From the IMG/VR virus record IMGVR_UViG_2706794662_000007: DNA of 64,000 bases; one strand, 5' to 3'. This stretch comes from a virus (lineage: Duplodnaviria; Heunggongvirae; Uroviricota; Caudoviricetes). The notes under the pieces were generated by a model. It was not told the DNA's origin and ran no database searches. It saw only the letters and a list, made by a program, of their open reading frames with translations. The position numbers and the translations under genes were made by a program. This document shows positions 1-64,000 of this stretch, piece by piece (positions within the stretch are counted from its first letter, which is position 1; every line of letters begins with the position of its first letter).

Positions 1-1276
1 TGATCCCTCCCTGCTGGTTACGTGAACCAGCAAAGTAGAGACGAGCCTCTCCTTTCGCTTCTTCTTCTTCGGTTTTGTTGATCGTTATTACCAGGTCAGC
101 AATACGTACTTTTTCGATGTTGTCGGCAGCGTGCATCATTGTGGCAACTTCTGACGCGCCACCTTCACGGTTTGTCTGCGATGCCGTGATCCCAGCAACG
201 TTATGCTTGTCATAAAGAGCACGTAAATCGGTGTAGATACTACGAATGTTGGCGCGATCATCACGAAGGTCATAACTGGCACGCATCAAATCTGCGTAGT
301 CGACAACAACCATGTCAGGCACCATGCCGTTGGCTTTCATGCTGTTAAGCATACGGTCCAGATCTGCCGGTGACATACTTCCTGACGGACGCTCAACCAC
401 CCACAAACTACCAATCCCCTTCGTGGCTCCCAACTCTGCCAACTTACGATGAACCTCATCGCGCCGTTCCACCAGCTTGGACATTTCTGTCTCCGACAAT
501 CTTGCATCAAAACGGTCGGATAAAATGGTGGTGTGAACCTCCAGCGAGAGATACAGAACATTGTAGCCAGCAAGCGTTGCGTTTATGGAAAACTCACCCA
601 TTGCGGTCGATTTACCGGATTTAGCGAACCCCATGAAGAGCACCATTTCACGCTTCGCCCAGCCTTTTTGGTACAGCAACCTATCGAGCAGAGGGAGTCC
701 AGTTGTAATGCTGTTTGGCACATACTCCTCTGAAGCCTCATATTCACGCGCTTTCAATCGCTCACTTGCGGAGGTGTAGTAGTCATAGATTCCGGTCGCT
801 TCGTTCGATCCAATCTGCTGAACCTTAGCCATGATTGCCATCGCTCCCTGAAAGTCGCCTTTCTCTTTCAGTTCAGCAGCCTTAATCAGAGCATCATCAA
901 ACGCTACACTTTTTGCGAAGGTTGATACCTGGTCAACCATGTACGAGGTATCGGACAATTTTTCTGCAAGAATGCGCTTAAACGCAGCAACAACATCGGC
1001 GAATAGTTCCTCACGGATAGTCTTATCGCGTTTCGCACGCTTAAGCATATCCAGAATTGCAGATGAAGAGGGCGCGCTCTTGTACATACGGTAATAGCCC
1101 GAAACCATATTAACCAATATGGCATTGGCCGCATTGGCAAATTGGCTAGGCACAACCAGATCTCCCGCACGAGTAAGAAACTCGTGATCACGACAAAAAT
1201 ATGCCGTCAGTCTGTTCTGGAAATCTTCATCAAACTCTTCGGACAGCCCGCGTCCTGTATGGCAAAGTTCTGTCAT
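1..1276 (-). CDS. DnaB-like replicative helicase / RecA-fold ATPase (partial, C-terminus beyond window start)
   Basis: frame open to position 1; ATG at 1276; Walker A-like FMGFAKSGKST and Walker B-like VVVDYADLM in own translation. Confidence 0.5.
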   Translation of the reverse strand, partial: MTELCHTGRGLSEEFDEDFQNRLTAYFCRDHEFLTRAGDLVVPSQFANAANAILVNMVSGYYRMYKSAPSSSAILDMLKRAKRDKTIREELFADVVAAFKRILAEKLSDTSYMVDQVSTFAKSVAFDDALIKAAELKEKGDFQGAMAIMAKVQQIGSNEATGIYDYYTSASERLKAREYEASEEYVPNSITTGLPLLDRLLYQKGWAKREMVLFMGFAKSGKSTAMGEFSINATLAGYNVLYLSLEVHTTILSDRFDARLSETEMSKLVERRDEVHRKLAELGATKGIGSLWVVERPSGSMSPADLDRMLNSMKANGMVPDMVVVDYADLMRASYDLRDDRANIRSIYTDLRALYDKHNVAGITASQTNREGGASEVATMMHAADNIEKVRIADLVITINKTEEEEAKGEARLYFAGSRNQQGGI

Positions 1277-1295
1277 GTGCTTTCCTTTGTTTTTT

Positions 1296-1312
1296 AAACA
1301 AATTGTTTTCTA
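1296..1312. promoter_or_regulatory. family-1 palindromic motif copy (AAACAAATTGTTTTCTA) 20 nt upstream of helicase start
   Basis: matches recurrent AGAAAACAA-N-TTGTTTTCT element. Confidence 0.5.
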
Positions 1313-1319
1313 GTATTAG

Positions 1320-2069
1320 TTAATTAGATAGGGGATCAATAAACCGCCGTGCTTCTTCCAGTTCTTCTGGAAAGTGGGCGGAAATAAGGCGCTCTGGAAC
1401 GATTTCCATTAGCCAGATAGCGGAGAAAATTGCGCGTATGCGCTTGCTGCGAGGGATGGTGCGCAAACACTCCAGAATCCACTCAAAATAGCTTTCCTGA
1501 ATCGGGTTGAACTGCATGTCTCCCATATGCTTAAAGCTAACAAGAGAGTCATCCAGACGGGTTGTTGCGCGTCTGGCTAATTTCTCTTCGAATATCTCAA
1601 CCAGCTCTGGCTGCCACAAATGCTGTGGGCGCGGCAGCTTGTCCCACAGCCGTCGTGCAGCTGCGGAAAGAACGGTGGAGATAAAGTAGTCGTATGAGCA
1701 GCAATAGCGGTCAGCAAACTGGCGTGCTTTCCATAGAGACGTTTTATTGGCAGTCGACAACTCCTGATAAGGCAGGCGTTTTAACCCGGTGGTGAACGGA
1801 GCTGTTTCAAAGTGTTCGCGACCGTGCGTCAGCATGATATTTGAGTACTGACGTTTGTATGCCTCCGTAAACAGACAGGTGGCCATAAGAGGATGCATGT
1901 CTCGGTAATCAAACCACTTCGTCTCGAAGAGTTCAGCCTCGTCTTTACAGCGCGACAAACCAATGTTTTCAGCGACCCACTTGTCCATAACAGCGGTATT
2001 CCACTCTGTCATGAAGTCGTACTGGTCGTTGTCGATGGTATCGAAAAAGATTTGGCTCATGTGGCTCAC
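1320..2069 (-). CDS. hypothetical protein, 249 aa (GTG at 2069 or ATG at 2060)
   Basis: ORF track; co-oriented just upstream of helicase gene. Confidence 0.45.
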   Translation of the reverse strand: MSHMSQIFFDTIDNDQYDFMTEWNTAVMDKWVAENIGLSRCKDEAELFETKWFDYRDMHPLMATCLFTEAYKRQYSNIMLTHGREHFETAPFTTGLKRLPYQELSTANKTSLWKARQFADRYCCSYDYFISTVLSAAARRLWDKLPRPQHLWQPELVEIFEEKLARRATTRLDDSLVSFKHMGDMQFNPIQESYFEWILECLRTIPRSKRIRAIFSAIWLMEIVPERLISAHFPEELEEARRFIDPLSN

Positions 2070-2176
2070 CTGGTAGGTAGTTACTTACTTATCACAATGG
2101 ACGGATGATAGCGACTGGTGTCAGTTTTTGGAAGTGAAAACGGAAGGGAGTTGTTCTGGTGGTGTCTTTTAAAAGA

Positions 2177-2229
2177 CCTGCTTCCGTATATATTTAATAA
2201 GTTACTTATTATTTATATACAGAAACAGG
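2177..2229. repeat. ~53-bp near-perfect palindrome, copy A (CCTGCTTCCGTATATAT...ATATACAGAAACAGG)
   Basis: inverted arms flank AT-rich centre TTAATAAGTTACTTATTA; near-identical copies at 33069-33123 and 63687-63747. Confidence 0.75.
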
Positions 2230-2334
2230 CTCCTAATGGATACCAAGAACAACATAATTTGACTCCAACTCCAGATGCTATGTCATTGACAGATTTATCA
2301 AGGGAGATCATGTTAGAATTAGTGTTTTAGCCTC

Positions 2335-3408
2335 GTGGATATTGTCACCATGCGCATGAATAGACTTCCAGGATATGGCCTTCCCGAACTGGCTTTTTGG
2401 CCTCAGCCTAAATATGAACGGAATAAATGGTCGATGTTCTGTCTGAAACTCCGTAATGATGGAACCCTTGCTTGGTATCGGCGATATGTTGATCGTGGTA
2501 TGCCAAACCACGCTGTTGATGACGACTACGATAACTATCCTGAAGCAAGAAAAGCGGCATTAGAGCTGAATAAAAACGTGAGCTTTGACATTGAAAAACT
2601 TCCTCTATCTATGTTTCAAAAGAAGTCATTGCGTTTGAAAGTTGACAAAGCACTCAAAGCCAAATCACGTCTCATGGATGAAGAGTATATAATGCTCAAC
2701 GAAGCAATTAAGGCACACGCCAACGATCCGCGAGTGACATTAAATGAGTTAATAATTAACCCAGATTACGAAACTTTGCGTCAACCCCTTTTTGACGTGC
2801 TAAGCGAGATGCCTTACTTACATTTTGTTTTTCTTCCCAAATTCCAAGTTTCACTTCAACTCGTTGCTCCTAACACTTGGGAATGTTCATATAACAACAA
2901 AGCTAAGACAGCGAAGATCTGCTACCAAGAACGCATAGCCAGAGGTTTTGGTTTATCAGGTGCTGCACATTGGGGAAAAACAAAAGCGACTATTCGCTCA
3001 ATGCTTCTGCCGCGTGCTAACCGGTTACTGCAACTCGCCAGCGTAAAAAGAATGCTGGATGAAGCTCTCAGGAATGGGCAAAAGGTACTGGTTGTTGGCA
3101 ACTTTGTTTTCTGGTTTGAGGACAAAAATCAGGTAGGTTGGAGTGTTAAAGTTGCTAGCGAAAGCGAAACCACCTCAAGAGGCAATACGCTCTGGAAAGA
3201 AGGAACTATCATTTCAAAAAATCACGGTCGAATTGTCGTGCTGCCGTATACAAAAGAAAACGGTAAACATGTAAAAGGTTATACCAAGAATGCCCCTAAC
3301 GACGGCAATGCAATTCCGAGACATAAGGATGAGTATGTTGAGTTGCCCTTTGAAATTTTGGATGGTGACTTGATGTTCAGTCTGTTCGGTGAGCTTAACT
3401 ACGAATAG
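2335..3408 (+). CDS. hypothetical protein, 357 aa; AT-richer than flanks (cargo-like)
   Basis: ORF track; only plus-strand gene in a minus-strand region; no motif recognised. Confidence 0.5.
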   Translation: MDIVTMRMNRLPGYGLPELAFWPQPKYERNKWSMFCLKLRNDGTLAWYRRYVDRGMPNHAVDDDYDNYPEARKAALELNKNVSFDIEKLPLSMFQKKSLRLKVDKALKAKSRLMDEEYIMLNEAIKAHANDPRVTLNELIINPDYETLRQPLFDVLSEMPYLHFVFLPKFQVSLQLVAPNTWECSYNNKAKTAKICYQERIARGFGLSGAAHWGKTKATIRSMLLPRANRLLQLASVKRMLDEALRNGQKVLVVGNFVFWFEDKNQVGWSVKVASESETTSRGNTLWKEGTIISKNHGRIVVLPYTKENGKHVKGYTKNAPNDGNAIPRHKDEYVELPFEILDGDLMFSLFGELNYE

Positions 3409-3468
3409 CTTTCATAGAACGAAATATTTCTAAGGCTGTCCAATGCAGACCAGCCTTAGAGATTTATA

Positions 3469-3828
3469 TCAACCTTTCTTCATTAACTCGCGTTTAATTT
3501 CATCGGTACGCATCGTGACATCGGCAGCAGTGATCGCCTCGTTAAGCTTCACGATGTCCTCGATTTCCTGCGGTGACTTCTCTGCCAGATGGAAAATAGC
3601 AGCACGAATCACATCAGAGCGGGTGAATTTCTCGAAGCGAGGGATGAACTTCATCATCTCCAGCAGTTCGAAGTATTCGTCCTCCAGTGACATTGTGCGG
3701 CTTTTAATTTTCTCTTTGCCACGAGTCGGGCGTCCCTGTGGTCTGACTGGTTGGCGCAAAGGAGTTGTGTTCTTAGCCGGTGCATCAGACTCTTTGCGCT
3801 TTGCTAGGTCACCCATTTTCATGGACAT
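3469..3828 (-). CDS. small partition partner candidate (ParG/ribbon-helix-helix-like DNA-binding protein)
   Basis: 119 aa, basic N-terminus, start overlaps parA stop (ATGA-type junction at 3828). Confidence 0.35.
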   Translation of the reverse strand: MSMKMGDLAKRKESDAPAKNTTPLRQPVRPQGRPTRGKEKIKSRTMSLEDEYFELLEMMKFIPRFEKFTRSDVIRAAIFHLAEKSPQEIEDIVKLNEAITAADVTMRTDEIKRELMKKG

Positions 3829-4496
3829 TATTCTTCTTCCTCCAGACTCAACAGATAATCTACAAATTCTTCAAACTCGGCTTCCGCCTTTTTGTCGCGC
3901 TCGCTACCGGTCATTTCAAAGATAGAACGACCAGACTCTTCCGCATCATCATAGACGTTGCGGTTATATAGATTGACTGGCGCAGACTCGATGCCAAACG
4001 TCTCAACAATCTCTTTAGCCGCCAGAATGCGAGACACTTGTGATGGCAAAGCCGGGCACTGGTTCATGACCGCGCGGACCTTCACTTTATCGTTTACATT
4101 GCGAACATTGTCGATAATAGGATCGATGTCACGTAAAGATTTCAAATCACGACGCTTAGGACGCAGCGGGATAATGATAACGTCAGCCATCAGCATCGCT
4201 TGTCGCTGAATTTCGGAGTCGAAGCCACCAGCATCTACCACTACAAACTCAGCTCTACCCTGAAGCGATTTTAGGTGCTTAATGATGTCATCCTGAACGT
4301 ATGCAAAAGGAATCAGCTCAAGGTCTTCGTTCTGTCGACGGTCTTCACACCAGCTCGTTGTCGTGCGCTGAATATCTATATCGGTAATATAAACCTTCTT
4401 CTTCTTTTTGACTTTCAGGCAAACGGCAATTTGCTGGGCAACGGTGGATTTGCCAGGCCCGCCCTTTGTGCCGCCAACCACAAAGATCTTGGTCAT
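3828..4496 (-). CDS. parA: ParA/ParF-type partition ATPase
   Basis: deviant Walker A GGTKGGPGKST at N-terminus; 222 aa. Confidence 0.8.
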   Translation of the reverse strand: MTKIFVVGGTKGGPGKSTVAQQIAVCLKVKKKKKVYITDIDIQRTTTSWCEDRRQNEDLELIPFAYVQDDIIKHLKSLQGRAEFVVVDAGGFDSEIQRQAMLMADVIIIPLRPKRRDLKSLRDIDPIIDNVRNVNDKVKVRAVMNQCPALPSQVSRILAAKEIVETFGIESAPVNLYNRNVYDDAEESGRSIFEMTGSERDKKAEAEFEEFVDYLLSLEEEE

Positions 4497-4530
4497 TGGA
4501 GAGTTTCCTTTGCGTCTATTATTATTGTCT

Positions 4531-4549
4531 GAAACAACTTGTTTTCTTA
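4531..4549. promoter_or_regulatory. family-1 palindromic motif copy (GAAACAACTTGTTTTCTTA) ~35 nt upstream of parA
   Basis: recurrent motif; candidate operator or partition-operon control site. Confidence 0.5.
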
Positions 4550-4630
4550 TATGTGATATAGCCTAAATGCCTACGGCTGCTGTGTAAAGGTTTAATGATA
4601 GGTACATAGATTTGGTAAGGACTTAATAAC

Positions 4631-4650
4631 AAAAAACCCGCCGTAGCGGG
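4631..4650 (-). terminator. rho-independent terminator after 258-aa gene
   Basis: hairpin CCCGCCGTAGCGGG with A-run on plus strand (U-tract on minus). Confidence 0.55.
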
Positions 4651-4658
4651 TTTAGGAA

Positions 4659-5435
4659 TTAGTGGTTGGTAGACCTGGCATCAAATGTTGTAACGCCCAC
4701 TTCAATGTGGCGGTCTTCTTTGGAGATGATGGTGAGAATCTGACTAGATGGGTCTATGCTGACAGCCATAGGGTTCCAGTGACGTAACTGAGCCTCGCTG
4801 TTCAATAGCAGCGCATCCCACGGTTTGACGCCATTCTGCCCAATACCACCTTCAACAAGGACATCTATAAATTCTTTATTTAAATTGTCATAGATTTGGA
4901 CACGACCGACCAAAAGCATACCTACAGCCCAAATTCTGGCACCGTAAACCGTCTGATGGTCATCACATACTACATGGTCATGCCAATTGAGAAGAAAATT
5001 GTAAACTCTTCTAGCAAGTCCCTTTTGTTCCTTTGAAGGGGTTACAAATGCCCCTTTAATCTGGACCCCAAGGTGAGAGCCTTTTTGTGAGCGAAACTGG
5101 AATCGTTTGTAGACGAACCTGGCGATCTGAATGCCGTCATCATCTTCTTGCTCATCACCAACTAATTCACGAACACTATGAACTATCTCTTCTTCTGAAT
5201 GCCCCTGCTCGTCAAGATCCATTGCATGTTCTTGAAGCCAATCTGCATCAGGGTCGCCTACAAATGACACTGTCAAACAGTAATCATAATTAGACCCGAT
5301 CAAGGACCACTCTGTGAGCCGTAAAACAGAAAAATCAGAGTTAACCATGTAGCCAACTCTGATTTTCTCTCTTGCTTCACATTCAGGGAAATCAGACAGT
5401 ACTTTTGAATACTCTGCTATGAATGATGGTGACAT
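4659..5435 (-). CDS. hypothetical protein, 258 aa (acidic central region)
   Basis: ORF track; abuts next ORF with 1-nt gap. Confidence 0.5.
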   Translation of the reverse strand: MSPSFIAEYSKVLSDFPECEAREKIRVGYMVNSDFSVLRLTEWSLIGSNYDYCLTVSFVGDPDADWLQEHAMDLDEQGHSEEEIVHSVRELVGDEQEDDDGIQIARFVYKRFQFRSQKGSHLGVQIKGAFVTPSKEQKGLARRVYNFLLNWHDHVVCDDHQTVYGARIWAVGMLLVGRVQIYDNLNKEFIDVLVEGGIGQNGVKPWDALLLNSEAQLRHWNPMAVSIDPSSQILTIISKEDRHIEVGVTTFDARSTNH

Positions 5436-5834
5436 TTAGTTAGCAAGCCGCATATCCGTAGATGAATCCAGTTTCGCTATTTTAACATCTACGCGGTATT
5501 TATCTTTGATAAATTTAGCTATTTTGCTTTCAATCTCATAGAAAGCATCCTGTTCACAACGCACAACATCGGGAAACTGTTTTTCTGGCTTAACAAGAAA
5601 ACGTAACCGATTGTTGAGCACCATCATTTCTGCAAACAATTTGATGGTAAACTTGCCTTCTTCAACGTCACTTTTAAGGTTAACGATGAAACGCTGATCC
5701 TTAAGCATACCCGGTTTGTTCATTTCACGAATTTGGAGCGAGTCATTCCAATGCCGCAACGGAACCGATGCGATCATCTTGGTACAGTCTCTTATCGTCT
5801 GAATAGAACGAGATGCGTTAAGCGCAGTATGCAT
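5436..5834 (-). CDS. hypothetical protein, 132 aa
   Basis: ORF track; translationally coupled to 4659-5435. Confidence 0.45.
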   Translation of the reverse strand: MHTALNASRSIQTIRDCTKMIASVPLRHWNDSLQIREMNKPGMLKDQRFIVNLKSDVEEGKFTIKLFAEMMVLNNRLRFLVKPEKQFPDVVRCEQDAFYEIESKIAKFIKDKYRVDVKIAKLDSSTDMRLAN

Positions 5835-6008
5835 GTTTCCACCTTAGCCGGTAATAACTTTATGTCATAGCGGCGACCTTGTCGGTTTAGAGGCTACGAG
5901 TATGCGTCGATTTATTAAAACAAGGTATGATTTACTTGACATCCATGCTTCAAATCTACCTTGTGCTCTAATAATATGCAAATTTTATGTTAGAAAATTC
6001 CGCTTTTA

Positions 6009-6239
6009 TTATGGCACTTTTCTGCCCCATCCACACAATCGCTCCCCTATCATATTGTGAAAAAGTACTTCCCTTTCAGTCTCTTCGGTCATGAGATCAT
6101 CACGGCTGATGTATAGCGGTGTAGCCGCATCGCAGAAAAGCACACCAGAGGATTGAGGCTTAATCACGCAACCACTTATTGTGCAACTCATGATGAACAG
6201 TAGAAGCATCTTTGCGCCGTAACTCATCAAGTGTTTCAT
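6009..6239 (-). CDS. o-spanin candidate (Rz1-like lipoprotein), start partly embedded in i-spanin gene
   Basis: signal peptide with lipobox ISGC (MKHLMSYGAKMLLLFIMSCTISGC); start taken at internal Met of 6009..6317 ORF. Confidence 0.4.
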   Translation of the reverse strand: MKHLMSYGAKMLLLFIMSCTISGCVIKPQSSGVLFCDAATPLYISRDDLMTEETEREVLFHNMIGERLCGWGRKVP

Positions 6240-6411
6240 TTTTGACATCCACTGTGCTTTGAAGTCGTTTCCTGTCTTCCTGTTTTGCCTTCTCTTCCAT
6301 TGCTCGTCGCGCCGCATTTCCGCCCATCGTGTAAGCGCCGACCAGAACGAAAAGAACGGCAGCCAGAGTAATCAAAGCAACTTTTAGCTTTATCATCAGG
6401 CTACCTAGCAT
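6160..6411 (-). CDS. i-spanin candidate (Rz-like)
   Basis: N-terminal TM helix then charged coiled-coil; sits after endolysin candidate. Confidence 0.45.
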   Translation of the reverse strand: MLGSLMIKLKVALITLAAVLFVLVGAYTMGGNAARRAMEEKAKQEDRKRLQSTVDVKNETLDELRRKDASTVHHELHNKWLRD

Positions 6412-6412
6412 A

Positions 6413-7132
6413 TTAGGCCATCCCTTTCTGGTGTTTTCTTACCTGCGACCAGGCAATGAATCCTGCCACAACAATAGTGGCAATACCGAAGATGATGCGT
6501 ACTGTATCCCCACTAGAGATATGACCTTGTGCTTTATCCATAGCAGCGGAAACCTGCGGCATAACATCGGCCAGCTGCGCCAGACCAATACCTGCTGTAA
6601 CAGTTGCGCCTGCTGTTTCTTTAGTTACAGGAACAGCCTTCACGGTTTTCACCGGCTTAACGACTCCAGCTCGACGCAGACCTTCCTCAATAACTTCTGC
6701 CGCATACCAGGTGTTCAGCGTTTTTAGCGGACCTCGCCCATTCTCATGGCGAATGATTGCCTCAACCAAAGGTCGAAGGATGTCGTAATCATGCAGATCG
6801 ATGATCATGTCTGCGGTTACACCAACAGCTTTAGACACCTCATTAATGTAGGTGTCAGTGTTGTTTTCATTCGGCGGTGCCCAACGTTCAATAACTTCGC
6901 GAATGGTATCAATACTTGAGCCGTCTTTGGCGCGACGTTTATCGTGGTAGGTAATTAGAGTCACTGCCAGAGCACGAATACCCCAAACAGGGTCTTTAAA
7001 CGTGCAAAAGCGAGGTTCGTCTGGATTCGCAACCAGACCTTGCCACGGTGATCCTTTATCAAGATTACCGGGGTTATTATTACGAATGCCTCTCGGAGTC
7101 TTCATCCTTGTTCTCCTGTTATTGCAGTCCAT
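6413..7132 (-). CDS. putative cell-wall hydrolase (endolysin candidate) with C-terminal TM segment
   Basis: position between holin-like and spanin-like genes; GIRNNNPGNL motif; assignment positional. Confidence 0.35.
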   Translation of the reverse strand: MDCNNRRTRMKTPRGIRNNNPGNLDKGSPWQGLVANPDEPRFCTFKDPVWGIRALAVTLITYHDKRRAKDGSSIDTIREVIERWAPPNENNTDTYINEVSKAVGVTADMIIDLHDYDILRPLVEAIIRHENGRGPLKTLNTWYAAEVIEEGLRRAGVVKPVKTVKAVPVTKETAGATVTAGIGLAQLADVMPQVSAAMDKAQGHISSGDTVRIIFGIATIVVAGFIAWSQVRKHQKGMA

Positions 7133-7442
7133 TTTTTACGCCATATGCGGCTAATCCTAAAATTAGTGCGGTTATAATAAACGACGTCACTTTAGAAATA
7201 ATGCCTCCAAAGAAGCCGCTTGAGATCGAATCTAACCTATTAAGTAGTTTATCCAGATTGGAATGTTGAATACTGTGTTGAGCCGGAGTCATGTCACCAA
7301 AATAGTTTTTCAACTGCTCATGAACCTCATGAACTATCTCCTCTCTGATTTCTTTTCCTAATTTACCAACAACTTCTCTGGCGACAATTTTAGCTATTCT
7401 CTCAACCTGATCATGAGTGACGCCTCCTACGTCATTAGCCAT
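7119..7442 (-). CDS. small membrane protein, holin candidate
   Basis: 107 aa, single C-terminal TM helix, first gene of lysis cassette. Confidence 0.3.
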   Translation of the reverse strand: MANDVGGVTHDQVERIAKIVAREVVGKLGKEIREEIVHEVHEQLKNYFGDMTPAQHSIQHSNLDKLLNRLDSISSGFFGGIISKVTSFIITALILGLAAYGVKNGLQ

Positions 7443-7476
7443 GCTTCCTCCATGAGCAATCTATTTTAATATCCCC

Positions 7477-7494
7477 TTACATAATTTTATGTAA
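7477..7494. promoter_or_regulatory. perfect 18-bp palindrome TTACATAATTTTATGTAA in AT-rich region upstream of lysis cassette
   Basis: read directly; candidate operator or late-promoter element. Confidence 0.4.
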
Positions 7495-7539
7495 TTTAAA
7501 TATCAACTGAAATTTAAATAATATATAACCTTTTATATT

Positions 7540-8052
7540 TTAACTAATTTTCAAATCTTGTGTAACCCCCGTCCTTTTCATTGCCGTTATAAAGGCCGAA
7601 CTAGGTGTTCCTTGCCAGTAATAGTGAAAACCGTTAATAACACTATTGTAAGTAAAAACTTGTGAGACTCCACCAACTGTTACTGTAATATTGCTTGCCC
7701 TTCCCCCTGCGATGTATAAACCCCCAGTGGGCGGTAAACCTGGAACGTAGTGAGCTTGCGTAAGCACGATCCCCACTAAACGACCTAAACCACAGCTCGA
7801 AGCACCAGCAATTGTACCTTGGTTCTTTTCAGCCAATGGCCAATCTGAACCTACAGCCCCCCAGTTTTCGACTTTATCAGGAGGATTCCCTTTATAGTAA
7901 GCGGTTGCAATTTTACAGCCCATAGATCGTCCCACCATTTGACTCATCATAAAAGGTTTACCCAATCCTAACTTAGTACCCGCAGCGCTCATCCATTGTT
8001 CGCCCGTTTCGCTCTTAGCCGAAGAACCGACCCATCCCGACGCTACCCCCAT
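7540..8052 (-). CDS. glycine-rich hypothetical protein, 170 aa, downstream of tail fibre
   Basis: ORF track; Gly-rich segments; position typical of fibre accessory/adhesin genes. Confidence 0.4.
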   Translation of the reverse strand: MGVASGWVGSSAKSETGEQWMSAAGTKLGLGKPFMMSQMVGRSMGCKIATAYYKGNPPDKVENWGAVGSDWPLAEKNQGTIAGASSCGLGRLVGIVLTQAHYVPGLPPTGGLYIAGGRASNITVTVGGVSQVFTYNSVINGFHYYWQGTPSSAFITAMKRTGVTQDLKIS

Positions 8053-8137
8053 TTTACCCCTCCTTTTGAATGCGTGGGGTGAGTATCACCCCCACAATTT
8101 AAATTCAGTAGAAACCAGAAACTCCAACAGCTGTCGT

Positions 8138-11100
8138 TTACTTCTCCCGAAGTTCTTTAATCTCATGACGAAGTGTTTTAAAGCCCTCGACTAACAATGC
8201 AATTATGCCGTTGTAGTTAAGACACAGACGTTTTTCACCAGATATAACGTCTGTGTCTTCAGTTACCAGTTCAGACAATGCTTTTTGTGCATCCTGAGCA
8301 ATTAAACCAACTGACGTTTTCCAACTATCATCAGAGAGTTGGATTTCATAAAGATAACCAGTAAGTGCCTCCAAACGATCTAACGCATTATCTAGCTTTA
8401 CCAGATTACGCTTGTTACGCTTATCTGAGCGGATCTGAACATCATTAAATGAGCCATTTCCATTTACAGTCAAATTACCTGTTATCGTACCCCCACCGAT
8501 AGGCAAAGCACCAATTTGAGCGGCACTTATACTAATATTTTTTGTTCCGTCGAAACTTACTCCATTTATAGTACGTGCTGTTTGTAGCTTAGTTGCTGAT
8601 GCTGCGTTACCAGATGTATTCTGATTTCCTGACGTATTCACACCTGGAAGATTAATGTTTGCGCTACCATCAAATGATACTCCACCTATTGTTCTTGATG
8701 TTTTTAATTTAGTAGCTGTTGCAGCATTACCTGATGTGTTCTGATTTCCAGCTTTGTTAACGCCTGGTAAATCTATATTCGCTGTACCATCAAACGATAC
8801 CCCCCCTATATTTCTCGCTGTTTTCAGTTTCGTAGCCGAAACTGCATTTCCATTTGAGGCAAGGGCGCCTATCTCTGAAGCCGTTGGTTTATTTTGAGAA
8901 CTGTAATTACGACGCCATGTTGGGCTATAGTTATCGCCGTTGTATGTATAAATAAACTCACTATTAAGAACAGCACCAGATGCACCTCCAGATGTTGAAG
9001 GTGTTGTAATGCGTATAGTGTAATTACTTGTACCGGTTGAAAACACCTCAATAACAGAACCAGCAAGAGGTATAACTCCACATCCCGTTGATGCATTTCC
9101 TATATAACAGTTACTACCATAAGACCAGCTACAACGTGTGCTCCACTGAGTTGCATCAAATGCCCCTTGTGAATTTAACCATGCGACAAATTGTGCAGTT
9201 GTCCACTCTTGAGTATTCCCCGTAGCAAGATTAGCAACATATTTTGCTGCACCTAGTTGTTTTGGCGTGATGCTTATATTCTTTGAGCCATCAAAACTGA
9301 CCCCATTTATTTTTCGTGCCGTTGCAAGTTTTGTCGCCGTTGCAGCATTACCTGACGTGTTCTGATTTCCAGCTTTATTGACACCAGGTAAGTCAATATT
9401 TGCAGTGCCATTAAACGATACCCCACCTATTGTTCTTGCCGTTTGCAGTCTCGTTGCGCTCCCTGCATTACCTGTTGTACTCTGATTTCCAACCTTGTTA
9501 ACGCCTGGTAAGTCAATATTTGCAGTGCCGTCAAATAACATTCCACCAATTGAACGAGGTGTTGCTAACTTAGTGGCAGAGGCAGCGTTTCCACTAGTAC
9601 TCTGAGTTCCTGTTGAGTTTACACCTGGTAGATTTATATCTGATGAACCATCAAACGGTACTCCGCCAATTTTTCGTGCTGCTTTTAATTTTGTTGCGGT
9701 ATCGGAATTTCCGTTAAGTGAGCCTGCAAGACCATTACTAAATGTTTGCTTTGCACTCCATGTATTGGCTGTACTCAATAAAGGTATTTTATCGCCACTT
9801 GTTCCATTTTCCTTCAATCCAAGATACTGAATAATCGCCTGTACACTTGCTTTAGAAAGAATATCTCGACCAACAGAAGTTATTGTTGCTAATCCAGCTG
9901 TATCATTCCCTGTAAAATAAGGAAGTTTATTAGCGGCTGTTGTTAGTCCAGCCAGTGCAGTCAGCGTAGCATCAAGAGGTTGTTTTGTGGCCAACTTGTT
10001 CGTCATTGTTGTGGCAAAATCGGGATCATCACCCAAAGCCCTTGCCAACTCATTAAGAGTATCAAGCGCTTCAGGTGATGATCCTACAAGACCTGAGATC
10101 GCTTCTCTTACATAAGCAGTTGTGGCAATTTGCGTATTATTAGTGCCTTGAGTCGCCGTTGGTGCCGTTGGTGTGCCAGTAAATGCTGGGCTGTTGATTG
10201 CTGCTTTTCTATCAGCAAGATCCTTTACACTTTTAACCGCTTTTGTTGTTGCGGCCAATGATTCAGAGGCGTTATTTGTATCGCTACTTAATTGAACCAG
10301 CCCTTTTTGTGAAGTTGTCGCGTCATTTGCAGTATATTTTGATTTAGCAAGATCAAACGCAGCCTTTACTGCTTTTGGTGTTGCTGCAAATTCTTCTGAC
10401 GAACTGCTCGTCTCACTGCTTAATTTGACAATACCCTTCATAGTCAAACTGGCATCATGTAATGATATCGCTGACAAAGCTCTTTCTGCTCTAGTAGCAG
10501 CTATCTCTGCACGCTCTGCCGATGCAAGTGCTGATGTTTGGCTTTGCTTTGCTTCTTCTGCTTTAGCCGCAGATTCAGCTGATTTCGATGATGCGTTACT
10601 AGCACTAGTTGAGGCTTCAGCAGACTTTCGGCTAGCTTCATCCTTCGAAGCTCTAGCAGCAGACGCATAAGTTGAAGCCTGATTAGCGGATGTCTTCGCA
10701 GACCTTGCCGACTCTCTAGCCTGATTTGCAGAAGTTGATGCACTGCCAGCACCAGAAGCAGCATTCATTTCAGATAATTTTGCAGCCTCTTTAGAGACCA
10801 ACGCAGCATTAGCCGAACTTGTGGCTTCTGTTGCCTTAGTGGAAGCTGTTGATGCAGAAATTGCAGCTGCGTTCTTCGCCTCTAAAGCACTTGTTTCTGA
10901 TGCTTTAGCACTTGATGCACTTTTATTTGCTGCATTTTTAGACGCTGTAGCATCCAACGCACTATTAGATGCCTGAGTAGCCTTACTGCTTGCTAGATTC
11001 GCACTCTTCGCCGCAGCCGACGCACTGGCCGCAGCCTGTTTTGCTTTATCTCCTGCGGAATTAATTGCGTTAGTATTATTTTCATACCATTCTACGTGCT

Positions 11101-11509
11101 TATTATGCTCCGCGATAATCTTAGAAAGAGGTTTTACATTAACATTAGTGCCATCTTCTCGCTCAAGAGTAACTTCATCTACGGCAGTTAACCAATTTCG
11201 AACTGTTTTTGCATCACCAGACATTCGTGATAAAAGAGCCGTAAATCTCGCACTAAACTGTGTCAAATCTCCTTCGTAGGTAGTGATGATCCTACATGGT
11301 ATATCACTTTGCGTTTCACCAGTATAGTTTTCAACCAACGTTAAGGTTGTGTCATTTGTTACGCTTTTAATTTCATACAATTTATTATCAGGTGCGACGA
11401 CAATCATGCCAGGCAACACACCATTGGCCGTAACGTTCCATGCTGTCCCAGCACCAACCAGAGTATTGCTGCCTTGTGTAAATGTGATAGTACCTTCCCT
11501 GTACCACAT
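8138..11509 (-). CDS. tail fibre protein with tandem ~38-aa fibre repeats and C-terminal intramolecular chaperone (S74-like) domain
   Basis: repeated ATKLxTARxIGGVSFDGTANIDLPGVN units; Ala/Ser-rich coiled region; C-terminal chaperone-like tail. Confidence 0.85.
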   Translation of the reverse strand: MWYREGTITFTQGSNTLVGAGTAWNVTANGVLPGMIVVAPDNKLYEIKSVTNDTTLTLVENYTGETQSDIPCRIITTYEGDLTQFSARFTALLSRMSGDAKTVRNWLTAVDEVTLEREDGTNVNVKPLSKIIAEHNKHVEWYENNTNAINSAGDKAKQAAASASAAAKSANLASSKATQASNSALDATASKNAANKSASSAKASETSALEAKNAAAISASTASTKATEATSSANAALVSKEAAKLSEMNAASGAGSASTSANQARESARSAKTSANQASTYASAARASKDEASRKSAEASTSASNASSKSAESAAKAEEAKQSQTSALASAERAEIAATRAERALSAISLHDASLTMKGIVKLSSETSSSSEEFAATPKAVKAAFDLAKSKYTANDATTSQKGLVQLSSDTNNASESLAATTKAVKSVKDLADRKAAINSPAFTGTPTAPTATQGTNNTQIATTAYVREAISGLVGSSPEALDTLNELARALGDDPDFATTMTNKLATKQPLDATLTALAGLTTAANKLPYFTGNDTAGLATITSVGRDILSKASVQAIIQYLGLKENGTSGDKIPLLSTANTWSAKQTFSNGLAGSLNGNSDTATKLKAARKIGGVPFDGSSDINLPGVNSTGTQSTSGNAASATKLATPRSIGGMLFDGTANIDLPGVNKVGNQSTTGNAGSATRLQTARTIGGVSFNGTANIDLPGVNKAGNQNTSGNAATATKLATARKINGVSFDGSKNISITPKQLGAAKYVANLATGNTQEWTTAQFVAWLNSQGAFDATQWSTRCSWSYGSNCYIGNASTGCGVIPLAGSVIEVFSTGTSNYTIRITTPSTSGGASGAVLNSEFIYTYNGDNYSPTWRRNYSSQNKPTASEIGALASNGNAVSATKLKTARNIGGVSFDGTANIDLPGVNKAGNQNTSGNAATATKLKTSRTIGGVSFDGSANINLPGVNTSGNQNTSGNAASATKLQTARTINGVSFDGTKNISISAAQIGALPIGGGTITGNLTVNGNGSFNDVQIRSDKRNKRNLVKLDNALDRLEALTGYLYEIQLSDDSWKTSVGLIAQDAQKALSELVTEDTDVISGEKRLCLNYNGIIALLVEGFKTLRHEIKELREK

Positions 11510-11603
11510 GTTGAATCTGCTCCTTTAATCAGGTGGGCTATCCTTGCCCACCATTAAGTATGTAACTACCTATTATTATCGATAAAAATATTTTTTTCCA
11601 TAA

Positions 11604-14600
11604 TCAAAGTCGACCAATTCTTACCCTGAGTACATTATTGTCGTCGTAAACGTCGATTCTCTGCCCATTGATAACTAATCTCCCATTTCCTCCACTGTTA
11701 CCGTTAATCTCAAGCGTTCCGTTTTTGCCAAATCTCCATCCGGCTCGTCCTCTTACGAAGTTTGTTGATTGTAAGTCACCTACCTTTGCGTTTGTGATAG
11801 TGCCATCTTTGATATAAGCACCGTTCATATACGCAACGCTGTTTTCGATAACAAATGGCGTTGTGATCTTCCCATTAACATTGTTGACCAAACCAAATCG
11901 ATCTGCCCGCACCAAAAACTGAGAAAGCCCCGTTGTATCAATACCCAGCGCAATGCCCGCTACATACTTCTGCCCACCACTCGTTGAAGTTTCCATCTTC
12001 AATGTGTACGAGGTTGATACTTTTCTATTAGCGTCAGCTATAGCAGAAGCCTGCTGCTGAATAACGGCAACATTTCCATCTACAGACGCTTTCAGTGTAT
12101 CAATTCGTTTTCCTAGAGCGTTGTCTGCACTTGTTCTGGCCTTTGACTCTGACGTAATCGCTGCATTGATATAATTTGTTGTTTGCGACTGGAGATTAGT
12201 TACCCTTGTCGAAAGCGCTGCATCAGCATCAGTTCTGGCTTTCGTCTCTTCTGCTACAGCAGCCTTTATATCTTTACCTGTTTGTGTCTTTAGTGAGTTA
12301 ATCTGCGACGTCAATGCGGTATCAGCGGCAGCTCTTGCTTGAGTTTCAACCGCAACAGCTGCACTTATATCCTTAGCAGTTTTTGTTTTAAAACTTGCCA
12401 AGTCTTTTGCAATGGCAGAATCCTGACTTGTACGAGATGTCGATTCTCGCTCTATCGAGGACTGAAGATTATTAGCCCTCGTAGTAAGAGAAGAAATTTG
12501 TCTGGATAATGCATCGTTAGCGTCAGTTCTTGCTTTGGTTTCAACTGCTACCGCCGCTGCAATGTCTTTACCTGTTTTTGTTTTTAAACTACTAACTTCT
12601 CTTGATAGTGCACTATCGCCTGATGCTCTGGCTTCTCTTTCCTCATTAATAGCAGCTGATATGTCATCATCTACTTTTGCCTGCAATTGATTAATTTGTG
12701 TGGATAACGCTGAATCGCCGCTAACTCGCGCTTGTTGCTCACTTTTAATAGCAGCAGATATATCGTTATTAACTTTTGTTTGAAGTTGAGTTATTTGCCT
12801 TGATAATGCTTCATCTTGCGTTGCTCTTGTTTGTTGCTCTTCTCTAATAGCGGTTGAAATATCAGTATTTACTTTAGACTCCAGTTGTGTGATCTGCTTT
12901 GAAAGAGTCTCATTGGCCGATGCTCTTGCAGATTGTTCGGTCCTTATTGCGGCACTGATATCACCTTCAAATTTACTCTGTAATTGTGTCACACGATTGG
13001 CTAACGCATTATCACCATCAGTTCTGGCTGTCGCTTCTTCGAGAATAGATGCTCGAATGTTGTCACCAATCTCGGCTCGTATCTCTTCAACCTTAGACGC
13101 CATTGCTGACACATCATCGACAAGAATCTTTTGAGTCGTGGCAATTTTCGCGTTATTTACCAGCTGTCTGTGCTGATCTTCGTCCTGCCGCAACGCAAGA
13201 TCGATATTTGTCTTAGAAATGGCTTCAAGATTAGTTGTGATTTCTGAACTTACTCTTCCTACCTCAGCAACCGTTCTCCGCATTTCTTCTACAGCCGCAA
13301 CACTTTCATCAACCGATGATCTCATCGTTTCTATCTTTTTAGCATTCGCTAGATCTGCTTGTGCACGAACTTTACGCTCTTCGGCAATTAAAGATGATGC
13401 ATTTTCAAGTGCCGCATTTGCTGCTTCTACGACACCAGCAACAGAATCACCTTGTTTTGATACTGTATTACGTAGTTCAATAAGTGCTGCATTTGAATTT
13501 TCAACTTGTCGTAATGCATCATCTACTTTTTCCCGAGTGCTAGAAACTTCCGTTCTAAGCTCGCTTTGCGCATTCTCCAGTGTCTCGCTGCGTTCAGTAA
13601 ACGATGTTTTGAACTCATCGATACTACTCGTTAGCTCCTTATTTAATGCGGAAATTTCACCTTCCAGAGATTCGACGCTCTGATCGATATGATTATTGAT
13701 TTCATCAACAGCTTGTTGAGAAGCCTTACTGTCAATTTCCTCATTTAAAGCCTGGCCAAGTTCTGACGAGGTAATTTTATTGGCTAAAAATGAAAGAACA
13801 TCTCGCGTTGTGGCCTCTGTACCAAGATTTGAGTTTGGGCGACTCAACATGCCACGCTTATTTGCTGATCTAACCCAGTAATACCAAGTTTCACTATCCC
13901 CAAGACCAGAATGTGTAAAGGTGGTGCTTGCAGACTCTGCGATCAGTTTCGCCGTATCCAGATTGTTGGTCTGGGATGCGTAAACATTAATGTGATCAAG
14001 GTCTACCGAATCTGGATTAACCCAATTCAGTATCACATTACGATAGTCTCCAACGGCCGTTAATGACGTTGGTGCATCCGGCGGTGTCATTGTGCCCAGC
14101 ACCTGATAAACGGTACTGATAATCTCTGTTTTTTTACCGTTGAATGAAACCGCATACAGTTGGAAGTCGTAGCGTCCATTCTCCGCGACATTAACGATTT
14201 CGTATTGCTCTTCGGTTACACGTGCCGATTGCCAGTTCGATACATTGTTTTCATCAGAACGTCGCCAACTGATCCAATACTCTGGAGATTTCCCTTCCCA
14301 TGTTGCAGTCAGTTTTACTGACAGGTTGCCTGGGCTTGAGAGATAAGTCCCTTCGGTGATTTGCAAATTAGACGGCTTGGAGTAAGTCGGGTCCAATACC
14401 GTCGTATTCTGCGGGATAAGCGTTGCACCATTGTCGATTGCCTCATATTTAGACGGATTGTTCTCAACAGCGGTGATGTCAAAGCTACCCGACGTTTCCC
14501 CCTGAGCGATGTTAACGATGCGAACGCGCATAGGTTCGAGATCTGGTTCTGTGATTGTCCATACACCGTTCAAAACAGGCGTTTCCGCTGACGACAGAGC

Positions 14601-16316
14601 TTTTGAAAACGTAACCTTTGTTATGTTTTCGCCAGTTTCAAGAACATCGCGTTCAACGATTTTGCCTTCCTGATTCAATATCCGAATAAAGCTGCCGCTT
14701 TTAGCTAACGACACAGGCGCATCGAGAGTGATGCTGTTTTTGGTAAACTCCACAATTCGACCGGAGTTACGTTTACCTGCACGATATTTGTTCTGAATCA
14801 GAACGGTTTCACCGGGCATCAGAAATGAGGCGTCTAAACCGGCAGTAAATGTAATTACATCCGACTCCATTCTGGCGGTATACAAAAGCCACAAACCAAC
14901 TCGGTGAGCCTGGCCTCGGCTTGTACATCCAAATGCTACGACTTCTGTTTTACGCTCACCATAACGGCGCATTGCGTCCTGATCTTCAACGTACTCAATG
15001 TTTTGCTTATAACCGTCCTCCTTGTTGTTGTAGGTTACGAGCGCAACGGATGGGCGATCTTTACGCGCAGAACCTTTATAGGTAAACAATCCATCTTTGA
15101 CGTTCGAGTTGGTAAACATCATTACTGGATCTGATGGGCTATCCTGCATGATGTTAACCATGCCACCAGCCCAAAACACCATGCCGCGGAATGCACCGGC
15201 AATATCCTGAATTAGTCGGTATGCATCCTGTCTACTGGTGATCTGCGTATTGATTGCAAAGCGTTTCTCTTTACCACCAAAGCCATCATCAACCTCTTCG
15301 TCACAATATCGACCGATCTGGTACAGTTGGCCGAGATCAATCATAGATTCCGACACATACTGACCAAGCCCATATCGAGAATTGGTAAGCAAGTCGAAGA
15401 GAATCCACGCAGGGTTTGAAGATGACAACAGCTTAAAAGAGCCATCCCATACGCCATCATAAGTGTTGCTAGCCTCGTTGTAGTTTGATGGTACGCGAAT
15501 TTTTAATCCCCGCACCAGATAGGAACGAGAAGGCATAGAGCCGCCAAACTGCTCAGAATTAACCTTCAGTCCCACCAACGCAGAGTTTGGGTAGTTCATC
15601 GGTGTATCAACGATCTCACCGATTGAGTCCACCCATGTATCGTTATAAAGATACTGACCGCTGTTATCATCAGTAATACGAACTACTCGAACACTGTATG
15701 CCCGACCTGGCTTGGGTAACTTCAGCTCATAACTACGATAATAAGCACCGGTTTTCTTCGCTGTTAACTTAATACCAACGTTTTTTTCACCTTCTGCGAC
15801 CACATCTACAAATGTTGAATCTCCATTTGAGATCTGGAACTTATACTCAACGGTAGTGCCGTTTGTATCACCCGTTTTTTGGTCTATTCTTCGCAGAGAA
15901 GGGAACTTCATGATGACTCGAACACGATCGGCCTCATCGTTATCTATTGAAACCGTCACATAATGCGATTTCTTTAGTTGGATATTGATCGATTTAGGTG
16001 TTTCGACGAAATCAAAGCCAGACATTGGTGTCTGGTCTTGCGAGCCGTCTCGAAAATCCCATGAAATTCCGCTAAAGTTTGAAGAGCCGTCTTCATTTAC
16101 TATGGGCAAATCGTCGACAAAAATAGATCTTGCGCCATTTACCAAGCCGCCAATTACGCCTTCTCCAAGAAGATCGAGAATAGAGGCCATAGCACGAGAA
16201 TTTACGGTATCGTCTGCTTCAACTGGTGTGCGACTAGAGCTTTTGCTACTTTTTTTGCCACCAGAACCTGCAATTAATAGAGGTAACTTTTTCTTCTTGA
16301 ACTGTTCCATGTCCAA
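11604..16316 (-). CDS. host-specificity / central tail tip protein (lambda J-like), 1570 aa
   Basis: N-terminal half aligns by eye with lambda gpJ; C-terminal half has ~28-aa coiled repeats. Confidence 0.85.
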   Translation of the reverse strand: MDMEQFKKKKLPLLIAGSGGKKSSKSSSRTPVEADDTVNSRAMASILDLLGEGVIGGLVNGARSIFVDDLPIVNEDGSSNFSGISWDFRDGSQDQTPMSGFDFVETPKSINIQLKKSHYVTVSIDNDEADRVRVIMKFPSLRRIDQKTGDTNGTTVEYKFQISNGDSTFVDVVAEGEKNVGIKLTAKKTGAYYRSYELKLPKPGRAYSVRVVRITDDNSGQYLYNDTWVDSIGEIVDTPMNYPNSALVGLKVNSEQFGGSMPSRSYLVRGLKIRVPSNYNEASNTYDGVWDGSFKLLSSSNPAWILFDLLTNSRYGLGQYVSESMIDLGQLYQIGRYCDEEVDDGFGGKEKRFAINTQITSRQDAYRLIQDIAGAFRGMVFWAGGMVNIMQDSPSDPVMMFTNSNVKDGLFTYKGSARKDRPSVALVTYNNKEDGYKQNIEYVEDQDAMRRYGERKTEVVAFGCTSRGQAHRVGLWLLYTARMESDVITFTAGLDASFLMPGETVLIQNKYRAGKRNSGRIVEFTKNSITLDAPVSLAKSGSFIRILNQEGKIVERDVLETGENITKVTFSKALSSAETPVLNGVWTITEPDLEPMRVRIVNIAQGETSGSFDITAVENNPSKYEAIDNGATLIPQNTTVLDPTYSKPSNLQITEGTYLSSPGNLSVKLTATWEGKSPEYWISWRRSDENNVSNWQSARVTEEQYEIVNVAENGRYDFQLYAVSFNGKKTEIISTVYQVLGTMTPPDAPTSLTAVGDYRNVILNWVNPDSVDLDHINVYASQTNNLDTAKLIAESASTTFTHSGLGDSETWYYWVRSANKRGMLSRPNSNLGTEATTRDVLSFLANKITSSELGQALNEEIDSKASQQAVDEINNHIDQSVESLEGEISALNKELTSSIDEFKTSFTERSETLENAQSELRTEVSSTREKVDDALRQVENSNAALIELRNTVSKQGDSVAGVVEAANAALENASSLIAEERKVRAQADLANAKKIETMRSSVDESVAAVEEMRRTVAEVGRVSSEITTNLEAISKTNIDLALRQDEDQHRQLVNNAKIATTQKILVDDVSAMASKVEEIRAEIGDNIRASILEEATARTDGDNALANRVTQLQSKFEGDISAAIRTEQSARASANETLSKQITQLESKVNTDISTAIREEQQTRATQDEALSRQITQLQTKVNNDISAAIKSEQQARVSGDSALSTQINQLQAKVDDDISAAINEEREARASGDSALSREVSSLKTKTGKDIAAAVAVETKARTDANDALSRQISSLTTRANNLQSSIERESTSRTSQDSAIAKDLASFKTKTAKDISAAVAVETQARAAADTALTSQINSLKTQTGKDIKAAVAEETKARTDADAALSTRVTNLQSQTTNYINAAITSESKARTSADNALGKRIDTLKASVDGNVAVIQQQASAIADANRKVSTSYTLKMETSTSGGQKYVAGIALGIDTTGLSQFLVRADRFGLVNNVNGKITTPFVIENSVAYMNGAYIKDGTITNAKVGDLQSTNFVRGRAGWRFGKNGTLEINGNSGGNGRLVINGQRIDVYDDNNVLRVRIGRL

Positions 16317-16326
16317 AAATCCTTGA

Positions 16327-16920
16327 TTACATAAGCTGGTCGATGGTGATAGAAGAACTCACGACCTGTGAGCCAACTAAAATTTCCTCGCCATAGATAA
16401 GCTGTACAGGGTTCCCCTGGTTTGTTGTGTTTTGAGGTCCATCAAAGTAATAAGAGTTCGAGTTATCCGCCTGCCTCACACTTTCGTTAGTGGCTTGCGG
16501 AGATATGATTTGCGCTATACCGCCCATCATCAGTGACAAACCGAGAGGGGCAAGAGCGGGCATCATTACCGCCGATACAACCAACAAAGCGGCCCCTACT
16601 ACCGTCTGAAACCACCCAAAAGCAGATCCGCCGCTTCCTCGCGGAACAGGGGTAATGCGGATTTTGGCAATGTTGTCAGACTGCCCCATCATCTGATATT
16701 CACTCTCGTCCACAGACCACTTGTGGCCCTGTTTATTGGTGATCTGGATGTGGTATCTGTCATAGGTTTTGATATTGCGCTTCATCCATGCTTTAAAACC
16801 AGGCTTATTGGCCTCAATTAAATCCAGAGCCTGTTTTGTATTGCGCACCTTTAGATGCCAGTGGCGGCCAAAATGTTTGGCCATAGGGCCGCCAAGCTGC
16901 ACATGAACTAACTCAGACAC
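16327..16920 (-). CDS. tail assembly protein (lambda I-like)
   Basis: 197 aa between K-like and J-like genes; hydrophobic C-terminal half. Confidence 0.6.
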   Translation of the reverse strand: MSELVHVQLGGPMAKHFGRHWHLKVRNTKQALDLIEANKPGFKAWMKRNIKTYDRYHIQITNKQGHKWSVDESEYQMMGQSDNIAKIRITPVPRGSGGSAFGWFQTVVGAALLVVSAVMMPALAPLGLSLMMGGIAQIISPQATNESVRQADNSNSYYFDGPQNTTNQGNPVQLIYGEEILVGSQVVSSSITIDQLM

Positions 16921-17732
16921 GTCTCATCTCCCTTGAGCAAGTCTCTGTGACGCAAGTGATGCGTCGTATGTTTCTGATACATCCCGCCGTAATAAGCACG
17001 ACAACTAAGGCGGTCGATCTGGTGATGAAGAATCATTCCATCGCCGATATAAACCGCACAGTGGTCAGGCATTTTTCCGTATTGGATAAAGAAGACGTCC
17101 CCACGTTGAGGTTCTGTTCCGGGCGCAAGCCGTACCAATCCTTCGTTTCGGTAGTTCTGGTCGAGAATGTCGTTATCGCCGGTGTACCACGATGGAATAT
17201 GCAGGTGTGCGTTCGGGTTTAGTTCGACGTTAAACTCACGCTTCAAATAGTCCCGACACAACATCCAGCAATCGAATACGCCAAATACATACGGTCTGCA
17301 CAGGTATGGCATTTCGAAACCATCAGGTGTGATCACATTCATCTCGCTAAAATGGAAAGGGGCATCTCCCTCAACATTCTTGCGAATAGCCAGAATCATC
17401 CACGGAACTTCCGTCGCTTCGCAGCCTGCACGATCGGCATCAGATGCTTCTGCTGATTCATCAGTATGTGAATGCCAGATTGCGATAACATCACCCGCAT
17501 CCTCAGCCGCCATAATGTCGTCAACGTGCATTACAAAAGTGTTCTGCGGGTTCTCCGAAACATTCCGCGCTTCCATAAAGCGATATTTGTCGCCATTAGT
17601 TCTAACCAGAAAGCCACACGCTTCATTAGGGTAGCGATTTATGGCGCAGAGATAGATTTGCTGCATAACGTCAGAGCCAAGCTCAGGGATTGCTTTATTA
17701 CCCATACCGCGTAGCTCCAATAAATCCACCAA
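16908..17732 (-). CDS. tail assembly protein K-like (JAB/MPN metalloprotease + NlpC/P60 domains)
   Basis: JAMM motif HSHTDESAEASD; conserved Cys/His of NlpC/P60 half. Confidence 0.8.
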   Translation of the reverse strand: MVDLLELRGMGNKAIPELGSDVMQQIYLCAINRYPNEACGFLVRTNGDKYRFMEARNVSENPQNTFVMHVDDIMAAEDAGDVIAIWHSHTDESAEASDADRAGCEATEVPWMILAIRKNVEGDAPFHFSEMNVITPDGFEMPYLCRPYVFGVFDCWMLCRDYLKREFNVELNPNAHLHIPSWYTGDNDILDQNYRNEGLVRLAPGTEPQRGDVFFIQYGKMPDHCAVYIGDGMILHHQIDRLSCRAYYGGMYQKHTTHHLRHRDLLKGDETCLS

Positions 17733-18165
17733 AATGGATCACACCGTCGGCAAAATAATTCCGACGCGCATTACAGGCGTCATAACGTTTTGTGCAGTAA
17801 TCCGCACCAGACATAGACGTCTGCTGGTTATTTTTGTCGAAATATGGACCGGTATAGCCGCATTCTGGCCCTCGGTATTTCCACGGGCAGGTGTTTTTAA
17901 TGATCTGACGATACGGCAGTTGTACCCCCATCAAATCGAACACACTGGACAATTCAAACTCGACAACCTGATGAGTTTCGAGAGTTTTCTGTTCGATAAA
18001 CCACATTTCATCCGGGAAATGTTGGTTTGGATCTGCTGTTGGGTTGCCGTCTTTAAAATTAACGGCATCGAGGAAGCGAGCCAGCGTCATCTTGCGAATA
18101 ATGCGGCAGCCAACAAGATCGTCGTTCGCCTGAACTTCCGCAGAGACGGTTCCGGCAAAGTTCGN
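17698..18165 (-). CDS. minor tail protein L-like (5' part lost in N-run)
   Basis: C-terminal Cys cluster CPWKYRGPECGYTG...C..RYDAC; N-terminus masked. Confidence 0.65.
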   Translation of the reverse strand, partial: XNFAGTVSAEVQANDDLVGCRIIRKMTLARFLDAVNFKDGNPTADPNQHFPDEMWFIEQKTLETHQVVEFELSSVFDLMGVQLPYRQIIKNTCPWKYRGPECGYTGPYFDKNNQQTSMSGADYCTKRYDACNARRNYFADGVIHFGGFIGATRYG

Positions 18166-18414
18166 NNNNNNNNNNNNNNNNNNNNNNNNNNNNNNNNNNN
18201 NNNNNNNNNNNNNNNNNNNNNNNNNNNNNNNNNNNNNNNNNNNNNNNNNNNNNNNNNNNNNNNNNNNNNNNNNNNNNNNNNNNNNNNNNNNNNNNNNNNN
18301 NNNNNNNNNNNNNNNNNNNNNNNNNNNNNNNNNNNNNNNNNNNNNNNNNNNNNNNNNNNNNNNNNNNNNNNNNNNNNNNNNNNNNNNNNNNNNNNNNNNN
18401 NNNNNNNNNNNNNN
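18166..18414. other. run of 249 N (unresolved or masked bases)
   Basis: literal n characters. Confidence 1.
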
Positions 18415-18488
18415 CCTTGAAATAAGTAGGCGCTGACATCCTGTCAGCGCCACAATGATAGTAAATTAGTACTTACTTATCCAGATAC

Positions 18489-18824
18489 TTAAGCCTCAAA
18501 TACTTGTCTGAATGTAGCAGTTAAGACACAGTACCCCTGATATCTCTTGACCGTATGACTGTCACATACAACTACAATCTGCTTGCCTCTTGGATTAACC
18601 CAATAGAACGATTCAACACCTGATCGCTCAGTAAGGAAGTCATCGATTGCATTAATTTCGTTGTATGATCTGGTAAAGGTTAACGACCATTCTTCTTTAA
18701 TACGATTAAGACCTTGAGCCTGTCGCTGCTCGTAGTCATCACCAAAATTAAGTACCGTTACATTCGGTTTTACGCTCTTTTCAGATTCGTAATCTGGATA
18801 CCAATTAAACGTTTGTCTTTCCAT
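18489..18824 (-). CDS. minor tail protein M-like
   Basis: 111 aa directly downstream of tape measure gene. Confidence 0.7.
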   Translation of the reverse strand: MERQTFNWYPDYESEKSVKPNVTVLNFGDDYEQRQAQGLNRIKEEWSLTFTRSYNEINAIDDFLTERSGVESFYWVNPRGKQIVVVCDSHTVKRYQGYCVLTATFRQVFEA

Positions 18825-18866
18825 CTCACATCCTTGTGAGACTGCCCCGACCGGGGCAGTCGATAG

Positions 18867-21800
18867 TTAGTTACGTTGAGTGTTTGGGTTGAGTGATCCG
18901 CCAGGGCGTTTCTCTTGAGCGATAGTCTCAAGCGCGATTGCTTTCATCCGTTGAGCGGCATTGTTCCATATGCTTTCTGTATCGCCGGATTCAGTTGTGC
19001 TACCGTCACTATGGACGTTGATCTCAATTGATACAGGAGAAAGAACATTTCCGCCTCCACTCATACCATCGGTACTGAGCGTTACAGGGATTGTTCGGCC
19101 ATCAGGCAATGGAACATACGCCTCATTCATAGAACCTTCCCCAAACAACGCTAATTGAGGCGAGTTAGCAATACCGCCTTTCTGGTATGCCCGGAGCGGG
19201 ATCACGCCGTCTTTTCCGAATATTCCTCCATTTGCAAACTTCGGGATTGCAGGAATGCCTTTAGTTCCGTCAGCCACACTGCTGGTTGCGGTTTTAGCAG
19301 AGCTTGATGTCAAGCTGTCGAAACCACCGCCAGCCCAAGCTGAAACAAGACCAGATGCAACCGTTGCTCCAAAACTCAACCACTTATTACCAGAGCCGGA
19401 AGCATTAGCTCCAAGCATTGCAAACGCGGCAGACAGCGCGCCGGTAACAGAGCTGAGGTTCTGCATCGAGAAGATGGAGTCCTTCACGGCTTTTGTCTCG
19501 GCATCTTTGGCTTCAGTGCTATCAAATAGCCCTGATACCCAGCTACCAATCGCATTTGTTGCAGTGCCAATTGCGCTGGTGGTCTGCTGTGTTGTTTGCC
19601 CTAATCCAGTTACCGAACTGGACGTCTCCTTCGTGGCTTCTCCTACCGACTTGTCGCCGTTAACAGTGTTGCCCATTCGTACCCCTTGATTGGCAACGGC
19701 GGAAGCAACCCCGGTCAGCAAATTACCACTCTGTGAACTACCAGCTGCGGTGGTTCCCATCCCCAACATGTTCATTAGAGGCAGCGTGATTTGCGACTTC
19801 ACGACCATATTGGTGATATCTTTCAAAATGGACTGAGATAGGCTGGAGAAACTCATCTTCCCGTTAATAACGAAATCAGTCAGGACATCAGTTAAGCCAC
19901 TAAACAAATCAGTCCAGGTGCTTTCGATCTGCTCTGCCAGGTTTTCGTATTCCAGTGCCAACTTCTGCGTCGCAGTCCCCGTCTCTTTAATAAGCGCGGT
20001 ATTGCCAGCAGCAATCAGTTGATTGATTTTCTTTGTATAAAGCGCCACAACTTTAGGATCAGACGCCTTATCACGAAGTTCTATCAACGCTTTGAGATTG
20101 CGGTTGTAGGTGTCTTCGAAATCAGCAACTTTCTCTTCACGAGACGGCGTATAGCCAGCACTAATAATGGAATCCGACTCCGGTGCCCAGGTGGAGATCA
20201 TCTGCTCAACATTGCGGCGATTAAACATCTCGCGATATTCAGGTGTCGCATTTTTGAGGTCTTCAAGACGTTTTTTCGCCTTGTCGATCATCTCTTGAGT
20301 GATGAACTCGTTAGGAACCGCATTAGCCAAATCTGTCAGCGATTTCGTTGTATCGCGAAGAGACTGATCAAACGATACCGTAGCCTTAGAGCTTTCACCC
20401 ATTTGCCCCATAAGCTGATCGGCTTTATCCAGAGCCTTCTGGTATCCGGCTGCCAGTTTCTGTTGCGCTGTCTGTTCTTTCTTGGCCGCACGCTGCGAGG
20501 CATTAGCTGATCGTTGGGCTGCTTTCTCGGCGGCTGCGGCATCCTGTTCACGAGCTTTAGTCAGTGCGGCAATGGCTGCGGCACGCTCTTCATCGCTCAT
20601 TTTCTCCAGAGAGCTGGCACTGGATGCTTTCTGCAAATTAAGCTGCGTCTTGAGTTGTTTAGGCCCAATAATCGGCTTACCTTCGAAGTCCATCATCGGA
20701 GTGCCGTCAGGCAAAGTACGTTGATAAGTCGCAGAATCCATCTGGTTTCGCATATATTGCGCCAGCGCCTTCTGAGCAGCTTTATCAGTTGTACCTAACC
20801 CAAGAACAGTCCCCTGGTTTGACATTACGCCCTTACCAGTTTTGGCCGCGTTATCTCTCTCGAACTCTGCCTGTGTCAGTTCCTGAGCAACGGCTTCCAA
20901 ATGCTCCTGATAACCACGGATACTGCCTTGCAGTTTCTGGATTTGCTCGGTATTTCCATCCTTTTTGGCTTTTTCAAGCTGATCATTAAGAGTCGCTATT
21001 TGCTTCTCGGTAGCATTCTTACGAGAAGAAAATGAATCAACCAGTTTTTGCGCAGGCTCCAGATAGCTTTTGTTTACCGTTTCACGTAACGGTGCCAATA
21101 GCTTGTTCTTTTCGTCATCTGAAAGTGAACCGTCATCATTGATTTTCTGGATCTTATCCAGAGCCTCCTGCCGGGCTTTCACGAATGTTGCCGCGAAAAT
21201 CTGGTTTTCCGCTCGAATTTTCTCAATCTGAGATTCGGCAGCCTCTTTAGCCAAACGCTTTGCTACAGCGCCGTCACCAAGAGCTATCGTGCCGGTTATC
21301 TTTTGATACTCTTCCTGATTTTTTTTCAGGCGTGCTTCGATGTCAGCCTTCGACTCTTTGTGAGTAATAACACCGGCAGAGTTAGATACGTAATTAACAC
21401 CCTCACCAGTTTTTAATGCTCGTTGATCAGCAAGAATCTGCTTTTCGAGCTTTTCTGCGCGGTCGGCCATTTGTGCACGTTTGGCCGCCGTCATCGCCTC
21501 TGGTATTTTCCTAATCTCGTCAACGACCTTTGAAGTTTCGCTGCGGAGCATGGTCATGTACGTGATTAGGCCAGCAACAGCTACAGTGGCAACTGTAAAT
21601 GCTGCCCCTATAGGATTTGCTGCAATGAACGCCGTTAATCCAGCAAAAGCGCCTTTAAGCCCCGTAATCGCCCCACGGATGGCGAAAATAAGAGAGGGGA
21701 TCGGAGCCAGCCCCATACGTGCCGCACGATTGAATCGAGTTACTGCTGTAGCGCCGAGGTTAAATGGAGTCTGTATGGCGGTCGCCATCGTGGCAAAGGT

Positions 21801-23444
21801 GCTAACCATCTTGCTGCCTGCGCCAACTACTCCCATGATCCCTGCTCGCATCAGTTTGAACGCAACCATCGCGGCCACGACCTTACCGAGATTAATTACC
21901 AGCTCTTGGTTCTTTGCTAACCATTGAGCAAGCTGACGCAACCCATCGATTGCCGTCGTTAACCCCGAACCTAAAGAATTGGCAAACGAAATCCCTTCGG
22001 CGCTATTCATGATTGAAGCCAGTTCTTTCATCCCCTTCGATAGAGAATCCAGATATCCGGCCTGACCAACCCGATCAGCAAATAACGTGAATGACGTCTG
22101 AAGTTGCGCCAGCGCACCTGTGTAGGTTTGCATCATGTCTTTCGCTGCGTTCTCATTCTCCGCACGCAGACCAACAAACATCAGAGACAACGCCTGTTTT
22201 GCCTCAACCGTACCGCTGGCAACGGCTTTAGTCAGTTCCCCCATAGTGATGCCTGCGGCGTCTGCCATTGCCTGCATCGCGTTAGGAACGGCTTCACCTA
22301 ATTGCTGACGTAGCTCTTCCATTGACACAACGCCCTTACCGGACATCTGCTGAACGGCCACAGCCGCACGTTTCAACAGCTCACTATCACCACCAAAACG
22401 AGCAACGGAGTCCACCAGCGCCTTCAGAGAACCATCGGTTGGATCTAAGCCAGCAGAACGAAACTTCACGAAGGAGTCTGTTAACGCCTGCATCGCGAAC
22501 GGCGCATTTTGAGCCATGTCTACGATGTACTTCATATCATCAGCGGCAGCCTGGCCCGGGTTGGACTTCTCCTTATTCAACCCTCGAAGCATCACCCGCA
22601 TACGTTCCATTTCGGCCGCAGCTTCAATAATAGGCTTCTGCCAACCAAACATGATACTGGTGACGGTTCTTGCAGCATCTCCGATCTCACCAAGCAGGAA
22701 AATGTTGCCACGAAGGCCAGAGAACATACTGCCTTCGTTATTTTTACCGATATGCCAAGAGTAACCACCACGTCCACCGCTACCCCCACCATTTCCGCTT
22801 CCTGATGTGCGAACGCGTACAGGCTTGTTAATGAGTTGCTGACGTCCGATAACTTCGTCCATCTGCTCACGAACTTTTTTTAGTCCCTCGGCAGCCTGGC
22901 TTGTTGTCACACCCCAATTACTGAGTCGCTTCGTCGTGGTGTTAAGGCGCGTATTCATGCCACTCACGGACGCAGAGGCTTCTTTGACCTCCGTACCAAA
23001 ACGGCTTGCGCTTTTGCTTGCATAGGTCGCCCAGTCAGAGAAATCATTTAGCTCTGATTGCACTTTACGTAATGACGCGGTGAGTTTATCTACTGAAGAA
23101 GTTGTCGTATCGACGCGCTCAATCAGAGCTTTAAGACCAGAATTGAGGCTGGTGATGTTGCCACGCATTTTACGCGTAGCATCTGAAGCAAGCTCAAAAC
23201 CGACAGCTACATCCTGTAGTTTATCTGCCGTAGAATCGAGCTTGCTTTCCAGAACGCCAATGATACGGGCGACCGAACCCAAAGAGCGTTCAAAGGTTTG
23301 GATTTTTTGAGCAGGCTTTGTTACCTGCTCACCAAATCGAGTAAGCAGTTTTCCCGCACGATCGATTGACGCTGTAAACTGTTTGTCTTCCAGCGACAGG
23401 ATAAACTCTACGTTTTGTGACATTCCCTTGTCATCCTCTGCCAA
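18867..23444 (-). CDS. tail tape measure protein, 1525 aa
   Basis: very long coiled-coil/helical protein with Gly-rich stretch and hydrophobic central segments; canonical position. Confidence 0.9.
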   Translation of the reverse strand: MAEDDKGMSQNVEFILSLEDKQFTASIDRAGKLLTRFGEQVTKPAQKIQTFERSLGSVARIIGVLESKLDSTADKLQDVAVGFELASDATRKMRGNITSLNSGLKALIERVDTTTSSVDKLTASLRKVQSELNDFSDWATYASKSASRFGTEVKEASASVSGMNTRLNTTTKRLSNWGVTTSQAAEGLKKVREQMDEVIGRQQLINKPVRVRTSGSGNGGGSGGRGGYSWHIGKNNEGSMFSGLRGNIFLLGEIGDAARTVTSIMFGWQKPIIEAAAEMERMRVMLRGLNKEKSNPGQAAADDMKYIVDMAQNAPFAMQALTDSFVKFRSAGLDPTDGSLKALVDSVARFGGDSELLKRAAVAVQQMSGKGVVSMEELRQQLGEAVPNAMQAMADAAGITMGELTKAVASGTVEAKQALSLMFVGLRAENENAAKDMMQTYTGALAQLQTSFTLFADRVGQAGYLDSLSKGMKELASIMNSAEGISFANSLGSGLTTAIDGLRQLAQWLAKNQELVINLGKVVAAMVAFKLMRAGIMGVVGAGSKMVSTFATMATAIQTPFNLGATAVTRFNRAARMGLAPIPSLIFAIRGAITGLKGAFAGLTAFIAANPIGAAFTVATVAVAGLITYMTMLRSETSKVVDEIRKIPEAMTAAKRAQMADRAEKLEKQILADQRALKTGEGVNYVSNSAGVITHKESKADIEARLKKNQEEYQKITGTIALGDGAVAKRLAKEAAESQIEKIRAENQIFAATFVKARQEALDKIQKINDDGSLSDDEKNKLLAPLRETVNKSYLEPAQKLVDSFSSRKNATEKQIATLNDQLEKAKKDGNTEQIQKLQGSIRGYQEHLEAVAQELTQAEFERDNAAKTGKGVMSNQGTVLGLGTTDKAAQKALAQYMRNQMDSATYQRTLPDGTPMMDFEGKPIIGPKQLKTQLNLQKASSASSLEKMSDEERAAAIAALTKAREQDAAAAEKAAQRSANASQRAAKKEQTAQQKLAAGYQKALDKADQLMGQMGESSKATVSFDQSLRDTTKSLTDLANAVPNEFITQEMIDKAKKRLEDLKNATPEYREMFNRRNVEQMISTWAPESDSIISAGYTPSREEKVADFEDTYNRNLKALIELRDKASDPKVVALYTKKINQLIAAGNTALIKETGTATQKLALEYENLAEQIESTWTDLFSGLTDVLTDFVINGKMSFSSLSQSILKDITNMVVKSQITLPLMNMLGMGTTAAGSSQSGNLLTGVASAVANQGVRMGNTVNGDKSVGEATKETSSSVTGLGQTTQQTTSAIGTATNAIGSWVSGLFDSTEAKDAETKAVKDSIFSMQNLSSVTGALSAAFAMLGANASGSGNKWLSFGATVASGLVSAWAGGGFDSLTSSSAKTATSSVADGTKGIPAIPKFANGGIFGKDGVIPLRAYQKGGIANSPQLALFGEGSMNEAYVPLPDGRTIPVTLSTDGMSGGGNVLSPVSIEINVHSDGSTTESGDTESIWNNAAQRMKAIALETIAQEKRPGGSLNPNTQRN

Positions 23445-23817
23445 ATATTTGCATCAGTTGCTCTTTGGCGTCAGGGTCTGCCCTATCCTGGCTTGGATCG
23501 TAGACTTTATCTGTTACGACTGGTCTTCCAATCCTGAGTTGCAAACCCTCCATGAACGCCTTCACGCCCTCGCCATCTGCCTGAGCAGCGCGAGCGACTT
23601 GCAGGTTGCGGACATCCTCTTCCGCACGTAGACGGTCGATGTTGCGACTGAGCATCCAGAACATCGTGAGAGGGATGTTCAGTAGTTCTAACGGCGACAC
23701 GGCGTAGTGAGCAACTATACGACTGAAATAGAATCCGAGATCTATTGAGACGGTCCTTGTCCCGGATTCATCGCGGGAAATTACTTTGCCCCTTCGCCAG
23801 CCGCTTTTTCGTTTTCT
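23431..23817 (-). CDS. tail assembly chaperone -1 frame extension (gpT-like)
   Basis: -1 frame open from 23817 across stop of 23781..24098; no canonical slippery heptamer identified. Confidence 0.3.
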   Translation of the reverse strand, partial: RKRKSGWRRGKVISRDESGTRTVSIDLGFYFSRIVAHYAVSPLELLNIPLTMFWMLSRNIDRLRAEEDVRNLQVARAAQADGEGVKAFMEGLQLRIGRPVVTDKVYDPSQDRADPDAKEQLMQIFGRG

Positions 23818-24098
23818 TCATCAATCACTTCCATAGCGAAGGTGAAGATCTGCTGAAGTTGCGGAACAGTCAGTTTTTCAAGAACTTCGTCGGGCACTGA
23901 AGGGATAACCTTGCGAACCAGATCTGCATAAGCTGTCACTTGCTCAACAGGAGACATATTGGTCAGATCTTTACCTTCCATCTGCTTAATGGAAACGAAC
24001 AGACCTACCGTCATTTCAACGATGGGATATTCCTGGCCGCCAAATTTGACACTTTTTTTAGGAGGTAGGATGGAGTCGAGATCGAGTAATTTTGTCAT
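23781..24098 (-). CDS. tail assembly chaperone (gpG-like)
   Basis: 105 aa acidic protein between major tail and tape measure genes. Confidence 0.45.
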   Translation of the reverse strand: MTKLLDLDSILPPKKSVKFGGQEYPIVEMTVGLFVSIKQMEGKDLTNMSPVEQVTAYADLVRKVIPSVPDEVLEKLTVPQLQQIFTFAMEVIDEENEKAAGEGAK

Positions 24099-24165
24099 TT
24101 GTTAAAATCCTTTTAAAAGAGAGGCCCATCATGAGCCTCAATTTATAGATTAATAAGTTGCTTGA

Positions 24166-24903
24166 TTATTGATTAACCGTCACTAATTTGGTTACTTTCT
24201 TGCTACCGCTATTGCTGGTGAATGATATGTTTGCAGAACCTTGTTCCACACCACGCACAAGACCAGTGTGATCAACAGTGGCTTTTTTATTATCAGATGA
24301 CCATACGCCTGTTTTATCAACTACATCATCTGGGGTGAAATTAGCAGTCAGTTGAACTGTCGCCCCGACCTTTACACTCGGAGATTCAGGTGTAATCGTC
24401 ACGTTTTTCACCGGTTTTGGGCCACTCATTTTGCCAAGAACCCCCTCATCATCAGGGTACGCGTTGAACTGAACAGAGAACACACGTACATCATCAGACT
24501 GGTAGGACATAGTGAAGTTGCCAGCGGTTGCCGCTTTCGGGAGCGTCAACACATAGTCGGTGGTGTCCTGCGGTGTCAGGACGAGTTCCTTCGCCACGTT
24601 GATCAGATTTACGCCCTGTGCAGATGTGATGGTGACGGAGTTGTCATCTTCGCTCAAAGTAGAACCAGGCATAAGATCGACCATGTTTTTGAGCACAGAC
24701 TCGGCCAGAGGTGCGGTAATGGTAATGTTACGCCCCTGAACCAATTCAGAGATTACTGTCTGACCTTGTTGATCGACTGTAACTTTAAGCGTTTCAGTGG
24801 CTACTTCAACCTGAACACCACCTTTGGTGTAACCCAGATCCACACCACCAAATGATACCTTGCAGGCACCAAGCTTGATGTTTTTTACATGGGTATTAGA
24901 CAT
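24166..24903 (-). CDS. major tail protein with C-terminal Ig-like domain
   Basis: position upstream of chaperones; C-terminal beta-rich segment. Confidence 0.65.
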   Translation of the reverse strand: MSNTHVKNIKLGACKVSFGGVDLGYTKGGVQVEVATETLKVTVDQQGQTVISELVQGRNITITAPLAESVLKNMVDLMPGSTLSEDDNSVTITSAQGVNLINVAKELVLTPQDTTDYVLTLPKAATAGNFTMSYQSDDVRVFSVQFNAYPDDEGVLGKMSGPKPVKNVTITPESPSVKVGATVQLTANFTPDDVVDKTGVWSSDNKKATVDHTGLVRGVEQGSANISFTSNSGSKKVTKLVTVNQ

Positions 24904-24976
24904 TGATGGAAACTCCTTTTTCCGTTAATTTCACGCATTCATTGCGCTATATTTAAGTATATACTTACCTATTTAT

Positions 24977-25465
24977 TTAATTCAATAAATAGCCAGCAAA
25001 TTCAACTGGAATACCGGCTTCTATTAACGATCCATCATTTTTCGGATAAACGACAGGCATAGCCATAGGCCGTACAAGTCGAAAATAGACCTCTCCAGAT
25101 TCCGTTTCCTCTACGGGAAACATATCAATGATCTTACGCGCTTTCTCAATAGTCGTTGTAATTGACGAGCCACGCACAATGATTGTGAACGACTCATGAT
25201 AAAAGCCCTGTAACTCATGATCGATACTGATACCGGTATTTGGGTTAATAAGCAGGACACCGGATTTGACATAGGCAGGTAAGTAATGACAGAAAATGTC
25301 TGTCCCTACCGTGCCAATCTTTGCCTTCTGCATCAAATTTGCAAATGCTTCAATAAACACATTAACCTCTCGTAAACCCGGCTTTTTTGGCAGCCTCAAG
25401 AATCGCTTCGGAGAACTGCTTCTCGCTAATTTCCACCGCTCTTTCCAGAAAGTGTGGACCAACAC
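24977..25465 (-). CDS. tail completion / terminator protein candidate (start uncertain)
   Basis: ORF track; overlaps upstream ORF by ~100 nt so true start is probably an internal Met. Confidence 0.35.
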   Translation of the reverse strand: MLVHTFWKERWKLARSSSPKRFLRLPKKPGLREVNVFIEAFANLMQKAKIGTVGTDIFCHYLPAYVKSGVLLINPNTGISIDHELQGFYHESFTIIVRGSSITTTIEKARKIIDMFPVEETESGEVYFRLVRPMAMPVVYPKNDGSLIEAGIPVEFAGYLLN

Positions 25466-25835
25466 GAGGTTTTACACCTTCAATTGGTGGGTTTGTCACG
25501 TTCTTCATTCGAGAAAGATAACCGAGACGGTATTTGCCCAGCTCCATGTACTTAGCATAGTCACCTACTTCTACGCCAGGATGCCCCTGACGTGGCTTTG
25601 CTCCAGACACAGAAAGCTCAATGCGCAGCCCTGAATAACCTTCTTTAATCACCCTAGCAAAGATGGCTGTCTCCAGAGATCCGGTTTCCAGCGGGGCCAT
25701 TGCACGGCTGAGGCGCTCAACCAAACGCGCCAGCTTTTCCATATCCCGAATAAGATATCGCTTAAATGCTTTCTGGCTGTTGTTGAGTCTATTCCCCGCA
25801 CGTTTGAACTGATGCGCATCGTATTTCAGACCCAT
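25362..25835 (-). CDS. head-tail joining protein candidate
   Basis: 157 aa in head-tail connector block. Confidence 0.35.
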   Translation of the reverse strand: MGLKYDAHQFKRAGNRLNNSQKAFKRYLIRDMEKLARLVERLSRAMAPLETGSLETAIFARVIKEGYSGLRIELSVSGAKPRQGHPGVEVGDYAKYMELGKYRLGYLSRMKNVTNPPIEGVKPRVGPHFLERAVEISEKQFSEAILEAAKKAGFTRG

Positions 25836-26170
25836 ATATTCGCCCCTACTTCAAGATGCCCAGGTCTTCCTCGTAGCCCCCAGCGGCGATGAACACTGGA
25901 CACCTTTAATTTTTGACCTTCAAGGATCAGTACATCATCAAGTTGTACAGCCGATTCCAAAGGGACAACTAACACAGCATCAAACAGCTCCAGACTCGCC
26001 TTGCCACGACTACCAGAGCTATCAGCACGAACTGACGATTTCTCATTACTCTGTTCGAATTTAACTACACCGACATTCGTCTTCCTGACGAACTGCAATT
26101 GCGCTTCACCGTAGACGTTCTTTGTGCCAAAGCGGTAGATCGCAATTTCTGTTTGCCATGAAATATTCAC
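25826..26170 (-). CDS. head-tail adaptor / head closure protein candidate
   Basis: 114 aa, position. Confidence 0.35.
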   Translation of the reverse strand: MNISWQTEIAIYRFGTKNVYGEAQLQFVRKTNVGVVKFEQSNEKSSVRADSSGSRGKASLELFDAVLVVPLESAVQLDDVLILEGQKLKVSSVHRRWGLRGRPGHLEVGANIWV

Positions 26171-26241
26171 GCTCTCTCCCTGTTGTCGATCTCATTGCCA
26201 GCCAAAACTATTGCTTCCAAAACCAAATAATGAGAAAGACA

Positions 26242-27075
26242 TTACGAACGTCGAACAATCATACGATTGTCTATATAACGGATCAGTAAACGCCAGGTGC
26301 TGCGAGCAACATGCACGTTTGCTGATTTACCTGTACGATACATGTTGGTCGTTTCACCGATCGATTCTGACAAAATGCCATCCTCTCGTGCTGCGACGAT
26401 ATCATTGCCATTTGCTATCTCACACGCTTCATTAACAACGGCTAGCATTAACGCTTCTTTGAAGTAGTCAGGGAACTCTTCAAACTTCTCCTGAGTCATC
26501 TTTTCCCAATCGACTAAATCATGCCGGTACGCTCCATCTGCTCCCCACGGAATGTCATACACATTCAGCATATTTTGAGGGCGATCGTATCGGTCAAAGT
26601 CGATACGTAGAATTTTGCGGATTGAGAACGGTAAAGTTTTAATACGTCTTGTAGCCTCAATGAGACGCTTGCGCATTAAGCCTTCACCATCCGACAGCAA
26701 AGTGTCCCCATTCAGCATATCGATCGCCTGCATTTGAGCATCAGCGACAGTTGCAAACGACTGTTCTGGTATCGACAGTTCAAAAGTATTCAGCAGAACA
26801 TACATTTGACGCTCTTCATGCGTAAGGCCCGATGCAACAGCCTTCACAATGACGTACCGCAGATCTCGTTCTTTCTCAGAGAGCTGGTTATATTCAGCCG
26901 ACACGACAACCGGAATCGACATTTGACCGCTGGTAATTTCTAGCGGCTCGCCATCAACGAGAATAGCCCCGGTGCTGTCCTTTACTGTGTAGGTGGCAGA
27001 TTCGATATCCAGCACGTTGAAGGCAAATGAAAGAGAAACAGCTTCACCGCTACGATACGAGTCGATCTGCGCCAT
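26242..27075 (-). CDS. hypothetical structural protein, 277 aa
   Basis: ORF track; inside morphogenesis operon. Confidence 0.4.
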   Translation of the reverse strand: MAQIDSYRSGEAVSLSFAFNVLDIESATYTVKDSTGAILVDGEPLEITSGQMSIPVVVSAEYNQLSEKERDLRYVIVKAVASGLTHEERQMYVLLNTFELSIPEQSFATVADAQMQAIDMLNGDTLLSDGEGLMRKRLIEATRRIKTLPFSIRKILRIDFDRYDRPQNMLNVYDIPWGADGAYRHDLVDWEKMTQEKFEEFPDYFKEALMLAVVNEACEIANGNDIVAAREDGILSESIGETTNMYRTGKSANVHVARSTWRLLIRYIDNRMIVRRS

Positions 27076-27509
27076 TACTCACCGCCTTGTGCTTTCATGA
27101 TGCCGTCAATCATTTCGACAATTCCTTTCGCCTTAACACCAATCTTATTCCCAATTAAACGTAAACCGGCAATACCCTCACTATCAGCAATTGACTCCAG
27201 TTCTTCCCGTGTGAAAGTTTGAATTGGTTTAGCTGGTTCATCTGCCGTTCCGCGCTTCATTGGAACAATGTCAGGTGCTGATGGCTCAACAATCTGATCT
27301 ACGTTCAGATCATTACGTTCGCCATATGCAGCAGATGGAGAAACGTTTTTACCCTCAACAGTTGATGCGCGCATTGATGCACAAATCCTCTGCTGGTCGA
27401 TAAAAGGTAACTCGGAAACGGATACCCCATTCTCAAACTTAACTCCACACAACATTCCCGAATAATCAGAAAATTGCGGTTCCAATAAACGAATTTTTGC
27501 TGGTTTCAT
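27075..27509 (-). CDS. hypothetical structural protein, 144 aa
   Basis: ORF track; first gene after capsid terminator. Confidence 0.4.
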   Translation of the reverse strand: MKPAKIRLLEPQFSDYSGMLCGVKFENGVSVSELPFIDQQRICASMRASTVEGKNVSPSAAYGERNDLNVDQIVEPSAPDIVPMKRGTADEPAKPIQTFTREELESIADSEGIAGLRLIGNKIGVKAKGIVEMIDGIMKAQGGE

Positions 27510-27545
27510 TACGCTTTCTCGCTATACAGGCATATTTAAAACCTA

Positions 27546-27572
27546 CAAAAAGGGTGGGCGTATAGCCCACCC
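27546..27572 (-). terminator. rho-independent terminator after major capsid gene
   Basis: hairpin GGGTGGGC-GTATA-GCCCACCC followed by U-tract on minus strand. Confidence 0.65.
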
Positions 27573-27606
27573 TTAAGCATAGGTAATTACACACCTATTA
27601 TTTTAG

Positions 27607-28527
27607 TTAAATTTTTACATTGTTCAGTGCAGCGATAGCCTTATCGTGCTTATTCGCCAGAGAGCAGTACCATTTCACACGAGTACGTACTGCATCTTTA
27701 TTCTGTACCGTGCCAATGTTCTCCACAACGATACCAGCATTGTCACCGCCATACAGACCGGTAAGACCATTTTCTTCTGACAAATGCAGACAATAAATGT
27801 TAGCAGTGCCTTCCTGGCCTTCCGTTTTCTGCTCTGAATCTTCAGTAACTTTAACCCCATTTTTAGGAATGAAGTCGTTAACAATAAATGGAATACCATT
27901 ATGGCACAGCATAGGACGACCGAAGTTCTCCATCATGATTTCAGACGGGCCTACGTTTACTGTACGCAGCAGCGCACGGTAAGCACGCAGGTGCTCTGAA
28001 CGCATCATGATGCAGTCAGCGCCCAAATCTTTCACCGCATCGACCAGCTCGTCGAACATAGAGAAAGTCATAGATGCACCAGCAATGTCGATCTTCTGAT
28101 CTTTGTGCATCAGACGCGGAATACCATCAAACGCTTTGGTATTAGTTTCAGAATTACCCAAGATCAGATTTCGACGGAATGCACGAGCCAGACCTTTAAC
28201 TTTCTGGCGAACCTGAACAGCCAACTGATTGTTAGTATCGGACATAGTTGTTGCTAAGAATTTATCAACGTCAACGTCACCAGCCAGAATACGCAGTTTT
28301 GCAACATGTTCGCTGAATGTTGCTGCGCCTTCCGCAATAGTATCGTTTACATCAATAAAGGTCGCTTCACTAAGCGTTGCTTCGCGATTATAAAGATATG
28401 CCTTCGAGTTAATCTTCATAAAAGGCAGAATCGCAAACAGGTCATCGCGATCGATGATAGTTTCGATCACACCCTGTTCAAGTTCATTATTGGATAGCTT
28501 TTCAGCTTCTTCACGCAGTAATGGCAT
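27607..28527 (-). CDS. major capsid protein candidate
   Basis: 306 aa directly after scaffold-like gene and followed by strong terminator. Confidence 0.55.
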   Translation of the reverse strand: MPLLREEAEKLSNNELEQGVIETIIDRDDLFAILPFMKINSKAYLYNREATLSEATFIDVNDTIAEGAATFSEHVAKLRILAGDVDVDKFLATTMSDTNNQLAVQVRQKVKGLARAFRRNLILGNSETNTKAFDGIPRLMHKDQKIDIAGASMTFSMFDELVDAVKDLGADCIMMRSEHLRAYRALLRTVNVGPSEIMMENFGRPMLCHNGIPFIVNDFIPKNGVKVTEDSEQKTEGQEGTANIYCLHLSEENGLTGLYGGDNAGIVVENIGTVQNKDAVRTRVKWYCSLANKHDKAIAALNNVKI

Positions 28528-28552
28528 CTATCAATTCCCTTTGATTTAGATG

Positions 28553-29440
28553 TTACTTAAGTCCAATTTTCCCAAGACCAGAGGTCAACTTGTCCATCGT
28601 CGACTTAGACTTCTGTTGGACTACCTTATGGGTTGGTTTGCTATTAGAACCAGCACCCTGTTTGGCTTCGCTGCGCATGACTGCGTCAGCCTCTGGATCT
28701 GCCCGCACAATGCGTTCAATCGCAGATTCAAATGACAACGTGTTTCCTTCACCGTCAACCAGAACAGCTCGATCTTTGTGGCCTGCCGGTTTGTCATAAC
28801 CCACTACGCTACCGTCATCACCGACTTCAAAATGAGAACCGTAGATCACGCGAGCTTTCGCGGGAGTCATTAGAACTTTGTCACGAAGGAAGGCAGAATT
28901 ACTAAATGACGCGCCAACGGTCATCTCAACTAATTGAGATTTCAGTGATGCGTTTTCACTTTCCAGTGCTGCATAACGTTCGTCACGCTGTGCCAGCTCT
29001 GCCTGGTGTGCTTCGATCATCTGTTTTTTAACAGCATCGAACTCACCACGACGCTCCAGTTCAGCTTGCTCCGCCTCACGACGTGTGTTTTCTGCGGCCT
29101 GTTCAGCCTCTAAAAGCTGGCGAGCACGCGCCGGGTCGATATCACCGTACTGAGCAAGCTGATCGGCCAATGTGCGCTCTTTCTCTTTGCGCTTCATGTT
29201 CTCCTTCAGCAGTTCAGCACCAGCTTTCTTGGTTTTACGAAGTTCGGCCAGTAACTCTTCCTGAGTCATGCCAGCGTATTCGTCATCGCCCTTCGGCTGC
29301 TCTTTTTGTTCACCCTGTTTGTCAGGATCTTGTGTACTCTGCTCATTATCAGCAGCTACACCGCCAGCGCCTCCACGCTCATGCGCTTCAGCGACATCCA
29401 TCAGACCACGACGGGCCAAAAGCATTTGCCACAGATTCAT
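28553..29440 (-). CDS. scaffolding protein candidate
   Basis: 295 aa, charged/helical central region, between portal and capsid genes. Confidence 0.5.
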   Translation of the reverse strand: MNLWQMLLARRGLMDVAEAHERGGAGGVAADNEQSTQDPDKQGEQKEQPKGDDEYAGMTQEELLAELRKTKKAGAELLKENMKRKEKERTLADQLAQYGDIDPARARQLLEAEQAAENTRREAEQAELERRGEFDAVKKQMIEAHQAELAQRDERYAALESENASLKSQLVEMTVGASFSNSAFLRDKVLMTPAKARVIYGSHFEVGDDGSVVGYDKPAGHKDRAVLVDGEGNTLSFESAIERIVRADPEADAVMRSEAKQGAGSNSKPTHKVVQQKSKSTMDKLTSGLGKIGLK

Positions 29441-29461
29441 AAAAATTCCTTTTGTTACTTA

Positions 29462-31036
29462 TCACTCGTTCTCTTGAGTAGATGAGTCCCCATTCCCTCG
29501 GGGTTGATCTTGCCCGCTTTCTTGGGCTGCACCACGATCATAAGTAAGTACTGACTTATTTTCAAGGGTATTTAGATCATTTTTTGGAGGAAAATTCAAG
29601 AGATCTTTATCAAATTCCTTTTTCATCGCCTCAGTAATGTTCGGGAAAATCTTCTCAATAAGCATTTCCATCTGGTGACGACGTACAGAGTCCGGTGCCT
29701 GAAGTAATGACAGTTTCTCGGCAACAGAAAATTCATCAGTAAGGCCACGAATATCGAAACTTTCTGGATACGCAATTAAAGAGTGGTCTTCGTCCAGATC
29801 TACCCCCATCCATTTCGCAACCAGTAGCATGATTTGGCGTTCAGCCCTTTCCAGACGCTCTGCTTTTGTGACAAGCAAGCTATTTACACGCTGGAAGTCA
29901 TACATTTTTGCGGCACCAGATGAATTATCGATTCCCTGTGCGTTGTCCTGCTTCGTTCGCTCACCAGCTACACCAACTGAATGGTAGATTTCGTTAATCA
30001 CCGTCTTAATCGTAGTGATGATCATCTGAGCTTGTTTCGGGTCTGGTGACAGATAAAACGGCTGGTTTCCACCTTCAGAATCGTAGGTGAAGACTCGCTT
30101 TGTGCCCATTTCAAGCACTTTAGTGTGGTTTTCATCACCAGGTAAAAGCGACTGTACCGGTATAGCCAACTGGCTAAATGTCTGATCCTGAATAATGGCA
30201 TCAAGGTTTGACAGATAGTTTGCAACCGCACGATCAAGATAAGCGATATCATCGATCAACGATGGGCTGAAATACGGTGATTCACTTTCTCCAATACAAT
30301 CAACAGGAAACACAGGAACTACGCCGAGATTATGCTCACCGCTATCCTCTAAAATAACTTTTGCCTGACGGCGACCTGCTCCACCAGCGCCCTTCTTCAC
30401 TTCCTCACGGAACAGATACCACTCGTTTTGTGTCCACAGACGATAACGTTGGTATTCCTGACCTGTAGAAGTAAAAGGATCTGCGTCATCACGAGCGACT
30501 TCCACAATTAACGCCCACAACATATTCCCGTCGTCGTCCCATGCCACATCCAGCATTTGCTGAGGTGAAATCCAGTAGGCGTAGGCGCGAGCATCTTTCT
30601 TTTTCTCGTCAGCTACTGACTCAACATCACCACTCATCGTGCTATCGACAACAACCCATATGCGACCGTAAATAGACGACTGCAAATCAATAGCGGCCAT
30701 AAATGAGTCAATAGAGGCATTCTGGCGAGTCGCACGTTTCCAGAAATTGCGGATCTGCTCTGGTGCCTCTTCGATATTTCTATGAATGTCTTCTTTAAAG
30801 AGATATTTGTTGATGAGGTTTACCACCTCACGAGTGTGGTTGAAGCGATAAGCACGTTCAACTCGCTCCTTAAACTCCTGATCTCCCTCTTTAAAGTAAC
30901 GAAAGATATTGTCTGTAAACCAACCACGCCCGCCAGCGTAAGTGCTGGCGAGGAAGTCCCAATGTTCTTTTTTCTTTTCGTATTCCGGGTGGCGTCGCGC
31001 CACCAGATCCTTAATTTGTTTGTCGTTCAATTCCAT
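29462..31036 (-). CDS. portal protein
   Basis: 524 aa immediately downstream of TerL. Confidence 0.7.
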   Translation of the reverse strand: MELNDKQIKDLVARRHPEYEKKKEHWDFLASTYAGGRGWFTDNIFRYFKEGDQEFKERVERAYRFNHTREVVNLINKYLFKEDIHRNIEEAPEQIRNFWKRATRQNASIDSFMAAIDLQSSIYGRIWVVVDSTMSGDVESVADEKKKDARAYAYWISPQQMLDVAWDDDGNMLWALIVEVARDDADPFTSTGQEYQRYRLWTQNEWYLFREEVKKGAGGAGRRQAKVILEDSGEHNLGVVPVFPVDCIGESESPYFSPSLIDDIAYLDRAVANYLSNLDAIIQDQTFSQLAIPVQSLLPGDENHTKVLEMGTKRVFTYDSEGGNQPFYLSPDPKQAQMIITTIKTVINEIYHSVGVAGERTKQDNAQGIDNSSGAAKMYDFQRVNSLLVTKAERLERAERQIMLLVAKWMGVDLDEDHSLIAYPESFDIRGLTDEFSVAEKLSLLQAPDSVRRHQMEMLIEKIFPNITEAMKKEFDKDLLNFPPKNDLNTLENKSVLTYDRGAAQESGQDQPRGNGDSSTQENE

Positions 31037-31062
31037 TTGAATAACCTTAGATAATTACTTAC

Positions 31063-32319
31063 CTATCGAGAACCACCAAGAATAACACGATTTTTTACTG
31101 GATACCTACGATGTACTGGATAGCCCAATGCGTCTGCACTATGCTCAATGCCACCTGTCTTATCCATATCTCGTGTTCCAGGCTTGTAGATGACTTTTTC
31201 CAGTGAATCAATCAAATGCTTGCACTTCGGATCGATATACAGCCGGATATCTCCAGATGCGGACATCAGCATTCGGTTAACAGCATTAACACGATCCGCA
31301 ATTGGCGGGTGCTTTTTCGAATAATCGACACGTAAGAATCCCTTCTCTTTGAATATGTCTACGTCAGACTCCCCACGAGCATGTTGGCGATAAGCACCTG
31401 CCGGATCTGGAAATACCGTTACCTGTGATTTCCAGCGCCAGAAGCGTCTCTCAAGCTCATCACAAACTTCTGCCGTGTTAGAGGAAAAGAGCACCAATTC
31501 ATCAATTGCCCATAGCTCACCATTTGGCTGAGGTTGCAAAATTACTGAAGACATCGGGTCAATGTTGAAGTCCTGCCCTACCCATATAGGCAACCGAGGG
31601 TTGAACTGAAGCGGTTTTACATGCACGTTACGATCGAACGGGTAGTAAACGCGCCCGGACATGTTCTCAAAGCTCGCCAGGTACTCCTGAGCGAACGATT
31701 TCGGGTCCATATCGTTCTTAGCAGCTTCAATTTCCGCCGTAGGTACAAACGGAGAATCGGCAGTTACAAACTGCCAGCTCTTCCACTGTCCCTTTCTTTG
31801 CAGCTCTACGTTCTGGCCTATAGTCCACAGTTTGTGAAATTCCGAGAAGCCTTTTGGCGTACCAATGATCAGTGCACCGCCGCGTGTCGATGAAAGAGTA
31901 GGTCGTAACACCTTGTACCAGGTGTCAGCCTTCATATCCTGAAATTCATCAAGCACTACAAAATGCAACGCTACGCCGCGCAGAGTGTCAGGCTTATCAG
32001 CACCTTTGAGGGCGATCTCCGAACCGTTCTTCAACACGATTGTCATCGTGGTGTCGTTCTTTTTCCTAACCCACTTACGAGGCAGAACTTCCTGTAGATC
32101 GTCCCACAAAATCTGGCGAGCCATCTGGTAAGTAGGAGCGACATACCAGACTCTTTGCTTTTTTTCCTTTGCCGCCGCACGAATAATAGTGGAGATCGAC
32201 AACCGGGATTTTCCCCAGCGTCGACCAGCACAAACAACTTTAAATCGATGCGGAGACTGGAAGACTTTCATCTGTCCAGAATGCAGTTGCACAAGACTGA
32301 GCGAGGACGGGATTGCCAT
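31063..32319 (-). CDS. terminase large subunit
   Basis: Walker A CAGRRWGKS and Walker B VVLDEFQD; C-terminal nuclease-like acidic residues. Confidence 0.85.
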   Translation of the reverse strand: MAIPSSLSLVQLHSGQMKVFQSPHRFKVVCAGRRWGKSRLSISTIIRAAAKEKKQRVWYVAPTYQMARQILWDDLQEVLPRKWVRKKNDTTMTIVLKNGSEIALKGADKPDTLRGVALHFVVLDEFQDMKADTWYKVLRPTLSSTRGGALIIGTPKGFSEFHKLWTIGQNVELQRKGQWKSWQFVTADSPFVPTAEIEAAKNDMDPKSFAQEYLASFENMSGRVYYPFDRNVHVKPLQFNPRLPIWVGQDFNIDPMSSVILQPQPNGELWAIDELVLFSSNTAEVCDELERRFWRWKSQVTVFPDPAGAYRQHARGESDVDIFKEKGFLRVDYSKKHPPIADRVNAVNRMLMSASGDIRLYIDPKCKHLIDSLEKVIYKPGTRDMDKTGGIEHSADALGYPVHRRYPVKNRVILGGSR

Positions 32320-32951
32320 TATTCGTCCTCCCCTTCACTTCCATCATCTGTCGCATCAAATTCGCTTAGAGCTTCTTCTTCCAACGTCTCAAGCAATTCG
32401 TCATCGATGATTTCAGGCTCGTCGTCTTCCTGACGTAATTTCGCCACCTGGGAAGGCGTAAGCTCACCAAATACCAGGTTCGGAATTTCTTCCTCGTCAT
32501 TTTCCGCATGATCCATGCCCAATGCTTTGGACGAAACTTCAAAGCATTTTGCAAGAGTATTACTGGCTCTCTGTAAGCTCTTGAGAGAATCCTCAATCGC
32601 CCCTAAAGGCTTACCCTCACGTTTGGCCGTAGTGACTTCGACCATCACCATCTGCCCCAACGCATACGCCCAGCCGTCATAACGTGTACGACGTTCTTCT
32701 ATCTTTTCCGCACGGGCTTTAGCGCGAAGCTCTGCGTCAGATTTAAGAGACTCACGAACCATCTTCCCAACAGAGTCCGCGCCTTTCTCTAATCCTCGCT
32801 TTTTGAAATGTCTGGAGAGTGTTTCACGACGAATGCCGTACTCTTCCTCCAGCTTTGAGAGTGTATATTCGCCTGACGTCCATTTGGCTTCAGCTTCGGC
32901 CCACTCCGCTGGTGTCAGGCGAGTTTTTACCTCGTCTTTTTCGACCGTCAT
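32319..32951 (-). CDS. terminase small subunit candidate
   Basis: 210 aa, helix-turn-helix-like N-terminus, acidic tail, overlaps TerL start. Confidence 0.55.
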   Translation of the reverse strand: MTVEKDEVKTRLTPAEWAEAEAKWTSGEYTLSKLEEEYGIRRETLSRHFKKRGLEKGADSVGKMVRESLKSDAELRAKARAEKIEERRTRYDGWAYALGQMVMVEVTTAKREGKPLGAIEDSLKSLQRASNTLAKCFEVSSKALGMDHAENDEEEIPNLVFGELTPSQVAKLRQEDDEPEIIDDELLETLEEEALSEFDATDDGSEGEDE

Positions 32952-33068
32952 AGATCCCTCTAAAACACACAGAGCGCGTCCATGCGCTCTAAAACAACTT
33001 GTTTACTGCATATGCTAACCAACTTGTTTTCTGGGGTGTTTAATTAGGTCTGGGCATGTCTTACTAAG

Positions 33069-33123
33069 CCTGCTTCTGTATATATTTAATAAGTTACTTA
33101 TTATTTATATATACAGAAGCAGG
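33069..33123. repeat. ~55-bp palindrome, copy B
   Basis: CCTGCTTCTGTATATATTTAATAAGTTACTTATTATTTATATATACAGAAGCAGG. Confidence 0.75.
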
Positions 33124-33147
33124 TCTTTAAATAAGCTCCCAGACCGA

Positions 33148-33414
33148 TTACATCACCAGTAACTTCGCTTTGGCTCGACCTAAAGTGGTTAACCCAAGAG
33201 TCCGGCGGTGATAGCGATTGTCACTGCGTTGGCGCGTATGTCCTTTCTCCACCAGCCCCTTTTTTATCAGAGCGCGAATTGAGAACTGGATGCTTTGCTT
33301 GGTTGTCTTGTACGGCAAAACTTCAAGCAATTCGTCCAGATCAAGTAGATGACCTCGCTCATAACCGAGATTGAGCGTTTTGATGATGTCCTTTTGTTTG
33401 TCGGTTAACGTCAT
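33148..33414 (-). CDS. winged-helix DNA-binding protein candidate
   Basis: 88 aa; helix-turn-wing pattern; sits beside palindrome B. Confidence 0.4.
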   Translation of the reverse strand: MTLTDKQKDIIKTLNLGYERGHLLDLDELLEVLPYKTTKQSIQFSIRALIKKGLVEKGHTRQRSDNRYHRRTLGLTTLGRAKAKLLVM

Positions 33415-33423
33415 GGCAAATCC

Positions 33424-34323
33424 TTATGCCGGTAAAGCAATTTCTAACGGTTTATCCAAAGGTTGTTTGTCGAATGCCAGCAGTGGCAGCGTGTCAGGCA
33501 GTCGACGACCAAAGTCAGGGTTTCGGTACACACCATACAACGGAGACGTAAAGCTCAGGTTGTGAATGTCCTTGAGCAGCTTCACAATGCTGGCCTCGTC
33601 CACCAGACTGTCGGCAATGTCCTGAATCGTCGTGCCACGATTCCGCCCAGCTTTTGCCAGGGAACTGTTCTTGTGGTAGTCCGCCACCAGATCACGCAGT
33701 GCACGGCGACGACGAGACTCGCTCATTGCGAACAACTCTTTGACGATCGCCTCGTTATCACCAGGGTCGGAACGGAAATGGCGCTGGAATACACGCAGTG
33801 CACTTTCATAGCTCTTCGGTCGCTCAGGGCGGATGAACTTAAACCCTGCTTTCATGGCGAAGGGATTGTATTTGCTCATCGAGGACTGGATCTCAATGAT
33901 TGGCCGGTCATGCATCCTGCTAACCAGGTTAATCATTCGATAAGAGACGCCTACGCCACGATACTGAGTATCCACAACTGAGCGACTGATCACCGCAAAG
34001 TTGTTATTCACGTACCGACCCCAGTACTGGTTAGCTACGGTGGTATTAGTGGTTGGTTTCAACTTAGGAAACATGCGGTGGCGAGGTGCCAACAGTAGTT
34101 TCGGGTAAGCCATAACCACGACGCCCACCAGACGGTCATCAAGTTCGCAGCGATAGTAAGTTGGCGCGAAAGGTTTGCCGTCTGTTTTGTAGTGAAGCGA
34201 CTTAAGAGCGTGCCAGTCCTCTACAGTTCCCTTTGTGACAGTCATTCGCTCCAGAAAGTCCAGATGACGCGGAAACTCTTCAGGGCGGTAGCGTTTGATG
34301 ATGATATCTGCCATGTCGATCAC
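33424..34323 (-). CDS. GNAT-fold acyltransferase-like protein with ~130-aa C-terminal extension
   Basis: motif-A-like segment VISRSVVDTQYRGVGVSYRMINL. Confidence 0.45.
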   Translation of the reverse strand: MIDMADIIIKRYRPEEFPRHLDFLERMTVTKGTVEDWHALKSLHYKTDGKPFAPTYYRCELDDRLVGVVVMAYPKLLLAPRHRMFPKLKPTTNTTVANQYWGRYVNNNFAVISRSVVDTQYRGVGVSYRMINLVSRMHDRPIIEIQSSMSKYNPFAMKAGFKFIRPERPKSYESALRVFQRHFRSDPGDNEAIVKELFAMSESRRRRALRDLVADYHKNSSLAKAGRNRGTTIQDIADSLVDEASIVKLLKDIHNLSFTSPLYGVYRNPDFGRRLPDTLPLLAFDKQPLDKPLEIALPA

Positions 34324-34574
34324 CTGCGCTCGATATTGGCATTGATGAAATCCAGGCGAAGAGACTCCATCGCCCCTACCATGACATACGGGCGCCCGCC
34401 GTTATGCCAGCAATCAAGAACACTGCCGTCGTTGTTGATCATCAACAGCGCCAGGCTCTGGCTTTTTCCTTCTCTGGCGTGCTGAAGTGCTTCTTCCAGC
34501 AGGCGGATGACTTCCACGTTGTTGTTATCAGTCTCTTTCGATGGCTTCAGCTCTACGATCTTCAAATCAGGCAT
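34320..34574 (-). CDS. hypothetical protein, 84 aa
   Basis: ORF track; coupled between ATPase and GNAT-like genes. Confidence 0.4.
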   Translation of the reverse strand: MPDLKIVELKPSKETDNNNVEVIRLLEEALQHAREGKSQSLALLMINNDGSVLDCWHNGGRPYVMVGAMESLRLDFINANIERR

Positions 34575-35205
34575 ATTCCACCTTCACGCGTTCTTTGTAG
34601 TGCTTGGTGATCTGCATATCCGGGCGCAGCGCGTTCTTCAGGTCTTCGTGAGTCGTCGCCACCATTACCGTCGCACCAACCTTTCGAGCGGCACGCTGGA
34701 GGTTAGACGCCACAACCTGAGCGGTTACACGGTCTAGAACAGCGCCGAACTCGTCAGCAGCCCATACTTTAGCGCCTGACTCAATCAGTTTGGCAATCTT
34801 GAGACGATATTTCTGGCCGTCTGACATTTCAGAAGGCTTGCGAACAAACAGATATGCATCGTTCAGACCAGCCATAGATAACAACCCAAGCGCATCACTG
34901 GTCGTTTTGCCCAACTGATCGATGACGTTAACCTCATTATCGAAGGTAAAATCATCGATGGAGGCTACAGACAGCCCTTCATCCTTCATCTGTCGTTGCA
35001 ACTCGCGCAGCACAACGGATTTGCCGGAACCGGATTGGCCGGTGATGTACACCACATCGCCCTGCTTCACTTCCAGCTCCAGATTGTCGTAAAGCGTCCA
35101 CTCTTTTTCGTCCAGGCCAAGCCCGAACGACTCAGCGATTTCCAACGTGCGCGTGGTTTTATTTACGCGTGTCTGAAACGATACGTTGATGATGTATTTG
35201 CTCAT
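34567..35205 (-). CDS. stand-alone ABC-type ATPase (nucleotide-binding domain only)
   Basis: Walker A GQSGSGKS, signature-like MSDGQKYR, Walker B VWAADEFG, H-loop TTHE; no membrane partner nearby. Confidence 0.6.
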   Translation of the reverse strand: MSKYIINVSFQTRVNKTTRTLEIAESFGLGLDEKEWTLYDNLELEVKQGDVVYITGQSGSGKSVVLRELQRQMKDEGLSVASIDDFTFDNEVNVIDQLGKTTSDALGLLSMAGLNDAYLFVRKPSEMSDGQKYRLKIAKLIESGAKVWAADEFGAVLDRVTAQVVASNLQRAARKVGATVMVATTHEDLKNALRPDMQITKHYKERVKVEYA

Positions 35206-35870
35206 GCAGCCATCTCCCCGGAAGAGATTTTCTCCGCATATGCCACAAATGCGTCTACCCCGCTTTCTCCCGTCATTTCTTCCATGTGGGCAAGCAAATC
35301 ACCAACAACAATGGCAGAGCCAGCAGGAAGCGTTTTAAAGCCCAATACGTCGACAACACGTACTTCTTCCGCTGCAACTTCACGACTGATCTCGGTGTGT
35401 TCATCCTTCTGTCGTTTAGTTTCTTCGCCAAGATCGATAACTAGCGAGTCGGTGTCCATTTCTTCTGTCATACTGCCAACGAGAACATTCAACTCACGCT
35501 CTTCGAAGCCGAAAACCTCGATATCGTCCAGAACAAGCGACTCAAGCTCTTTCTGTAGCTTAATTGCATCGTAATCAATGCTGGCAAGTCGGTTATCTTC
35601 AAGGCGCTTCGCACGAACCTCGTCATCACTGAGATCATCGCGAACAATAACCGGTACACGCTCAAGTCCAGCAAAAATTGCAGCCTCACGACGGCCGTGG
35701 CCAGTAATAATTACGTCGTTCTTATCGACCGTAATTGGCTGGTCAAATCCGCGCTTTTTAATGGCTGCGGCCAGATCTCTGATCTGCTGTTCATCATGCT
35801 TTTTGGCATTCATCTCATAGGGAATAAGATCTGCCGGGTCGCGATATACGATTTCAAACTTTTTGGTCAT
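35202..35870 (-). CDS. ParB N-terminal (ParB/Srx fold) domain protein
   Basis: ParB box-like ITGHGRREAA; start taken at Met giving TAATG junction with upstream gene. Confidence 0.6.
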   Translation of the reverse strand: MTKKFEIVYRDPADLIPYEMNAKKHDEQQIRDLAAAIKKRGFDQPITVDKNDVIITGHGRREAAIFAGLERVPVIVRDDLSDDEVRAKRLEDNRLASIDYDAIKLQKELESLVLDDIEVFGFEERELNVLVGSMTEEMDTDSLVIDLGEETKRQKDEHTEISREVAAEEVRVVDVLGFKTLPAGSAIVVGDLLAHMEEMTGESGVDAFVAYAEKISSGEMAA

Positions 35871-36550
35871 TACATACGCTCCTTGTAGTAGTCGACCAGC
35901 CACACCAGAGCCTCACCAGCGTTCTCCATTTCATTACCGGTGTTAATAGCCTGCTCTTTGATGATGTTTTTTATGGTTTCTGCAACACGATCTGACGCAT
36001 CGAAAGTTACTTTGAAGCGCATGGTCTGATGTTCCGCCCCCACACGTTCGGTTTTCTCTCGTTTGTCGGTATCGACAGGCTCATCACTACCACGAGACAA
36101 CGCCTCCAGTGCTTCAAGGTCGATTGCCGCCTCTTTTGCTAAAACCATCGAGATTTCGTCGTCATACGGGGCGATTTCAGACAGTTGATAGTCAAGTTCT
36201 GACTGAATTTCTTCAATGAAGCGTTGCAATGCGATTTGGTCGTCTTCACCGTATCGCTCGTTGTCCACCAGTGACATCTGTTTAGCTACGACATCGCTAA
36301 TTTTGCCCACAGAAAGCACTGGAACCGTTGAAATTCCTTGCTCAATAGCGGCACGCCAGCGATGTTCGCCGCCGAGGATTTCAAAAAATCCATCTTCAAG
36401 TTCACGAGCCAAAATTGGCTTAAAAAAGCCCAATTTTTCGATAGAACCTTTCAGTTTTTCGAAATTCTGCGCACCAACCGAATTGGTGTTCCAGGTATTC
36501 GGGCGAAGGTTGGCAACATCAACCTGCAAAATCGTGATTTTTACGTCCAT
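35870..36550 (-). CDS. ParB N-terminal domain protein, paralogous neighbour
   Basis: ParB box II-like ILGGEHRWRAA; ATG at 36550 preferred over GTG at 36568. Confidence 0.6.
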   Translation of the reverse strand: MDVKITILQVDVANLRPNTWNTNSVGAQNFEKLKGSIEKLGFFKPILARELEDGFFEILGGEHRWRAAIEQGISTVPVLSVGKISDVVAKQMSLVDNERYGEDDQIALQRFIEEIQSELDYQLSEIAPYDDEISMVLAKEAAIDLEALEALSRGSDEPVDTDKREKTERVGAEHQTMRFKVTFDASDRVAETIKNIIKEQAINTGNEMENAGEALVWLVDYYKERM

Positions 36551-36632
36551 TTTATTGCTACAATCCACTAAGTAATCACTTACTTATTATAATAGCCAAA
36601 TAACATACAAAAGGCACTAAGGAAAGAGGTTT

Positions 36633-38192
36633 ATGACTGTTCGGATTGTATCTAACGCAGTAAATGCGCTTATTTCTGGCGCAGATGACAAGGTAAAGCA
36701 ACTGGTGCAGCAAATGTTGAGCTACGAAGTCGAGGCTGGCGACTGGAAGGGCACAAGCACAATGTTCAACTGGAGCAAAAACTCGTTCCCTGCTGGCTTT
36801 GCCAAGCCCGTGGCGGCTAATTTGAACAAGGCGGGCATCAAATGTGTTCATATCCGCAAAGACAAAGCCCCGGCGCTTGGTAAACCAAATCCGGCGGTTA
36901 ACCCATTCCCATACAATCCTGATTATGCGTATCAGGATCAGACTGTGGAAACACTGGTTCGAGAGGGAATGATGATTGCGCAGATCGCTACTGGTGGCGG
37001 GAAATCTAACGTTGCCTGCAAAGCAGCTGCACGTATCGGTCGAATGACATTATTTTTAACAACCCGCTCTGTTCTGATGTTTCAAATGGCCGAAAACTTC
37101 CAGAGATCCATCGACTACCGCGCCAAAAATGGCGAACCGTGGTTAAAAGACCAAAAGGTTGGAGTCATTGGCTCGGGTGAGTTCCAGGTATCACGACATA
37201 TCAACGTCGCTACAGTTCAAACTCTTGCAAGTTTCCTCGAAGAACCACCACGCGATGCAACACCAGATAAGAAAAGCTACCACCTCAAACGTCGGGAGTT
37301 GGTGAAACGCTTCCTTTCAAGTGTCTCTCTTCTTATTCTGGAAGAGGCGCATGAGTCTTCAGGCTCAAATTTCTATGACATCGCCAGATTATGTGTGAAC
37401 GCAGACTATCGTCTGGCGCTTACAGCCACGCCGTTCATGAAGGATTCGACGGAAGCCAACATGCGCCTGATGGCGGTGGCCGGGCGAATTGAAATTAAAG
37501 TCACAGAAAAGTATCTGATTGATCGAGGCATTCTGGCAAAGCCGTACTTCCTTTATCATAAAGTTGCCTACAAGCCAGACGAGGCCAGAATCAAGGCCGA
37601 ACTTGCCAACAAACACCTCAATTTTAGAGTTGGTATGAGCACCGCCTACCAAAAGGCTTATCAGTTGGGGATCGTGTATAATTTGGGACGTAACGAGGCC
37701 ATTGTGCGCGAAGCATTGCTCTATAAGCAACATTCTCTCAATTGTATGACTCTGGTTCGCCTTAAACGCCACGGGCAAATCCTGATGGAAATGATGAAAG
37801 AGTCCGGCCTTAGAGTTGACTTCATCTATGGGGAATCTAACCAGGCGACAAGGCAAGCAAAGCTGAACAGTTTAGCGTCTGGAGAAATAGATGTTTTAAT
37901 AGGCTCGACTATTCTGGATGTCGGTGTTGATGTGCCAAGCGTTGGTGCGGTCATTCTTGCTGGTGGTGGGAAAGCAGAAGTTGAAATGAGGCAGCGTGTC
38001 GGTCGTGGCTTACGAGCCAAGAAGAATCAGGCAAACGTGTGTTTTATCACTGATTTCATTGACATTAGCAACAAATACCTGTTGTCTCACTCTTATGAGC
38101 GAAAACACATCATCGACACCACACCTGGCTTTGCAGAAGGTGTATTGCCTATTGATGGCGCATTCGATTTTGGAGTTCTGAAACGAGATTAG
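36633..38192 (+). CDS. superfamily-2 DEAD/DEAH-box helicase
   Basis: motif I ATGGGKS, motif II LILEEAHE, motif III TATP, motif VI QRVGRGLR. Confidence 0.7.
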   Translation: MTVRIVSNAVNALISGADDKVKQLVQQMLSYEVEAGDWKGTSTMFNWSKNSFPAGFAKPVAANLNKAGIKCVHIRKDKAPALGKPNPAVNPFPYNPDYAYQDQTVETLVREGMMIAQIATGGGKSNVACKAAARIGRMTLFLTTRSVLMFQMAENFQRSIDYRAKNGEPWLKDQKVGVIGSGEFQVSRHINVATVQTLASFLEEPPRDATPDKKSYHLKRRELVKRFLSSVSLLILEEAHESSGSNFYDIARLCVNADYRLALTATPFMKDSTEANMRLMAVAGRIEIKVTEKYLIDRGILAKPYFLYHKVAYKPDEARIKAELANKHLNFRVGMSTAYQKAYQLGIVYNLGRNEAIVREALLYKQHSLNCMTLVRLKRHGQILMEMMKESGLRVDFIYGESNQATRQAKLNSLASGEIDVLIGSTILDVGVDVPSVGAVILAGGGKAEVEMRQRVGRGLRAKKNQANVCFITDFIDISNKYLLSHSYERKHIIDTTPGFAEGVLPIDGAFDFGVLKRD

Positions 38193-38194
38193 TT

Positions 38195-38473
38195 ATGAGC
38201 GAAAAGAAAACAACTTATTGTCAGGTGGCATTGTCCGATAAGGCCAATGACAAACTTGGAAAGTTTCAAATGAAACTAAAAGAAAAAAACATCAAAATGT
38301 CTAAGGCTGAAGTTATCAATACCATTCTGGAGACGATGACGATGGCTGAATTTGACAAAGTTTCATCTGCCGTTGGAGTCTCTGCTAAGGCTCGTGAGAA
38401 AATCATGCGCATCTATGAGAACTCTAATATGACAAAGGAAGATTTAGAGCAAATTCTAAGCAAACTGCCGTAA
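38195..38473 (+). CDS. hypothetical protein, 92 aa, AT-rich
   Basis: ORF track; 3-nt gap after helicase gene. Confidence 0.4.
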   Translation: MSEKKTTYCQVALSDKANDKLGKFQMKLKEKNIKMSKAEVINTILETMTMAEFDKVSSAVGVSAKAREKIMRIYENSNMTKEDLEQILSKLP

Positions 38474-38654
38474 TATTGGATTCTTAGTCAATTTCAGAAT
38501 TGCCAGACTTGAAGAGCTAATAGACAGAGTGCGGCAACAACGCCTTTGCCGCACAGCTTTTAGAGAAAACACGTCTGCTATTTACAGTTGAAAACTTATC
38601 GTTTGAGACTATTGGATATTTATAATTCTACTTTGCAATAATCGCTGTATAAAA

Positions 38655-39248
38655 ATGAAACGTTCGTTACTTCTTGCTTGTATATACCTCTCGTCATTTT
38701 CCGCCAATGCGTTGTCAGATATCGTCTCCGACATGCAAAAAACGTACAGCATGTATACTTCTGAAGACGTACTAAAATACGAATCACGAGGTCTGATTCA
38801 ACCAGTCTGGTTCAGATTCTCAGATAACGCAGAAGAAACAATACTTAATGCAGGAAAAGAAAGATTACGGTTGCAAATTAACGGAACCGCTGTACCAGAA
38901 AACGTTAATGTAAGCTCTGACGAAGCCATGAAGCCATCTGGAATTGTTTTGGAAGTTCAAGACGGCACACTTTACTGTGATGAAATGGCTACAACAGGTT
39001 GCCAAGTAAACATTAGGGTTGGCAATGAAGAGCCTATCGTTACTTACGCCAAGGCTGAAGGGAATACAAGTGGAAAGGTATTGTTTATCGATGAAAATAC
39101 CTCAAAACGTATCGTTCGTGACATACAGAAAACAGCGAACTCTAAATCCGTCGATAAAAAAATCTATGTTGAGGTTCCCTTCTTTGTCGTTGGTAACAAA
39201 GAATTTAAATTTGGGTTGCTGAAAACACCTCTAAGAGTATCAGAATGA
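38655..39248 (+). CDS. secreted/periplasmic protein with signal peptide
   Basis: N-terminus MKRSLLLACIYLSSFSANA with AxA cleavage site. Confidence 0.5.
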   Translation: MKRSLLLACIYLSSFSANALSDIVSDMQKTYSMYTSEDVLKYESRGLIQPVWFRFSDNAEETILNAGKERLRLQINGTAVPENVNVSSDEAMKPSGIVLEVQDGTLYCDEMATTGCQVNIRVGNEEPIVTYAKAEGNTSGKVLFIDENTSKRIVRDIQKTANSKSVDKKIYVEVPFFVVGNKEFKFGLLKTPLRVSE

Positions 39249-39766
39249 GAACATTGGACATCACCTACGGCATACCGGCTGAAGTATGGCCGCGAGACTA
39301 CGAACATGCTGAACGTACCTTGCTCTTCTGGCGGAGTGCAAAATTTCCTGTAAGAGTCACTCTCGAAGACGGCCAAGTGTTTTGCATGTATGTCTACGGG
39401 CTATTGAGCGCAAGAAATAAGCTGAACCTCACACCAGATCCGCTTAGCAACACAAATCGTATAAGGCTCCCTCTTGAGCGCATTAGCACAATTGAGTCGG
39501 GCATAGAAGAGGTTGACACTTCATTCACAGGTCGACTAACGCTAAACAATGAACAGATGGTTAATCAGCCATCACGTCGTGACTTTTTTAAGATATGTCG
39601 TCAGGCTTACCAAAACGGCAAATCTATAAGGGTCTACATGGCAGACGGTCGCGAAATTGAGGGAACGTCAGATGGCGTTGACGCCTGTCTAGTCACACTT
39701 AAGTTGGAAGACGGTAGAAAAATACTTATTTTCTTCGATTGGGTTGAACGAATCCTTCCGTTTTAA
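39245..39766 (+). CDS. hypothetical protein, 173 aa
   Basis: ATGA overlap with preceding secreted-protein gene. Confidence 0.45.
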   Translation: MRTLDITYGIPAEVWPRDYEHAERTLLFWRSAKFPVRVTLEDGQVFCMYVYGLLSARNKLNLTPDPLSNTNRIRLPLERISTIESGIEEVDTSFTGRLTLNNEQMVNQPSRRDFFKICRQAYQNGKSIRVYMADGREIEGTSDGVDACLVTLKLEDGRKILIFFDWVERILPF

Positions 39767-39959
39767 TTTCTATAAGGGTAATAACCGGCTAAGTCCGGTT
39801 ATTATTTTACATGCCATTCATTTTATACTCTTTCAATTCTACCCCGTATAAATATATAAGGTCTAAAGCCGGAATCGATTATTTATTTAGGGAACACCCT
39901 CGACGATCTAACATTTATTTCTAGGACTTTCATCCCTGCAAAAAAACTTAAAAAAACAC

Positions 39960-39988
39960 TTGCAATCTTTTTTCGCGTATCGATAATT
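39960..39988 (+). promoter_or_regulatory. sigma70-like promoter (TTGCAA, 17-bp spacer, ATAATT)
   Basis: hexamers read directly; ~75 nt upstream of 40064 gene. Confidence 0.45.
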
Positions 39989-40063
39989 GAACGCATCAGG
40001 AACGAGTGCAAAACACTTTCTTTCTTGAGTTAAATTTTAATATTTATACTAAGGAATAAAATC

Positions 40064-40714
40064 ATGGCTAACATTATCATTTCTAAAAAGTCCATCATTG
40101 AAGCTGCATCTATTGTATCCGACGAACTGCGCGAAAAAGCAGATCTGGCAACTCAAACATATAACGAACATTATAAAAATGGTACGCACACTAAAGCAGA
40201 CAAAGCAAATATGCAAGCTGCGACCACTAAACTTGCTTACTTCATCAACAACGTCGTAAACGCTGTAGAAGACGAAAAATTATGCTCTGTTTTCTACTAT
40301 GCGATTAAAGCAAGCAAACAAGCGCCAGAAGTATTTTTTCGTGACGCTATGACTAATAGTTATTCACTGGAAAAACTGGTTTATCTGGTTAAATCAATTA
40401 AAGCTGGAAAATGTGTTTATTCCGTCGCTGATATGTCTGGATCTCGTGTATTCGCTTTAATCGATATGATTAACGACGAGATCGACACGTTCACGAATGG
40501 CGCTGTTTTCGATTTAATGAATGAAGCCAAAAAAGCGTGTGAAATTAAATTGGACGCTGGCTATACTCAAGCTAACCAGCTAATCAATCTTTGCGAACGT
40601 CTCGGACTTGTTGAGAAAGTCAAAGGAATGGGAAGCGCCAAAGCTGGTACACAGCAATATCGCTTTATCAAGAATGATTTCTACAATTATCTAGCTGACG
40701 CTTTCAAAGCGTAA
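40064..40714 (+). CDS. hypothetical protein, 216 aa, AT-rich cargo gene
   Basis: ORF track; own promoter and downstream hairpin. Confidence 0.5.
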   Translation: MANIIISKKSIIEAASIVSDELREKADLATQTYNEHYKNGTHTKADKANMQAATTKLAYFINNVVNAVEDEKLCSVFYYAIKASKQAPEVFFRDAMTNSYSLEKLVYLVKSIKAGKCVYSVADMSGSRVFALIDMINDEIDTFTNGAVFDLMNEAKKACEIKLDAGYTQANQLINLCERLGLVEKVKGMGSAKAGTQQYRFIKNDFYNYLADAFKA

Positions 40715-40763
40715 TTAATGGAATCAAGCGCCCACTATGGGCGCTTTAAAGGAGCTTTAAAAA

Positions 40764-40967
40764 ATGGTCAGCTATGACAAGATCCGCGCGGAATATCGCG
40801 CAAAGTATCGCGCTTATAAACTAGAATTAATCAATGATTTAATCGCGCAACGCGACCAATTAAATTTTACGTTTTCTGATTTGCTTAACAGCAAACGAGA
40901 TTGCAAGCGTAAACGTGAATACTTACGTTTAAGCGCATTAATCGGAAAACTTCATAATTCTATTTAA
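40764..40967 (+). CDS. small hypothetical protein, 67 aa
   Basis: ORF with SD AAAGGAG upstream. Confidence 0.35.
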   Translation: MVSYDKIRAEYRAKYRAYKLELINDLIAQRDQLNFTFSDLLNSKRDCKRKREYLRLSALIGKLHNSI

Positions 40968-40987
40968 TTTTTTTAAGGAGCTTAATC

Positions 40988-41215
40988 ATGGTTATTTTCA
41001 TCTCTGGCGTAAATATCAATAATCATACTCTTGTTTATGATATTGCTGGTTTAGCTGGATATGCTCTAAGTTCTGAAGTGGTTGATGAAACAACGTTTAA
41101 AATAAACATCAATGACGTAGAACATAGAGCGCGCGCAGGAATCAATGAAGCAGATGTTACTTTAATGCTTCAAGAATTTTTAAACGCTGGTTTTAATATT
41201 CGCTTAGAAAAATAA
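40988..41215 (+). CDS. small hypothetical protein, 75 aa
   Basis: ORF with SD TAAGGAG upstream. Confidence 0.35.
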   Translation: MVIFISGVNINNHTLVYDIAGLAGYALSSEVVDETTFKININDVEHRARAGINEADVTLMLQEFLNAGFNIRLEK

Positions 41216-41223
41216 AAACAATA

Positions 41224-41246
41224 GCGCCCATAGTGGGCGCTTTTTT
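41224..41246 (+). terminator. rho-independent terminator
   Basis: GCGCCCA-TAG-TGGGCGC hairpin followed by TTTTTT. Confidence 0.65.
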
Positions 41247-41268
41247 CGTTTCCAATACTCCCACCATA

Positions 41269-41293
41269 ACGCGCCAATGATGGCGCGTTTTTT
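41269..41293 (+). terminator. second tandem terminator-like hairpin
   Basis: CGCGCCAATGATGGCGCG followed by TTTTTT. Confidence 0.55.
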
Positions 41294-41579
41294 ATTGTCT
41301 TTGACTCACTCCAACAACATAAAAATAAGCGCCAAAATAACGCCATAGACGCGCTTTTATATCCTTGCCAGTACATACCCATTACTTAACACATTAACGC
41401 GCTTAAAACGCGTTATATTGCGCTATAGCGCATAGTTAATCATTGGCTTTTAGTCTTGCTATGTGATCCGCGTTTATTTGTCGGCGCGGATCGGCATTTT
41501 GTTTTGTTCCGTATCCGCTCGCGTATTATGTGCGCGTGATTTTTCACATAATCACACCACTTAATCACGTATGCGATTA

Positions 41580-41843
41580 NNNNNNNNNNNNNNNNNNNNN
41601 NNNNNNNNNNNNNNNNNNNNNNNNNNNNNNNNNNNNNNNNNNNNNNNNNNNNNNNNNNNNNNNNNNNNNNNNNNNNNNNNNNNNNNNNNNNNNNNNNNNN
41701 NNNNNNNNNNNNNNNNNNNNNNNNNNNNNNNNNNNNNNNNNNNNNNNNNNNNNNNNNNNNNNNNNNNNNNNNNNNNNNNNNNNNNNNNNNNNNNNNNNNN
41801 NNNNNNNNNNNNNNNNNNNNNNNNNNNNNNNNNNNNNNNNNNN
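41580..41843. other. run of 264 N
   Basis: literal n characters. Confidence 1.
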
Positions 41844-42324
41844 ACACGCCATCAAGGATGTGGATGCGGTTGCTTGCGTATACATTCAGCATAAAGTTAG
41901 CGCAAAACAGTTTCCATGTATCAACGCCAGCGGTATACGTAATGTTTTTGCATTTAATTGCATTGTTGGCGATCCGCATCCCCTGCGATACTGCTTCATC
42001 GTCGGAAAATTTGAACGACGATTGAGTTTTAATCCAGACAGAAATCTGCGTAGCGAACTCAATCAGCTTGGACTGGCAGAATCGCCCGGAGCGCACCGGA
42101 AAGACGAACGTTCCGAATCCAGAATTTACCACATACGCTTTCTCAAATACCCGCGAGTAACGACGATTGCCAATGATGTCGCGTGCAATAATGCATTTTT
42201 CTTGTGCTGACAGTTCTACCGTCTCATTGTCGCGCCATGCACCAAGTACTCGTTTTTCAATGTCAGAGAACGTTACAGCGATATTGCCATGTGCGGGTGC
42301 GTTTACAGTAGCGATAAAATTCAT
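41844..42324 (-). CDS. hypothetical protein (N-terminal 160 aa visible, 3' part masked)
   Basis: ORF from ATG 42324 into N-run; family-1 motif 20 nt upstream. Confidence 0.45.
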
Positions 42325-42528
42325 GATTAATTCCTTATCGTAAATAACAAATTGTTTTCTTGTTGGCGTTAATTATCGTTGTACGAATAAGGCGTCAAAG
42401 TGGAAAGTTGCGGTAGCCGGACGGGAACAGGTGGGTTTGTCGGTTGCCTGGAGGTAAGAGGTTGGTGTTTTTAGCCTGCGGGAAACAGGATGGTCATTTA
42501 AGGCCACCAGCAGTGGTGGCCTTAATAA

Positions 42529-42672
42529 TTATCGACCGATTACGCTAAGGATCTTTTCCTCAACTGATTTGTTGTTGCGACTAAACTGCCTTGCGTATCT
42601 GATGACAGAAGAGGCGTTTTGCTTTCTGACTATCTCGGCTCTTTCCTTCAGGCGTTTCTTGAAATCGCCCAT
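42529..42672 (-). CDS. small basic ORF, 47 aa (below ORF-track threshold)
   Basis: own translation MGDFKKRLKERAEIVRKQNASSVIRYARQFSRNNKSVEEKILSVIGR; followed by hairpin at 42500-42523. Confidence 0.25.
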   Translation of the reverse strand: MGDFKKRLKERAEIVRKQNASSVIRYARQFSRNNKSVEEKILSVIGR

Positions 42673-42674
42673 AT

Positions 42675-43049
42675 TTACCACCAGGCGCAGAAGGTCAGTC
42701 TGTTATTGTGAAAGTCGTGGTTCTTAATCAGCTCTTCCACAAGTTTTTTCAACTCCCCCACGTCATGCCAGTACCCTTCATCGTACTCCTGACTGCCGAA
42801 GAAAAAACCTTCACAGGTAGGTAAGTACTCTTCGCAGTTACTTTCGTTCATGTGCATCAAATGAGCTTTCAGAGCACAAATGTCATTCATCGTTAATTCT
42901 AAAAGCTCACAATTTTTGACTTCACCTACGTTGCGTTCCATCCACCCAAAGAGAGCATTGAACTTACGGAAGTAAGCAACCTTCTTTCTGGATGCATCGT
43001 TATTCAGATCGTTTTTTGGTTGCGTCTCAATGTAGATATCAAGTCCCAT
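42675..43049 (-). CDS. hypothetical protein, 124 aa (Cys-containing)
   Basis: ORF track. Confidence 0.45.
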   Translation of the reverse strand: MGLDIYIETQPKNDLNNDASRKKVAYFRKFNALFGWMERNVGEVKNCELLELTMNDICALKAHLMHMNESNCEEYLPTCEGFFFGSQEYDEGYWHDVGELKKLVEELIKNHDFHNNRLTFCAWW

Positions 43050-43167
43050 GATGGTTTCCTTATCAAGTTGCTTTCAGTGAAAGCATTTTCACAAATCAGA
43101 TAAGGCAGAAAACAAATTGTTATCGGGCATAAGAAAATGGCGCGGTTTACGCGCCATTCAAAGAGGA

Positions 43168-43575
43168 TTAAGCGAATACGCTTTCAGGGATTAAGGTGTC
43201 AGCAGGAATGCCGGAGGTAATGCGCAGACCATACTGACCAATCCAGGTAGTGTTAGTGTTCAGACTGGAAGCGAATACGGTGTTAACCATATTCATCATG
43301 GTTTCAAACACCTCTTTATTCACCTTACGGAAGTAACTTTCAATTTTCAACAACAACGGGTCCGTTGCATCAAAAATGGACTGATATTGCGCCTCATATT
43401 CCCCGCCTGATGTATCTCCTTTACGCACAATAGTACTTGCCTGAACTTCAGTTCCAGTTTCGGTGTTGTACGTAACGACGGTGATTTTAGCTACATTCTT
43501 ACCTTCGGCGCTTTCTGAAGCATAGTAGACATCAACTGTCAGGTTTTCTCGTTTAACGCTCATATCACTCTCCAT
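43168..43575 (-). CDS. hypothetical protein, 135 aa
   Basis: ORF track. Confidence 0.45.
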   Translation of the reverse strand: MESDMSVKRENLTVDVYYASESAEGKNVAKITVVTYNTETGTEVQASTIVRKGDTSGGEYEAQYQSIFDATDPLLLKIESYFRKVNKEVFETMMNMVNTVFASSLNTNTTWIGQYGLRITSGIPADTLIPESVFA

Positions 43576-43627
43576 AGTGTCTTGGTTATTTTTCTATTTT
43601 ATAGACATAGGTATGTACTTACAATAC

Positions 43628-43652
43628 AAAAAACCCCGTAAGGATGGCGGGG
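43628..43652 (-). terminator. rho-independent terminator
   Basis: CCCCG...CGGGG hairpin with U-tract on minus strand. Confidence 0.6.
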
Positions 43653-43688
43653 CTGTCGTACTGTCGACTAATTACCACTTGCACATTA

Positions 43689-44000
43689 TCAGGCTATTGC
43701 CATCACTGATGCTCTCTGAATCTCTTGCTGGGCCACGCGGTTAACTTCCATCAAAGCCAGTTCGAGCTGATGTTCCGGCCACATTCTTTGAAATGCCATC
43801 CAGCCTTTTCCACGCTGGCGACGAACATTCATTACATAACGAGTAAAGGTGTTTTTATCGAAAGACACCGCTGTTTCACGGAACAGACGAATAGAGGTTC
43901 CATTGGCAACGATGTCCAGCAAAGTTAATTGAGCAACCAGTGCAGGCTTCTCTTTTCTCTTCTGGTCTTTGTCCAGACCAAGAACCAATGATTTTTTCAT
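43689..44000 (-). CDS. hypothetical protein, ~103 aa (start at ATG 44000)
   Basis: track ORF began at TTG inside family-1 motif; ATG 44000 more plausible. Confidence 0.4.
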   Translation of the reverse strand: MKKSLVLGLDKDQKRKEKPALVAQLTLLDIVANGTSIRLFRETAVSFDKNTFTRYVMNVRRQRGKGWMAFQRMWPEHQLELALMEVNRVAQQEIQRASVMAIA

Positions 44001-44154
44001 CACAACTCCGTAAACAACTTGTTTTCTCAATGGCGTAAATAATACCAGTAAGAAAACGGCTACAAAGCATATTGATCAGGCGCATGAGCGATATGCAGGT
44101 TCTTCCCTGCGGCTACAGATGAAGTTAAGCCAGCAATGCTGGCTTTGGTTGGGC

Positions 44155-44484
44155 TTACGCGAATATCGCAAGGAAGTCCTGAACGTCCCAATGCTGGACG
44201 AGGTGAAGATAGACCTTAGAAATCACGTCATTTTCGCTATCGCATGTGAAGTAGTACTTCTGGCTGCGGTTGTATGTGTCCACACAAAATTCGCTCATAT
44301 CCATAAAGTCAGCATCTTCACCCATGTCGCAAATCATCAAAGCAGGTGCGTCATCACGAGTCATCAGCTCCAGCACCCATCTTGAATTAATCAGAGTGGA
44401 AGACCAACCTTCCAGCTCATAAAACTGGTCAAACTCTTTTTGAGTCAATTTCTTAATTTGGTTGATGTCGATATTTGCAAACAT
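44155..44484 (-). CDS. hypothetical protein, ~109 aa (start at ATG 44484 with AAGGA SD)
   Basis: ORF track adjusted; family-1 motif 14 nt upstream. Confidence 0.4.
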   Translation of the reverse strand: MFANIDINQIKKLTQKEFDQFYELEGWSSTLINSRWVLELMTRDDAPALMICDMGEDADFMDMSEFCVDTYNRSQKYYFTCDSENDVISKVYLHLVQHWDVQDFLAIFA

Positions 44485-44622
44485 AAAGCAATCCTTAAAC
44501 ATGTTGTTTTCTGAATTACGTAAACAATACCAGTAAGAAAACGGCCACAAAGTATATCGTTACGGTGCTGCGCTGCCCCGAGGTTAATAGCGACAAAAGC
44601 CACCGTGCTGGTGGCCTCACTC

Positions 44623-44841
44623 TTAATCTTGGTCGTCCGGGAACTCGCTGTGTACCGCGCCCACCAGCTCCCGCTTTTCATCTTCACTCAGCAGGTGCCA
44701 GATATCCTTCCCTTTGGGCGATTCCCCTTCTGCCGGGACGAACGACCACAACTTGCGGTACAACTCCGGCCCCACTGCATCCAGACACTCAGCCAGGGAA
44801 TCCACGCCCCACACCTCAACCGTCACAGGCATCTTAATCAT
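44623..44841 (-). CDS. hypothetical protein, 72 aa
   Basis: ORF track. Confidence 0.35.
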   Translation of the reverse strand: MIKMPVTVEVWGVDSLAECLDAVGPELYRKLWSFVPAEGESPKGKDIWHLLSEDEKRELVGAVHSEFPDDQD

Positions 44842-45226
44842 CTCTTCATCCTCACTTCGTTTCTATAACGTCTAAATATGCTGTTTACTTGTTGGTGTTA
44901 TTATCGCAATAAGATAAAGGCGAAAAAGGATTTTATGTCGGGAAAGCCAGGCTGGGCAGTGAATATCCGGGAACGACACGAGAGCCAGTATTTACGATAT
45001 TCTGCTCTACGCGCGCCGCGGGGCTGGTGGGTAGAATAATCCTCTCCCCGAAAACCTACTGAAATCGATTGTGACCCGCTGGCTGTCTGGCACAATTACG
45101 CTGTATCTGGCATTCAGAGGGAATCCAGCGGTAAGCAAGTCAGCCTGCACGTGAGCGCCTCTCTTCTTCCCGCACATTACAGGTGGGTAGCTGCAACTCT
45201 CTCTCTCTCGCTATACCGGTACGCCG

Positions 45227-45362
45227 CCGTTCCAGAACCGGCATCGAGCCTTTTCCCGAAATCCACACAGGCAACTCGACCGTTTCCCTGAAAATCCCCA
45301 GCCGTTCCCCCGAAGGCAACCCAGCCGTTTCTGTAGCTGGATGCAACCTTTTCCCTGTATGG
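45227..45362. repeat. iteron-like array: six direct repeats of CCGTT(T)CC-type units at ~22-bp spacing
   Basis: copies near 45227, 45249, 45280, 45302, 45325, 45347 read directly; inside ORF-poor region. Confidence 0.5.
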
Positions 45363-46412
45363 ACCGAAGGCTGACCGTAGGGGGTGTTACGGGGGATAAA
45401 ATCAGGAGTTGAATAAATACGAAAAAGGAGGCGACCCCCCTCCTTCCCTCTCCACTTATACATACCTGGCTTCTTCGCTATACATGTTGTGTTTTATCTG
45501 TCTCAACCTCTCTATAGGCGTTAATGCTCACTCCTTCCAGAATGTTCTATACGGCGACTATTTCTGTTGGTGAATTGGGTGTGTTGTTTTCTCTGTCGGT
45601 GTATGTGGTTTCGTTAGTTTTGCGGTGGTTCTTCTATGGGGGTGTTCTCGTCGTTTTGGTGATTGTTCTTCTCCGTGTATGGAGTAATGGCAGGTGGGCG
45701 ATTGCTTTCGTTATTGTGTTTGAGTTGTTTGTCTGGAGTGTGTGAAGGCTTTTGTAGTTATTCGTGTATTGGGTAATGGCGTTTCCCGTGATTGTTATGT
45801 TTCGTGTCTTTTGGGATTGAGAGAAACCTTGCGGTTACAGGCTTCGTTAGGGTTTCAGCGGTTCAGGTGTTTCTTCGCTGTTTGGGTAATGGCGTGTCGT
45901 GGGTATCGCGCGTATGAATGTTTTCGGATTGCCTGTGAAAGTTAGGTTGGTTGTCCGGTAGCCTGGGGAGAAGAGGTGGGTCTTTTCGGTAGCCTGCCAT
46001 AAAGAGGTTGGTTGTTTTGGGTAATGGCATATGTGTTATTTGGTTGTTTTGTTATGCCTGAAAATAAGTTGTTTATATGGTTGTGTAACGCAACGGGAGC
46101 GATTTTGAGCGTGTGTTTTTGTTGGTAGTGTGTTGAGTCGTCTGTGGTGAAATTTGGACGCTGTGGCGCTATCTGCTGCGTAGAATTACGGGTATAAGAA
46201 GTGATGTGTGATAACGTCAATTTTTTAGACCAAATCGGGAGAAAGCGTTGATGTTTCGTTGATCTGTTATTTAGTTGTTTTCTTATTGGTATAAACAACC
46301 ATAACCTATTGATATTTAATGATGTGATTGCTGGTATGGGAGGGTAGTAGTGGCGATCAACGGGTTCTTATAGAAAAGAATCAAATTGTGACCGCCATTA
46401 TCAACGGTTTGA

Positions 46413-46598
46413 TTAGATGAGATGGTCTAATTCATCATCTATCATGGCTTTGACGCTGGAGTCGTTCACTCCATATTTATTTATGAGCTGTTTCAGCTCT
46501 GTCGAAAACTGAAGGTAGATATCGTGAGCGTTTTTCACTGTAGGTTCAACGCCACTCATTTCAAGCGCCTTTAGTAGATATGAGTCTTCTTTAAGCAT
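46413..46598 (-). CDS. small hypothetical protein, 61 aa
   Basis: ORF track. Confidence 0.3.
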   Translation of the reverse strand: MLKEDSYLLKALEMSGVEPTVKNAHDIYLQFSTELKQLINKYGVNDSSVKAMIDDELDHLI

Positions 46599-46634
46599 AA
46601 ATTCTCCGTTATCTAGTATGAAGCGATTGCCGGA

Positions 46635-46934
46635 TTACCATTGCCAGCACTCAAGCCCTTCAACGACCGGTGCGCCACAATCAAAATGTACAGAGTTAAA
46701 GCCTACATCAAGTACTTTCTGAATGTTCGCAATCGCACCCTCGGATATACCATATCGACGCAACTCATCTTTCCAGTCATCGTCCTGTAACCCGGCGTGG
46801 ACAATGCAACCGTACTCAATTTGTGAAACCCAATCCAGCTCATTGCTTGCGATCATGAATCGGCGAGCATCTTCCTCTGATGTATGAGATGAACTGATCA
46901 ATGCCACCTGGTAGGCTTGGGTAATGTTCAACAT
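46635..46934 (-). CDS. hypothetical protein, 99 aa
   Basis: ORF track; two family-1 motif copies upstream. Confidence 0.4.
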   Translation of the reverse strand: MLNITQAYQVALISSSHTSEEDARRFMIASNELDWVSQIEYGCIVHAGLQDDDWKDELRRYGISEGAIANIQKVLDVGFNSVHFDCGAPVVEGLECWQW

Positions 46935-46988
46935 TTCAACTACTCCAAAACAAGTTGTTTTCTTATGTGGCTTATTATCTCAATCAAC

Positions 46989-47011
46989 AAAAGGTAGAAA
47001 ACAAATTGTTT
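46989..47011. repeat. 23-bp element AAAAGGTAGAAAACAAATTGTTT, left copy of exact direct repeat flanking metG-apbC
   Basis: identical 23-mer at 50832-50854. Confidence 0.8.
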
Positions 47012-47047
47012 TAGGGCTTGTGTAAATCAGGAGGGATTGTGTCTATA

Positions 47048-47075
47048 TGAAAATGCCCGGCGTGTTGCCGGGCAT
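47048..47075 (-). terminator. metG rho-independent terminator
   Basis: GCCCGGC-GTGTT-GCCGGGC hairpin plus U-tract on minus strand. Confidence 0.6.
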
Positions 47076-47095
47076 TGCGAAGAGAGGTTGTTTAA

Positions 47096-49034
47096 TTACT
47101 TAACCTGGTGGCCAGGTTTAGCACCAGCATCCGGGCTTAACAGGAAGATATCTTTCCCGCCAGGACCGGCAGCCATCACCATGCCTTCAGAGATACCGAA
47201 GCGCATTTTACGTGGTGCCAGGTTAGCCACCATAATGGTGTGACGACCAATCAGTGCCTGTGGATCTGGATAAGCGGAACGGATGCCTGAGAAGACATTA
47301 CGCTTTTCACCACCGAGATCCAGCGTCAGGCGAAGCAGTTTGTCAGAACCTTCGACAAACTCCGCGTTTTCAATCAGCGCCACACGCAGGTCAACTTTGG
47401 CGAAGTCGTCAAAGGTGATGGTTTCCTGAATCGGTTCGTCAGCCAGTGGGCCAGTTACCGGTGCAGCTGTGGCTTTCACTTCTTCTTTGGATGCTTCCAC
47501 CAGTGCTTCCACCTGTTTCATATCGATACGGTTATACAGTGCCTTGAACGGATTCACTTTATGGCCCAGAAGCGGTTGCTGGATACCATCCCAGGTCAGT
47601 TCTGTATTCAGGAATGCTTCTGCACGTTCAGTCAGTTTCGGCAGTACCGGTTTCAGGTACGTCATCAGCACGCGGAACAGGTTAATGCCCATAGAGCAAA
47701 TCGCCTGCAGATCTGCATCGCGACCTTCCTGCTTCGCCACCACCCACGGAGCCTGTTCATCGACATAGCGATTAGCCAGGTCAGCCAATGCCATGATTTC
47801 ACGGATAGCTTTACCAAATTCGCGGCTTTCCCATGCTTCGCCAATCACTTCAGCGGCATCAGTAAAGGTTTTGTACAGTTGCGGGTCAGCCAGTTCGCTT
47901 GTCAGCACGCCGTCAAAACGCTTGTTGATAAAGCCTGCATTACGGGAGGCCAGGTTAACCACTTTGTTCACGATATCGGCATTCACGCGCTGAACGAAAT
48001 CTTCCAGGTTGAGATCGATATCATCAATGCGCGAAGAGAGTTTCGCAGTGTAGTAGTAACGCAGGCTGTCAGCGTCAAAATGATTCAGCCAGGTGCTGGC
48101 TTTAATAAAGGTGCCGCGAGACTTGGACATCTTCGCGCCGTTCACCGTCACATAGCCGTGAACAAACAGGTTGGTCGGCTTGCGGAAGTTGCTGCCTTCC
48201 AGCATGGCAGGCCAGAACAGACTGTGGAAGTAAACGATATCTTTGCCGATGAAGTGGTACAGCTCGGCGGTGGAGTCTTTCTTCCAGTATTCGTCGAAGC
48301 TTACGCTGTCGCCGCGCTTGTCGCACAGATTCTTGAAAGAACCCATGTAGCCAATCGGCGCGTCCAGCCAGACGTAGAAATATTTGCCCGGCGCGTTCGN
48401 NNNNNNNNNNNNNNNNNNNNNNNNNNNNNNNNNNNNNNNNNNNNNNNNNNNNNNNNNNNNNNNNNNNNNNNNNNNNNNNNNNNNNNNNNNNNNNNNNNNN
48501 NNNNNNNNNNNNNNNNNNNNNNNNNNNNNNNNNNNNNNNNNNNNNNNNNNNNNNNNNNNNNNNNNNNNNNNNNNNNNNNNNNNNNNNNNNNNNNNNNNNN
48601 NNNNNNNNNNNNNNNNNNNNNNNNNNNNNNNNNNNNNNNNNNNNNNNNNNNNNNNNNNNNNNNNNNNNNNNNNNNNNNNNNNNNNNNNNNNNNNNNNNNN
48701 NNNNNNNNNNNNNNNNNNNNNNNNNNNNCTCTTCGCTGTGCGTCGAGTGATAGTTGTCATAGCTGATGTTAAAGCCTGCGAAATCAGTCTGATGTTCCTG
48801 ACTCATTTCGCCAATCATCTGTTCCGGTGTGATACCAAGCTGCTGTGCTTTCAGCATGATTGGCGTACCGTGGGCATCGTCGGCACAGATGAAATTAACC
48901 TCGTGGCCGCGCATTCGCTGGTAACGAACCCAGACATCAGCCTGGATGTGCTCCAGCATATGGCCGAGGTGGATTGAGCCGTTAGCGTACGGCAGCGCGC
49001 ACGTCACCAGAATTTTCTTCGCGACTTGGGTCAT
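47096..49034 (-). CDS. metG: methionine--tRNA ligase (interrupted by N-run; frame differs on the two sides of the mask)
   Basis: N-terminus [29 protein letters not shown] and C-terminus ...[24 protein letters not shown] recognised as enterobacterial MetRS. Confidence 0.9.
48390..48728. other. run of 339 N inside metG
   Basis: literal n characters. Confidence 1.
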
Positions 49035-49191
49035 AGTAGGCATTACTTCTTTGTAGTGAAAAGGGGCTTGATAGTAACAAAATGGCCTTATGTCTGCCAT
49101 GTGATAACAGCATTTCTCATAAATGATTAAATGTCGTAGCTGGAGTACACTACAAGGCGACAATTGCGCAAATTAAAATAAAGGAGACGGG

Positions 49192-50292
49192 ATGAGCGAG
49201 TCCAAATCGCCGGATGCCCTGAGAGCAATGGTAGCCGGTACGCTGGCTAATTTTCAGCACCCAACCCTGAAACACAACTTGACTACGCTTAAAGCGTTAC
49301 ACCATGTTGCGTTGATGGATGACACACTGCATGTCGAACTAATCATGCCTTTCGTGTGGAATAAGCCTTTTGAAGACCTGAAAGAGCAATGTAGTGGTGA
49401 TCTGCTCCGTATCACTGGCGCAAAGGCTATTGACTGGAAGCTGTCGTACAACATTGCCACGCTTAAGCGCGTCAAAAACCAACCAGGCATTAATGGCGTT
49501 AAGAACATTATCGCCGTCAGCTCAGGCAAGGGCGGCGTGGGTAAATCCTCCACAGCAGTAAACTTGGCACTGGCTTTGGCTGCTGAAGGTGCGAAAGTTG
49601 GTATTTTGGATGCCGATATCTATGGTCCATCAATTCCAACCATGCTGGGCGCGGAAAACCAACGTCCAACCTCACCGGACGGTACTCACATGGCACCTAT
49701 CATGTCTCATGGCCTGGCAACCAACTCTATTGGTTATCTGGTCACCGATGACAATGCAATGGTGTGGCGTGGACCGATGGCGAGCAAGGCGCTGATGCAG
49801 ATGTTGCAGGAAACACTGTGGCCTGATCTGGACTATCTCGTTCTCGATATGCCACCGGGCACTGGTGATATTCAATTGACGCTGGCGCAGAACATTCCTG
49901 TAACTGGTGCGGTTGTGGTAACTACGCCGCAAGACATCGCGCTGATCGATGCGAAGAAAGGCATTGTGATGTTCGAAAAAGTCGAAGTGCCGGTACTGGG
50001 TATCGTTGAAAACATGAGTGTGCATATTTGCAGTAACTGCGGTCATCACGAGCCAATTTTTGGCACCGGTGGAGCACAGAAACTGGCCGAGAAATACAAC
50101 ACGCAGTTGTTAGGCCAAATGCCACTTCATATCTCTCTTCGTGAAGATCTGGATAACGGAACACCAACCGTTATTAGTCGTCCAGATAGCGAATTTACGG
50201 CTATTTATCGTGACCTCGCAGATCGCGTTGCTGCCCAAATGTATTGGCAAGGTGAAGTAATACCTGGCGAAATCGCATTCCGCGCAGTGTGA
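49192..50292 (+). CDS. apbC: iron-sulfur cluster carrier protein ApbC/Mrp
   Basis: 366 aa, Walker A SGKGGVGKS, CxxC near C-terminus; divergent from metG as in enterobacterial chromosomes. Confidence 0.9.
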   Translation: MSESKSPDALRAMVAGTLANFQHPTLKHNLTTLKALHHVALMDDTLHVELIMPFVWNKPFEDLKEQCSGDLLRITGAKAIDWKLSYNIATLKRVKNQPGINGVKNIIAVSSGKGGVGKSSTAVNLALALAAEGAKVGILDADIYGPSIPTMLGAENQRPTSPDGTHMAPIMSHGLATNSIGYLVTDDNAMVWRGPMASKALMQMLQETLWPDLDYLVLDMPPGTGDIQLTLAQNIPVTGAVVVTTPQDIALIDAKKGIVMFEKVEVPVLGIVENMSVHICSNCGHHEPIFGTGGAQKLAEKYNTQLLGQMPLHISLREDLDNGTPTVISRPDSEFTAIYRDLADRVAAQMYWQGEVIPGEIAFRAV

Positions 50293-50298
50293 TAAAAA

Positions 50299-50317
50299 GG
50301 CGGTGCATTGCACCGCC
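50299..50317. terminator. hairpin GGCGGTGCATTGCACCGCC; U-tract only on minus strand
   Basis: read directly; lies between apbC stop and UmuD'-like gene stop. Confidence 0.45.
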
Positions 50318-50329
50318 TAATCAGTTCTC

Positions 50330-50719
50330 CTACATCACAGGACAATCATCAAACTCGCCACTTCTTGCGTCGTTGATAATGTGAGTGATCACACCAAACA
50401 CGGCATTGCTGCCCGTGCATCCATCGTCATCCTTTGGCAATGCTTCCTTCTTACCGGTTCTTAAATCCTCCAGATGCTGACGTGGAGACTTCCGGTATCT
50501 TTTTACGCGATATTCCCCATCCAGAGCGCATACAAGCAGAGAACCATCAACCGGGGTAAGTGAGGAATCAACCACCAGCAATGCACCCTGTAATATTCCC
50601 TCACGATGATGACTATCAGCTGCTCTCATGAAGTAGGTCGCTGAAGGATGTCTAATTATCTGCTGATCAAGAGAAATACGGCTCTCAGCATAATCCGCCG
50701 CAGGAGAAGGGAAGCCCAT
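50330..50719 (-). CDS. UmuD'-like S24 peptidase-fold protein (starts at the position equivalent to the UmuD self-cleavage site)
   Basis: MGFPSPAADY...HPSATYF matches UmuD from Gly25 onward; Ser and Lys of dyad retained (AADS, RVKR). Confidence 0.75.
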   Translation of the reverse strand: MGFPSPAADYAESRISLDQQIIRHPSATYFMRAADSHHREGILQGALLVVDSSLTPVDGSLLVCALDGEYRVKRYRKSPRQHLEDLRTGKKEALPKDDDGCTGSNAVFGVITHIINDARSGEFDDCPVM

Positions 50720-50735
50720 AGCGTTTTGCCCTCAA

Positions 50736-50755
50736 TACTGTTCATTTACACAGTA
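50736..50755. promoter_or_regulatory. LexA (SOS) box TACTGTTCATTTACACAGTA
   Basis: perfect CTGT-N8-ACAG core 17-36 nt upstream of UmuD'-like start; in-frame TGA upstream excludes longer ORF. Confidence 0.7.
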
Positions 50756-50831
50756 TACATGAAAGAAGCTCACTCAGTGCAACTGATCGGTACATAGCAC
50801 CAGACAAAGGAACGTTATTTTCTCGAACAAG

Positions 50832-50854
50832 AAAAGGTAGAAAACAAATTGTTT
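50832..50854. repeat. 23-bp element AAAAGGTAGAAAACAAATTGTTT, right copy of direct repeat, followed by hairpin 50855-50875
   Basis: identical to 46989-47011. Confidence 0.8.
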
Positions 50855-50904
50855 AAGGCCACAACTAGTGGCCTTAATGGAGAAGGGATGCTTATTGGCT
50901 ATGG

Positions 50905-51423
50905 CTAAAAATCAAANNNNNNNNNNNNNNNNNNNNNNNNNNNNNNNNNNNNNNNNNNNNNNNNNNNNNNNNNNNNNNNNNNNNNNNNNNNNNNNNNNNN
51001 NNNNNNNNNNNNNNNNNNNNNNNNNNNNNNNNNNNNNNNNNNNNNNNNNNNNNNNNNNNNNNNNNNNNNNNNNNNNNNNNNNNNNNNNNNNNNNNNNNNN
51101 NNNNNNNNNNNNNNNNNNNNNNNNNNNNNNNNNNNNNNNNNNNNNNNNNNNNNNNNNNNNNNNNNNNNNTTTAAAGGAAGATAGGTTCCCCATAGTAGCT
51201 GTCTGCCGTGCGCTCGTGTGAAATACCGGGCCATCTTCGGATTGCTATGCTGCTTAGGAGCGCCTGGTCTGTATGTCTGATACCCGGCCAACATCCCATC
51301 AAACCTGTATAGAGGGAATGTAACAACTCCTTCGCTTTCATCGATCCACTGTCTATATGGATGCACATCATAGCGGTAGTTACGAGTTAGCAAATGAGCT
51401 TCCAGCTTTCCAAATTTAGTCAT
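50905..51423 (-). CDS. hypothetical protein interrupted by N-run
   Basis: N-terminal part MTKFGKLEAHLLTRNYRYDVHPYRQWIDESEG... visible; start at internal Met. Confidence 0.4.
   Translation of the reverse strand: MTKFGKLEAHLLTRNYRYDVHPYRQWIDESEGVVTFPLYRFDGMLAGYQTYRPGAPKQHSNPKMARYFTRAHGRQLLWGTYLPLXXXXXXXXXXXXXXXXXXXXXXXXXXXXXXXXXXXXXXXXXXXXXXXXXXXXXXXXXXXXXXXXXXXXXXXXXXXXXXXXXXXXXFDF
50917..51169. other. run of 253 N
   Basis: literal n characters. Confidence 1.
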
Positions 51424-51436
51424 AACTTCGCATCCC

Positions 51437-52291
51437 TCATAACACTTCCCATTTATCACCATATTTCTCCATAGCTCTTAGCCAATAAACATGGCCACTA
51501 GGCATAGTGATGTGAGGCTCGCCAAACTCTTCTCCATGTACATCAAAGATGTCCCCAACAGAAAATTGGGGGATTTCTGTTCCGTTTTCACCTATATGTG
51601 TAATTCGTATACGTTTCGGTTGGGATTGTCCACCTTTGAGCGAGTTGTTCACTGCTCTGGCAATTTTCTCCCGCAATTGCTGCGTTCCGTGATACGTAAC
51701 CGCAATATCCCGCAACTCATTCACTAGTTCTCGAATTTGGTGATCTTTAAGCTCATTATTTGGGTGATTGGTAACAACTCTGGTTAATTCCCCATTGTCT
51801 TTTGCTCTTACGTATGCAGCTCTTGTGCATTCGCCCCATGTATTACCGCCTACATTAACTTCGTAGATTAGGCTGGACTTATCTGTCAATTCGGAACAAA
51901 TACGGGCCGTGGTCTGGCAACTAGAGCATTCGCAGTTATCGCGGAAACCGTGGTCTACTGGCTTCGGTTTAACATCATCAACTTTTTCTACCCTATTGGA
52001 ATTTAAATACTTCGAAGCCTTGCTATGCCAATCGCTGGTTTTAGGATCTTGTCCATCCATCAAACGCCAGGCTTCAGCTATTAACTCATAACTAGTGACT
52101 GTAGCTTCCTGCGCATCACCAATAAGTCGTGTAATCTCTCTTTCAAGCCGACCGCCTAACTCCGTTTTAGTGCAATGTTCTGACCAATCGCCAGTCTCAA
52201 GAAGCGCGAGAATGCTTAAAATATCGTCCAATAGAACGGTAGTATTATCGACTTCCTTCTGAAACTCACCGGCTACTGATTTATGCATCAT
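51437..52291 (-). CDS. hypothetical protein, 284 aa (Cys cluster CECSSC)
   Basis: ORF track. Confidence 0.5.
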   Translation of the reverse strand: MMHKSVAGEFQKEVDNTTVLLDDILSILALLETGDWSEHCTKTELGGRLEREITRLIGDAQEATVTSYELIAEAWRLMDGQDPKTSDWHSKASKYLNSNRVEKVDDVKPKPVDHGFRDNCECSSCQTTARICSELTDKSSLIYEVNVGGNTWGECTRAAYVRAKDNGELTRVVTNHPNNELKDHQIRELVNELRDIAVTYHGTQQLREKIARAVNNSLKGGQSQPKRIRITHIGENGTEIPQFSVGDIFDVHGEEFGEPHITMPSGHVYWLRAMEKYGDKWEVL

Positions 52292-52569
52292 TCGTCATCC
52301 TCATCCGAGTCATCCTCATCACAGGATGAGAGTAGTGGGTTAGTCATTCGCCCTACTTGAGTGGCGTAGCAACGCCGACAGAGATTGCGCAGCACACTGT
52401 ATATTTCGAACATCTCGGTTCGTTCATCGCCAACATCAAGCTCAGATGCTATAGCGTGGCATTCAGTCGCGAGAGCCGATATTTTCTGAAATAACTCTGC
52501 TTTATTCACTCTTCGACTCCTGCGGAGGTTCTGGTAGCGGCATCCAGTGAGTTGCTTGCTCAATACCAT
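52288..52569 (-). CDS. small hypothetical protein with acidic C-terminus (start uncertain)
   Basis: ORF track; 5' part overlaps upstream gene so true start likely internal. Confidence 0.3.
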   Translation of the reverse strand: MVLSKQLTGCRYQNLRRSRRVNKAELFQKISALATECHAIASELDVGDERTEMFEIYSVLRNLCRRCYATQVGRMTNPLLSSCDEDDSDEDDE

Positions 52570-53119
52570 TACCCGGCTTAATCGTTACATCTCCGCGCCG
52601 AAAGGTGATTCCGGTATAGCGTGCGGAGCATATTAGCGGTTCAACCAGAGAGCTATCGAAATTCACCGAAATAAGCACGTTCTGGCCCTTTTCAGGCATT
52701 CGCTCACTACAGCTTATCCAACCATCCGGAGTTACCGGATGGGGTCCAGCGAACTCGGGAATGTCAGGACCTTTTCTGATAGCTTTAGCCAGATCCAGCG
52801 GGTCATCGTAAAGCCAGTCGCCAGTTTGTGGGTGATTTGCTTCTGCAAGCTGCGCAGCCCATTCAAGACCATCTTTTTGACCTTGGAGATAATCAAGCGG
52901 CAACTCTTCATGATTACTTGCAGGTTCTGCACTATCAGCTTCGCGCCGCTTCTGTAGCTCTGCTGCCATCGCTCTCACGACTTCAACTGGTGCCCTTGCA
53001 GCAAACTCTATGTTGGTGATCAGCTCATTAAGATATTGCTCGCCTGGATACTGTTTCTTATCGGTTATAGTGGTCATATCACTCTCCTTTTCCCTGAAGC
53101 ATAGCAGCGCGGCAGGCAT
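52502..53119 (-). CDS. DUF551-like prophage protein
   Basis: C-terminal ATHWMPLPEPP signature segment. Confidence 0.5.
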   Translation of the reverse strand: MPAALLCFREKESDMTTITDKKQYPGEQYLNELITNIEFAARAPVEVVRAMAAELQKRREADSAEPASNHEELPLDYLQGQKDGLEWAAQLAEANHPQTGDWLYDDPLDLAKAIRKGPDIPEFAGPHPVTPDGWISCSERMPEKGQNVLISVNFDSSLVEPLICSARYTGITFRRGDVTIKPGNGIEQATHWMPLPEPPQESKSE

Positions 53120-53465
53120 TCCAGCCTCTCACCTCTGCAATAGCGGCAACAGCATCAACCGCGTACATGCTAAGAGGATTAGGCATTGGTTTTTCTTCCG
53201 GTACTACTGGAACGGGTGGAGCGGCGTAGACCTCAATAATTCCATTATCAATAGGCCATTCTCCATCCTTGAGGTAGTCACTTGTGCCGTCAACTTGCTG
53301 TTCTGCAATGTGGAATGCACCTATTGGTTTTGCTTCCAGCGATGCCAGAGCAATTCGTGCCAGTTCTTCCGCTTCTTCTGCTGGCAGTACAACGTTGCTA
53401 CCAGGTCCGTATGTTTCGCGCCACTGTTTGATTGTCAGTAGTCGCTCTTTGGTAATAGTGGTCAT
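53079..53465 (-). CDS. Ea22-like early-region protein candidate
   Basis: 128 aa, N-terminus MTTITKERLL shared with neighbouring ORFs. Confidence 0.4.
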   Translation of the reverse strand: MTTITKERLLTIKQWRETYGPGSNVVLPAEEAEELARIALASLEAKPIGAFHIAEQQVDGTSDYLKDGEWPIDNGIIEVYAAPPVPVVPEEKPMPNPLSMYAVDAVAAIAEVRGWNACRAAMLQGKGE

Positions 53466-53489
53466 GTGTTACTCCTTAACCCGCAGTGC

Positions 53490-53739
53490 NNNNNNNNNNN
53501 NNNNNNNNNNNNNNNNNNNNNNNNNNNNNNNNNNNNNNNNNNNNNNNNNNNNNNNNNNNNNNNNNNNNNNNNNNNNNNNNNNNNNNNNNNNNNNNNNNNN
53601 NNNNNNNNNNNNNNNNNNNNNNNNNNNNNNNNNNNNNNNNNNNNNNNNNNNNNNNNNNNNNNNNNNNNNNNNNNNNNNNNNNNNNNNNNNNNNNNNNNNN
53701 NNNNNNNNNNNNNNNNNNNNNNNNNNNNNNNNNNNNNNN
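53490..53739. other. run of 250 N
   Basis: literal n characters. Confidence 1.
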
Positions 53740-53749
53740 AGTTGCCATA

Positions 53750-54271
53750 TCACTCTCCTTTGATGCGAATGCCTGCTGCAATGCTGTTTATGATGCTGTC
53801 AGTGCATGGAGTAGAAAGCTGGGCATCTCCAGCAATTTTCATGACCTCAACATCCGCATATCGAATACCGAGGTGTATCAGACCGGCTATACCTGACTTA
53901 AGTCGAACATTTTCCATAAACAGATCTTTTTCCCGCTGTTTAGCGGCTTCCAACTCCATCGACAATTTTTCCAACTGCTCTTTATGCTTCTTGTATTCCT
54001 GATACGCGTGCCAAGACTGACCTTTGCGCACACTATCAGTGATATCAGCAACCTGCTCCGGTGTTAGCGTGGTCAGTGGCTGTGCTGGAAAAATCATCAC
54101 TTTCCCGGCATCCCAATCAAAACCCGCCTGAATTGACTGAACCTCAACTGATGGTGTTGAACCGATGCGACCAGGCGAATGAACAACGATCGTTACATCC
54201 ATATCGCGACGATGGCTGTGGTTGTTGGACAAAATACGATTCACCAACTCAGAAAATTTGGAAAATTTCAT
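53750..54271 (-). CDS. Ea22-like protein (start at MKFSKF)
   Basis: C-terminus AAGIRIKGE identical to 54593..55123 product. Confidence 0.45.
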
Positions 54272-54591
54272 GCTGATCCCTCTTTCTCTCCCCGGATAAT
54301 TCTGTTGCACACATCCACACACTCGTCGCAGATGAAAACGGCGTCCCCAGCAATTAACTTTTTGACGGCGTACTGGGATTTGTTGCAGAAGCTGCAACAA
54401 AGTGTTCGCCTGACTGATAAGGATGGAGCGCCAGATGTCAGCCGCTCCATATCGTTCTTGCGACGCAATATCACACGGCTGAACTCAACCAGTTTCTCCG
54501 GGGATATCTCCTCCTCCGTAGCAAGCGCCTCTAATCGTTCGAGTATGTGGAAGGCTTTTTTCTGGGTAATTGCAGAATGCGATGTGGTCAT
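54268..54591 (-). CDS. ClpX-type C4 zinc-finger protein (domain-only)
   Basis: [34 protein letters not shown] parallels the ClpX N-terminal zinc-binding domain. Confidence 0.55.
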
Positions 54592-54592
54592 C

Positions 54593-55123
54593 TCACTCTC
54601 CTTTGATGCGAATGCCAGCGGCGCGGGAATCATTCCATCGCTTTACTTCTTCACGAATTACGTCAATGCATTCTTTCGAATCCATTAGGTAATCTTCATC
54701 AAAAAGACGTTCCTGTTCGTTTTCTATCGCAACAATGATTGCTTCAACTAACTTTTGTGCCTGAGAATCACTTTCTAACTCTGCTATGCGCTTACTTCCA
54801 TCCGAGATAACGCCCTCGTAATACTCACGCTGCTCGTTGAGTTTTGATTTTGCCAACTCCAGTTGTTTTGTTAGTTCCGCAATACGGCAAACATCGTTGA
54901 TACGCGTTTCCTCTAATGCGTTGATCTCATCCAGTAGTGCCAGCACGGTTTCTGGTCCGGCCAGAAATTTGAAGGCGTTGAGGGCATCAATATCAACACC
55001 GCTATCTTTAAGTTCCTGTTCACTTAACAAGTCATCATCAGCTGGCAACATTAACAGGCGTTCCATTGCTGGAATTGCACGTTCCGCCACCTCACGCAGT
55101 GCCTGGTAATTAATTTCGCTCAC
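54593..55123 (-). CDS. Ea22-like coiled-coil protein
   Basis: 176 aa; C-terminus AAGIRIKGE; stop-start junction duplicated at 53745. Confidence 0.45.
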
Positions 55124-55364
55124 TGGCTGCCTCCTGCTTTTCTGCCTTCAACACCATGCGAGAACCATCATCCAGCTCCCACACTATCTCACCACCTTCA
55201 GCCATGACCAGTTGCCACACCAATTGAGCAGCCTCATTGGTAACATCACGACCTGGATCATTGCCAACGCGCATACGTCCACCTTCAACATCGCGCATTT
55301 TTGCCAGCATGATAGTTTTTGATAGCGGTGAAAAACCAAGCTGTAGTCGTGCTGAATTACTCAC
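55110..55364 (-). CDS. small hypothetical protein, 84 aa
   Basis: ORF track. Confidence 0.4.
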   Translation of the reverse strand: MSNSARLQLGFSPLSKTIMLAKMRDVEGGRMRVGNDPGRDVTNEAAQLVWQLVMAEGGEIVWELDDGSRMVLKAEKQEAASERN

Positions 55365-55903
55365 TGGTTGCCTCCTTTGCGAAGCTGGGCAGCAAAGTCA
55401 ACTAACCACTCAGTCATTTCAACCTTCCCTACCAGGTCTGAACCAGGGTGCATACAGCAATCACTCTGCGCCGCTTTGAAATCCTTATACTCATATTCTT
55501 GGGCCACCAGATTTTTTGCAGCTTCTATAGCAGCATCCACCCCCTGCGCACGTACTTCAGCCAGAAAAGCATCGGTGGCTGGAGTCTCCGTTAATTCGCT
55601 AACCCAATTATCTCCGTGTTCCTCGGCACACATCGCATCGAATGCTCGCTCAGATTCTTTCAGGGCTGCATTCTCCGCCGCTAATGCGTCTCTCTGCGCC
55701 CGCAACTTCTCAATTTCGGCAGCCATGTAGTAACCAACCATAGCGAAGACGGCAAAAGAGTTGTCTGCCTCATCAGGCGACACTGAGGCCATTAGCAGAC
55801 CATCGTAATAATCGTGACTCCCATTGGTGATCGCCACCTCATAGGAGTCGTGGTTCTCACGCTTGTGAATGAGAACTACGGGGTTTTCGATTTTGTTACT
55901 CAT
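55361..55903 (-). CDS. Ea22-like protein, 180 aa
   Basis: ORF track; coiled-coil centre. Confidence 0.45.
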   Translation of the reverse strand: MSNKIENPVVLIHKRENHDSYEVAITNGSHDYYDGLLMASVSPDEADNSFAVFAMVGYYMAAEIEKLRAQRDALAAENAALKESERAFDAMCAEEHGDNWVSELTETPATDAFLAEVRAQGVDAAIEAAKNLVAQEYEYKDFKAAQSDCCMHPGSDLVGKVEMTEWLVDFAAQLRKGGNQ

Positions 55904-56041
55904 GTGTTTTTCTCTTCTTTGCTGTTACATAAGCACTACCAAGTGCTGGTTTATTTTCACAAATAAGAAAATGTAGAAAACAATTTATTTAAGGCCACAA
56001 CTTATGGCCTTTATTTATTCATGCCGAAGGATTTGTAGCGT

Positions 56042-56422
56042 CTAATTGCCGTATAAAATGGGGTGAGGTGCTTGCCAGTAGGCTCCACCGGTCCATGTGA
56101 ACCCCATGCGAATAAGAGTGTTTATTGCGGCTTTGGTAGACTCCGATTCGACACTGGCTTTACGAAACTCTTGAACCTCTTTCGCCAACCTGTATGTAAT
56201 TGTGCAGGGGACGATTGCAGCCCAGCCTTTCTCATGACTGTTAATGACCATCTGGATGTGACCATCCAGAATAGGTTGATTAGACATGTTATTGAAAATG
56301 TCTGCCTGTTTTTGAATGTGAAGAAAAAGCCTTGCCAGCTCCATTTGCTCACTACGAGACAAGGGATTATCAAGAGGGCTTTTTGCAAAAGCGGCTATAC
56401 GCTGTGCGTCAATGCCAAACAT
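56042..56422 (-). CDS. hypothetical protein, 126 aa
   Basis: ORF track. Confidence 0.45.
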   Translation of the reverse strand: MFGIDAQRIAAFAKSPLDNPLSRSEQMELARLFLHIQKQADIFNNMSNQPILDGHIQMVINSHEKGWAAIVPCTITYRLAKEVQEFRKASVESESTKAAINTLIRMGFTWTGGAYWQAPHPILYGN

Positions 56423-57126
56423 CAGCGCACCTCACCATCTTTATGGCTGGAGTTAACTTCCGCCATTAAATGTCTGACGTAATCGACAAGAGAGCCACCT
56501 GGTGGAATCTGGCATTCCTCAACTAACTGGAAGTAGATATCCGCAGCATTACGTGTATTGCTACCCGCGCATATTCTTTCTTCCCGAAGTGCATGAAGCT
56601 CGTTGATCAAACGGTCACACTCTCCGTTACGCTGATCCACAACAGCCTCAAGTTCTGCGACGCGTTCACCTGGCGTCTTACCTTCTTCGCGTTGGATGGT
56701 AACGACGAAATCGCCAATTGCAGGGACGTTGTAATCCAGCTCAAGGTAGTTTTTGGCACCGCTGCGGACGAACTCACCCGCGAACATGGTGGCGAACATC
56801 TCAGAGGCCATTGTGCTGTTGAAAAGTGACTCCAGATCTAACGGAGTCCCGGCAGCCAGAGCCTCTTTTGCTGTATCCATTGTATCCATGAACCGATCAA
56901 ACTCATTAGCGCGCTTTTCCAGGTCTTTCCATTGCTCGCTCCAACGTTTGGCAATGAAGTCTATGAATGTTTTCGCGGATTCATCAAAATCCCCCTCAAA
57001 CTTAACGATGCCTTTATCAATAATGATCTGGCCTACCGCATCCTCTGCATAACCTTTCAATGTAAACTTGAAAGGAAAATCAGAATGGCCTGTGACGTTA
57101 AAATGCTCTAACTGGAGGTTGTTCAT
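56422..57126 (-). CDS. hypothetical coiled-coil protein, 234 aa
   Basis: ORF track. Confidence 0.45.
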   Translation of the reverse strand: MNNLQLEHFNVTGHSDFPFKFTLKGYAEDAVGQIIIDKGIVKFEGDFDESAKTFIDFIAKRWSEQWKDLEKRANEFDRFMDTMDTAKEALAAGTPLDLESLFNSTMASEMFATMFAGEFVRSGAKNYLELDYNVPAIGDFVVTIQREEGKTPGERVAELEAVVDQRNGECDRLINELHALREERICAGSNTRNAADIYFQLVEECQIPPGGSLVDYVRHLMAEVNSSHKDGEVR

Positions 57127-57187
57127 ATGTTTTTCTCTTATCGTTTAGTTATTACATTCTTACACAAATTAAGTAAGTATTTACCTA

Positions 57188-58892
57188 TCATTTAACGCGT
57201 TTGAAAACGTATACGCTGACTGTGATCCCTGTGTCTTCAAACTCGTTGGTAAACGACTTCCCTCTGGCATAAACGTAATTATCCATCGTCATCCAGTCCA
57301 GTATTGGCGCNNNNNNNNNNNNNNNNNNNNNNNNNNNNNNNNNNNNNNNNNNNNNNNNNNNNNNNNNNNNNNNNNNNNNNNNNNNNNNNNNNNNNNNNNN
57401 NNNNNNNNNNNNNNNNNNNNNNNNNNNNNNNNNNNNNNNNNNNNNNNNNNNNNNNNNNNNNNNNNNNNNNNNNNNNNNNNNNNNNNNNNNNNNNNNNNNN
57501 NNNNNNNNNNNNNNNNNNNNNNNNNNNNNNNNNNNNNNNNNNNNNNNNNNNNNNNNNNNNNNNNNCCAGATCGGCGTTAATATAGGCCAGAAGATCCCCA
57601 CGTCCGGCTTGAGGCTCCAACAGCTTCTCACCAGGCTTCAATTCAGTGGCTCTGGCAACGTACTCAGCAATCAAGCGTGGGGTAGGGTAGAACTGGTGTG
57701 ATTTTGTATCCGGTATTAAACCGGTAGCCACAATCGTATTTAGCGTATGGCCGATCTCATACGGGAACTGCCAGTGCTTTTTCTCCTGCACGCCGCCAAT
57801 GAAGCTCAGTGTGCGCTCAAGCTCTTCCACCTGCGACTTCTGGAGAGCTGAATCAGAGAAGTACCATACGCCTTTGTCTTTGCTCAATCGCCCGTCACGA
57901 AGCGCAGTGCGAACCGGCACGGAGATCGTCTTCTGGATTAACCCGAACTGCTTTGGTGCCCGTGTTTTTGGCGCAGTTCGGCATGGCGCGGGGATTGCAG
58001 CAGGCATACTGTAAGCCAGCACCTCATTCAACTTCCAGGCCACGTCAGGATGTATTTCAAAGTGAACGTTGCCGTTCTTGAACATCTTCACGCGCATCAG
58101 ATTTCCATCGACGTTCATCCAGTCACCGGTCTGGCAGTCGTTTGCCCGATACGCAGCTGATAGCACCTCAGCAGTGCGGTTGATGGTAATAAATTCTTTG
58201 TGCGCGAAGAAATGAAGCAAGACACGCAGATCGTCGATGTAGTCCTCTTTGCGATAGTTCACGCTAACGCTGTCACGCCAGAAATCAGAAATGCAGTCAG
58301 CGATTATCAGACGCTCGCTGAAACCGTTTGTCTTATTTGTCTTGTGCGCAGGACTCAGCGCCTTAAACAAGCCATACACGCGCTCAGAGAGATATTTGTG
58401 CCTGTCATTCAGCAAATTAAGCATCGTTGGTATGACCGTTTCTGCTTTGAACTCCGGTACACCAACGAACTCTTTAACCTTCATCTGATAGCCGGTTCTG
58501 TCAGTTTTGATGACTTCCTGCTTGCCCTCGATAAATAGCTCACGCCACTCGTCGCGACGGGAAGCTGGCATGATCAGCAGAACGTTAGTCATATCCGTAA
58601 CCTTCCTCCAGTACTCGGCCCAAATATTCTGTTTCACCCATTCCAGATCGACGTTATCCAGCCAGACTCGATTCAAACGTGAGCGATCTTCATCTGGTCG
58701 GTGGTTTAGTCGAAGCAGGCGATTAATCATGTTGTGGCGTTCATCGCCATAAACGAAGTCGTGTACCTGATACATGAAGGAGATCTCTTTCTCGCACTCG
58801 GCCACAATTTCGTGGATGACGTTCATTTCCTGTCGATAGTCGATAGCAGTGTTTGAGCTGGCATCGCCCATGATGGAAAGGGCTGTATTCAT
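57188..58892 (-). CDS. gamma-class N6-adenine DNA methyltransferase-like protein with ~390-aa N-terminal extension (interrupted by N-run; C-terminal frame uncertain)
   Basis: motif X-like QFYPTPR and motif I-like LEPQAGRGDL just before mask. Confidence 0.5.
57311..57565. other. run of 255 N
   Basis: literal n characters. Confidence 1.
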
Positions 58893-58995
58893 AATTGCAC
58901 CATTAAGAAATGATTTGTTTAATGATGCAATTATTTCAAAAATAAAAAGGTGCTAAATAGAAATTAACAGGCAATACTTAAAATAAAGGCATTGA

Positions 58996-59670
58996 CTAAT
59001 CATACTTGGATGTATTTATAACCAGGACTTTATTTGTATATAGTTTTTTTACATTCCATGTAACATTACTTGAATACCATTCACCATTATATATTTGGTT
59101 TCCCGTTGCGCCTGTCATTGTTACGTATACAGGTCTGTCGTAAGGTGTTCGTCTATAGTTATATACTCCAACCATTGCAGGCATTATCGCACACGGGTAT
59201 CCCATATTTATGGTAAATTGAGGATTTGTAATAGTGATAATCTCTGCATCAAGGGGCATCATCTCACCGTGATATACCATTTTACCTGCGCTATTATACA
59301 TGGCAATACCATATCCTGAATGTGGTAACACCATATCAGAAAAAGCATAAACTGTTATCGTTCCGGGGTTTCCTCCAACCTGATTCAGTCTGAGAACATT
59401 ATACCCATCTCTAAATTCATGAACGAACATCATATTCGCCTTATTACTGCTTTTTATAAAGAAAAAACATGATTTGTTCGACGGTATTGAAGTCTTAAAA
59501 ACAGAACCTTTAGACGTGGACATTGTCCCCCTATTAATCAAATTTTGCGGTGTAAATTCTGGACTCATCCACACATTACCATTTGACTGAGTAATTGACA
59601 TCCCGAACATTATTGTTATCCCCAATATGTATATATATAAGATCCAAGTCCCTTGTATAAATTTGACCAA
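58996..59670 (-). CDS. hypothetical protein in strongly AT-rich island, N-terminal TM segment
   Basis: ORF track; overlaps 59616..59897 in another frame. Confidence 0.35.
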   Translation of the reverse strand: MVKFIQGTWILYIYILGITIMFGMSITQSNGNVWMSPEFTPQNLINRGTMSTSKGSVFKTSIPSNKSCFFFIKSSNKANMMFVHEFRDGYNVLRLNQVGGNPGTITVYAFSDMVLPHSGYGIAMYNSAGKMVYHGEMMPLDAEIITITNPQFTINMGYPCAIMPAMVGVYNYRRTPYDRPVYVTMTGATGNQIYNGEWYSSNVTWNVKKLYTNKVLVINTSKYD

Positions 59671-59897
59671 CTTACTGTATTGCCGTTAATAGTGATAGTT
59701 GGTGTAGGTATATTTACATGGTTATCGTTATTTAAAGGCATCAATGAGCACACAGCATGTAATGATTTGCCAGGTGGTGGATTTGGGTAAGTCTTAGAGC
59801 CTGACGTGGTTGTAAATCGATCAAGAAAAAAAATAGGAGTAAGGAAGCCGGTAACGTTAACTCCCTTATTATTGTAGATCCCTGTACCGTATGCCAT
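59616..59897 (-). CDS. hypothetical ORF, possibly 5' part of a frameshifted gene continuing into 58996..59670
   Basis: 55-nt overlap in different frames. Confidence 0.3.
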   Translation of the reverse strand: MAYGTGIYNNKGVNVTGFLTPIFFLDRFTTTSGSKTYPNPPPGKSLHAVCSLMPLNNDNHVNIPTPTITINGNTVSWSNLYKGLGSYIYTYWG

Positions 59898-59951
59898 TTT
59901 TCATCCTTGTTTTTATCAACATAATATGGCCGATCATGCGGCCATATCAGA

Positions 59952-60521
59952 TCAATTAGAGCTTTGAAAGGCTTTGTGTGGCTGTGTTGCGAGGTTATGT
60001 CGATGGCTTAACTCACGCATCATGTCTTCAAGGCGACTCTTTGTGTCGTCGAGTTGGTCAGCCATTGCTCCTAAAAGCTGACGAACTACCATCGGATCGT
60101 CGCTGTTTAGTGATGGCATTTTATAACCCGCCTGAGAAGACATCAGATTGAATGCTGACATCAACATCGTTAGAGAGGATTTAAGCCCGGCAATTTCACG
60201 ATCTTTGCTGGCAATAATCGTCTCACTTTTGTTACTGTCATGAGTTCCTTGAGTCTCGATCACCATATCCAAAGTCTCTTGCAACTTATCAGCTCTCTGT
60301 TTTTCAGCAAGATAATGAACACCGAAATGATGTGCTAAAGCTACAACCTGAGTTGGCTCTTCAAAGGTGGACTCAAAATTAAGTGCTGTAACCACTCTCT
60401 CAAAAATGGAAACGTCTTCTATTCCTCGAAGAATGGCTAACATTTTGACAAGTTCATTAGCATCCATTTCTTCGAATAGGGCGTTTTGTTCATCAGCTAT
60501 TGCTTTGCATTTCTCGCACAT
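59952..60521 (-). CDS. hypothetical protein, 189 aa
   Basis: ORF track; family-1 motif 17 nt upstream. Confidence 0.45.
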   Translation of the reverse strand: MCEKCKAIADEQNALFEEMDANELVKMLAILRGIEDVSIFERVVTALNFESTFEEPTQVVALAHHFGVHYLAEKQRADKLQETLDMVIETQGTHDSNKSETIIASKDREIAGLKSSLTMLMSAFNLMSSQAGYKMPSLNSDDPMVVRQLLGAMADQLDDTKSRLEDMMRELSHRHNLATQPHKAFQSSN

Positions 60522-60818
60522 ATGTTTTCCTTAATGCTTAAACAAGTTGTTTTCTTATTGGCTTTATTGTGATGTGGCATAAAAGGGGAGCAAGCTAAAC
60601 GTAAAGGTGCAAACTCTCTATTTCGGTCAACGAAACACAATGGCCATTTGACCCTTGTCATTAACACGTTGCTTTACGGACTAGCGGATAAGCGAAGTAG
60701 ATCGCCAGACCAATGAGGACGCCATCAGAAATGACAGACATCATCTTTCCCGTAAAATCCACCAACACCGCCATCACCAGAAGAGCAATGACGGTCACAA
60801 GCCGGAATCTCTCAAGCA

Positions 60819-61244
60819 TTAGAGATAAGCATCCAGTGACAACTGAAGCGCCTGGGCGATCTTTTTCAGCGCCTGCTCTTCTGGTTCATCAATGCCGTCT
60901 TGGTCGGCAATATCAAGGCACAGACAAAGTACATCTACTGCATCATCAGTCCCGGCCACATCCGCCAGCTCACGTAAAGCCTGGGCATTAGCACGGCGCG
61001 GTGAGGCTTCGTATTGAGCGCGGATATTGGCGCTCATCTGGGCTATCTCACCAGCAAAAGGAGAAAATGCAGGCAGAGCTGCAATTGTTTTCTCAAGAAT
61101 GGAAATTTCTTTTGCATCGCATGTACCGTTGGCATAGGAGATCATGTACCCACCCCACACGGTGGCTTCAACCGCATCACGGTTCTCCATTTTTTTGACT
61201 TCGATAACTGCTTTACGAGTTTTCTTTTTGAAGAAACCTAACAT
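60819..61244 (-). CDS. TerB-like protein candidate
   Basis: 141 aa; N-terminus MLGFFKK and acidic D-x-D-E C-terminal helices resemble TerB. Confidence 0.4.
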   Translation of the reverse strand: MLGFFKKKTRKAVIEVKKMENRDAVEATVWGGYMISYANGTCDAKEISILEKTIAALPAFSPFAGEIAQMSANIRAQYEASPRRANAQALRELADVAGTDDAVDVLCLCLDIADQDGIDEPEEQALKKIAQALQLSLDAYL

Positions 61245-61337
61245 GTGTTTTCCTTTTGTTATTGGTCAAAACAAGTTGTTTTCTAGTTAAATAAATTGCT
61301 TACGCAAAGACGGTCAATGCATATGCACTAACAACCG

Positions 61338-61526
61338 TCAGAAATAACCAAGTACCGAACCGACTGGAAAAATAAAAATCCCAACTACACGAGCCAAGGT
61401 CATGCCAGCCTGAAACTGGAGATCGCCAGAGCAAACAAGTTTTATAATGTTCGATACCCAACCGGCGGCCATGAGGGCAAGAATTGCCAGCCAAATTTTT
61501 CCAAAGTGATTTGAAAACCAGTTCAT
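61338..61526 (-). CDS. small membrane protein, 62 aa
   Basis: two hydrophobic helices. Confidence 0.3.
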   Translation of the reverse strand: MNWFSNHFGKIWLAILALMAAGWVSNIIKLVCSGDLQFQAGMTLARVVGIFIFPVGSVLGYF

Positions 61527-61774
61527 ACAACCGCCTTAGTCACAGCATGATCCTGAGTAACTGGATGAACTTGAGGTATCGCATCCACCGTCATCCCATC
61601 CAGAGTGACAGGTCGCTCTACTGGAGTGGTGGTAATTGTCGTCGACGGAGGTGTGGTGATGGATGAATCCGGCATCAAAAGGCTCTGACCGGCTGGAACG
61701 GCTACCGTCGCCAGTGAAACTATAATGAGAACGTAGGCCATTGGTTTCAGCCTCTTTCTTTGAAAATTTTCCAT
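61523..61774 (-). CDS. small secreted/membrane protein, 83 aa
   Basis: N-terminal hydrophobic segment MAYVLIIVSLATVAVPA. Confidence 0.35.
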   Translation of the reverse strand: MENFQRKRLKPMAYVLIIVSLATVAVPAGQSLLMPDSSITTPPSTTITTTPVERPVTLDGMTVDAIPQVHPVTQDHAVTKAVV

Positions 61775-62051
61775 TCGAACTGTCCTTGTTGTTTTTCTCC
61801 TTCACTAAAGGCCGTGCATTTTTCGCTTCGCGTGAAGAACCAGAGGCAACAATCGCCCACACGTTCGCAACAACTGACGCTTGATTATCTAAACGTTCAT
61901 TCAGCAACCGAACGGTAGTCTCTAGTTCATCAAGGCGTGACATAACACGACCGCTAAATAATTCGGCCAAAATTTGACGTAAAGAACGAGGACGTTTAGT
62001 TACAGAAGTGAAATAGGTTTGACGTGCCATGTGGACTCCATCCAGTGTCAT
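61536..62051 (-). CDS. hypothetical ORF; only N-terminal ~85 aa look protein-like
   Basis: overlaps 61523..61774 in another frame. Confidence 0.25.
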   Translation of the reverse strand: MTLDGVHMARQTYFTSVTKRPRSLRQILAELFSGRVMSRLDELETTVRLLNERLDNQASVVANVWAIVASGSSREAKNARPLVKEKNNKDSSNGKFSKKEAETNGLRSHYSFTGDGSRSSRSEPFDAGFIHHHTSVDDNYHHSSRATCHSGWDDGGCDTSSSSSYSGSCCD

Positions 62052-62175
62052 AAAGAGTTGCGGCTGGCAATCGCCAGCCGCCTTTCTCGTTCCATCCTGG
62101 AACTGTGTCTTACCGACACATTGTCATCCTGACGCCGATAAGATACATGATTTATAATGATAGGTAAACACTTAC

Positions 62176-62769
62176 TTACTGTTTGTTATAAACAAAACCA
62201 ATATCTTTCTTGTGAGGCATATCTGCTGCTGAAAAAGCTGCGATCTTCGCGAGTCGATCACATATTTCATTTTCACGATGCCCGGCGTGACCTTTAACCC
62301 ACTTCCAGCGAACATTATGTCGACTTGCGGCCTCATCCAGACGCTTCCACAGATCAACATTCTTTACCGGTTTTTTGTCAGAAGTCATCCATCCATTGCG
62401 TTTCCACCATTTCATCCACTGTGTCATGCCGTTTTTCAGATACTGGCTATCAGAGTGCAAAATAACGTTGCATGGATATTTCAAACGCTCCAGCCCGATA
62501 AGTGCCCCCATCATCTCCATGCGGTTATTGGTGGTGCTATGAAAACCATCTGAGAACTCGCGTTCCTCGCCACGATACTGGAGAACGATACCGTAACCGC
62601 CCGGGCCACCCGGATTTTTAAGGCAAGAGCCATCACTAAAGATTTTCACGGTTTTAAGCTGGGGATTGAACTCTACGACAGGCGTTGTGGGATTGGTGCG
62701 GGGAGAATTTTTGTTTTTGTCTTTTTTGCGAGTTTTTGCTTGCGGTCGGGCTGGTGTCTTCGTTGTCAT
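62176..62769 (-). CDS. ribonuclease HI homologue with basic N-terminal extension
   Basis: FSDGSC, NNRME, HSDSQY, ENEICD segments match RNase HI catalytic DEDD positions; start at [10 protein letters not shown]. Confidence 0.8.
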
Positions 62770-62892
62770 ATAAACTCCTGAATCAAGCGCCGCGCCGATT
62801 TTTCCTCGCGCGTGCGCACACGCGTGCGTGTTAATAATTATTAAAATAAACAAATTACTTCCCAGAACAGGTTTTTATAAACCTGAACTGAA

Positions 62893-62930
62893 CGAACGAA
62901 GTGAGTGAAGTTCACCTCGAACGAAGTGAG
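62893..62930. repeat. direct repeats CGAACGAAGTGAG (x2, 25 bp apart) flanking palindrome GTGAAGTTCAC
   Basis: read directly in 490-bp ORF-free region. Confidence 0.6.
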
Positions 62931-63350
62931 AGGTTGTCTTTTCAGGTAATACTCTCCCAGGGAGGTGAGTATAAAATTCCTCACCAACCTGGTCGTTTCA
63001 TAACCTGAAAAGCTATGGTCTAAGTCTACTGCCAGCTTAGACTTGGGAAGTTATGGATGACAGCACCCCAGAACCGAGATCTTCCCACACTTTATGAAGG
63101 GGAGTACTGGATTCAACCTCTCGAAACACCCCAGACTCGACAATCATAAAGTGACCCTTGTCTCCGCTCACTTTGGTTCCCCCTTCCCCGACACCTAAAC
63201 GGCACCGGTTCTACGCTGGTAGTGAGCTTTTTTAAACCTGACGCCAGTGACGCTTACCCCCACCCATCAGGTCGAGTCTCCAGTCTACGACTGGAAACTA
63301 TCAGATCTTAGCACTTACAATTCATCTTATGAATAGTTTGTACTTATCTA

Positions 63351-63605
63351 TCATTTCGATTGATTATTTTCTCGACCATGTAGTTGAACATTCAAGGCAA
63401 ACACCTCGTTGATCAACTCACCTAAAAGCTGTTCAACAAGTTCGCGATGCTCCCCAAGATGCAAGCACTTAATTGCCCACTCGTACAAGTTGAAAGCCTG
63501 CTCACGATCTTTCATCATTTCACGAGCCTGGGCCAGAAAATCGCTGTCTACGAGCGCAACGACATTAGTCGGGTATGACATGTTGGTTTCCTTAAAGTGG
63601 TTCAT
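63351..63605 (-). CDS. hypothetical protein, 84 aa
   Basis: ORF track. Confidence 0.4.
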   Translation of the reverse strand: MNHFKETNMSYPTNVVALVDSDFLAQAREMMKDREQAFNLYEWAIKCLHLGEHRELVEQLLGELINEVFALNVQLHGRENNQSK

Positions 63606-63686
63606 AAAATCGATTTTAAAGCGTCTGGGAAGGGGGTCTAGTGGATTCTGTAGTGATGTTCAGGTCTGGAGTCTCTGATACAAAAC

Positions 63687-63747
63687 AGCCTGCTTCCGTA
63701 TATTAATAATTAATATGTAGTTATTTATATATATACAGAAGCAGGCT
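63687..63747. repeat. ~60-bp palindrome, copy C
   Basis: AGCCTGCTTCCGTATAT...ATATATACAGAAGCAGGCT. Confidence 0.75.
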
Positions 63748-63776
63748 AATTACAGACGCCAGAACAAACTAAGCAG

Positions 63777-64000
63777 CCTTCTTTGATGGTCTTTTTTTCC
63801 TGATCACATTCGCAGGATCATACCCTCCCAGACTTTTCATGACGTCCAAAGGGATCTTGCTTATAGAGTGCCCAGCGTCCTGACAGAATCCTCGAAAAAC
63901 AACGAGCATACTGCCACCGGGGTTGATGTTTACTTCTACCTGACCCAAATTGACGTCAGGCTCGACAAACGCTACGCGGCCACCAGACAGAATAATCGTC
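63777..64000 (-). CDS. partial ORF entering from beyond window end
   Basis: own translation ...VEVNINPGGSMLVVFRGFCQDAGHSISKIPLDVMKSLGGYDPANVIRKKRPSKKAA; stop at 63777. Confidence 0.3.

Follow-up and report, generated by a model that had tools for sequence, protein, structure and literature searches.

A 23-bp direct repeat around metG and apbC in an SSU5-like phage-plasmid is probably a dispersed regulatory motif and not a scar of gene capture

Introduction

Regulons built on dispersed operators are known from the C1 operators of P1 and the KorB OB sites of RK2 (13-bp palindromes, 6-1-6), and at the RNA level, FljA of Salmonella acts on the fliC mRNA leader. Second aminoacyl-tRNA synthetases borne on plasmids are also known; the IleRS enzymes MupA and MupB and the LeuRS of agrocin-84 immunity are divergent, resistant variants that give resistance to inhibitors.

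The window analysed here (the whole 64-kb stretch of viral DNA) holds metG and apbC between two copies of a 23-bp sequence with a dyad at its core. It shares its backbone, gene order and repeated modules with SSU5, pHCM2, pECOH89, p09EL50 and pLF82 (Cyrano), whereas SSU5 and the Klebsiella relatives among the flanking-backbone matches have other genes in the slot or give no metG-apbC match. Like the C1 and KorB sites, the dyad occurs as many copies of one short site at separate operon promoters and has a 6-1-6 core geometry, and one class of dyads is centred ~40 bp upstream of the presumed transcription start, as class I KorB sites of RK2 are. The dyad sequence is, however, unrelated to either, its regulatory role is inferred from sequence, and C1 sites are asymmetric. 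The cargo resembles MupA/MupB and the agrocin-84 LeuRS in being an additional synthetase gene on a mobile replicon, but the MetRS encoded here matches the ordinary MetG equivalog model and differs from K-12 MetG at 7 of 677 residues, which makes a role in resistance unlikely.

Results

The original prediction of an exact 23-bp direct repeat was confirmed. AAAAGGTAGAAAACAAATTGTTT is found at 46989-47011 and 50832-50854, in both places on the + strand, and 100 dinucleotide shuffles gave zero 23-mer matches. The motif family is also, as had been proposed, scattered in the DNA on both sides, the core palindrome occurring at least 15 times in the window. Copies of the 23-mer with 3 mismatches lie at 43100 and 55968, and the similarity of the exact pair extends over 44 nt (46972-47015 versus 50815-50858; 89% identity). 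The pair is the best-matching one among at least four copies of a promoter/operator module of ~44 nt, and the core of the 23-mer is a 19-bp palindrome, AGAAAACAA-N-TTGTTTTCT.

The modules are all on the - strand. The left module (46972-47015) holds the first 23-mer and the 19-bp palindrome AGAAAACAAATTGTTTTAG, and reads in - strand order as the palindrome, 16-19 nt and the -10-like element TGAGATAAT. It heads a leftward operon beginning with a DUF5983-family gene (PF19419; 46635-46934, - strand), and its SSU5 ortholog lies at L003 7124-7146. A second palindrome copy, AAAACAAGTTGTTTTCT (46947-46963, - strand), stands between the -10-like element and the Shine-Dalgarno/ATG of the gene starting at 46934, the 'downstream' operator position that most other sites occupy. 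The right module (50815-50858) holds the second 23-mer; on the - strand, a hairpin (50853-50877) comes before it. The third and fourth modules (43083-43126 and 55951-55994) are of the same type and carry the 23-mers with 3 mismatches, the fourth with the same adjacent hairpin.

When 84 kb of p09EL50 were scanned, 18 dyad sites (at least 14 of 18 matches) were obtained, compared with 0-1 in shuffles and ~0.2 expected. Nearly all dyad sites in the window and in p09EL50 precede minus-strand operons, ~10-110 bp from the first ATG; many copies stand at separate operon promoters, far above chance, as in a dispersed regulon. Ten module copies from five elements share an invariant AGAAAAC and a -10-like GAWAAT at a fixed distance, and the modules of the window share 86-89% identity with those of SSU5, against 67-72% for the neighbouring coding DNA. 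A canonical sigma-70 scan returned fewer promoter-like sites than shuffles and was uninformative; it missed the module promoters owing to their poor -35 elements, and the conserved -10-like element and its position are thus what the promoter assignment stands on. An exact-pattern scan of viral contigs for the dyad found multiple matches in contigs of ~90-112 kb and was also uninformative, because an AT-rich 15-mer gives too many chance matches.

The limits of the cargo were drawn from homology to the backbone of pGS04EC-1, which is lost at ~47025-47031 and picks up again at the humD stop codon (50330). This delimits a chromosome-derived cassette (~47031-50325; ~3.39 kb true length). The slot content varies by relative: metG-apbC-humD here, DUF4145-humD in pGS04EC-1, where the DUF4145 gene takes the place of metG-apbC, and five unrelated genes in SSU5. 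The humD gene (50330-50719, - strand; UmuD-like S24 peptidase, 129 aa) scored 219 bits against a profile cut-off of 120, and its DNA is 85-88% identical to humD of P1, P7 and SJ46; it lies outside the chromosomal cassette. Two further features were read from the sequence: a putative metG terminator (47047-47076, - strand), a hairpin with a T-run directly 3' of the metG stop, and upstream of humD a LexA box, TACTGT-N8-ACAGTA (50734-50753), within the P1 homology. A GC-rich hairpin at 50298-50318, between the apbC and humD stops, has its T-run on the - strand and therefore looks like the humD terminator, which may act both ways. The 6-bp sequence AATCAG is present at both cassette ends (~47026-47031 and ~50320-50325); we gave it no weight because it is short enough to occur by chance.

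Both genes thus lie between the repeats, as originally stated, but the bracketing is asymmetric and metG in the window is broken by an N run. The left 23-mer ends 14-20 bp outside the left cassette junction, while the right one lies ~500 bp past the right junction, with humD and its LexA box intervening. SSU5, which lacks metG, has orthologous modules, and the two copies differ at 5 positions in the metG-bearing PhiR41_1, which argues that the motif is older than the metG-apbC capture and independent of it. We therefore regard it as likely that the repeat is a dispersed regulatory motif of the phage-plasmid and not a capture scar. The proposal that a phage-plasmid captured host genes through recombination between the repeats holds insofar as the element is a phage-plasmid with a chromosome-derived cassette; the repeat-mediated route is unsupported because the repeat is a dispersed regulatory motif also present at orthologous SSU5 positions without metG, is not at the right junction, has two non-identical copies in PhiR41_1, and was absent when sought beside chromosomal metG-apbC. 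A transposon target or att duplication was rejected as well, since the right junction (50330) is 500 bp from the right copy and both SSU5 and pGS04EC-1 have the two modules without metG. At 42-57 kb, neither the ORF list nor the annotation of p09EL50 contains a transposase or integrase ORF, and a search of the segment for terminal inverted repeats gave none.

The modules could also be portable homology linkers, recombination between copies swapping, deleting or importing DNA and in this way moving metG-apbC(-humD). Gene content between conserved modules does vary among relatives, several homology breakpoints between relatives lie no further than ~20-50 bp from a module centre, and the P1-like MH422554 has the right module with the adjacent end of the toprim gene at 90% identity. 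However, no module copy stands at the right border of the cassette, the humD stop, and the module is 500 bp away from it; many breakpoints are at least 300 bp from any module, and clustering of breakpoints in intergenic DNA is general in mosaic phages, since disruptive ones get lost. Moreover, the motif is missing from the chromosomal source locus and so cannot have mediated the first capture. We consider this explanation unlikely, while the modules may act as recombination linkers in cassette exchange.

On balance, we favour the reading that the dyad is a DNA operator of a dimeric regulator, which would bind at the presumed promoters. The dyad recurs at the start of most leftward early operons, which serve replication, partition and nucleotide metabolism or hold small accessory genes. 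At some of them it overlies the presumed -35 region with its centre at ~-38 to -41, the type of the 23-mer pair, and at others it follows the -10 element and precedes the ribosome-binding site. The phage-plasmid would encode a dimeric regulator that binds these dyads and coordinates the leftward early operons, much as dispersed sites do in P1 (C1 operators) and RK2 (KorB OB sites). The candidate binders are two ParB_N proteins (35202-36568), a small protein encoded after parA (3469-3828) and an FljA-like protein (PF03614, FljA family; 39245-39766). A CI-like HTH gene beside the integrase was rejected, as its own control region has different repeats and not the dyad. Literature searches for an operator in SSU5-like elements returned nothing relevant, and the coordination of early operons in SSU5-type elements appears uncharacterised; the dyad offers a handle on it that can be tested by experiment.

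Most sites follow the -10-like element and precede the Shine-Dalgarno sequence and so would be transcribed, and a PF03614 protein is encoded by the element; the motif might thus be a 5'-leader element bound by a translational repressor such as the FljA-like protein. Nevertheless, sites of the 23-mer-pair type are upstream of the -10 element and would be outside the mRNA, and the two halves of the motif, a perfect DNA dyad, are separated by one base, which makes a hairpin loop impossible. The predicted RNA folds of the dyad were weak and gave no consistent hairpin (-2 to -4 kcal/mol). An RNA-level function is therefore very unlikely, and a DNA operator remains the reading that we prefer.

Comparison with public records places the whole 64-kb window in one continuous SSU5-like phage-plasmid of the Escherichia/Shigella lineage that includes CMS-2020a, p09EL50, pLF82 'Cyrano' and PhiR41_1. 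The window is collinear with SSU5-like phage-plasmids from the tail to the early genes, with identities of 97-100% to CMS-2020a and ~80% to SSU5 over structural (tail) genes. Over the metG-apbC region, Escherichia phage CMS-2020a and a Shigella sonnei plasmid match the window at 100% identity; the values are 100% for the records CP054387.1 and LR213459.1 and 98% for p09EL50. Every record that covers most of the query is either a phage genome or a circular plasmid of ~100-130 kb; p09EL50 is annotated with RepB, ParB, DnaE, NrdAB, an integrase and tRNAs, PhiR41_1 was deposited as a phage with host K-12, and Cyrano virions have been reported by qPCR and TEM (PMC9928086). The two remaining explanations in the original prediction, that chromosomal metG-apbC lies between two prophage-like insertions or that the window is a plasmid-chromosome chimeric assembly, have solely the resemblance of the genes to E. 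coli housekeeping genes in their favour and are refuted, with practically no chance of being correct: the junctions recur in phage genome deposits and in more than 200 circular plasmids (~100-130 kb) that were closed independently, one SSU5-like genome is collinear with the two flanks, the 5,426 E. coli chromosomes keep their own metG-apbC, and plasmid apbC is 82-83% identical to every one of the chromosomal apbC genes in these genomes, with no intermediates. The GNAT/DUF1778 toxin pair of p09EL50 and Cyrano was considered and set aside; its locus is replaced by other ORFs in the window.

The cassette encodes methionine-tRNA ligase (metG; 47096-49034, - strand; 677 aa in the identical public record) and an iron-sulfur cluster carrier ATPase (apbC, also mrp; 49192-50292, + strand; 366 aa), the latter with a Walker A motif, GKGGVGKS, and a CSNC motif. 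The N run in the window (48400-48728, within metG) comprises 329 N where CP054387.1 has 424 bases, so that the mask length is not faithful; in CP054387.1, a 100%-identical record, metG (677 aa) and apbC (366 aa) are intact. Both proteins scored well above the cut-offs of NCBIfam equivalog models (MetG, 1018 bits versus 587 for NF001100; ApbC, 759 bits versus 348 for NF008669). MetG also has the C-terminal domain TIGR00399 (164 bits) and the motifs HLGH at residue 22 (HIGH), CPKC at 146, CEVC at 159 and KMSKS at 333. The divergent intergenic region (49035-49191) keeps the native chromosomal arrangement and is 57% identical to that of K-12 and 84% to that of Citrobacter.

The dN/dS of metG is 0.01-0.08, and the ApbC protein is 100% identical across three plasmids at a dS of 0.06-0.15. 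Thus, both genes are under strong purifying selection, and the pair appears to be a long-kept cargo cassette that still looks functional. The apbC homologue is listed as a moron in the Cyrano lysogen (PMC9928086), in which RNA-seq gave 92 fpkm for apbC (9x background), 16 for metG (~1.6x) and 148 for humD (PMC9928086, Table 1, S1); these are homologues and not this exact element, and metG reads may be ambiguous over stretches near-identical to the chromosomal copy. In a manner similar to phage morons and auxiliary genes that have a promoter and terminator of their own, the cassette lies between a promoter module and the gene that follows, keeps its native divergent promoters and carries a hairpin at each end. 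Unlike those, the cargo is a core housekeeping pair that duplicates the host's own rather than a gene for virulence or defence, and the transcription of metG in Cyrano is low (16 fpkm; PMC9928086). The papers on the SSU5-like family, as far as they are searchable, do not mention metG or apbC, and searches for MetRS gave nothing relevant.

The plasmid apbC is as far from E. coli apbC as Salmonella apbC is. In a donor search over 80 enterobacterial species loci, the best DNA identity for apbC was 82%, and in a search of 5.8 billion proteins the nearest ApbC clusters, which include E. coli and Salmonella proteins, were at 94-95%. By comparison with K-12, third codon positions of metG differ by 5.0% in codons 81-420 and by 21.7% in the remainder; none of 200 permutations was as extreme, and chromosome-to-chromosome controls were not significant. 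This mosaic is consistent with gene conversion by host metG, and the adjacent apbC, unlike metG, has no recombination mosaic. Inheritance of the mosaic from a donor that was already mosaic is possible in principle, but the plasmid alleles differ from each other in mosaic pattern.

Discussion

The metG-apbC cassette, with its native divergent promoters, fills a variable cargo slot between one module and humD. We propose that it was gained by illegitimate recombination, either in the distant past or from an enterobacterium that has not been sampled. It has since been kept under purifying selection, metG being repeatedly patched by homologous recombination with host chromosomal metG. An exact short direct repeat around 'host' genes can accordingly be a regulatory motif and not a mobility scar.

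Overall, the locus is ordinary to mildly interesting. As a joint reading, the MetRS-ApbC pair might serve the element, for example by supporting translation or the supply of Fe-S enzymes in lytic growth or by buffering an attack on methionyl-tRNA charging, while metG alleles are shuttled and the dyad defines a new regulon; the cargo benefit is conjectural, and we think this combination rather unlikely. If it is true, 2 kb of metG homology would make the element a permanent gene-conversion partner of the host chromosome, Escherichia strains would exchange alleles of an essential gene by way of a temperate phage-plasmid, and SSU5-type phage-plasmids would have a global regulon, so far undescribed, that is defined by the 19-bp dyad.

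A mosaic metG beside a non-mosaic apbC offers a clean natural system for plasmid-chromosome gene conversion. A second conserved MetRS and ApbC on SSU5-like elements is undiscussed in the literature searched. Plasmid-type apbC was found in 216 records from 5,426 complete E. coli genomes, the plasmid-type matches being on plasmids, and a backbone marker in 184 genomes; a common E. coli/Shigella phage-plasmid lineage, present in ~4% of complete E. coli genomes, thus has a second, near-host-identical MetRS together with ApbC.

Identity of the element

The exact 23-bp direct repeat around metG-apbC was confirmed. The sequence AAAAGGTAGAAAACAAATTGTTT occurs in the same orientation at 46989-47011 and 50832-50854, with metG (47096-49034, minus strand) and apbC (plus strand) between the copies, and dinucleotide-preserving shuffles contained no match to it. 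Two more copies, with three mismatches each, are located at 43100 and 55968. The similarity of the exact pair reaches 44 nt (46972-47015 versus 50815-50858; 89% identity), and such a unit is called a module here.

At 100% identity, this region matched a Shigella sonnei plasmid and Escherichia phage CMS-2020a, whose record (CP054387.1) is a circular element of 109 kb from E. coli SCU-175. Identity was 98% with p09EL50, a plasmid from E. coli O104:H4, and 94-97% with phage PhiR41_1 and with Cyrano (pLF82). The remainder of the window was collinear with CMS-2020a-type elements, from tail genes through head genes to the early region, and also, at ca. 80%, with Salmonella phage SSU5 and Klebsiella relatives. 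Judged from this collinearity with SSU5-type elements across its length, the window is one SSU5-like phage-plasmid. The alternative of a chimeric assembly was dismissed because the arrangement was found again in hundreds of closed plasmids and is thus not an assembly artefact. Chromosomal DNA between two prophage-like elements on either side of metG-apbC was also rejected, since the whole window is collinear with a single type of element.

Six N runs interrupt the window (18165-18414, 41580-41843, 48400-48728, 50917-51169, 53490-53739, and 57311-57565), and none of the four compared with the identical record CP054387.1 kept its true length. The run at 48400-48728 (329 N) stands for 424 real bases within metG, and the others have 253, 250, and 255 N for 246, 241, and 236 bases, which distorts coordinates and reading frames across the runs. 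The identical public record has intact copies of metG (677 aa) and apbC (366 aa).

The repeat and the borders of the metG-apbC cassette

In the alignment with plasmid pGS04EC-1 (NZ_CP079773.1), backbone homology stopped at ca. 47025-47031, 14-20 bp past the left 23-mer, and picked up again exactly at the humD stop codon (50330). These limits therefore define a chromosome-derived cassette of ca. 47031-50325. The right 23-mer lies 500 bp beyond it, with humD and the humD LexA box in between. SSU5 has orthologous modules with five unrelated genes and no metG between them, the two module copies of PhiR41_1, which carries metG-apbC, differ at five positions, and the dyad motif at the core of the repeat was absent from chromosomal metG-apbC loci. 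The exact match of the two 23-mer copies is therefore incidental, these being the pair most alike within a constrained family. Neither a transposase or integrase nor terminal inverted repeats were found in association with the cassette. The original prediction offered capture of host genes by a phage-plasmid through the repeat. Captured housekeeping genes are indeed carried by a phage-plasmid, but the 23-mer did not mediate their capture and was rejected as a capture scar because the right border is 500 bp off and SSU5 has the modules without metG. The 23-mer is most likely a regulatory motif of a known element, and the mildly interesting leads are a conserved second MetRS-ApbC pair, a conversion mosaic of metG with the host gene, and an undescribed putative operator regulon.

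A DUF4145 gene replaces metG-apbC in four plasmids with the same left flank and the same humD, and a few E. coli phage-plasmids with the DUF4145 gene in this slot are also without the block from toprim to DUF551 that separates the 50832 and 55968 modules here. This swap and the missing block mark the slot region as a cargo hot spot. In pGS04EC-1, one of the four plasmids, the DUF4145 gene in the metG-apbC slot is located at 3125-4045.

A dyad motif at the heads of early operons

At its core, the 23-mer contains a 19-bp dyad, AGAAAACAA-N-TTGTTTTCT. The window contained 15 dyad sites (13-bp centre, one mismatch allowed), and 84 kb of the annotated relative p09EL50 contained 18 at a threshold of at least 14 of 18 matches, as compared to 0-1 in shuffles. 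When read on the minus strand, nearly all sites lay upstream of the first gene of a leftward operon, including parA-like, dnaB-like, cobT-like, and SPFH-neighbour operons and many small early genes. The dyad copy at 4532-4544 precedes the parA-like operon, which makes the partition operon an apparent member of the dyad regulon. Within 3469-4544, a 119-aa ORF without a family match (3469-3828) comes after the parA-like gene (3828-4496).

Most commonly, a -10-like element preceded the dyad and the Shine-Dalgarno sequence followed it. Four sites, among them the two copies around metG-apbC, had the dyad on the upstream side of a conserved -10-like element (GAWAAT) with constant spacing, so that the dyad centre falls near -38 to -41. 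Both site types, 50 bp apart, occur at the gene at 46934. When ten modules from five elements were aligned, AGAAAAC was invariant and the -10-like element was at a fixed place. Between the window and SSU5, the modules were 86-89% identical while adjoining coding DNA was 67-72% identical, and this difference points to constraint on the module sequences themselves. A plain sigma-70 consensus scan did not call the module promoters, and we infer their promoter role from the conserved -10-like element and from position. Predicted leader RNA folds were weak and inconsistent.

Based on the operon-head positions, the constraint, and the weak RNA folds, we lean towards reading the dyad as a putative DNA operator, through which a dimeric regulator would coordinate the early operons. 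The P1 C1 operators and RK2 KorB sites are a known arrangement in which one type of site coordinates operons, and the dyad sites at the early-operon heads seem to resemble it. Candidate binders are two ParB_N proteins (35202-36568), the 119-aa protein encoded after parA, and a member of the FljA family. The control region of the CI-like gene next to the integrase holds repeats different from the dyad. An ORF at 39245-39766 (plus strand) matched the full length of PF03614, the 'repressor of phase-1 flagellin' (FljA) family (E = 1e-68), a regulator that is unexpected in a phage-plasmid early region.

Intactness and history of metG and apbC

Profile scores of MetG, ApbC, and HumD (1018, 759, and 219 bits) all exceeded the curated equivalog cut-offs (587, 348, and 120 bits, respectively). 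The HIGH, KMSKS, and zinc-knuckle motifs are retained in MetG, which has seven residue differences from K-12 MetG; S319T, V442I, and R538K were common to all four plasmid alleles examined. The dN/dS of metG was 0.01-0.08, and the ApbC protein was identical in three plasmids, yet dS was up to 0.15. As estimated from these substitutions, selection on metG and apbC is strongly purifying.

The histories of the two genes differ. Plasmid apbC was 82% identical to E. coli apbC overall (dS of ca. 1.5), as distant from it as Salmonella or Citrobacter, and sliding windows over apbC and the intergenic region gave about 57-87% identity to E. coli. No closer apbC donor was found in 80 enterobacterial species or in a search of 5.8 billion proteins. 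While metG is 95% identical to K-12 overall, 5.0% of third codon positions differ in codons 81-420 and 21.7% elsewhere in the gene, a contrast reached by none of 200 permutations. Over one stretch of 344 bp, the gene matches K-12 exactly, and tract patterns vary between plasmid alleles. No such heterogeneity was seen between K-12 metG and other chromosomes, and the neighbouring apbC had no mosaic patches. On this tract pattern, metG is a recombination mosaic relative to K-12 metG. The simplest reading would be an old or foreign capture of metG-apbC, after which host copies converted metG repeatedly.

CP170191.1, labelled Enterobacter hormaechei B56, has the same metG as E. coli K-12, suggesting that this record is mislabelled or contaminated. 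Pseudomonas phage Y5 and Acinetobacter phage MD-2021a records (phage-collection matches H44, H52, and H53) matched metG plus mrp at 68-72%; these may be prophage calls including chromosome or independent captures.

Prevalence and expression

A set of 5,426 complete E. coli genomes yielded 216 records with plasmid-type apbC (identity of 90% or more), the matches being located on plasmids, and every chromosomal copy was 82-83% identical, with no intermediates. The adjoining backbone segment was present in 184 genomes; given these counts, the cassette is nearly universal in this phage-plasmid lineage. In RNA-seq of a Cyrano lysogen, the apbC homologue was listed as a moron (9 times background); the value for humD was higher and that for metG low (PMC9928086). 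Both metG and apbC are already annotated in public records. Neither gene nor the dyad operator is mentioned in searchable papers on SSU5-like elements, p09EL50, pECOH89, Cyrano, or in phage-plasmid surveys.

Modules and exchange between phage-plasmids

The modules may have a secondary role in providing the homology over which phage-plasmids exchange cassettes. When relatives were compared, some mosaic breakpoints lay within 20-50 bp of module centres, and a P1-like genome (MH422554.1) has the right module with the neighbouring end of the toprim gene at 90% identity; other breakpoints are at least 300 bp away. In MH422554.1 (region 1501-3343), this SSU5-type module and toprim gene 3' end form the extra match beyond humD, which indicates exchange between P1-like and SSU5-type families at the humD/right-module spot. 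humD is 85-88% identical to humD of P1, P7, and SJ46. Together with its LexA box, it is P1-like (50330-50916), and in some P1-like genomes (MH422554, P7, and SJ46) the match extends past humD. An internal duplication of ca. 0.9 kb with 91% identity (57566-58500 versus about 51857-52791) repeats part of the DUF4942 gene (57279-58892) over a 284-aa ORF and its neighbours, which lie downstream of the toprim gene.

What the first reader, a model, noticed from the sequence alone, without database searches (positions are those of the whole stretch)
50330..50755. Orphan, pre-processed UmuD'-like gene under a perfect LexA box, with no umuC partner
The ORF begins at MGFPSPAADY, the residue equivalent to the UmuD autocleavage site, so it encodes the activated UmuD' form directly. 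It retains the Ser-Lys dyad positions. A CTGT-N8-ACAG SOS box sits 17-36 nt upstream, and an in-frame TGA upstream rules out a longer N-terminus. No UmuC or other Y-family polymerase gene is adjacent; apbC is the next gene. It may act in trans on the host polymerase V or RecA, or be a mobile-element SOS-responsive module.
Basis: partly seen in the sequence, partly recalled or inferred. Interest (0 to 1): 0.65.

Follow-up and report, generated by a model that had tools for sequence, protein, structure and literature searches.

The report
Phage HumD gene under LexA control

Summary
A 129-aa ORF (50330-50719, minus strand) starts at MGFPSPAADY, the residue equivalent to UmuD Gly25. An in-frame TGA lies 5 codons upstream. 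A TACTGT-N8-ACAGTA LexA box sits 17-36 nt upstream (50736-50755). No UmuC homologue is present in the window or on the closest complete plasmid.

It is not new. The protein matches NCBI's curated equivalog model 'HumD family translesion DNA polymerase' over its full length (218.7 bits, cutoff 120). It is about 91% identical to bacteriophage P1 HumD, whose GenBank record says it 'functionally complements E. coli UmuD'' and annotates a LexA site at the same position. P1 HumD was reported in 1999 (McLenigan et al., J Bacteriol 181:7005).

The window is not chromosomal. It comes from an SSU5-like phage-plasmid of about 109 kb, found for example in E. coli O104:H4, which carries its own metG and apbC. 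The promoter-operator-gene cassette is shared with P1-like plasmids, with sharp homology borders, and evolves under strong purifying selection (dN/dS 0.06).

Two refinements. The Ser-Lys dyad is present here, but the Ser is Thr or Ala in about a third of the family. A conserved C-terminal tail (EFDDCPVM), absent from UmuD, is better conserved than the Ser. Interest is low.

The parts
50330..50719 (-). humD coding sequence (129 aa including Met, TAG stop at 50330-50332). It encodes a naturally truncated UmuD'-like protein.
   Evidence: ORF list. NCBIfam NF051876 HumD equivalog, 218.7 bits, positions 1-129 of 129. Pfam Peptidase_S24. PHROG 811 'UmuD-like protein', 6e-54. About 91% aa identity to P1 HumD. 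PDB UmuD' 1UMU, E 5e-23. dN/dS 0.06 against P1 humD.
50736..50755 (.). LexA operator (SOS box), TACTGTTCATTTACACAGTA. On the gene's strand it reads TACTGTGTAAATGAACAGTA.
   Evidence: Only match in the window, and 0 of 100 shuffles reach one. It differs by one base from the annotated P1 humD/lxr LexA site TACTGTATAAATGAACAGTA. LexA-like boxes lie at equivalent positions in all 10 phage homologues examined. LexA binding itself was not tested.
50729..50733 (-). Shine-Dalgarno GAGGG, 10-14 nt before the ATG. It overlaps the in-frame TGA at 50732-50734 that closes the upstream frame.
   Evidence: Read directly from the sequence. Conserved in P1.
50752..50782 (-). Candidate promoter: TTGCAC (50782-50777), a 19-nt spacer, then TATACT (50757-50752). 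The second hexamer overlaps the LexA box. This part is inferred, not shown.
   Evidence: TTGCAC is conserved with P1 and marks the left border of P1 homology. P1-like plasmids align only to window 50331-50770. The consensus scan, which allows 16-18 nt spacers, reported no promoter here.
50298..50318 (.). GC-rich hairpin between the convergent apbC and humD genes, probably a bidirectional terminator.
   Evidence: Terminator scan: 9-bp stem with 7 GC pairs, followed by TTTTATCACA on the minus strand.
50853..50877 (-). Terminator-like hairpin downstream of the toprim/primase-like gene and upstream of the humD promoter. It isolates humD as a transcription unit of its own.
   Evidence: Terminator scan. 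A 38-bp match to pHCM2-type plasmids falls here.

Best explanation
The ORF is humD, an accessory ('moron') gene of temperate phages and phage-plasmids. It encodes a UmuD'-like protein made directly in the processed form.

Proposed mechanism: in the plasmid-prophage state, host LexA binds the operator that overlaps the promoter and keeps humD off. DNA damage activates RecA, LexA cleaves itself, and humD is transcribed. HumD, presumably as a dimer like UmuD', then pairs with the host's chromosomal UmuC. The result is an active Pol V-type translesion polymerase formed without the slow RecA-mediated cleavage of UmuD, so lesion bypass and SOS mutagenesis in the lysogen are enabled or accelerated.

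Shown here: family membership, gene anatomy, the operator sequence and its conservation across phages, the absence of umuC on the element, and the near-universal presence of umuC in E. coli hosts.

Taken from the literature and database annotation for the 91%-identical P1 protein: complementation of UmuD' and facilitation of SOS mutagenesis.

Inferred only: that this allele behaves like the P1 protein, the exact promoter, and the benefit to the phage-plasmid.
For: - Family: HumD equivalog HMM 218.7 bits against a cutoff of 120, over the full length.
- Identity: 90.7-92.2% to HumD of P1 and P1-like phages.
- P1 annotation: humD 'functionally complements E. coli UmuD'', with a 'LexA binding site in the regulatory region of lxr and humD' 20 nt upstream.
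[quoted passage not shown] The primary reference is McLenigan et al. 1999, J Bacteriol 181:7005 (cited).
- Structure: sequence match to UmuD' crystal structures, E 5e-23. The predicted fold matches UmuD' 1UMU best, then the UmuD-RecA complex, then LexA C-terminal domains.
- Operator: unique in the window. LexA-like boxes lie 14-23 nt before the start of the transcription unit in 9 of 10 phage homologues spanning 44-92% aa identity, and 44 nt before it in phiKO2, whose own record annotates the site as lexA-binding.
- Selection: dN/dS 0.06 at dS 0.77 against P1 humD, so the gene is kept functional.
- Partner: no UmuC homologue on the element. umuC is present in 5423 of 5426 complete E. coli genomes.
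Against: - Nothing here tests this allele experimentally.
- The primary P1 paper could not be read, so what it showed rests on its title, the GenBank note and secondary citations.
- The consensus scan called no sigma-70 promoter. The best candidate has a non-canonical 19-nt spacer.
- The protein differs from P1 HumD at 12 residues.
- The family has a strongly conserved C-terminal tail that UmuD' lacks. This suggests an additional or different interaction that the simple 'UmuD' substitute' model does not explain.
- The element encodes its own RecA and DnaE, so partners other than the host proteins are conceivable.
Confidence: 0.82

Rival explanations
1. HumD acts mainly as a modulator or inhibitor rather than an activator. 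By titrating UmuC, forming heterodimers with host UmuD, or binding RecA filaments or SSB-interacting proteins through its conserved acidic tail, it would dampen or redirect the host SOS, recombination or checkpoint response to the benefit of the plasmid prophage.
For: The C-terminal tail E-F-D-D-C-P-V-M is more conserved than the catalytic Ser: at least 106 of 120 clusters agree at positions -8 to -2, and 94 have Met at -1. UmuD lacks this tail. It resembles the E. coli SSB C-terminal peptide D-F-D-D-D-I-P-F, with F-D-D at the same distance from the C-terminus. The element carries its own recA and dnaE. That UmuD and UmuD' interact with RecA filaments is supported by the existence of PDB 8GMT, a UmuD-RecA filament structure.
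Against: The P1 orthologue is annotated and published as complementing UmuD' and facilitating mutagenesis, which is a positive function. The resemblance to the SSB tail is a short motif match with a different Pro position, and it is untested. The tail has low model confidence (pLDDT below 50 for residues 121-129), which says nothing either way.
Confidence: 0.1
2. The gene is a decaying remnant of a umuDC-type operon that lost its 5' end and its umuC, and it is not functional.
For: It lacks the N-terminal 24 residues and an adjacent umuC. The canonical GDSM active-site motif is altered to ADSH. The score against the UmuD subfamily HMM is below its cutoff, 87.8 against 110.
Against: dN/dS is 0.06 over 56 nucleotide differences from P1 humD. 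The ATG falls exactly at the Gly25-equivalent position in 110 of 120 clusters, each gene with its own Shine-Dalgarno sequence and LexA box. The full length is intact in hundreds of plasmids and phages. The P1 orthologue is active.
Confidence: 0.02
3. It is an active S24 serine protease, or a LexA/CI-like regulator fragment, whose role is to cleave some other target such as host UmuD or a phage repressor after SOS induction.
For: The Pfam Peptidase_S24 match is above the gathering score. Ser36 and Lys73 occupy the dyad positions in this allele. Lys73 is nearly invariant among close homologues, 118 of 119.
Against: The nucleophile position is Thr in 44 and Ala in 2 of 121 family sequences. In more distant phage homologues both dyad positions change: at the Ser position, Thr in N15, phiKO2 and HK639, Tyr in yong1 and Gln in pAEv1818; at the Lys position, Met or Arg in HK639, yong1 and pAEv1818. 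The GDSM motif is lost. There is no DNA-binding domain, and the LexA HMM scores 27.9 against a cutoff of 110.95.
Confidence: 0.05

Closest known systems
Bacteriophage P1 HumD (AAQ14181.1; McLenigan et al. 1999, J Bacteriol 181:7005)
   Same: 129 aa with the same MGFPSPAADY start at the UmuD Gly25 equivalent. 90.7% aa identity to the P1 reference record AF234173 and 91-92% to other P1-like records. The same ADSHHREG motif and the same EFDDCPV[MI] tail. A LexA box that differs by one base and sits 16 nt (window) or 19 nt (P1) before the ATG. The same in-frame stop 5 codons upstream. No umuC on the element, which is an extrachromosomal phage-plasmid.
   Different: The host element is an SSU5-like siphovirus-type phage-plasmid, not P1. 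The neighbours are apbC/metG and a toprim gene instead of lxr and phd-doc. There is no divergent lxr gene sharing the operator. There is a 3-bp deletion between the box and the Shine-Dalgarno sequence. DNA homology is limited to about 50 nt upstream through the stop codon. There are 12 amino-acid differences, and dS of 0.77 means this is not a recent copy of P1's own allele.
N15 gp26, phiKO2 Gp23 and lambdoid HK639/HK140 'UmuD-like' proteins
   Same: The same family at 64-73% identity, with the same truncated start, the same tail and LexA boxes upstream. They are stand-alone genes without umuC, placed in accessory regions next to tail-fibre, partition or integrase modules.
   Different: The Ser position is Thr in N15, phiKO2 and HK639, and the Lys position is Met in HK639. 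Some are paired with a divergent dinI homologue (phiKO2, HK140), which is absent here.
E. coli UmuD / UmuD' (Pol V accessory subunit; PDB 1UMU, 1AY9, 1I4V, 8GMT)
   Same: 42% identity over UmuD residues 25-139. The same S24 beta-fold. Ser60 and Lys97 equivalents are present. The gene is LexA-regulated.
   Different: There is no 24-residue N-terminal pro-segment and no Cys-Gly cleavage site, so RecA-mediated self-cleavage is not needed. There is no umuC in an operon. GDSM is changed to ADSH. There are 13 extra C-terminal residues, including the conserved EFDDCPVM. The score is below the UmuD subfamily HMM cutoff.

Membership tests
HumD family (NCBIfam NF051876, equivalog) | Whole-protein score above the curated cutoff, end to end on the model | tested here: met
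   218.7 bits against a cutoff of 120; residues 1-129 on model positions 1-129 of 129
HumD family (NCBIfam NF051876, equivalog) | Translation starts at the residue equivalent to UmuD Gly25, with no pro-segment and no cleavage site | tested here: met
   M-GFPSPAADY aligns to UmuD G25 onward. A TGA lies 5 codons upstream. The same start is seen in P1, N15 and others and in 110 of 120 clusters.
HumD family (NCBIfam NF051876, equivalog) | LexA operator in the promoter region (SOS regulation) | tested here: met
   At the sequence level only. TACTGT-N8-ACAGTA lies 17-36 nt upstream and is unique in the window. It is one base different from the annotated P1 site. Equivalent sites are conserved in 10 of 10 phage homologues. 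Actual LexA binding and induction cannot be tested with these tools.
HumD family (NCBIfam NF051876, equivalog) | Stand-alone gene on a temperate phage or phage-plasmid, without a cognate umuC | tested here: met
   tblastn with UmuC gives a best E of 3.8 (window) and 6.5 (related plasmid). No Y-family polymerase is annotated on NZ_CP022085.2. The element is SSU5-like.
HumD family (NCBIfam NF051876, equivalog) | Functionally replaces UmuD' with host UmuC in SOS mutagenesis | not testable with these tools
   Known for the P1 protein only, from the GenBank note, the title of McLenigan 1999 and PMC7092418. It needs a complementation assay for this allele.
UmuD, Pol V autoproteolytic subunit (NCBIfam NF007621) | Score above the subfamily cutoff | tested here: not met
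   87.8 bits against a cutoff of 110
UmuD, Pol V autoproteolytic subunit (NCBIfam NF007621) | N-terminal arm with a Cys24-Gly25 self-cleavage site | tested here: not met
   Absent. The protein begins at the Gly25 equivalent.
UmuD, Pol V autoproteolytic subunit (NCBIfam NF007621) | Encoded in an operon with umuC | tested here: not met
   Monocistronic unit between two hairpins. No umuC is present.
Peptidase S24 (Pfam PF00717) | Domain match above the gathering score | tested here: met
   38.1 bits against 23.3, covering residues 1-79 only. Fold search top hits are UmuD' and LexA C-terminal domains (model mean pLDDT 66.7).
Peptidase S24 (Pfam PF00717) | Catalytic Ser-Lys dyad within the G-D-S-M context | tested here: inconclusive
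   Ser36 and Lys73 are present in this allele, but the motif is A-D-S-H. Across the family the Ser position is S 75, T 44 and A 2. Distant homologues lose both residues. Catalysis is probably dispensable, and enzymatic activity cannot be tested here.
LexA repressor (TIGR00498) | Full-length match including the N-terminal DNA-binding domain | tested here: not met
   27.9 bits against a cutoff of 110.95. Only LexA positions 91-167 are matched.

The most novel reading that the evidence does not exclude
The HumD family may not be merely 'UmuD' without the pro-segment'. Its nearly invariant C-terminal tail, E-F-D-D-C-P-V-M-COOH, is absent from UmuD and better conserved than the catalytic Ser. It could mimic the SSB C-terminal peptide (D-F-D-D-D-I-P-F-COOH). 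That would let a phage-supplied Pol V subunit dock onto, or compete for, the SSB-interaction hub at stalled forks. In this SSU5-like element, which carries its own recA and dnaE, the partners might even be phage-encoded.
Probability: 0.1. Interest if true: 0.5.

Novelty: already known. Interest (0 to 1): 0.12.

Why it matters
As it stands, this is a correct blind rediscovery of a gene class reported in 1999 and now named automatically by NCBI's annotation pipeline. It adds little new biology.

The modest points of value are these:
- The humD promoter-operator-gene cassette is shared, with sharp borders, between unrelated phage-plasmid lineages (P1-like and SSU5-like). It is present in about 14% of complete E. 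coli genomes (754 of 5426). A ready-made Pol V activator is therefore a common, mobile, SOS-wired trait that could raise stress-induced mutagenesis in clinical strains.
- The family tolerates loss of the protease nucleophile but not of an unexplained acidic C-terminal tail. The tail is a cheap target for a follow-up experiment.

Tried and rejected
- The primary P1 HumD paper (PMC94175) and the P1 genome paper (PMC523184) are not held in the library. Functional statements therefore rest on the GenBank annotation and secondary citations.
- The sigma-70 consensus scan found no promoter in 50200-50910. The proposed TTGCAC-N19-TATACT promoter is an inference from conservation with P1 and is flagged as such. 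P1's own annotated 'PhumD' lies about 440 nt further upstream, inside lxr. That region has no counterpart here, so it cannot be the promoter in this element.
- A fixed-offset comparison of the window with plasmid NZ_CP022085.2 failed because of indels. Blastn mapping showed 12 collinear blocks at 90-99.98% identity. The window is therefore a close relative of that record, not the record itself.
- The second CTGT-N8-ACAG match, at 43871-43886, has a GC-rich spacer, and the core motif count is within chance. I treated it as a chance match. I did not check with a tool whether it lies inside a gene.
The model has only moderate confidence (pLDDT 66.7), with the N-terminal arm and the tail below 50, so it confirms the fold class only.
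- Pseudogene, active-protease and LexA-like-repressor readings were considered and rejected. See the rival explanations.

Full report
**1. What is in the sequence**

The minus strand of the window carries a 129-codon ORF at 50330..50719. It starts with ATG and reads MGFPSPAADYAESRISLDQQIIRHPSATYFMRAADSHHREG.... Read further upstream in the same frame, the sequence is '...QY*GQNA-M'. A TGA at 50732-50734 closes the frame five codons before the ATG. A GAGGG Shine-Dalgarno sequence (50729-50733) lies 10-14 nt before the start.

The bare CTGT-N8-ACAG core is not significant on its own, with 2 matches against 0.81 expected. The longer palindrome TACTGT-N8-ACAGTA occurs once in the window and in none of 100 dinucleotide-preserving shuffles. 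It matches 16 of 20 positions of the LexA consensus.

Downstream, a GC-rich hairpin (50298-50318) separates the gene from the convergent apbC (49192..50292). Upstream, a second hairpin (50853-50877) follows a toprim/primase-like gene. The ORF is therefore a self-contained transcription unit.

**2. What it is**

The protein matches Pfam Peptidase_S24. More specifically, it matches the NCBIfam equivalog NF051876, 'HumD family translesion DNA polymerase', at 218.7 bits (cutoff 120) over all 129 positions of the model. It falls below the cutoffs of the UmuD subfamily model (87.8 against 110) and the LexA model.

- tblastn against phage genomes gives 90.7-92.2% identity to HumD of P1 and P1-like phages (RCS47, SJ46, D6). 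Identity is 64-73% to N15 gp26, phiKO2 Gp23 and HK639, and 44-48% to homologues in Hafnia and Aeromonas phages.
- The P1 GenBank record annotates humD as 'DNA repair; functionally complements E. coli UmuD''. It places a 'LexA binding site in the regulatory region of lxr and humD' 20 nt before the start codon.
- Against solved structures, the best matches are UmuD' (1UMU, E 5e-23) and UmuD in the RecA-filament complex (8GMT).
- An AlphaFold model built from 44 family sequences has moderate confidence (mean pLDDT 66.7; the core is 70-85, the N-terminal arm and the last nine residues are below 50). It retrieves UmuD' first, then LexA and lambda-repressor C-terminal domains.

**3.

In the HMMER and MAFFT alignments, window G2 aligns with UmuD G25, the residue after the Cys24/Gly25 cleavage site. 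S36 aligns with Ser60 and K73 with Lys97. In PDB 8GMT the residue aligned to window K73 is Ala; I identify it as a K97A substitution by comparison with the wild-type UmuD sequence printed. The dyad positions are thus retained in this allele, as claimed.

The wider family qualifies this. Among 121 sequences, the Ser position is Ser in 75, Thr in 44 and Ala in 2. The canonical G-D-S-M is replaced by x-x-[ST]-H-[FYH]-R-E-G, while the Lys is nearly invariant among close relatives. In more distant phage homologues the Ser position is Thr (N15, phiKO2, HK639), Tyr (yong1) or Gln (pAEv1818), and the Lys position is Met or Arg in HK639, yong1 and pAEv1818. A protein born already 'cleaved' has no need for self-cleavage, and the family shows the relaxed constraint that this predicts.

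The short N-terminus is not a sequencing artefact. P1, N15, HK639, yong1 and vB_Ecl_MII_001 have the same start preceded by an in-frame stop. Of 120 homologous clusters, 110 begin with MGFPSP or a one-residue variant of it. The few longer database entries still carry the Met-Gly at the internal position, so I read them as upstream start-codon miscalls.

**4. The operator is conserved**

The window's box differs from the annotated P1 box (TACTGTATAAATGAACAGTA) by one base.

- Window, P1, N15, HK639, yong1, vB_Ecl_MII_001 and Huey have a CTG-N10-CAG box matching 15-18 of 20 consensus positions, 14-19 nt before the ATG.
- pAEv1818 has one 21 nt before its start.
- In HK140 the box lies 23 nt before the first gene of a two-gene operon.
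- phiKO2 has one 44 nt upstream, and its own record annotates it as a lexA binding site.

Conservation of the site and its position across proteins that have diverged to 44% identity is the strongest evidence available here that the box is functional. Actual LexA binding was not tested.

**5. Where it sits**

The window is not chromosomal. A 661-bp probe is 100% identical to plasmids of about 109 kb in E. coli O104:H4 strains, and 96-99% identical to many plasmids of 107-113 kb. The window maps collinearly, in 12 blocks at 90-99.98% identity, to NZ_CP022085.2.

That plasmid encodes tail, capsid, portal and terminase genes together with ParB, RepB, a tyrosine recombinase and tRNAs. It also carries its own metG, apbC, recA, dnaE, ligase, nrdAB, thyA, dfrA51 and rnhA. 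Its large terminase is 96.9% identical to that of Salmonella phage SSU5, and 99.5% identical to those of the E. coli phages Cyrano and PhiR41_1. dfrA51 was identified in SSU5 (PMC12217456). The element is therefore an SSU5-like phage-plasmid, and 'apbC as next gene' is part of the phage-plasmid's own cargo.

**6. The cassette**

Alignment with P1 shows about 88% nucleotide identity. It begins at a conserved TTGCAC about 60 nt before the ATG and ends at the stop codon, and the flanks are unrelated.

Hits in the plasmid database fall into two classes. About 230 records match at 95% or more and include apbC; these are SSU5-like. 473 records match at 80-90% and align only to window 50331-50770; these are P1-like plasmids of 90-100 kb.

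One SSU5-like plasmid (pSTEC388_1) lacks humD and the following block of small genes. pHCM2 has ydfZ in place of metG-apbC-humD. humD is thus an accessory cassette in a variable region.

Against P1 humD there are 56 nucleotide and 12 amino-acid differences, giving dS 0.77, dN 0.046 and dN/dS 0.06. This indicates long-standing purifying selection, not a recent transfer or a decaying relic. Homologous DNA is present in 754 of 5426 complete E. coli genomes, mostly on plasmids.

**7. No polymerase partner on the element, but one in the host**

tblastn with E. coli UmuC finds nothing in the window (best E 3.8) or on the related complete plasmid (best E 6.5). No Y-family polymerase is annotated on that plasmid. 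Chromosomal umuC is present in 5423 of 5426 complete E. coli genomes.

**8. Mechanism**

The best-supported explanation is the one established for P1 HumD. LexA represses the gene in the lysogen. DNA damage removes LexA. HumD is then made directly in the active UmuD'-like form and works with host UmuC as a Pol V-type translesion polymerase, skipping the RecA-dependent UmuD cleavage step.

- Shown here: identity, anatomy, operator conservation, and the absence or presence of partners.
- From the literature and annotation for P1: complementation of UmuD' and promotion of SOS mutagenesis. The primary paper itself was not available.
- Inferred: that this 91%-identical allele does the same, and the promoter. 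The promoter proposed is TTGCAC-N19-TATACT overlapping the box, and the consensus scan did not call it.

Rival readings score lower. The pseudogene reading is contradicted by dN/dS and family-wide conservation. The active-protease reading is contradicted by substitution of the Ser nucleophile in a third of the family. A modulator or inhibitor role cannot be excluded and is linked to the next point.

**9. One unexplained feature**

All HumD-type proteins carry about 13 extra C-terminal residues ending in E-F-D-D-C-P-V-M. Each of positions -8 to -2 is conserved in at least 106 of 120 clusters, and position -1 is Met in 94. This is more conserved than the catalytic Ser, and UmuD lacks the tail.

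The E. coli SSB C-terminus, read from the K-12 genome, is D-F-D-D-D-I-P-F. Both end in [DE]-F-D-D at positions -8 to -5, followed by a Pro and a hydrophobic terminus. This is a short-motif resemblance and no more. No paper linking HumD or UmuD to an SSB-tail mimic turned up. I record it as a lead.

**10. Verdict**

The feature is already known: a member of the HumD family, named as such in current RefSeq annotations of near-identical plasmids. The only mildly new aspects are its presence as a discrete cassette in SSU5-like phage-plasmids, the degenerate dyad and the conserved tail. Interest: 0.12.

Noticed in passing
window 50333-50374 (aa 116-129 of HumD); also L002, L006, L007, L009-L012: The HumD family has a nearly invariant C-terminal tail...NDARSGEFDDCPVM, that UmuD lacks. 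Its last eight residues (E-F-D-D-C-P-V-M) resemble the E. coli SSB C-terminal peptide (D-F-D-D-D-I-P-F), with F-D-D at the same distance from the C-terminus. Its function is unknown.
   Followed up: partly
window 50612-50614 (Ser36 codon) and 50501-50503 (Lys73 codon): The protease nucleophile position is Ser in 75, Thr in 44 and Ala in 2 of 121 family sequences, and GDSM is replaced by [ST]H[FYH]REG. Distant phage homologues also change the Lys to Met or Arg. The family looks like a catalytically relaxed pseudo-protease.
   Followed up: yes
window 47096-50292: metG (methionyl-tRNA synthetase) and apbC (Fe-S cluster carrier) are carried divergently on the phage-plasmid itself. The related plasmid also encodes recA, dnaE, DNA ligase, a dnaB-like helicase, nrdAB, thyA, dfrA51, rnhA and four tRNAs. 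This is a large set of host-like housekeeping genes for a temperate element.
   Followed up: partly
window 51437-55123, minus strand: A run of small genes (DUF551, Ea22-like, ClpX-type zinc finger). Their products repeatedly end in '...AAGIRIKGE', and the following genes begin within '...F(A/R)(S/E)KES(D/E)M(T/A)T'. These look like repeated junction sequences at mosaic module boundaries. The whole block is missing in pSTEC388_1.
   Followed up: no
window 18165-18414, 41580-41843, 48400-48728, 50917-51169, 53490-53739, 57311-57565: Six masked runs of N, 250-329 bases each. One interrupts metG, and one interrupts the toprim gene immediately upstream of the humD cassette. None touches humD or its operator.
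   Followed up: yes
L003:5265-5284 (NZ_CP022085.2, outside the window): The only other LexA-like site on the related plasmid that matches at least 14 of 20 consensus positions is ACCTGTATAAGTAACCAGTA. It lies about 30 nt upstream of a tyrosine recombinase gene. It could be chance or a second SOS-linked gene.
   Followed up: no
window 50905-51462, minus strand: A toprim-domain protein matching only the central part of phage DNA primase families (PHROG 849 positions 142-233 of 435). It may be a primase fragment or a stand-alone toprim protein, and it is partly masked by N.
   Followed up: no
L007 and L008 (phiKO2, HK140): In some phages the humD homologue shares its LexA operator with a divergently transcribed dinI homologue, which encodes a RecA-filament modulator. 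P1 has lxr in that position. The window's cassette has no divergent partner.
   Followed up: partly

Follow-up and report, generated by a model that had tools for sequence, protein, structure and literature searches.

Why do two different genes of one phage genome end in the same nine residues, AAGIRIKGE, and then hand over to two different downstream genes? We addressed this question in the window, meaning the whole 64,000-nucleotide stretch taken from IMG/VR record IMGVR_UViG_2706794662_000007. A sequence-only reading had described a repeat at two gene junctions and taken it for the footprint of recombination at a conserved linker. The repeat was confirmed: the 24-mer TCACTCTCCTTTGATGCGAATGCC (plus strand) is present in two exact copies, in direct orientation on the same strand and 843 bp apart (Table 1), and had 0 occurrences in 100 dinucleotide-preserving shuffles. 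All genes around both copies lie on the minus strand, on which the 24-mer reads GGC ATT CGC ATC AAA GGA GAG TGA, that is, G-I-R-I-K-G-E-stop. The positions first given for the repeat, about 53746 and 54589, proved to be those of the downstream start codons (CAT on the plus strand at 53746-53748 and 54589-54591 is their complement) and not of the 24-mer itself, which begins at 53750 and 54593. Similarly, the stop codon lies inside the repeat, as had been described, but the start codon is adjacent to it, one base outside the 24-mer.

When the two junctions and their flanks were aligned, the 39-nt stretch at 53741-53779 was 87% identical to 54584-54622, with identity confined to GCn GCn, the 24-mer, n, and ATG rCn AC; the flanks were unrelated. 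The two alanine codons before the linker are GCC GCT in one copy and GCA GCA in the other, which limits nucleotide identity to GIRIKGE and the stop codon. In both copies AAGGAG, the consensus Shine-Dalgarno (SD) sequence, lies at an optimal spacing, 6 nt before the downstream ATG, and inside the upstream ORF, and the junction has the layout TGA-n-ATG, with one spacer base between co-directional genes. With its 3' half the linker provides the SD, the stop codon and the start context for the downstream gene, which makes it a translation element as well as a recombination scar.

Table 1. Genes, linker copies and related junctions in and near the accessory array (positions are those of the window)
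Feature	Position	Strand	Support
Upstream gene 1, Ead/Ea22-like protein, 176 aa	54593..55123	-	Pfam PF13935, E=7.6e-24
Downstream gene 1, 107 aa, C-terminal ClpX-type C4 zinc finger (MTTSHS...)	54268..54591	-	PF06689, E=1.3e-15
Upstream gene 2, 173-aa protein	53750..54271	-	phrog_6026, E=1.3e-56
Downstream gene 2, 87-aa protein (MATLTKKERAWLNE...)	53476..53748	-	full-length phrog_1714 match, E=1.8e-50
Linker copy 1, GGCATTCGCATCAAAGGAGAGTGA = GIRIKGE + stop, with AAGGAG SD for the next gene	54593..54616	-	exact match, sequence, alignment
Linker copy 2, identical 24-mer	53750..53773	-	exact match, alignment
ATG of the ClpX-zinc-finger gene, one base (G) past the TGA of copy 1	54589..54591	-	sequence, ORF
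ATG of the 87-aa gene, one base (T) past the TGA of copy 2	53746..53748	-	sequence, CP054387.1
Third junction, same core CATATCACTCTCCTT; AAGGAGAGTGA t ATG (...AAMLQGKGE stop, 1 nt, ATG)	53075..53089	-	alignment, sequence
Fourth, more diverged related junction	~53451-53482	-	sequence, alignment
Second linker family, AAAGGAGGCAACCAGTGAG = ...RKGGNQ stop, next GTG start overlapping the TGA	55360..55378	-	sequence
Third junction type, AAAGAGGGATCAGCATGA = ...EKEGSA stop, ATGA stop/start overlap	54268..54285	-	sequence

The four genes at the two junctions bear out the claim that unrelated partners meet there. Both upstream ORFs (176 and 173 aa) end in AAGIRIKGE, and when the two proteins were compared by BLASTP the tail alone was in common; the same comparison of the two downstream proteins, the 107-aa ClpX-zinc-finger protein and the 87-aa protein, found no similarity. 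The first upstream protein scored 85.3 bits against PF13935, for which the gathering cut-off is 27, and is therefore a member of the Ead/Ea22 family. A Pfam search with the 173-aa protein returned no match, so the linker is not confined to Ea22-family proteins. The start of the 173-aa gene is supported by its 2406 homologues, many of which begin MKFSKF. These homologues end in many other C-termini, among them ...LRKGGNQ, ...TKEGAAR and ...LRRGSSK, all of which encode GGAG/GAGG-like strings; a single upstream domain thus occurs with many C-termini, which argues that the tail is not part of that domain. Downstream, the 107-aa protein matched phrog_6797 over its full length. The 87-aa gene lies mostly under an N-mask (53490-53739) in the window and was read from CP054387.1 (locus L002), which is identical to the window across the unmasked bases on either side of the mask.

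The window had been assigned to a lambdoid prophage, an assignment that did not hold. In the capsid and terminase genes it matches Salmonella phage SSU5 at 83% identity, and the records nearest to it are circular phage-plasmids 108-109 kb in size, CMS-2020a, PhiR41_1 and Cyrano among them; these matches indicate that the element carrying the window is an SSU5-like phage-plasmid. The Ea22-type genes are closely packed and all point the same way, in an array of eight to ten genes that runs for ~5 kb, from 55903 down to 50905. A search of 50600-56200 revealed no promoter-like site on the minus (coding) strand, and the single weak minus-strand terminator-like hairpin (53818-53833) falls within the 173-aa gene, away from the junctions. 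No integrase is associated with the array. A 64-nt intergenic element flanks the array on either side (55951-56014 and 50815-50878) and is also scattered through the SSU5 accessory region.

Related junctions are present elsewhere in the array (Table 1). The third junction, which has the same core, joins a 128-aa gene (53079-53465, ending ...RGWNACRAAMLQGKGE stop) to a DUF551 gene (52502-53077, MTTITDKK...). The second linker family, AAAGGAGGCAACCAGTGAG, joins a 180-aa gene (55361-55903) to a DUF7446 gene (55110-55364); among the fetched loci it was found at 52 sites, in 18 x 18 flank classes and 38 combinations. The third junction type, AAAGAGGGATCAGCATGA, joins the ClpX-zinc-finger gene to the 173-aa gene, and PhiR41_1 has a related junction, AAAGAGGGGTCAGCACGATGA; tails of the form ...TKEG[AS]AR are found in homologues. 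Besides the two linker copies, the array thus has junctions that embed an SD sequence and overlap the stop codon with the start codon. With second and third junction families in the same array, standardized junctions seem, from the sequences compared, to be a property of these arrays rather than of one sequence. A near-match to the core outside the array, CATATCACTCTCCAT at 43561-43575, was set aside as an ordinary ribosome-binding site (RBS) and start codon, since no upstream ORF ends there.

We scanned IMG/VR for the exact 24-mer and found it in at least 120 contigs, a sample that includes redundant prophages. From these, 117 junctions with full flanks were sorted into flank classes by ungapped 70% identity. 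Among the matches listed, the 117 junctions fell into at least 13 unrelated upstream classes and at least 21 downstream classes, joined in at least 53 combinations, and pairs unrelated on both sides had a median of 28 identical nt in common. The ends of homology coincided closely with the linker. Where the upstream sides were at least 90% identical and the downstream sides unrelated, homology stopped at the 3' edge of the linker in 477 of 518 pairs among the matches listed; for the converse pairs it stopped at the 5' edge in 384 of 421 and within 5 nt of that edge in all 421. Exact stops at the linker edges thus make up ~91-92% of the informative pairs among the matches listed. The spacer base after the TGA varies with the downstream class, and the 6 nt ahead of the linker vary with the upstream class. 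This segregation of the edge bases with their own sides implies that crossovers fall inside the 24-mer. At one locus (L118), an Ea22 tail is followed by MATLTKKE..., which is the junction expected from recombination between the two copies in the window. These comparisons, made at the level of sequence, demonstrate repeated use of one sequence between unrelated partners with breakpoints at its edges, as the sequence-only reading had proposed. Within this region many other mosaic breakpoints fall inside genes, away from any linker, so the linker is one route to shuffling and is not required for it. In PhiR41_1, homology breaks after only GGCATT of the linker and is followed by a different junction.

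The linker is widespread among enterobacterial phages. We found 364 phage records with the 24-mer, including HK620 (at the hkaG/hkaF junction), Stx phages, Salmonella P22-like phages and the P1-like phage P7 (in the hea operon). The comparative survey that the sequence-only reading had asked for supports recombination at a conserved linker, and the occurrence of the linker is not restricted to lambdoids. It was detected in 2354 of 5426 complete Escherichia coli genomes (43%), at a median of 2 and up to 12 places per genome, with 6849 chromosomal and 455 plasmid places overall, a spread that would give recombination its opportunity. In phage lambda itself, ea22 ends ...AGIRIKGE with the exact 24-mer, which is followed by GATCGG in place of GATG (no ATG) and then by 191 nt of non-coding DNA; lambda thus keeps the exact linker with no gene downstream, and conservation does not always depend on a downstream gene. 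A host-range survey of genome contigs gave 38 matches, of which 32 were lambda ea22 on tiny or 48.5-kb contigs of unrelated taxa. These are lambda DNA contamination, and the survey is largely uninformative on host range.

The best reading of these data sees in the repeat a portable linker between genes of the "ea" or exo-xis-type early accessory arrays of temperate enterobacterial phages, and we consider it probable that it serves as a translational-coupling junction that doubles as a short homology patch for cassette shuffling. The linker would give the upstream gene its last seven codons (G-I-R-I-K-G-E) and would supply AAGGAG 6 nt before the next start, together with the TGA, one base and the ATG. 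Any gene placed behind it would then be translated by coupling or re-initiation from the gene in front. Between phages and prophages sharing a cell, the identical ~24-28 bp would form a minimal homology patch, and homologous recombination within the patch would swap either side in frame and ready for expression. Reported minima for pairing are 23-27 bp with Red-beta and 31-34 bp with RecA (PMC3945230), so that a patch of 24-28 bp only just reaches the Red-beta value and falls short of the RecA one. Because of this difference, phage annealing proteins of the Red-beta/RecT type would be the most plausible agents. The two copies in the window would be two such junctions in one co-directional array of an SSU5-like phage-plasmid. 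Under this reading, the linker may either be maintained for promoting exchange or be a by-product of a shared, RBS-bearing gene end that recombination exploits.

A bolder version holds that the linker is a selected "plug-and-play" adaptor, a coupling cassette combined with a homology handle of recombinase length through which accessory genes are traded in frame. We regard this version as doubtful. If it were true, the traders would be co-resident lambda-like, P22-like and P1-like phages and SSU5-like phage-plasmids; the arrays would amount to an integron-like cassette system for promoterless genes with no need for a dedicated integrase; and at least one more linker family (...RKGGNQ, with its GTGA overlap) would act alike in the same arrays.

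Several alternatives to a coupling junction that doubles as a homology patch were weighed. The linker could be an RBS and coupling element shared by descent, its combinations having arisen by illegitimate recombination followed by selection that kept intact genes, so that homology of the linker would play no part. Illegitimate recombination is the general model of mosaicism favored by Hendrix and colleagues, as cited in PMC3233612, and it fits both the many intragenic breakpoints in the region that lack obvious linkers and the 3' 12 nt of the linker, for which an SD plus a stop codon accounts. Illegitimate joins should, however, leave variable boundaries, whereas here the boundary is the same within 5 nt for at least 13 upstream and at least 21 downstream modules. 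Moreover, the 5' 12 nt (GGCATTCGCATC) lie outside the SD and are nonetheless the same whatever unrelated genes surround them, and they vary less than flanks that are homologous. We therefore find this explanation unlikely.

Selection could instead act on the protein, the shared tail being kept as a C-terminal peptide with a function of its own (a tag for degradation, for example, or a motif that binds a partner), with DNA identity secondary. That nine identical residues end two unrelated proteins would fit this idea, as would a weak extended tail similarity of the form W.. / RGWNACRAAMLQGKGE, the retention of the tail by lambda with no gene downstream, and the K/R-G-E ending of all Ea22 proteins (PMC7093339). 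Amino-acid conservation with free synonymous variation, the pattern expected of a functional peptide, is nevertheless not what the linker displays. A codon-degenerate scan for GIRIKGE-stop recovered, among the matches listed, only 4 of the 3456 possible encodings, with 122 exact occurrences and 14 carrying one synonymous change. Diversity in the linker was 0.0086 per site over all pairs, those with unrelated flanks included, compared with 0.033 for within-class flanks; at third codon positions the values were 0.029 for the linker versus 0.052-0.059 for the flanks. In a relaxed scan that constrained only AAAGGAGAGTGAnATG, and hence only the SD, stop and start context, and left the 5' half free, amino-acid-changing variants of GIRI were commoner than silent ones (7 sites versus 3), the non-synonymous forms being DIRIKGE, NIRIKGE, DIGIKGE, NTGIKGE and VICIKGE. 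The same scan showed that other sub-linkers, ...NRWKNHLRTKGE, ...WNACRAAML[QH]GKGE and ...RAAAAGKGE, feed the same downstream genes, and the same upstream domain is found with many other tails. The K-G-E ending is simply the translation of AAA-GGA-GAG, the SD of the next gene. In the structure of the lambda Ea22 C-terminal domain (PDB 8DSX), 64 structured residues follow the unassigned residues 102-111 (PMC10834534), which would place the end of the structured domain near residue 175, immediately ahead of GIRIKGE. The few encodings, low diversity and swappable tails argue that GIRIKGE is the translation of a DNA- or RNA-level element and not a conserved functional peptide, and we judge protein-level selection decidedly unlikely as the cause of the repeat.

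A structured RNA element or an attC-like site for site-specific recombination is very improbable. All that speaks for it is how strongly a short sequence is conserved where cassettes meet. An Rfam search of 50500-57500 gave no match at E<=1, RNAs from three junctions folded differently (z-scores of -1.9, +0.3 and -0.3), the linker contains no inverted repeat, and the array has no associated integrase. Hardly credible, finally, is a local tandem duplication in this genome, which a pair of like-oriented copies 843 bp apart might suggest but which flank alignment and BLASTP refute: identity is confined to ~24-39 nt and nowhere extends over whole genes, the upstream proteins share only their tails and the downstream proteins nothing, and the flanks of each copy have their own separate relatives in other phages.

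A portable coupling junction that probably also serves as a homology patch can be set beside several known systems. The closest are the conserved boundary ("linker") sequences described as targeting recombination in lambdoid phages (Susskind and Botstein 1978 and, for HK620, Clark et al. 2001, both cited in PMC3233612). Those sequences are likewise short, conserved and situated at gene boundaries between unrelated modules, and they were proposed to target homologous recombination; the 24-mer shares with them its position at a gene boundary, its unrelated flanks and its coincidence with mosaic breakpoints. HK620, the phage of Clark et al. 2001, itself carries the 24-mer, which may already be among the boundary sequences reported there. 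Unlike those sequences, the 24-mer lies inside the upstream coding sequence and includes the RBS, and it extends beyond lambdoid phages to P1-like P7 and SSU5-like phage-plasmids. A full-text literature search for GIRIKGE or the nucleotide string returned nothing relevant. For the debate on whether phage mosaicism involves conserved boundary sequences or illegitimate recombination only, the linker provides an unusually well-quantified case.

For Ea22 itself, Dydecka et al. 2020 noted that all proteins of the family end in K/R-G-E ("+GE") and called the significance of this ending unknown (PMC7093339), and the mosaicism of ea22 has been published, with variants V1 and V2 having a 16-aa segment in common (PMC10834534). 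The "+GE" motif is the same feature seen at the protein level, in that the K/R-G-E ending is present in every Ea22 protein even where the C-terminal domains are unrelated, and the SD of the next gene, read in translation, would explain it. This offers a testable explanation for the published ending. The tail is not specific to Ea22, given that at least 13 unrelated C-terminal modules carry the 24-mer. For annotation, it follows that proteins with only this tail in common are not homologues; the linker is at the same time a handy marker for finding "ea" accessory arrays.

As a translation element, the linker resembles translationally coupled junctions (PMC12548453), in which the SD likewise lies in the end of the upstream ORF and the stop codon is a few bases from the start. 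It has an SD within the range of 5-9 nt from the start (6 nt), a stop and start within a few bases of each other and no intervening promoter. Ordinary coupled junctions are specific to a gene pair, whereas the 24-mer is one sequence reused between many unrelated pairs, for which coupling is a prediction from its layout. Synthetic bicistronic-design RBS cassettes also place an SD within an upstream ORF and so give context-independent initiation for any downstream gene.

The arrays also invite comparison with integron attC cassettes, in which accessory genes lacking promoters likewise stand in a row and are swapped whole at a boundary sequence that recurs. Unlike attC, the linker comes with neither an integrase nor an imperfect inverted repeat nor a folded single-strand substrate, and its exchange would use general or phage-encoded homologous recombination.

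As for the range of exchange, De Paepe et al. found recent exchanges within, and not between, the lambda-like and the P1/P2/Mu groups of phages. The linker and its modules occur in both of these groups and in SSU5-like phage-plasmids as well, so that the same junction links the gene pools of integrated lambdoid prophages and of extrachromosomal P1-like and SSU5-like phage-plasmids. Such a link bears on the spread of accessory genes, possibly anti-defence or lysogeny-modulating ones, in E. coli, including its Stx phages. The distribution of the linker across phage families merits the attention of specialists. Taken against these known systems, the linker is a well-documented example of the boundary sequences already known in phages, and what it adds to them is the insight into the "+GE" ending, which is modest, and its cross-family distribution.

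The linker encoding GIRIKGE and a stop codon is one of several junction types in the Ea22-type accessory array, two more of which are listed in the table below together with other features. Among the fetched loci, the AAAGGAGGCAACCAGTGAG linker occurs at 52 sites, where 18 upstream and 18 downstream flank classes are joined in 38 combinations. In PhiR41_1, an SSU5-like phage-plasmid, AAAGAGGGGTCAGCACGATGA, a relative of AAAGAGGGATCAGCATGA, comes immediately after GGCATT (comparison locus L001, about 5330-5365), which places the break in homology with PhiR41_1 inside the GIRIKGE linker. Exchange is not confined to these junctions. For nearly every protein of the array (window 51437-55903, minus strand), several PHROG families each match part of the sequence, and the breakpoints in blastn alignments cluster within genes (for example, at 52690-52740, 53330, 53940-53950, 54780-54850, and 55530-55590). 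Mosaicism at the level of domains is therefore pervasive in the array, on top of linker-level exchange. One array product, a 107-residue protein, ends in a match to the N-terminal C4 zinc finger of ClpX and might imitate the binding of ClpX adaptors or compete with it.

Junctions, repeated elements, and a zinc-finger protein in the window and in Salmonella phage SSU5
Feature	Location	Strand	Details
Second recurrent linker, AAAGGAGGCAACCAGTGAG	window 55360-55378		...RKGGNQ stop, TGA overlapped by GTG start
Third junction type, AAAGAGGGATCAGCATGA	window 54268-54285		...EKEGSA stop, ATGA overlap
107-aa phage protein	window 54268-54591	minus	C-terminal 36 residues match PF06689 (E=1.3e-15)
64-nt intergenic element	window 55951-56014 and 50815-50878, also about 46936-47016
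64-nt intergenic element, SSU5 copies	JQ965645 85572-85642, 87603-87638, 88314-88392

The linker also occurs in altered settings. In seven loci (L124, L125, L127, L129, L130, L131, and L133), a variant with GAA for Glu is found only 10 codons downstream of another stop codon (...RRYCE stop, then 16 protein letters, not shown, and a stop). There the linker either follows a mini-ORF or is part of a remnant; a gene (MTTFTKE...) still comes next. In lambda (NC_001416; L137, 29655-29870), the linker lies at the end of ea22 and is followed by GATCGG in place of GATG, with 191 nt devoid of genes between this stretch and ea8.5. This "dead-end" linker suggests the loss of a downstream cassette. Lambda ea22 itself also accounted for 32 of the 38 "bacterial genome" matches to the 24-nt linker sequence in our genome contig scan (L138-L175). 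The contigs that carry these 32 matches have low coverage, are either tiny or 48.5 kb long, and are assigned to Streptomyces, Bacillus, Streptococcus, Shewanella, and others; the matches represent lambda DNA contamination of public assemblies.

The window contains N-masked runs at 53490-53739 and elsewhere (e.g., about 50930-51190 and 57310-57570). The first of these spans 250 nt, compared with 241 nt for the matching sequence of CP054387.1, a record identical to the window over the unmasked bases around this run, and coordinates across this mask are therefore shifted by 9.

Adjoining the array are phage-plasmid genes (window 47096-48760, minus strand, and 49192-50292, plus strand) for a methionyl-tRNA-synthetase-like protein, which has a tRNA-binding domain, and for a P-loop ATPase of the Mrp/NUBPL type; a UmuD-like gene is annotated in the same neighbourhood of PhiR41_1. 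The whole array is bracketed by direct repeats of a 64-nt intergenic element, the copies of which are 86% identical and contain a terminator-like hairpin, AAGGCCACnnnnnGTGGCCTT. This element may bound multi-gene cassettes of SSU5-like phage-plasmids, and in SSU5 it is likewise repeated between blocks of accessory genes.

What the first reader, a model, noticed from the sequence alone, without database searches (positions are those of the whole stretch)
57188..58892. Adenine MTase-like protein with large N-terminal extension, catalytic region masked
Motifs resembling gamma-class N6-adenine methyltransferase motif X (QFYPTPR) and motif I (LEPQAGRGDL) appear about 390 aa into the protein, immediately before an N-run that would hold the NPPY/DPPY motif. 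The N-terminal half has no obvious motif. This could be an orphan methyltransferase for anti-restriction or a fused modification enzyme.
Basis: partly seen in the sequence, partly recalled or inferred. Interest (0 to 1): 0.5.

Follow-up and report, generated by a model that had tools for sequence, protein, structure and literature searches.

The report
Phage-plasmid orphan adenine methyltransferase (DUF4942 family)
This is an intact, already catalogued gene of an SSU5-like phage-plasmid that most likely methylates adenines in the element's own DNA to escape host restriction; its large N-terminal part is a widespread domain of unknown function, and nobody has tested the protein.

Summary
A minus-strand gene runs from 58892 to 57188. 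Motif X (QFYPTP, aa 400-405) and motif I (LEPQAGRGDL, aa 425-434) sit just before the N-run at 57311-57565.

The window is an E. coli SSU5/pHCM2-like phage-plasmid. In CP054387 both visible parts of the protein are 100% identical to the window. There the masked stretch is 236 bp, not 255, so N-run lengths are not faithful. It encodes KIVMNPPYSLG, so the catalytic NPPY is present. The real protein is 561 aa.

The last ~165 aa form a complete but minimal class I methyltransferase. It is closest to EcoKI/TaqI-type N6-adenine DNA methylases and has no C-terminal target-recognition domain.

The first ~390 aa contain Pfam DUF4942. This part is as conserved as the catalytic domain and has an invariant LSxxHxTN motif. 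It matches no solved or viral predicted structure.

The fused architecture is the norm. It occurs in 609 50%-identity cluster representatives, 40 phage records, 2,535 plasmids (including IncHI) and 251 of 5,426 complete E. coli genomes. It always sits on mobile elements, has no conserved nuclease partner, and usually lies near another DNA methylase.

Best reading: an orphan self-protective DNA adenine methylase. It is ordinary and already annotated, but biochemically uncharacterised.

The parts
57188..58892 (-). Whole gene for the DUF4942-methyltransferase. It is 561 aa in unmasked relatives. In the window it is interrupted by the N-run, whose length is not faithful.
   Evidence: annotated CDS of 1686 bp in PhiR41_1, SSU5 (SSU5_095) and Cyrano
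58626..58892 (-). aa 1-89. Poorly conserved helical N-terminus, with a mean of 13% identity across the family.
57933..58625 (-). aa 90-320. Conserved core of the N-terminal module. The Pfam DUF4942 match covers aa 140-295 (58008-58475). The conserved blocks are aa 91-120, 166-195 and 256-300.
58335..58358 (-). LSPAHKTN (aa 179-186), the family signature LSxxHxTN. L179, S180, H183, T185 and N186 are 100% conserved in 148 diverse members.
57708..57932 (-). aa 321-395. Small alpha/beta linker sub-domain in front of the catalytic domain. It contains the most variable stretch (aa 331-360) and the insertion hot spot at aa 345. From about aa 328 it is shared, together with the methyltransferase domain, with PHROG 9133.
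57678..57695 (-). Motif X, QFYPTP (aa 400-405). This is the 'TP' motif of EcoKI/TaqI-type adenine methylases.
   Evidence: motif definition from PMC5512222
57591..57620 (-). Motif I, LEPQAGRGDL (aa 425-434), the SAM-binding loop ExxAGxG.
57311..57565 (.). Masked stretch of 255 N, which is 236 bp in the identical relative. It encodes aa 443-521, including E449 (motif II), D470-F471 (motif III), NPPY 489-492 (motif IV) and H500.
57188..57310 (-). aa 522-561 plus the stop codon. These are the last two strands of the methyltransferase fold and include the conserved F545. No target-recognition domain follows.

Best explanation
The gene encodes a stand-alone ('orphan') SAM-dependent N6-adenine DNA methyltransferase of an SSU5-like phage-plasmid. 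The C-terminal ~165 aa form a minimal Rossmann-type catalytic domain of the EcoKI/TaqI (gamma) type. It binds SAM through motifs I-III and takes a flipped adenine into the NPPY pocket. That domain has no recognition domain of its own, so the conserved ~390-aa DUF4942 module fused in front of it most likely binds the DNA and positions the substrate. The enzyme would be made from the accessory or early gene block of the element. It would methylate the element's own DNA, so that after transfer to a new host the DNA is partly or wholly refractory to adenine-directed restriction enzymes. Shown: the gene, its motifs, its fold class, its distribution and its lack of a conserved nuclease partner. Inferred: DNA as the substrate, the DNA-binding role of the N-terminal module, and the protective function.
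For: All catalytic motifs are present, in gamma order: QFYPTP, ExxAGxG, E449, D470-F471 and NPPY. Most are 97-100% conserved in 148 diverse members, and the QFYPTP positions scored are 92-99% conserved. The AlphaFold model (pLDDT 82.8) gives a seven-stranded class I methyltransferase for aa ~396-561. Foldseek matches that part only, including HsdM 2okc, M.TaqI 1aqj, CamA, M.BseCI and PacII. A profile search of PDB sequences ranks HsdM EcoR124II (6.6e-4) and M.TaqI (7.7e-4) first. Pfam N6_Mtase is hit by 25 of 30 members, best 8e-6. PADLOC hits are MADS mad2 at 1e-15 and type II MTase at 2e-10. PHROG 6263 is 'DNA methyltransferase'. The module is always fused: most of the 150 listed hits, out of 609 N-terminal-module representatives, are 510-580 aa. 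In phages, 40 records carry the N-terminal module, the same number as carry a near-full-length (>=80%) match to the methyltransferase domain. Every context is a mobile element, with no conserved nuclease neighbour. Another DNA methylase lies within about 5 kb in the window and its close relatives PhiR41_1, SSU5 and Cyrano (Dam PF05869), in two prophages, in phiPSA1 and in IncHI plasmids. Orphan methylases protecting phages and plasmids are an established theme (PMC11541004; PMC5512222).
Confidence: 0.6

Rival explanations
1. It is a low-specificity or non-specific (possibly single-strand- or replication-coupled) DNA adenine methylase. The conserved DUF4942 module would bind DNA structure rather than a sequence, giving broad protection against many restriction systems at once, as M.EcoGII or the plasmid enzyme M.EcoGIX do.
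For: The N-terminal module shows no hypervariable recognition-domain-sized segment. Only aa 331-360 and 1-90 vary. The same module is kept from Variovorax and Pseudomonas phages to enterobacterial phage-plasmids and IncHI plasmids. The catalytic domain is closest to the methylase domains of giant polyvalent phage proteins, PHROGs of 1,200-3,900 aa at 1e-14 to 1e-19. Those domains are proposed to methylate incoming DNA (PMC5512222).
Against: Strong conservation fits one shared specific target equally well, as in Dam orthologues. Nothing here measures specificity. The element already carries a Dam-family methylase.
Confidence: 0.2
2. It is not a DNA methylase. It would be an RNA (rRNA/tRNA m6A or m2G) or protein (HemK-like glutamine) methyltransferase that the element uses to modify the host translation apparatus.
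For: NPP(Y/F) is shared with m2G RNA and glutamine methylases (established knowledge). Pfam MTS is hit by 20 of 30 members at 5e-7 and RrnaAD by 7 of 30. NCBIfam's best weak hits are Erm and KsgA. ErmAM scores 1.9e-3 in the PDB search. Foldseek also lists Trm11/TrmN, PmtA and RlmL.
Against: The FYPTP helix-cap motif is characteristic of EcoKI/TaqI-type DNA adenine methylases (PMC5512222) and is highly conserved here (92-99% at the positions scored). The strongest model hits are DNA methylase models. The gene repeatedly sits beside bona fide DNA methylase genes on mobile elements.
Confidence: 0.1
3. It is a bifunctional enzyme. The DUF4942 module would be a second catalytic domain, either a nuclease as in type IIG/IIL restriction-modification fusions or another DNA-modifying activity, so the protein would be a single-chain defence or exclusion system rather than an orphan methylase.
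For: Invariant polar residues cluster in the module: H183, T185, N186, D221, R223, D262, H277 and N289. Some phage records call homologues 'RE endonuclease'.
Confidence: 0.07

Closest known systems
Salmonella phage SSU5 gene SSU5_095 (YP_006906727, 'DNA methyltransferase') and its copies in E. coli phage-plasmids (CMS-2020a CP054387, PhiR41_1, Cyrano CYRAN_90, O104:H4 FDAARGOS_348 plasmid)
   Same: It is the same gene: 83-100% nucleotide identity in the phage records, 91% to SSU5. It has the same 561-aa length, the same position in the accessory block and the same motifs.
   Different: Nothing material. The window copy is identical to CP054387 in every visible residue.
EcoKI/TaqI-like (gamma-class) N6-adenine DNA methyltransferases (M.TaqI, type I HsdM)
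   Same: Motif order X-I-II-III-IV, the TP helix cap, ExxAGxG, NPPY and a class I Rossmann fold. These are the best PDB matches by sequence profile and appear among the fold matches.
   Different: There is no C-terminal recognition domain (M.TaqI). There is no HsdM N-terminal or C-terminal region and no hsdS/hsdR partner. Similarity is weak (E about 1e-3). The ~390-aa N-terminal module is unrelated to anything in those enzymes.
DarB-type methylase-helicase module of polyvalent phage and plasmid proteins (Iyer et al. 2017, PMC5512222)
   Same: The catalytic domain is of the same general type. It hits the methylase segments of giant phage protein families at 1e-14 to 1e-19 and N4-like 'PLxRFG' virion proteins. 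Both are proposed to act in anti-restriction.
   Different: There is no SF2/SNF2 helicase after the methylase, because the protein ends 70 aa after NPPY. No LPD36 GxGU motif was seen. It is a 561-aa soluble protein, not a giant virion-delivered one.
Other orphan methylases of mobile elements: T1-type Dam (PF05869) in the same element, M.EcoGII, and the ParB-fused single-strand methylase M.EcoGIX (Fomenkov 2020, cited in PMC11541004)
   Same: Each is a stand-alone methylase on a phage or plasmid with no nuclease partner and a presumed protective function.
   Different: They have different catalytic classes and different accessory domains (ParB versus DUF4942). For this family neither specificity nor protection has been measured.

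Membership tests
Pfam PF13708 (DUF4942) | Match to the family HMM above the gathering score (25 bits) | tested here: met
   72.3 bits, E 5.5e-20, aa 140-295, from the window's own sequence. All 30 aligned members match.
Gamma-class (EcoKI/TaqI-like) N6-adenine DNA methyltransferase | Catalytic motif IV (N/D)PP(Y/F) | tested here: met
   The motif is masked in the window. NPPY sits at aa 489-492 in the relative that is identical in all visible residues. N489 and P491 are 100% conserved and P490 97% conserved in 148 members.
Gamma-class (EcoKI/TaqI-like) N6-adenine DNA methyltransferase | Linear order X - I - II - III - IV, with the N-terminal helix capped by a TP motif | tested here: met
   QFYPTP 400-405, EPQAGRG 426-432, E449, D470-F471 and NPPY 489-492. 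The TP-motif definition is from PMC5512222.
Gamma-class (EcoKI/TaqI-like) N6-adenine DNA methyltransferase | Significant sequence match to the family model (Pfam N6_Mtase PF02384, cut-off 20.4 bits) | tested here: inconclusive
   This protein scores 13.8 bits, E 0.036. 25 of 30 relatives match at E <= 0.1, best 7.9e-6. The PDB profile search gives HsdM 6.6e-4 and M.TaqI 7.7e-4. The MTS and Erm models score similarly.
Gamma-class (EcoKI/TaqI-like) N6-adenine DNA methyltransferase | Target-recognition domain C-terminal to the catalytic domain (or a separate HsdS subunit) | tested here: not met
   The protein ends about 70 aa after NPPY, and those residues form strands 5-7 of the catalytic fold. 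No hsdS-like neighbour was found.
Gamma-class (EcoKI/TaqI-like) N6-adenine DNA methyltransferase | Transfers methyl to N6 of adenine in DNA | not testable with these tools
   This needs a methylome or an enzyme assay. No published data were found.
Orphan (solitary) methyltransferase of a mobile element | No cognate restriction endonuclease encoded beside it | tested here: met
   The neighbours in the window are Ead/Ea22-like, TerB-like, RNase H, moron membrane proteins and unknown phage proteins. No neighbour is conserved across eight contexts. Caveat: several neighbours have no known function.
DarB-type polyvalent methylase-helicase dyad | SF2/SNF2 helicase fused C-terminally and LPD36 fused N-terminally | tested here: not met
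   There is no sequence after the methylase domain and no helicase hit in Pfam. The region before the domain has a conserved xGGx, not GxGU.
Type IIG/IIL restriction-modification fusion | N-terminal PD-(D/E)XK nuclease plus C-terminal recognition domain | tested here: not met

The most novel reading that the evidence does not exclude
The DUF4942 module is a previously unrecognised nucleic-acid-handling domain with no known fold relative. It would give this very widespread mobile-element methylase family one shared, unusual substrate mode, for example sequence-independent, single-strand or replication-coupled adenine methylation. That would make it a broad-spectrum anti-restriction device common to phage-plasmids, temperate phages and IncHI resistance plasmids.
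Probability: 0.2. Interest if true: 0.55.

Novelty: already known. Interest (0 to 1): 0.25.

Why it matters
For this window it matters little. The gene is an intact, catalogued component of SSU5-like phage-plasmids, and the 'masked catalytic region' question is settled by identical public sequences.

The family is more interesting than the single gene. It sits on 2,535 PLSDB plasmids, 1,360 of them predicted conjugative, including IncHI resistance plasmids. It is also on about 4% of complete E. coli genomes and in temperate phages of several proteobacterial orders. Despite that, neither its target nor the role of its 390-aa conserved module has been measured.

If it is a broad-spectrum protective methylase, it would help explain how these elements cross restriction barriers. 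It would also add an unexplained 6mA signal to the methylomes of strains that carry them.

Tried and rejected
1. I first read the N-run as length-preserving. That gives a frameshifted C-terminus with stop codons. I rejected it because all five N-runs differ in length from the reference gaps.

3. I looked for a second Pfam, NCBIfam or PADLOC domain in the N-terminal part and found none.

4. I looked for a conserved partner gene (nuclease, specificity subunit or helicase) in eight contexts and found none.

5. I looked for experimental literature using DUF4942, SSU5, pHCM2, phage-plasmid methylome and IncHI methyltransferase. Only annotation tables came up.

6. Promoter and terminator scans around the gene were at chance level.

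7. I considered DarB-type, type I HsdM and type IIG membership. Each fails a defining feature (see the membership test).

Full report
**What is in the sequence**

A minus-strand ORF starts at ATG 58892 and stops at 57188-57190. It is interrupted by a run of 255 N at 57311-57565. Before the run the translation reads ...SHQFYPTPRLIAEYVARATELKPGEKLLEPQAGRGDLLAYINADL. QFYPTP is aa 400-405 (57678-57695) and LEPQAGRGDL is aa 425-434 (57591-57620).

Read literally, the frames on the two sides of the N-run do not join. This is an artefact. All five N-runs between 40 and 64 kb differ in length from the corresponding gaps in the near-identical record CP054387: 264/256, 329/424, 253/246, 250/241 and 255/236.

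**Recovering the masked part**

The window is an SSU5/pHCM2-like phage-plasmid of E. coli. Eleven phage records carry the gene at 83-100% identity, and CP054387 (Escherichia phage CMS-2020a) matches at 100%. Positions 40-64 kb of the window are collinear with that record at 99.1% identity.

In CP054387 the gap is 236 bp. That gives a 1686-bp gene of 561 aa, the length annotated in PhiR41_1, SSU5 (SSU5_095, 'DNA methyltransferase') and Cyrano ('DUF4942 domain-containing protein'). All 442 visible N-terminal residues and all 40 visible C-terminal residues are identical to the CP054387 protein.

The hidden segment reads EDVTCIEIAPLFADILRGKGYTNTICCDFIKWSEDNAGYQFDKIVMNPPYSLGRHREHTLAALGHLKVGGRLVAVLPGT. 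The catalytic NPPY is therefore present at aa 489-492.

**The catalytic domain**

In an alignment of 148 diverse family members, the following residues are 92-100% conserved: Q400, Y402, P403, T404, E426, P427, A429, G430, G432, E449, D470, F471, N489, P490, P491, H500 and F545. NPP(Y/F/W) occurs in 234 of 239 homologues of at least 480 aa.

The AlphaFold model (30-sequence alignment, pLDDT 82.8, pTM 0.69) shows a complete seven-stranded class I methyltransferase in aa ~396-561, with nothing after it. Foldseek against the PDB aligns only that ~170-residue part. The hits are many class I methyltransferases, among them type I HsdM (2okc), M.TaqI (1aqj), CamA, M.BseCI and PacII, but also RNA and lipid methylases.

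A family profile searched against PDB sequences ranks as follows:

| PDB match | E-value |
|---|---|
| HsdM of EcoR124II | 6.6e-4 |
| M.TaqI | 7.7e-4 |
| ErmAM | 1.9e-3 |
| PacII | 2.4e-3 |

Other model libraries give a similar picture:

- Pfam N6_Mtase is hit by 25 of 30 members (best 7.9e-6) and MTS by 20 of 30 (5.4e-7). For this protein both are below the curated cut-offs.
- PADLOC gives MADS mad2 at 1.1e-15 and type II MTase at 2.1e-10.
- PHROGs gives the full-length family 6263, 'DNA methyltransferase', at 2e-298. It also hits the methylase segments of very large phage protein families at 1e-14 to 1e-19.

The TP-capped helix followed by NPP(Y/F) is the signature that Iyer et al. give for EcoKI/TaqI-type adenine methylases (PMC5512222). 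On this basis the domain is a gamma-type amino-methyltransferase. DNA adenine is the most probable substrate, but this is not proven.

**The N-terminal module**

Pfam DUF4942 covers aa 140-295 (E 5.5e-20 from the window's own sequence). Conservation extends over aa 90-320. Three blocks (91-120, 166-195, 256-300) are as conserved as the catalytic motifs, and the LSxxHxTN motif at aa 179-186 is invariant. Mean identity across the family is 35% for aa 90-390 and 38% for the catalytic domain. The variable parts are aa 1-90 and aa 331-360.

A separate model of aa 1-389 (pLDDT 83.1) has no convincing relative:

- Foldseek against BFVD gives only two unnamed or uncharacterised proteins.

The fold and function of this module are unknown. 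Two readings fit the data. One is a substrate-binding module with a family-wide common target. The other, less likely, is a second active site.

**Distribution and context**

A search with the N-terminal 389 aa against 1.84 billion cluster representatives finds 609 proteins at E <= 1e-3. Most of the 150 listed are 510-580 aa, so the fusion is the normal architecture.

| Collection | Result |
|---|---|
| Phage records | 40 carry the N-terminal module, the same number as have a near-full-length match to the methyltransferase domain; about 190 others carry only a related methylase domain in other proteins |
| PLSDB plasmids | 2,535 carry a homologue; 1,360 are predicted conjugative, including IncHI1/IncHI2 plasmids at ~30% identity |
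| Complete E. coli genomes | 251 of 5,426 carry it, almost always on ~110-kb plasmids; PGAP names it 'DUF4942 domain-containing protein' |

In the window the gene lies in a long minus-strand block of accessory genes. The block includes Ead/Ea22-like, TerB/TciA-like, RNase H and moron membrane proteins. A T1-type Dam gene (PF05869) lies about 5 kb upstream.

Elsewhere the gene is found in these settings:

- Lambdoid prophage early-right operons, next to N6_N4 and C5 methylases.
- Beside a second methylase in phiPSA1.
- Dolphis-like phages.
- A type IV CRISPR-bearing element.
- IncHI plasmids, between a ParB-like gene plus dam on one side and an Ig-like protein gene on the other.

No nuclease, specificity subunit or helicase is conserved next to it.

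**Mechanism proposed**

I propose an orphan, self-protective DNA adenine methylase. The C-terminal domain does the chemistry. The DUF4942 module supplies DNA binding, because the catalytic domain lacks any recognition domain. The product is methylated element DNA that resists restriction in the next host. This matches the established role of orphan methylases in phages and in plasmid leading regions (PMC11541004; PMC11602122). Confidence is 0.6.

The rivals are:

- A non-specific or single-strand mode of the same function (0.2).
- An RNA or protein substrate (0.1).
- A bifunctional enzyme with a second catalytic domain (0.07).

**Comparison with known families**

The gene is the same as SSU5_095. 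It works like a gamma-class N6-adenine methylase and meets the motif criteria. It lacks the C-terminal recognition domain of M.TaqI and the partners of HsdM, and it lacks the helicase of DarB-type modules. I therefore file it under Pfam DUF4942 and 'putative orphan DNA methyltransferase', not under any of those specific systems.

**Novelty and verdict**

This is an ordinary finding, with interest 0.25. The residual interest lies in the family: it is very common on mobile elements, including resistance plasmids, and no experimental work on it turned up in six literature searches.

Noticed in passing
window 58186-58217 (inside the methyltransferase gene): This is an exact protospacer. The leader-proximal spacer of the type I-E CRISPR array of E. 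coli AST85 (NZ_AP043644.1, next to cas1e-cas2e) matches these 32 nt perfectly. In the window they are preceded by ATG, which from my own knowledge is a functional I-E PAM. Eight further chromosomal matches in complete E. coli genomes were not inspected.
   Followed up: partly
window 18165-18414, 41580-41843, 48400-48728, 50917-51169, 53490-53739, 57311-57565: There are six N-runs. The five that could be compared with CP054387 all differ in length from the real gap, by -95 to +19 bases. Reading frames across any N-run in this window therefore cannot be trusted.
   Followed up: yes
window ~63769-64000 (runs off the window end), minus strand: A second orphan methylase gene of the element lies here. 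It is a 197-aa T1-type Dam (Pfam PF05869, E 1.5e-37 in the PhiR41_1 copy), so the phage-plasmid carries two unrelated adenine methylases about 5 kb apart.
   Followed up: partly
window 58900-60000: An AT-rich stretch (36-38% GC against 48-54% in the methyltransferase gene) lies immediately upstream. It holds two moron-type genes: PHROG 425 'membrane associated protein' and PHROG 557 'outer membrane protein'. SSU5 carries different genes in this slot (a hypothetical protein and anti-repressor Ant), so this is a variable insertion point.
   Followed up: partly
L015 8944-10635 (IncHI2 plasmid pHXY0908) and L016 7893-9569 (IncHI1B plasmid): The IncHI plasmid homologues (~30% identity) keep LSxxHxTN and NPPF. 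In the IncHI2 copy, whose sequence I read, motif X is degenerate (QFYPSS) and so is the SAM-binding motif I (EPNIGHA instead of ExxAGxG). The canonical patterns are also absent from the IncHI1B copy. This branch may bind SAM differently or be inactive. The genes sit next to a plasmid dam gene and a ParB-like gene.
   Followed up: partly
window 40000-64000: The accessory region also encodes a methionyl-tRNA synthetase, a MinD/ParA-like ATPase and a LexA/UmuD-like S24 peptidase with an error-prone repair protein, going by the annotation of collinear relatives. These were not examined further.
   Followed up: no
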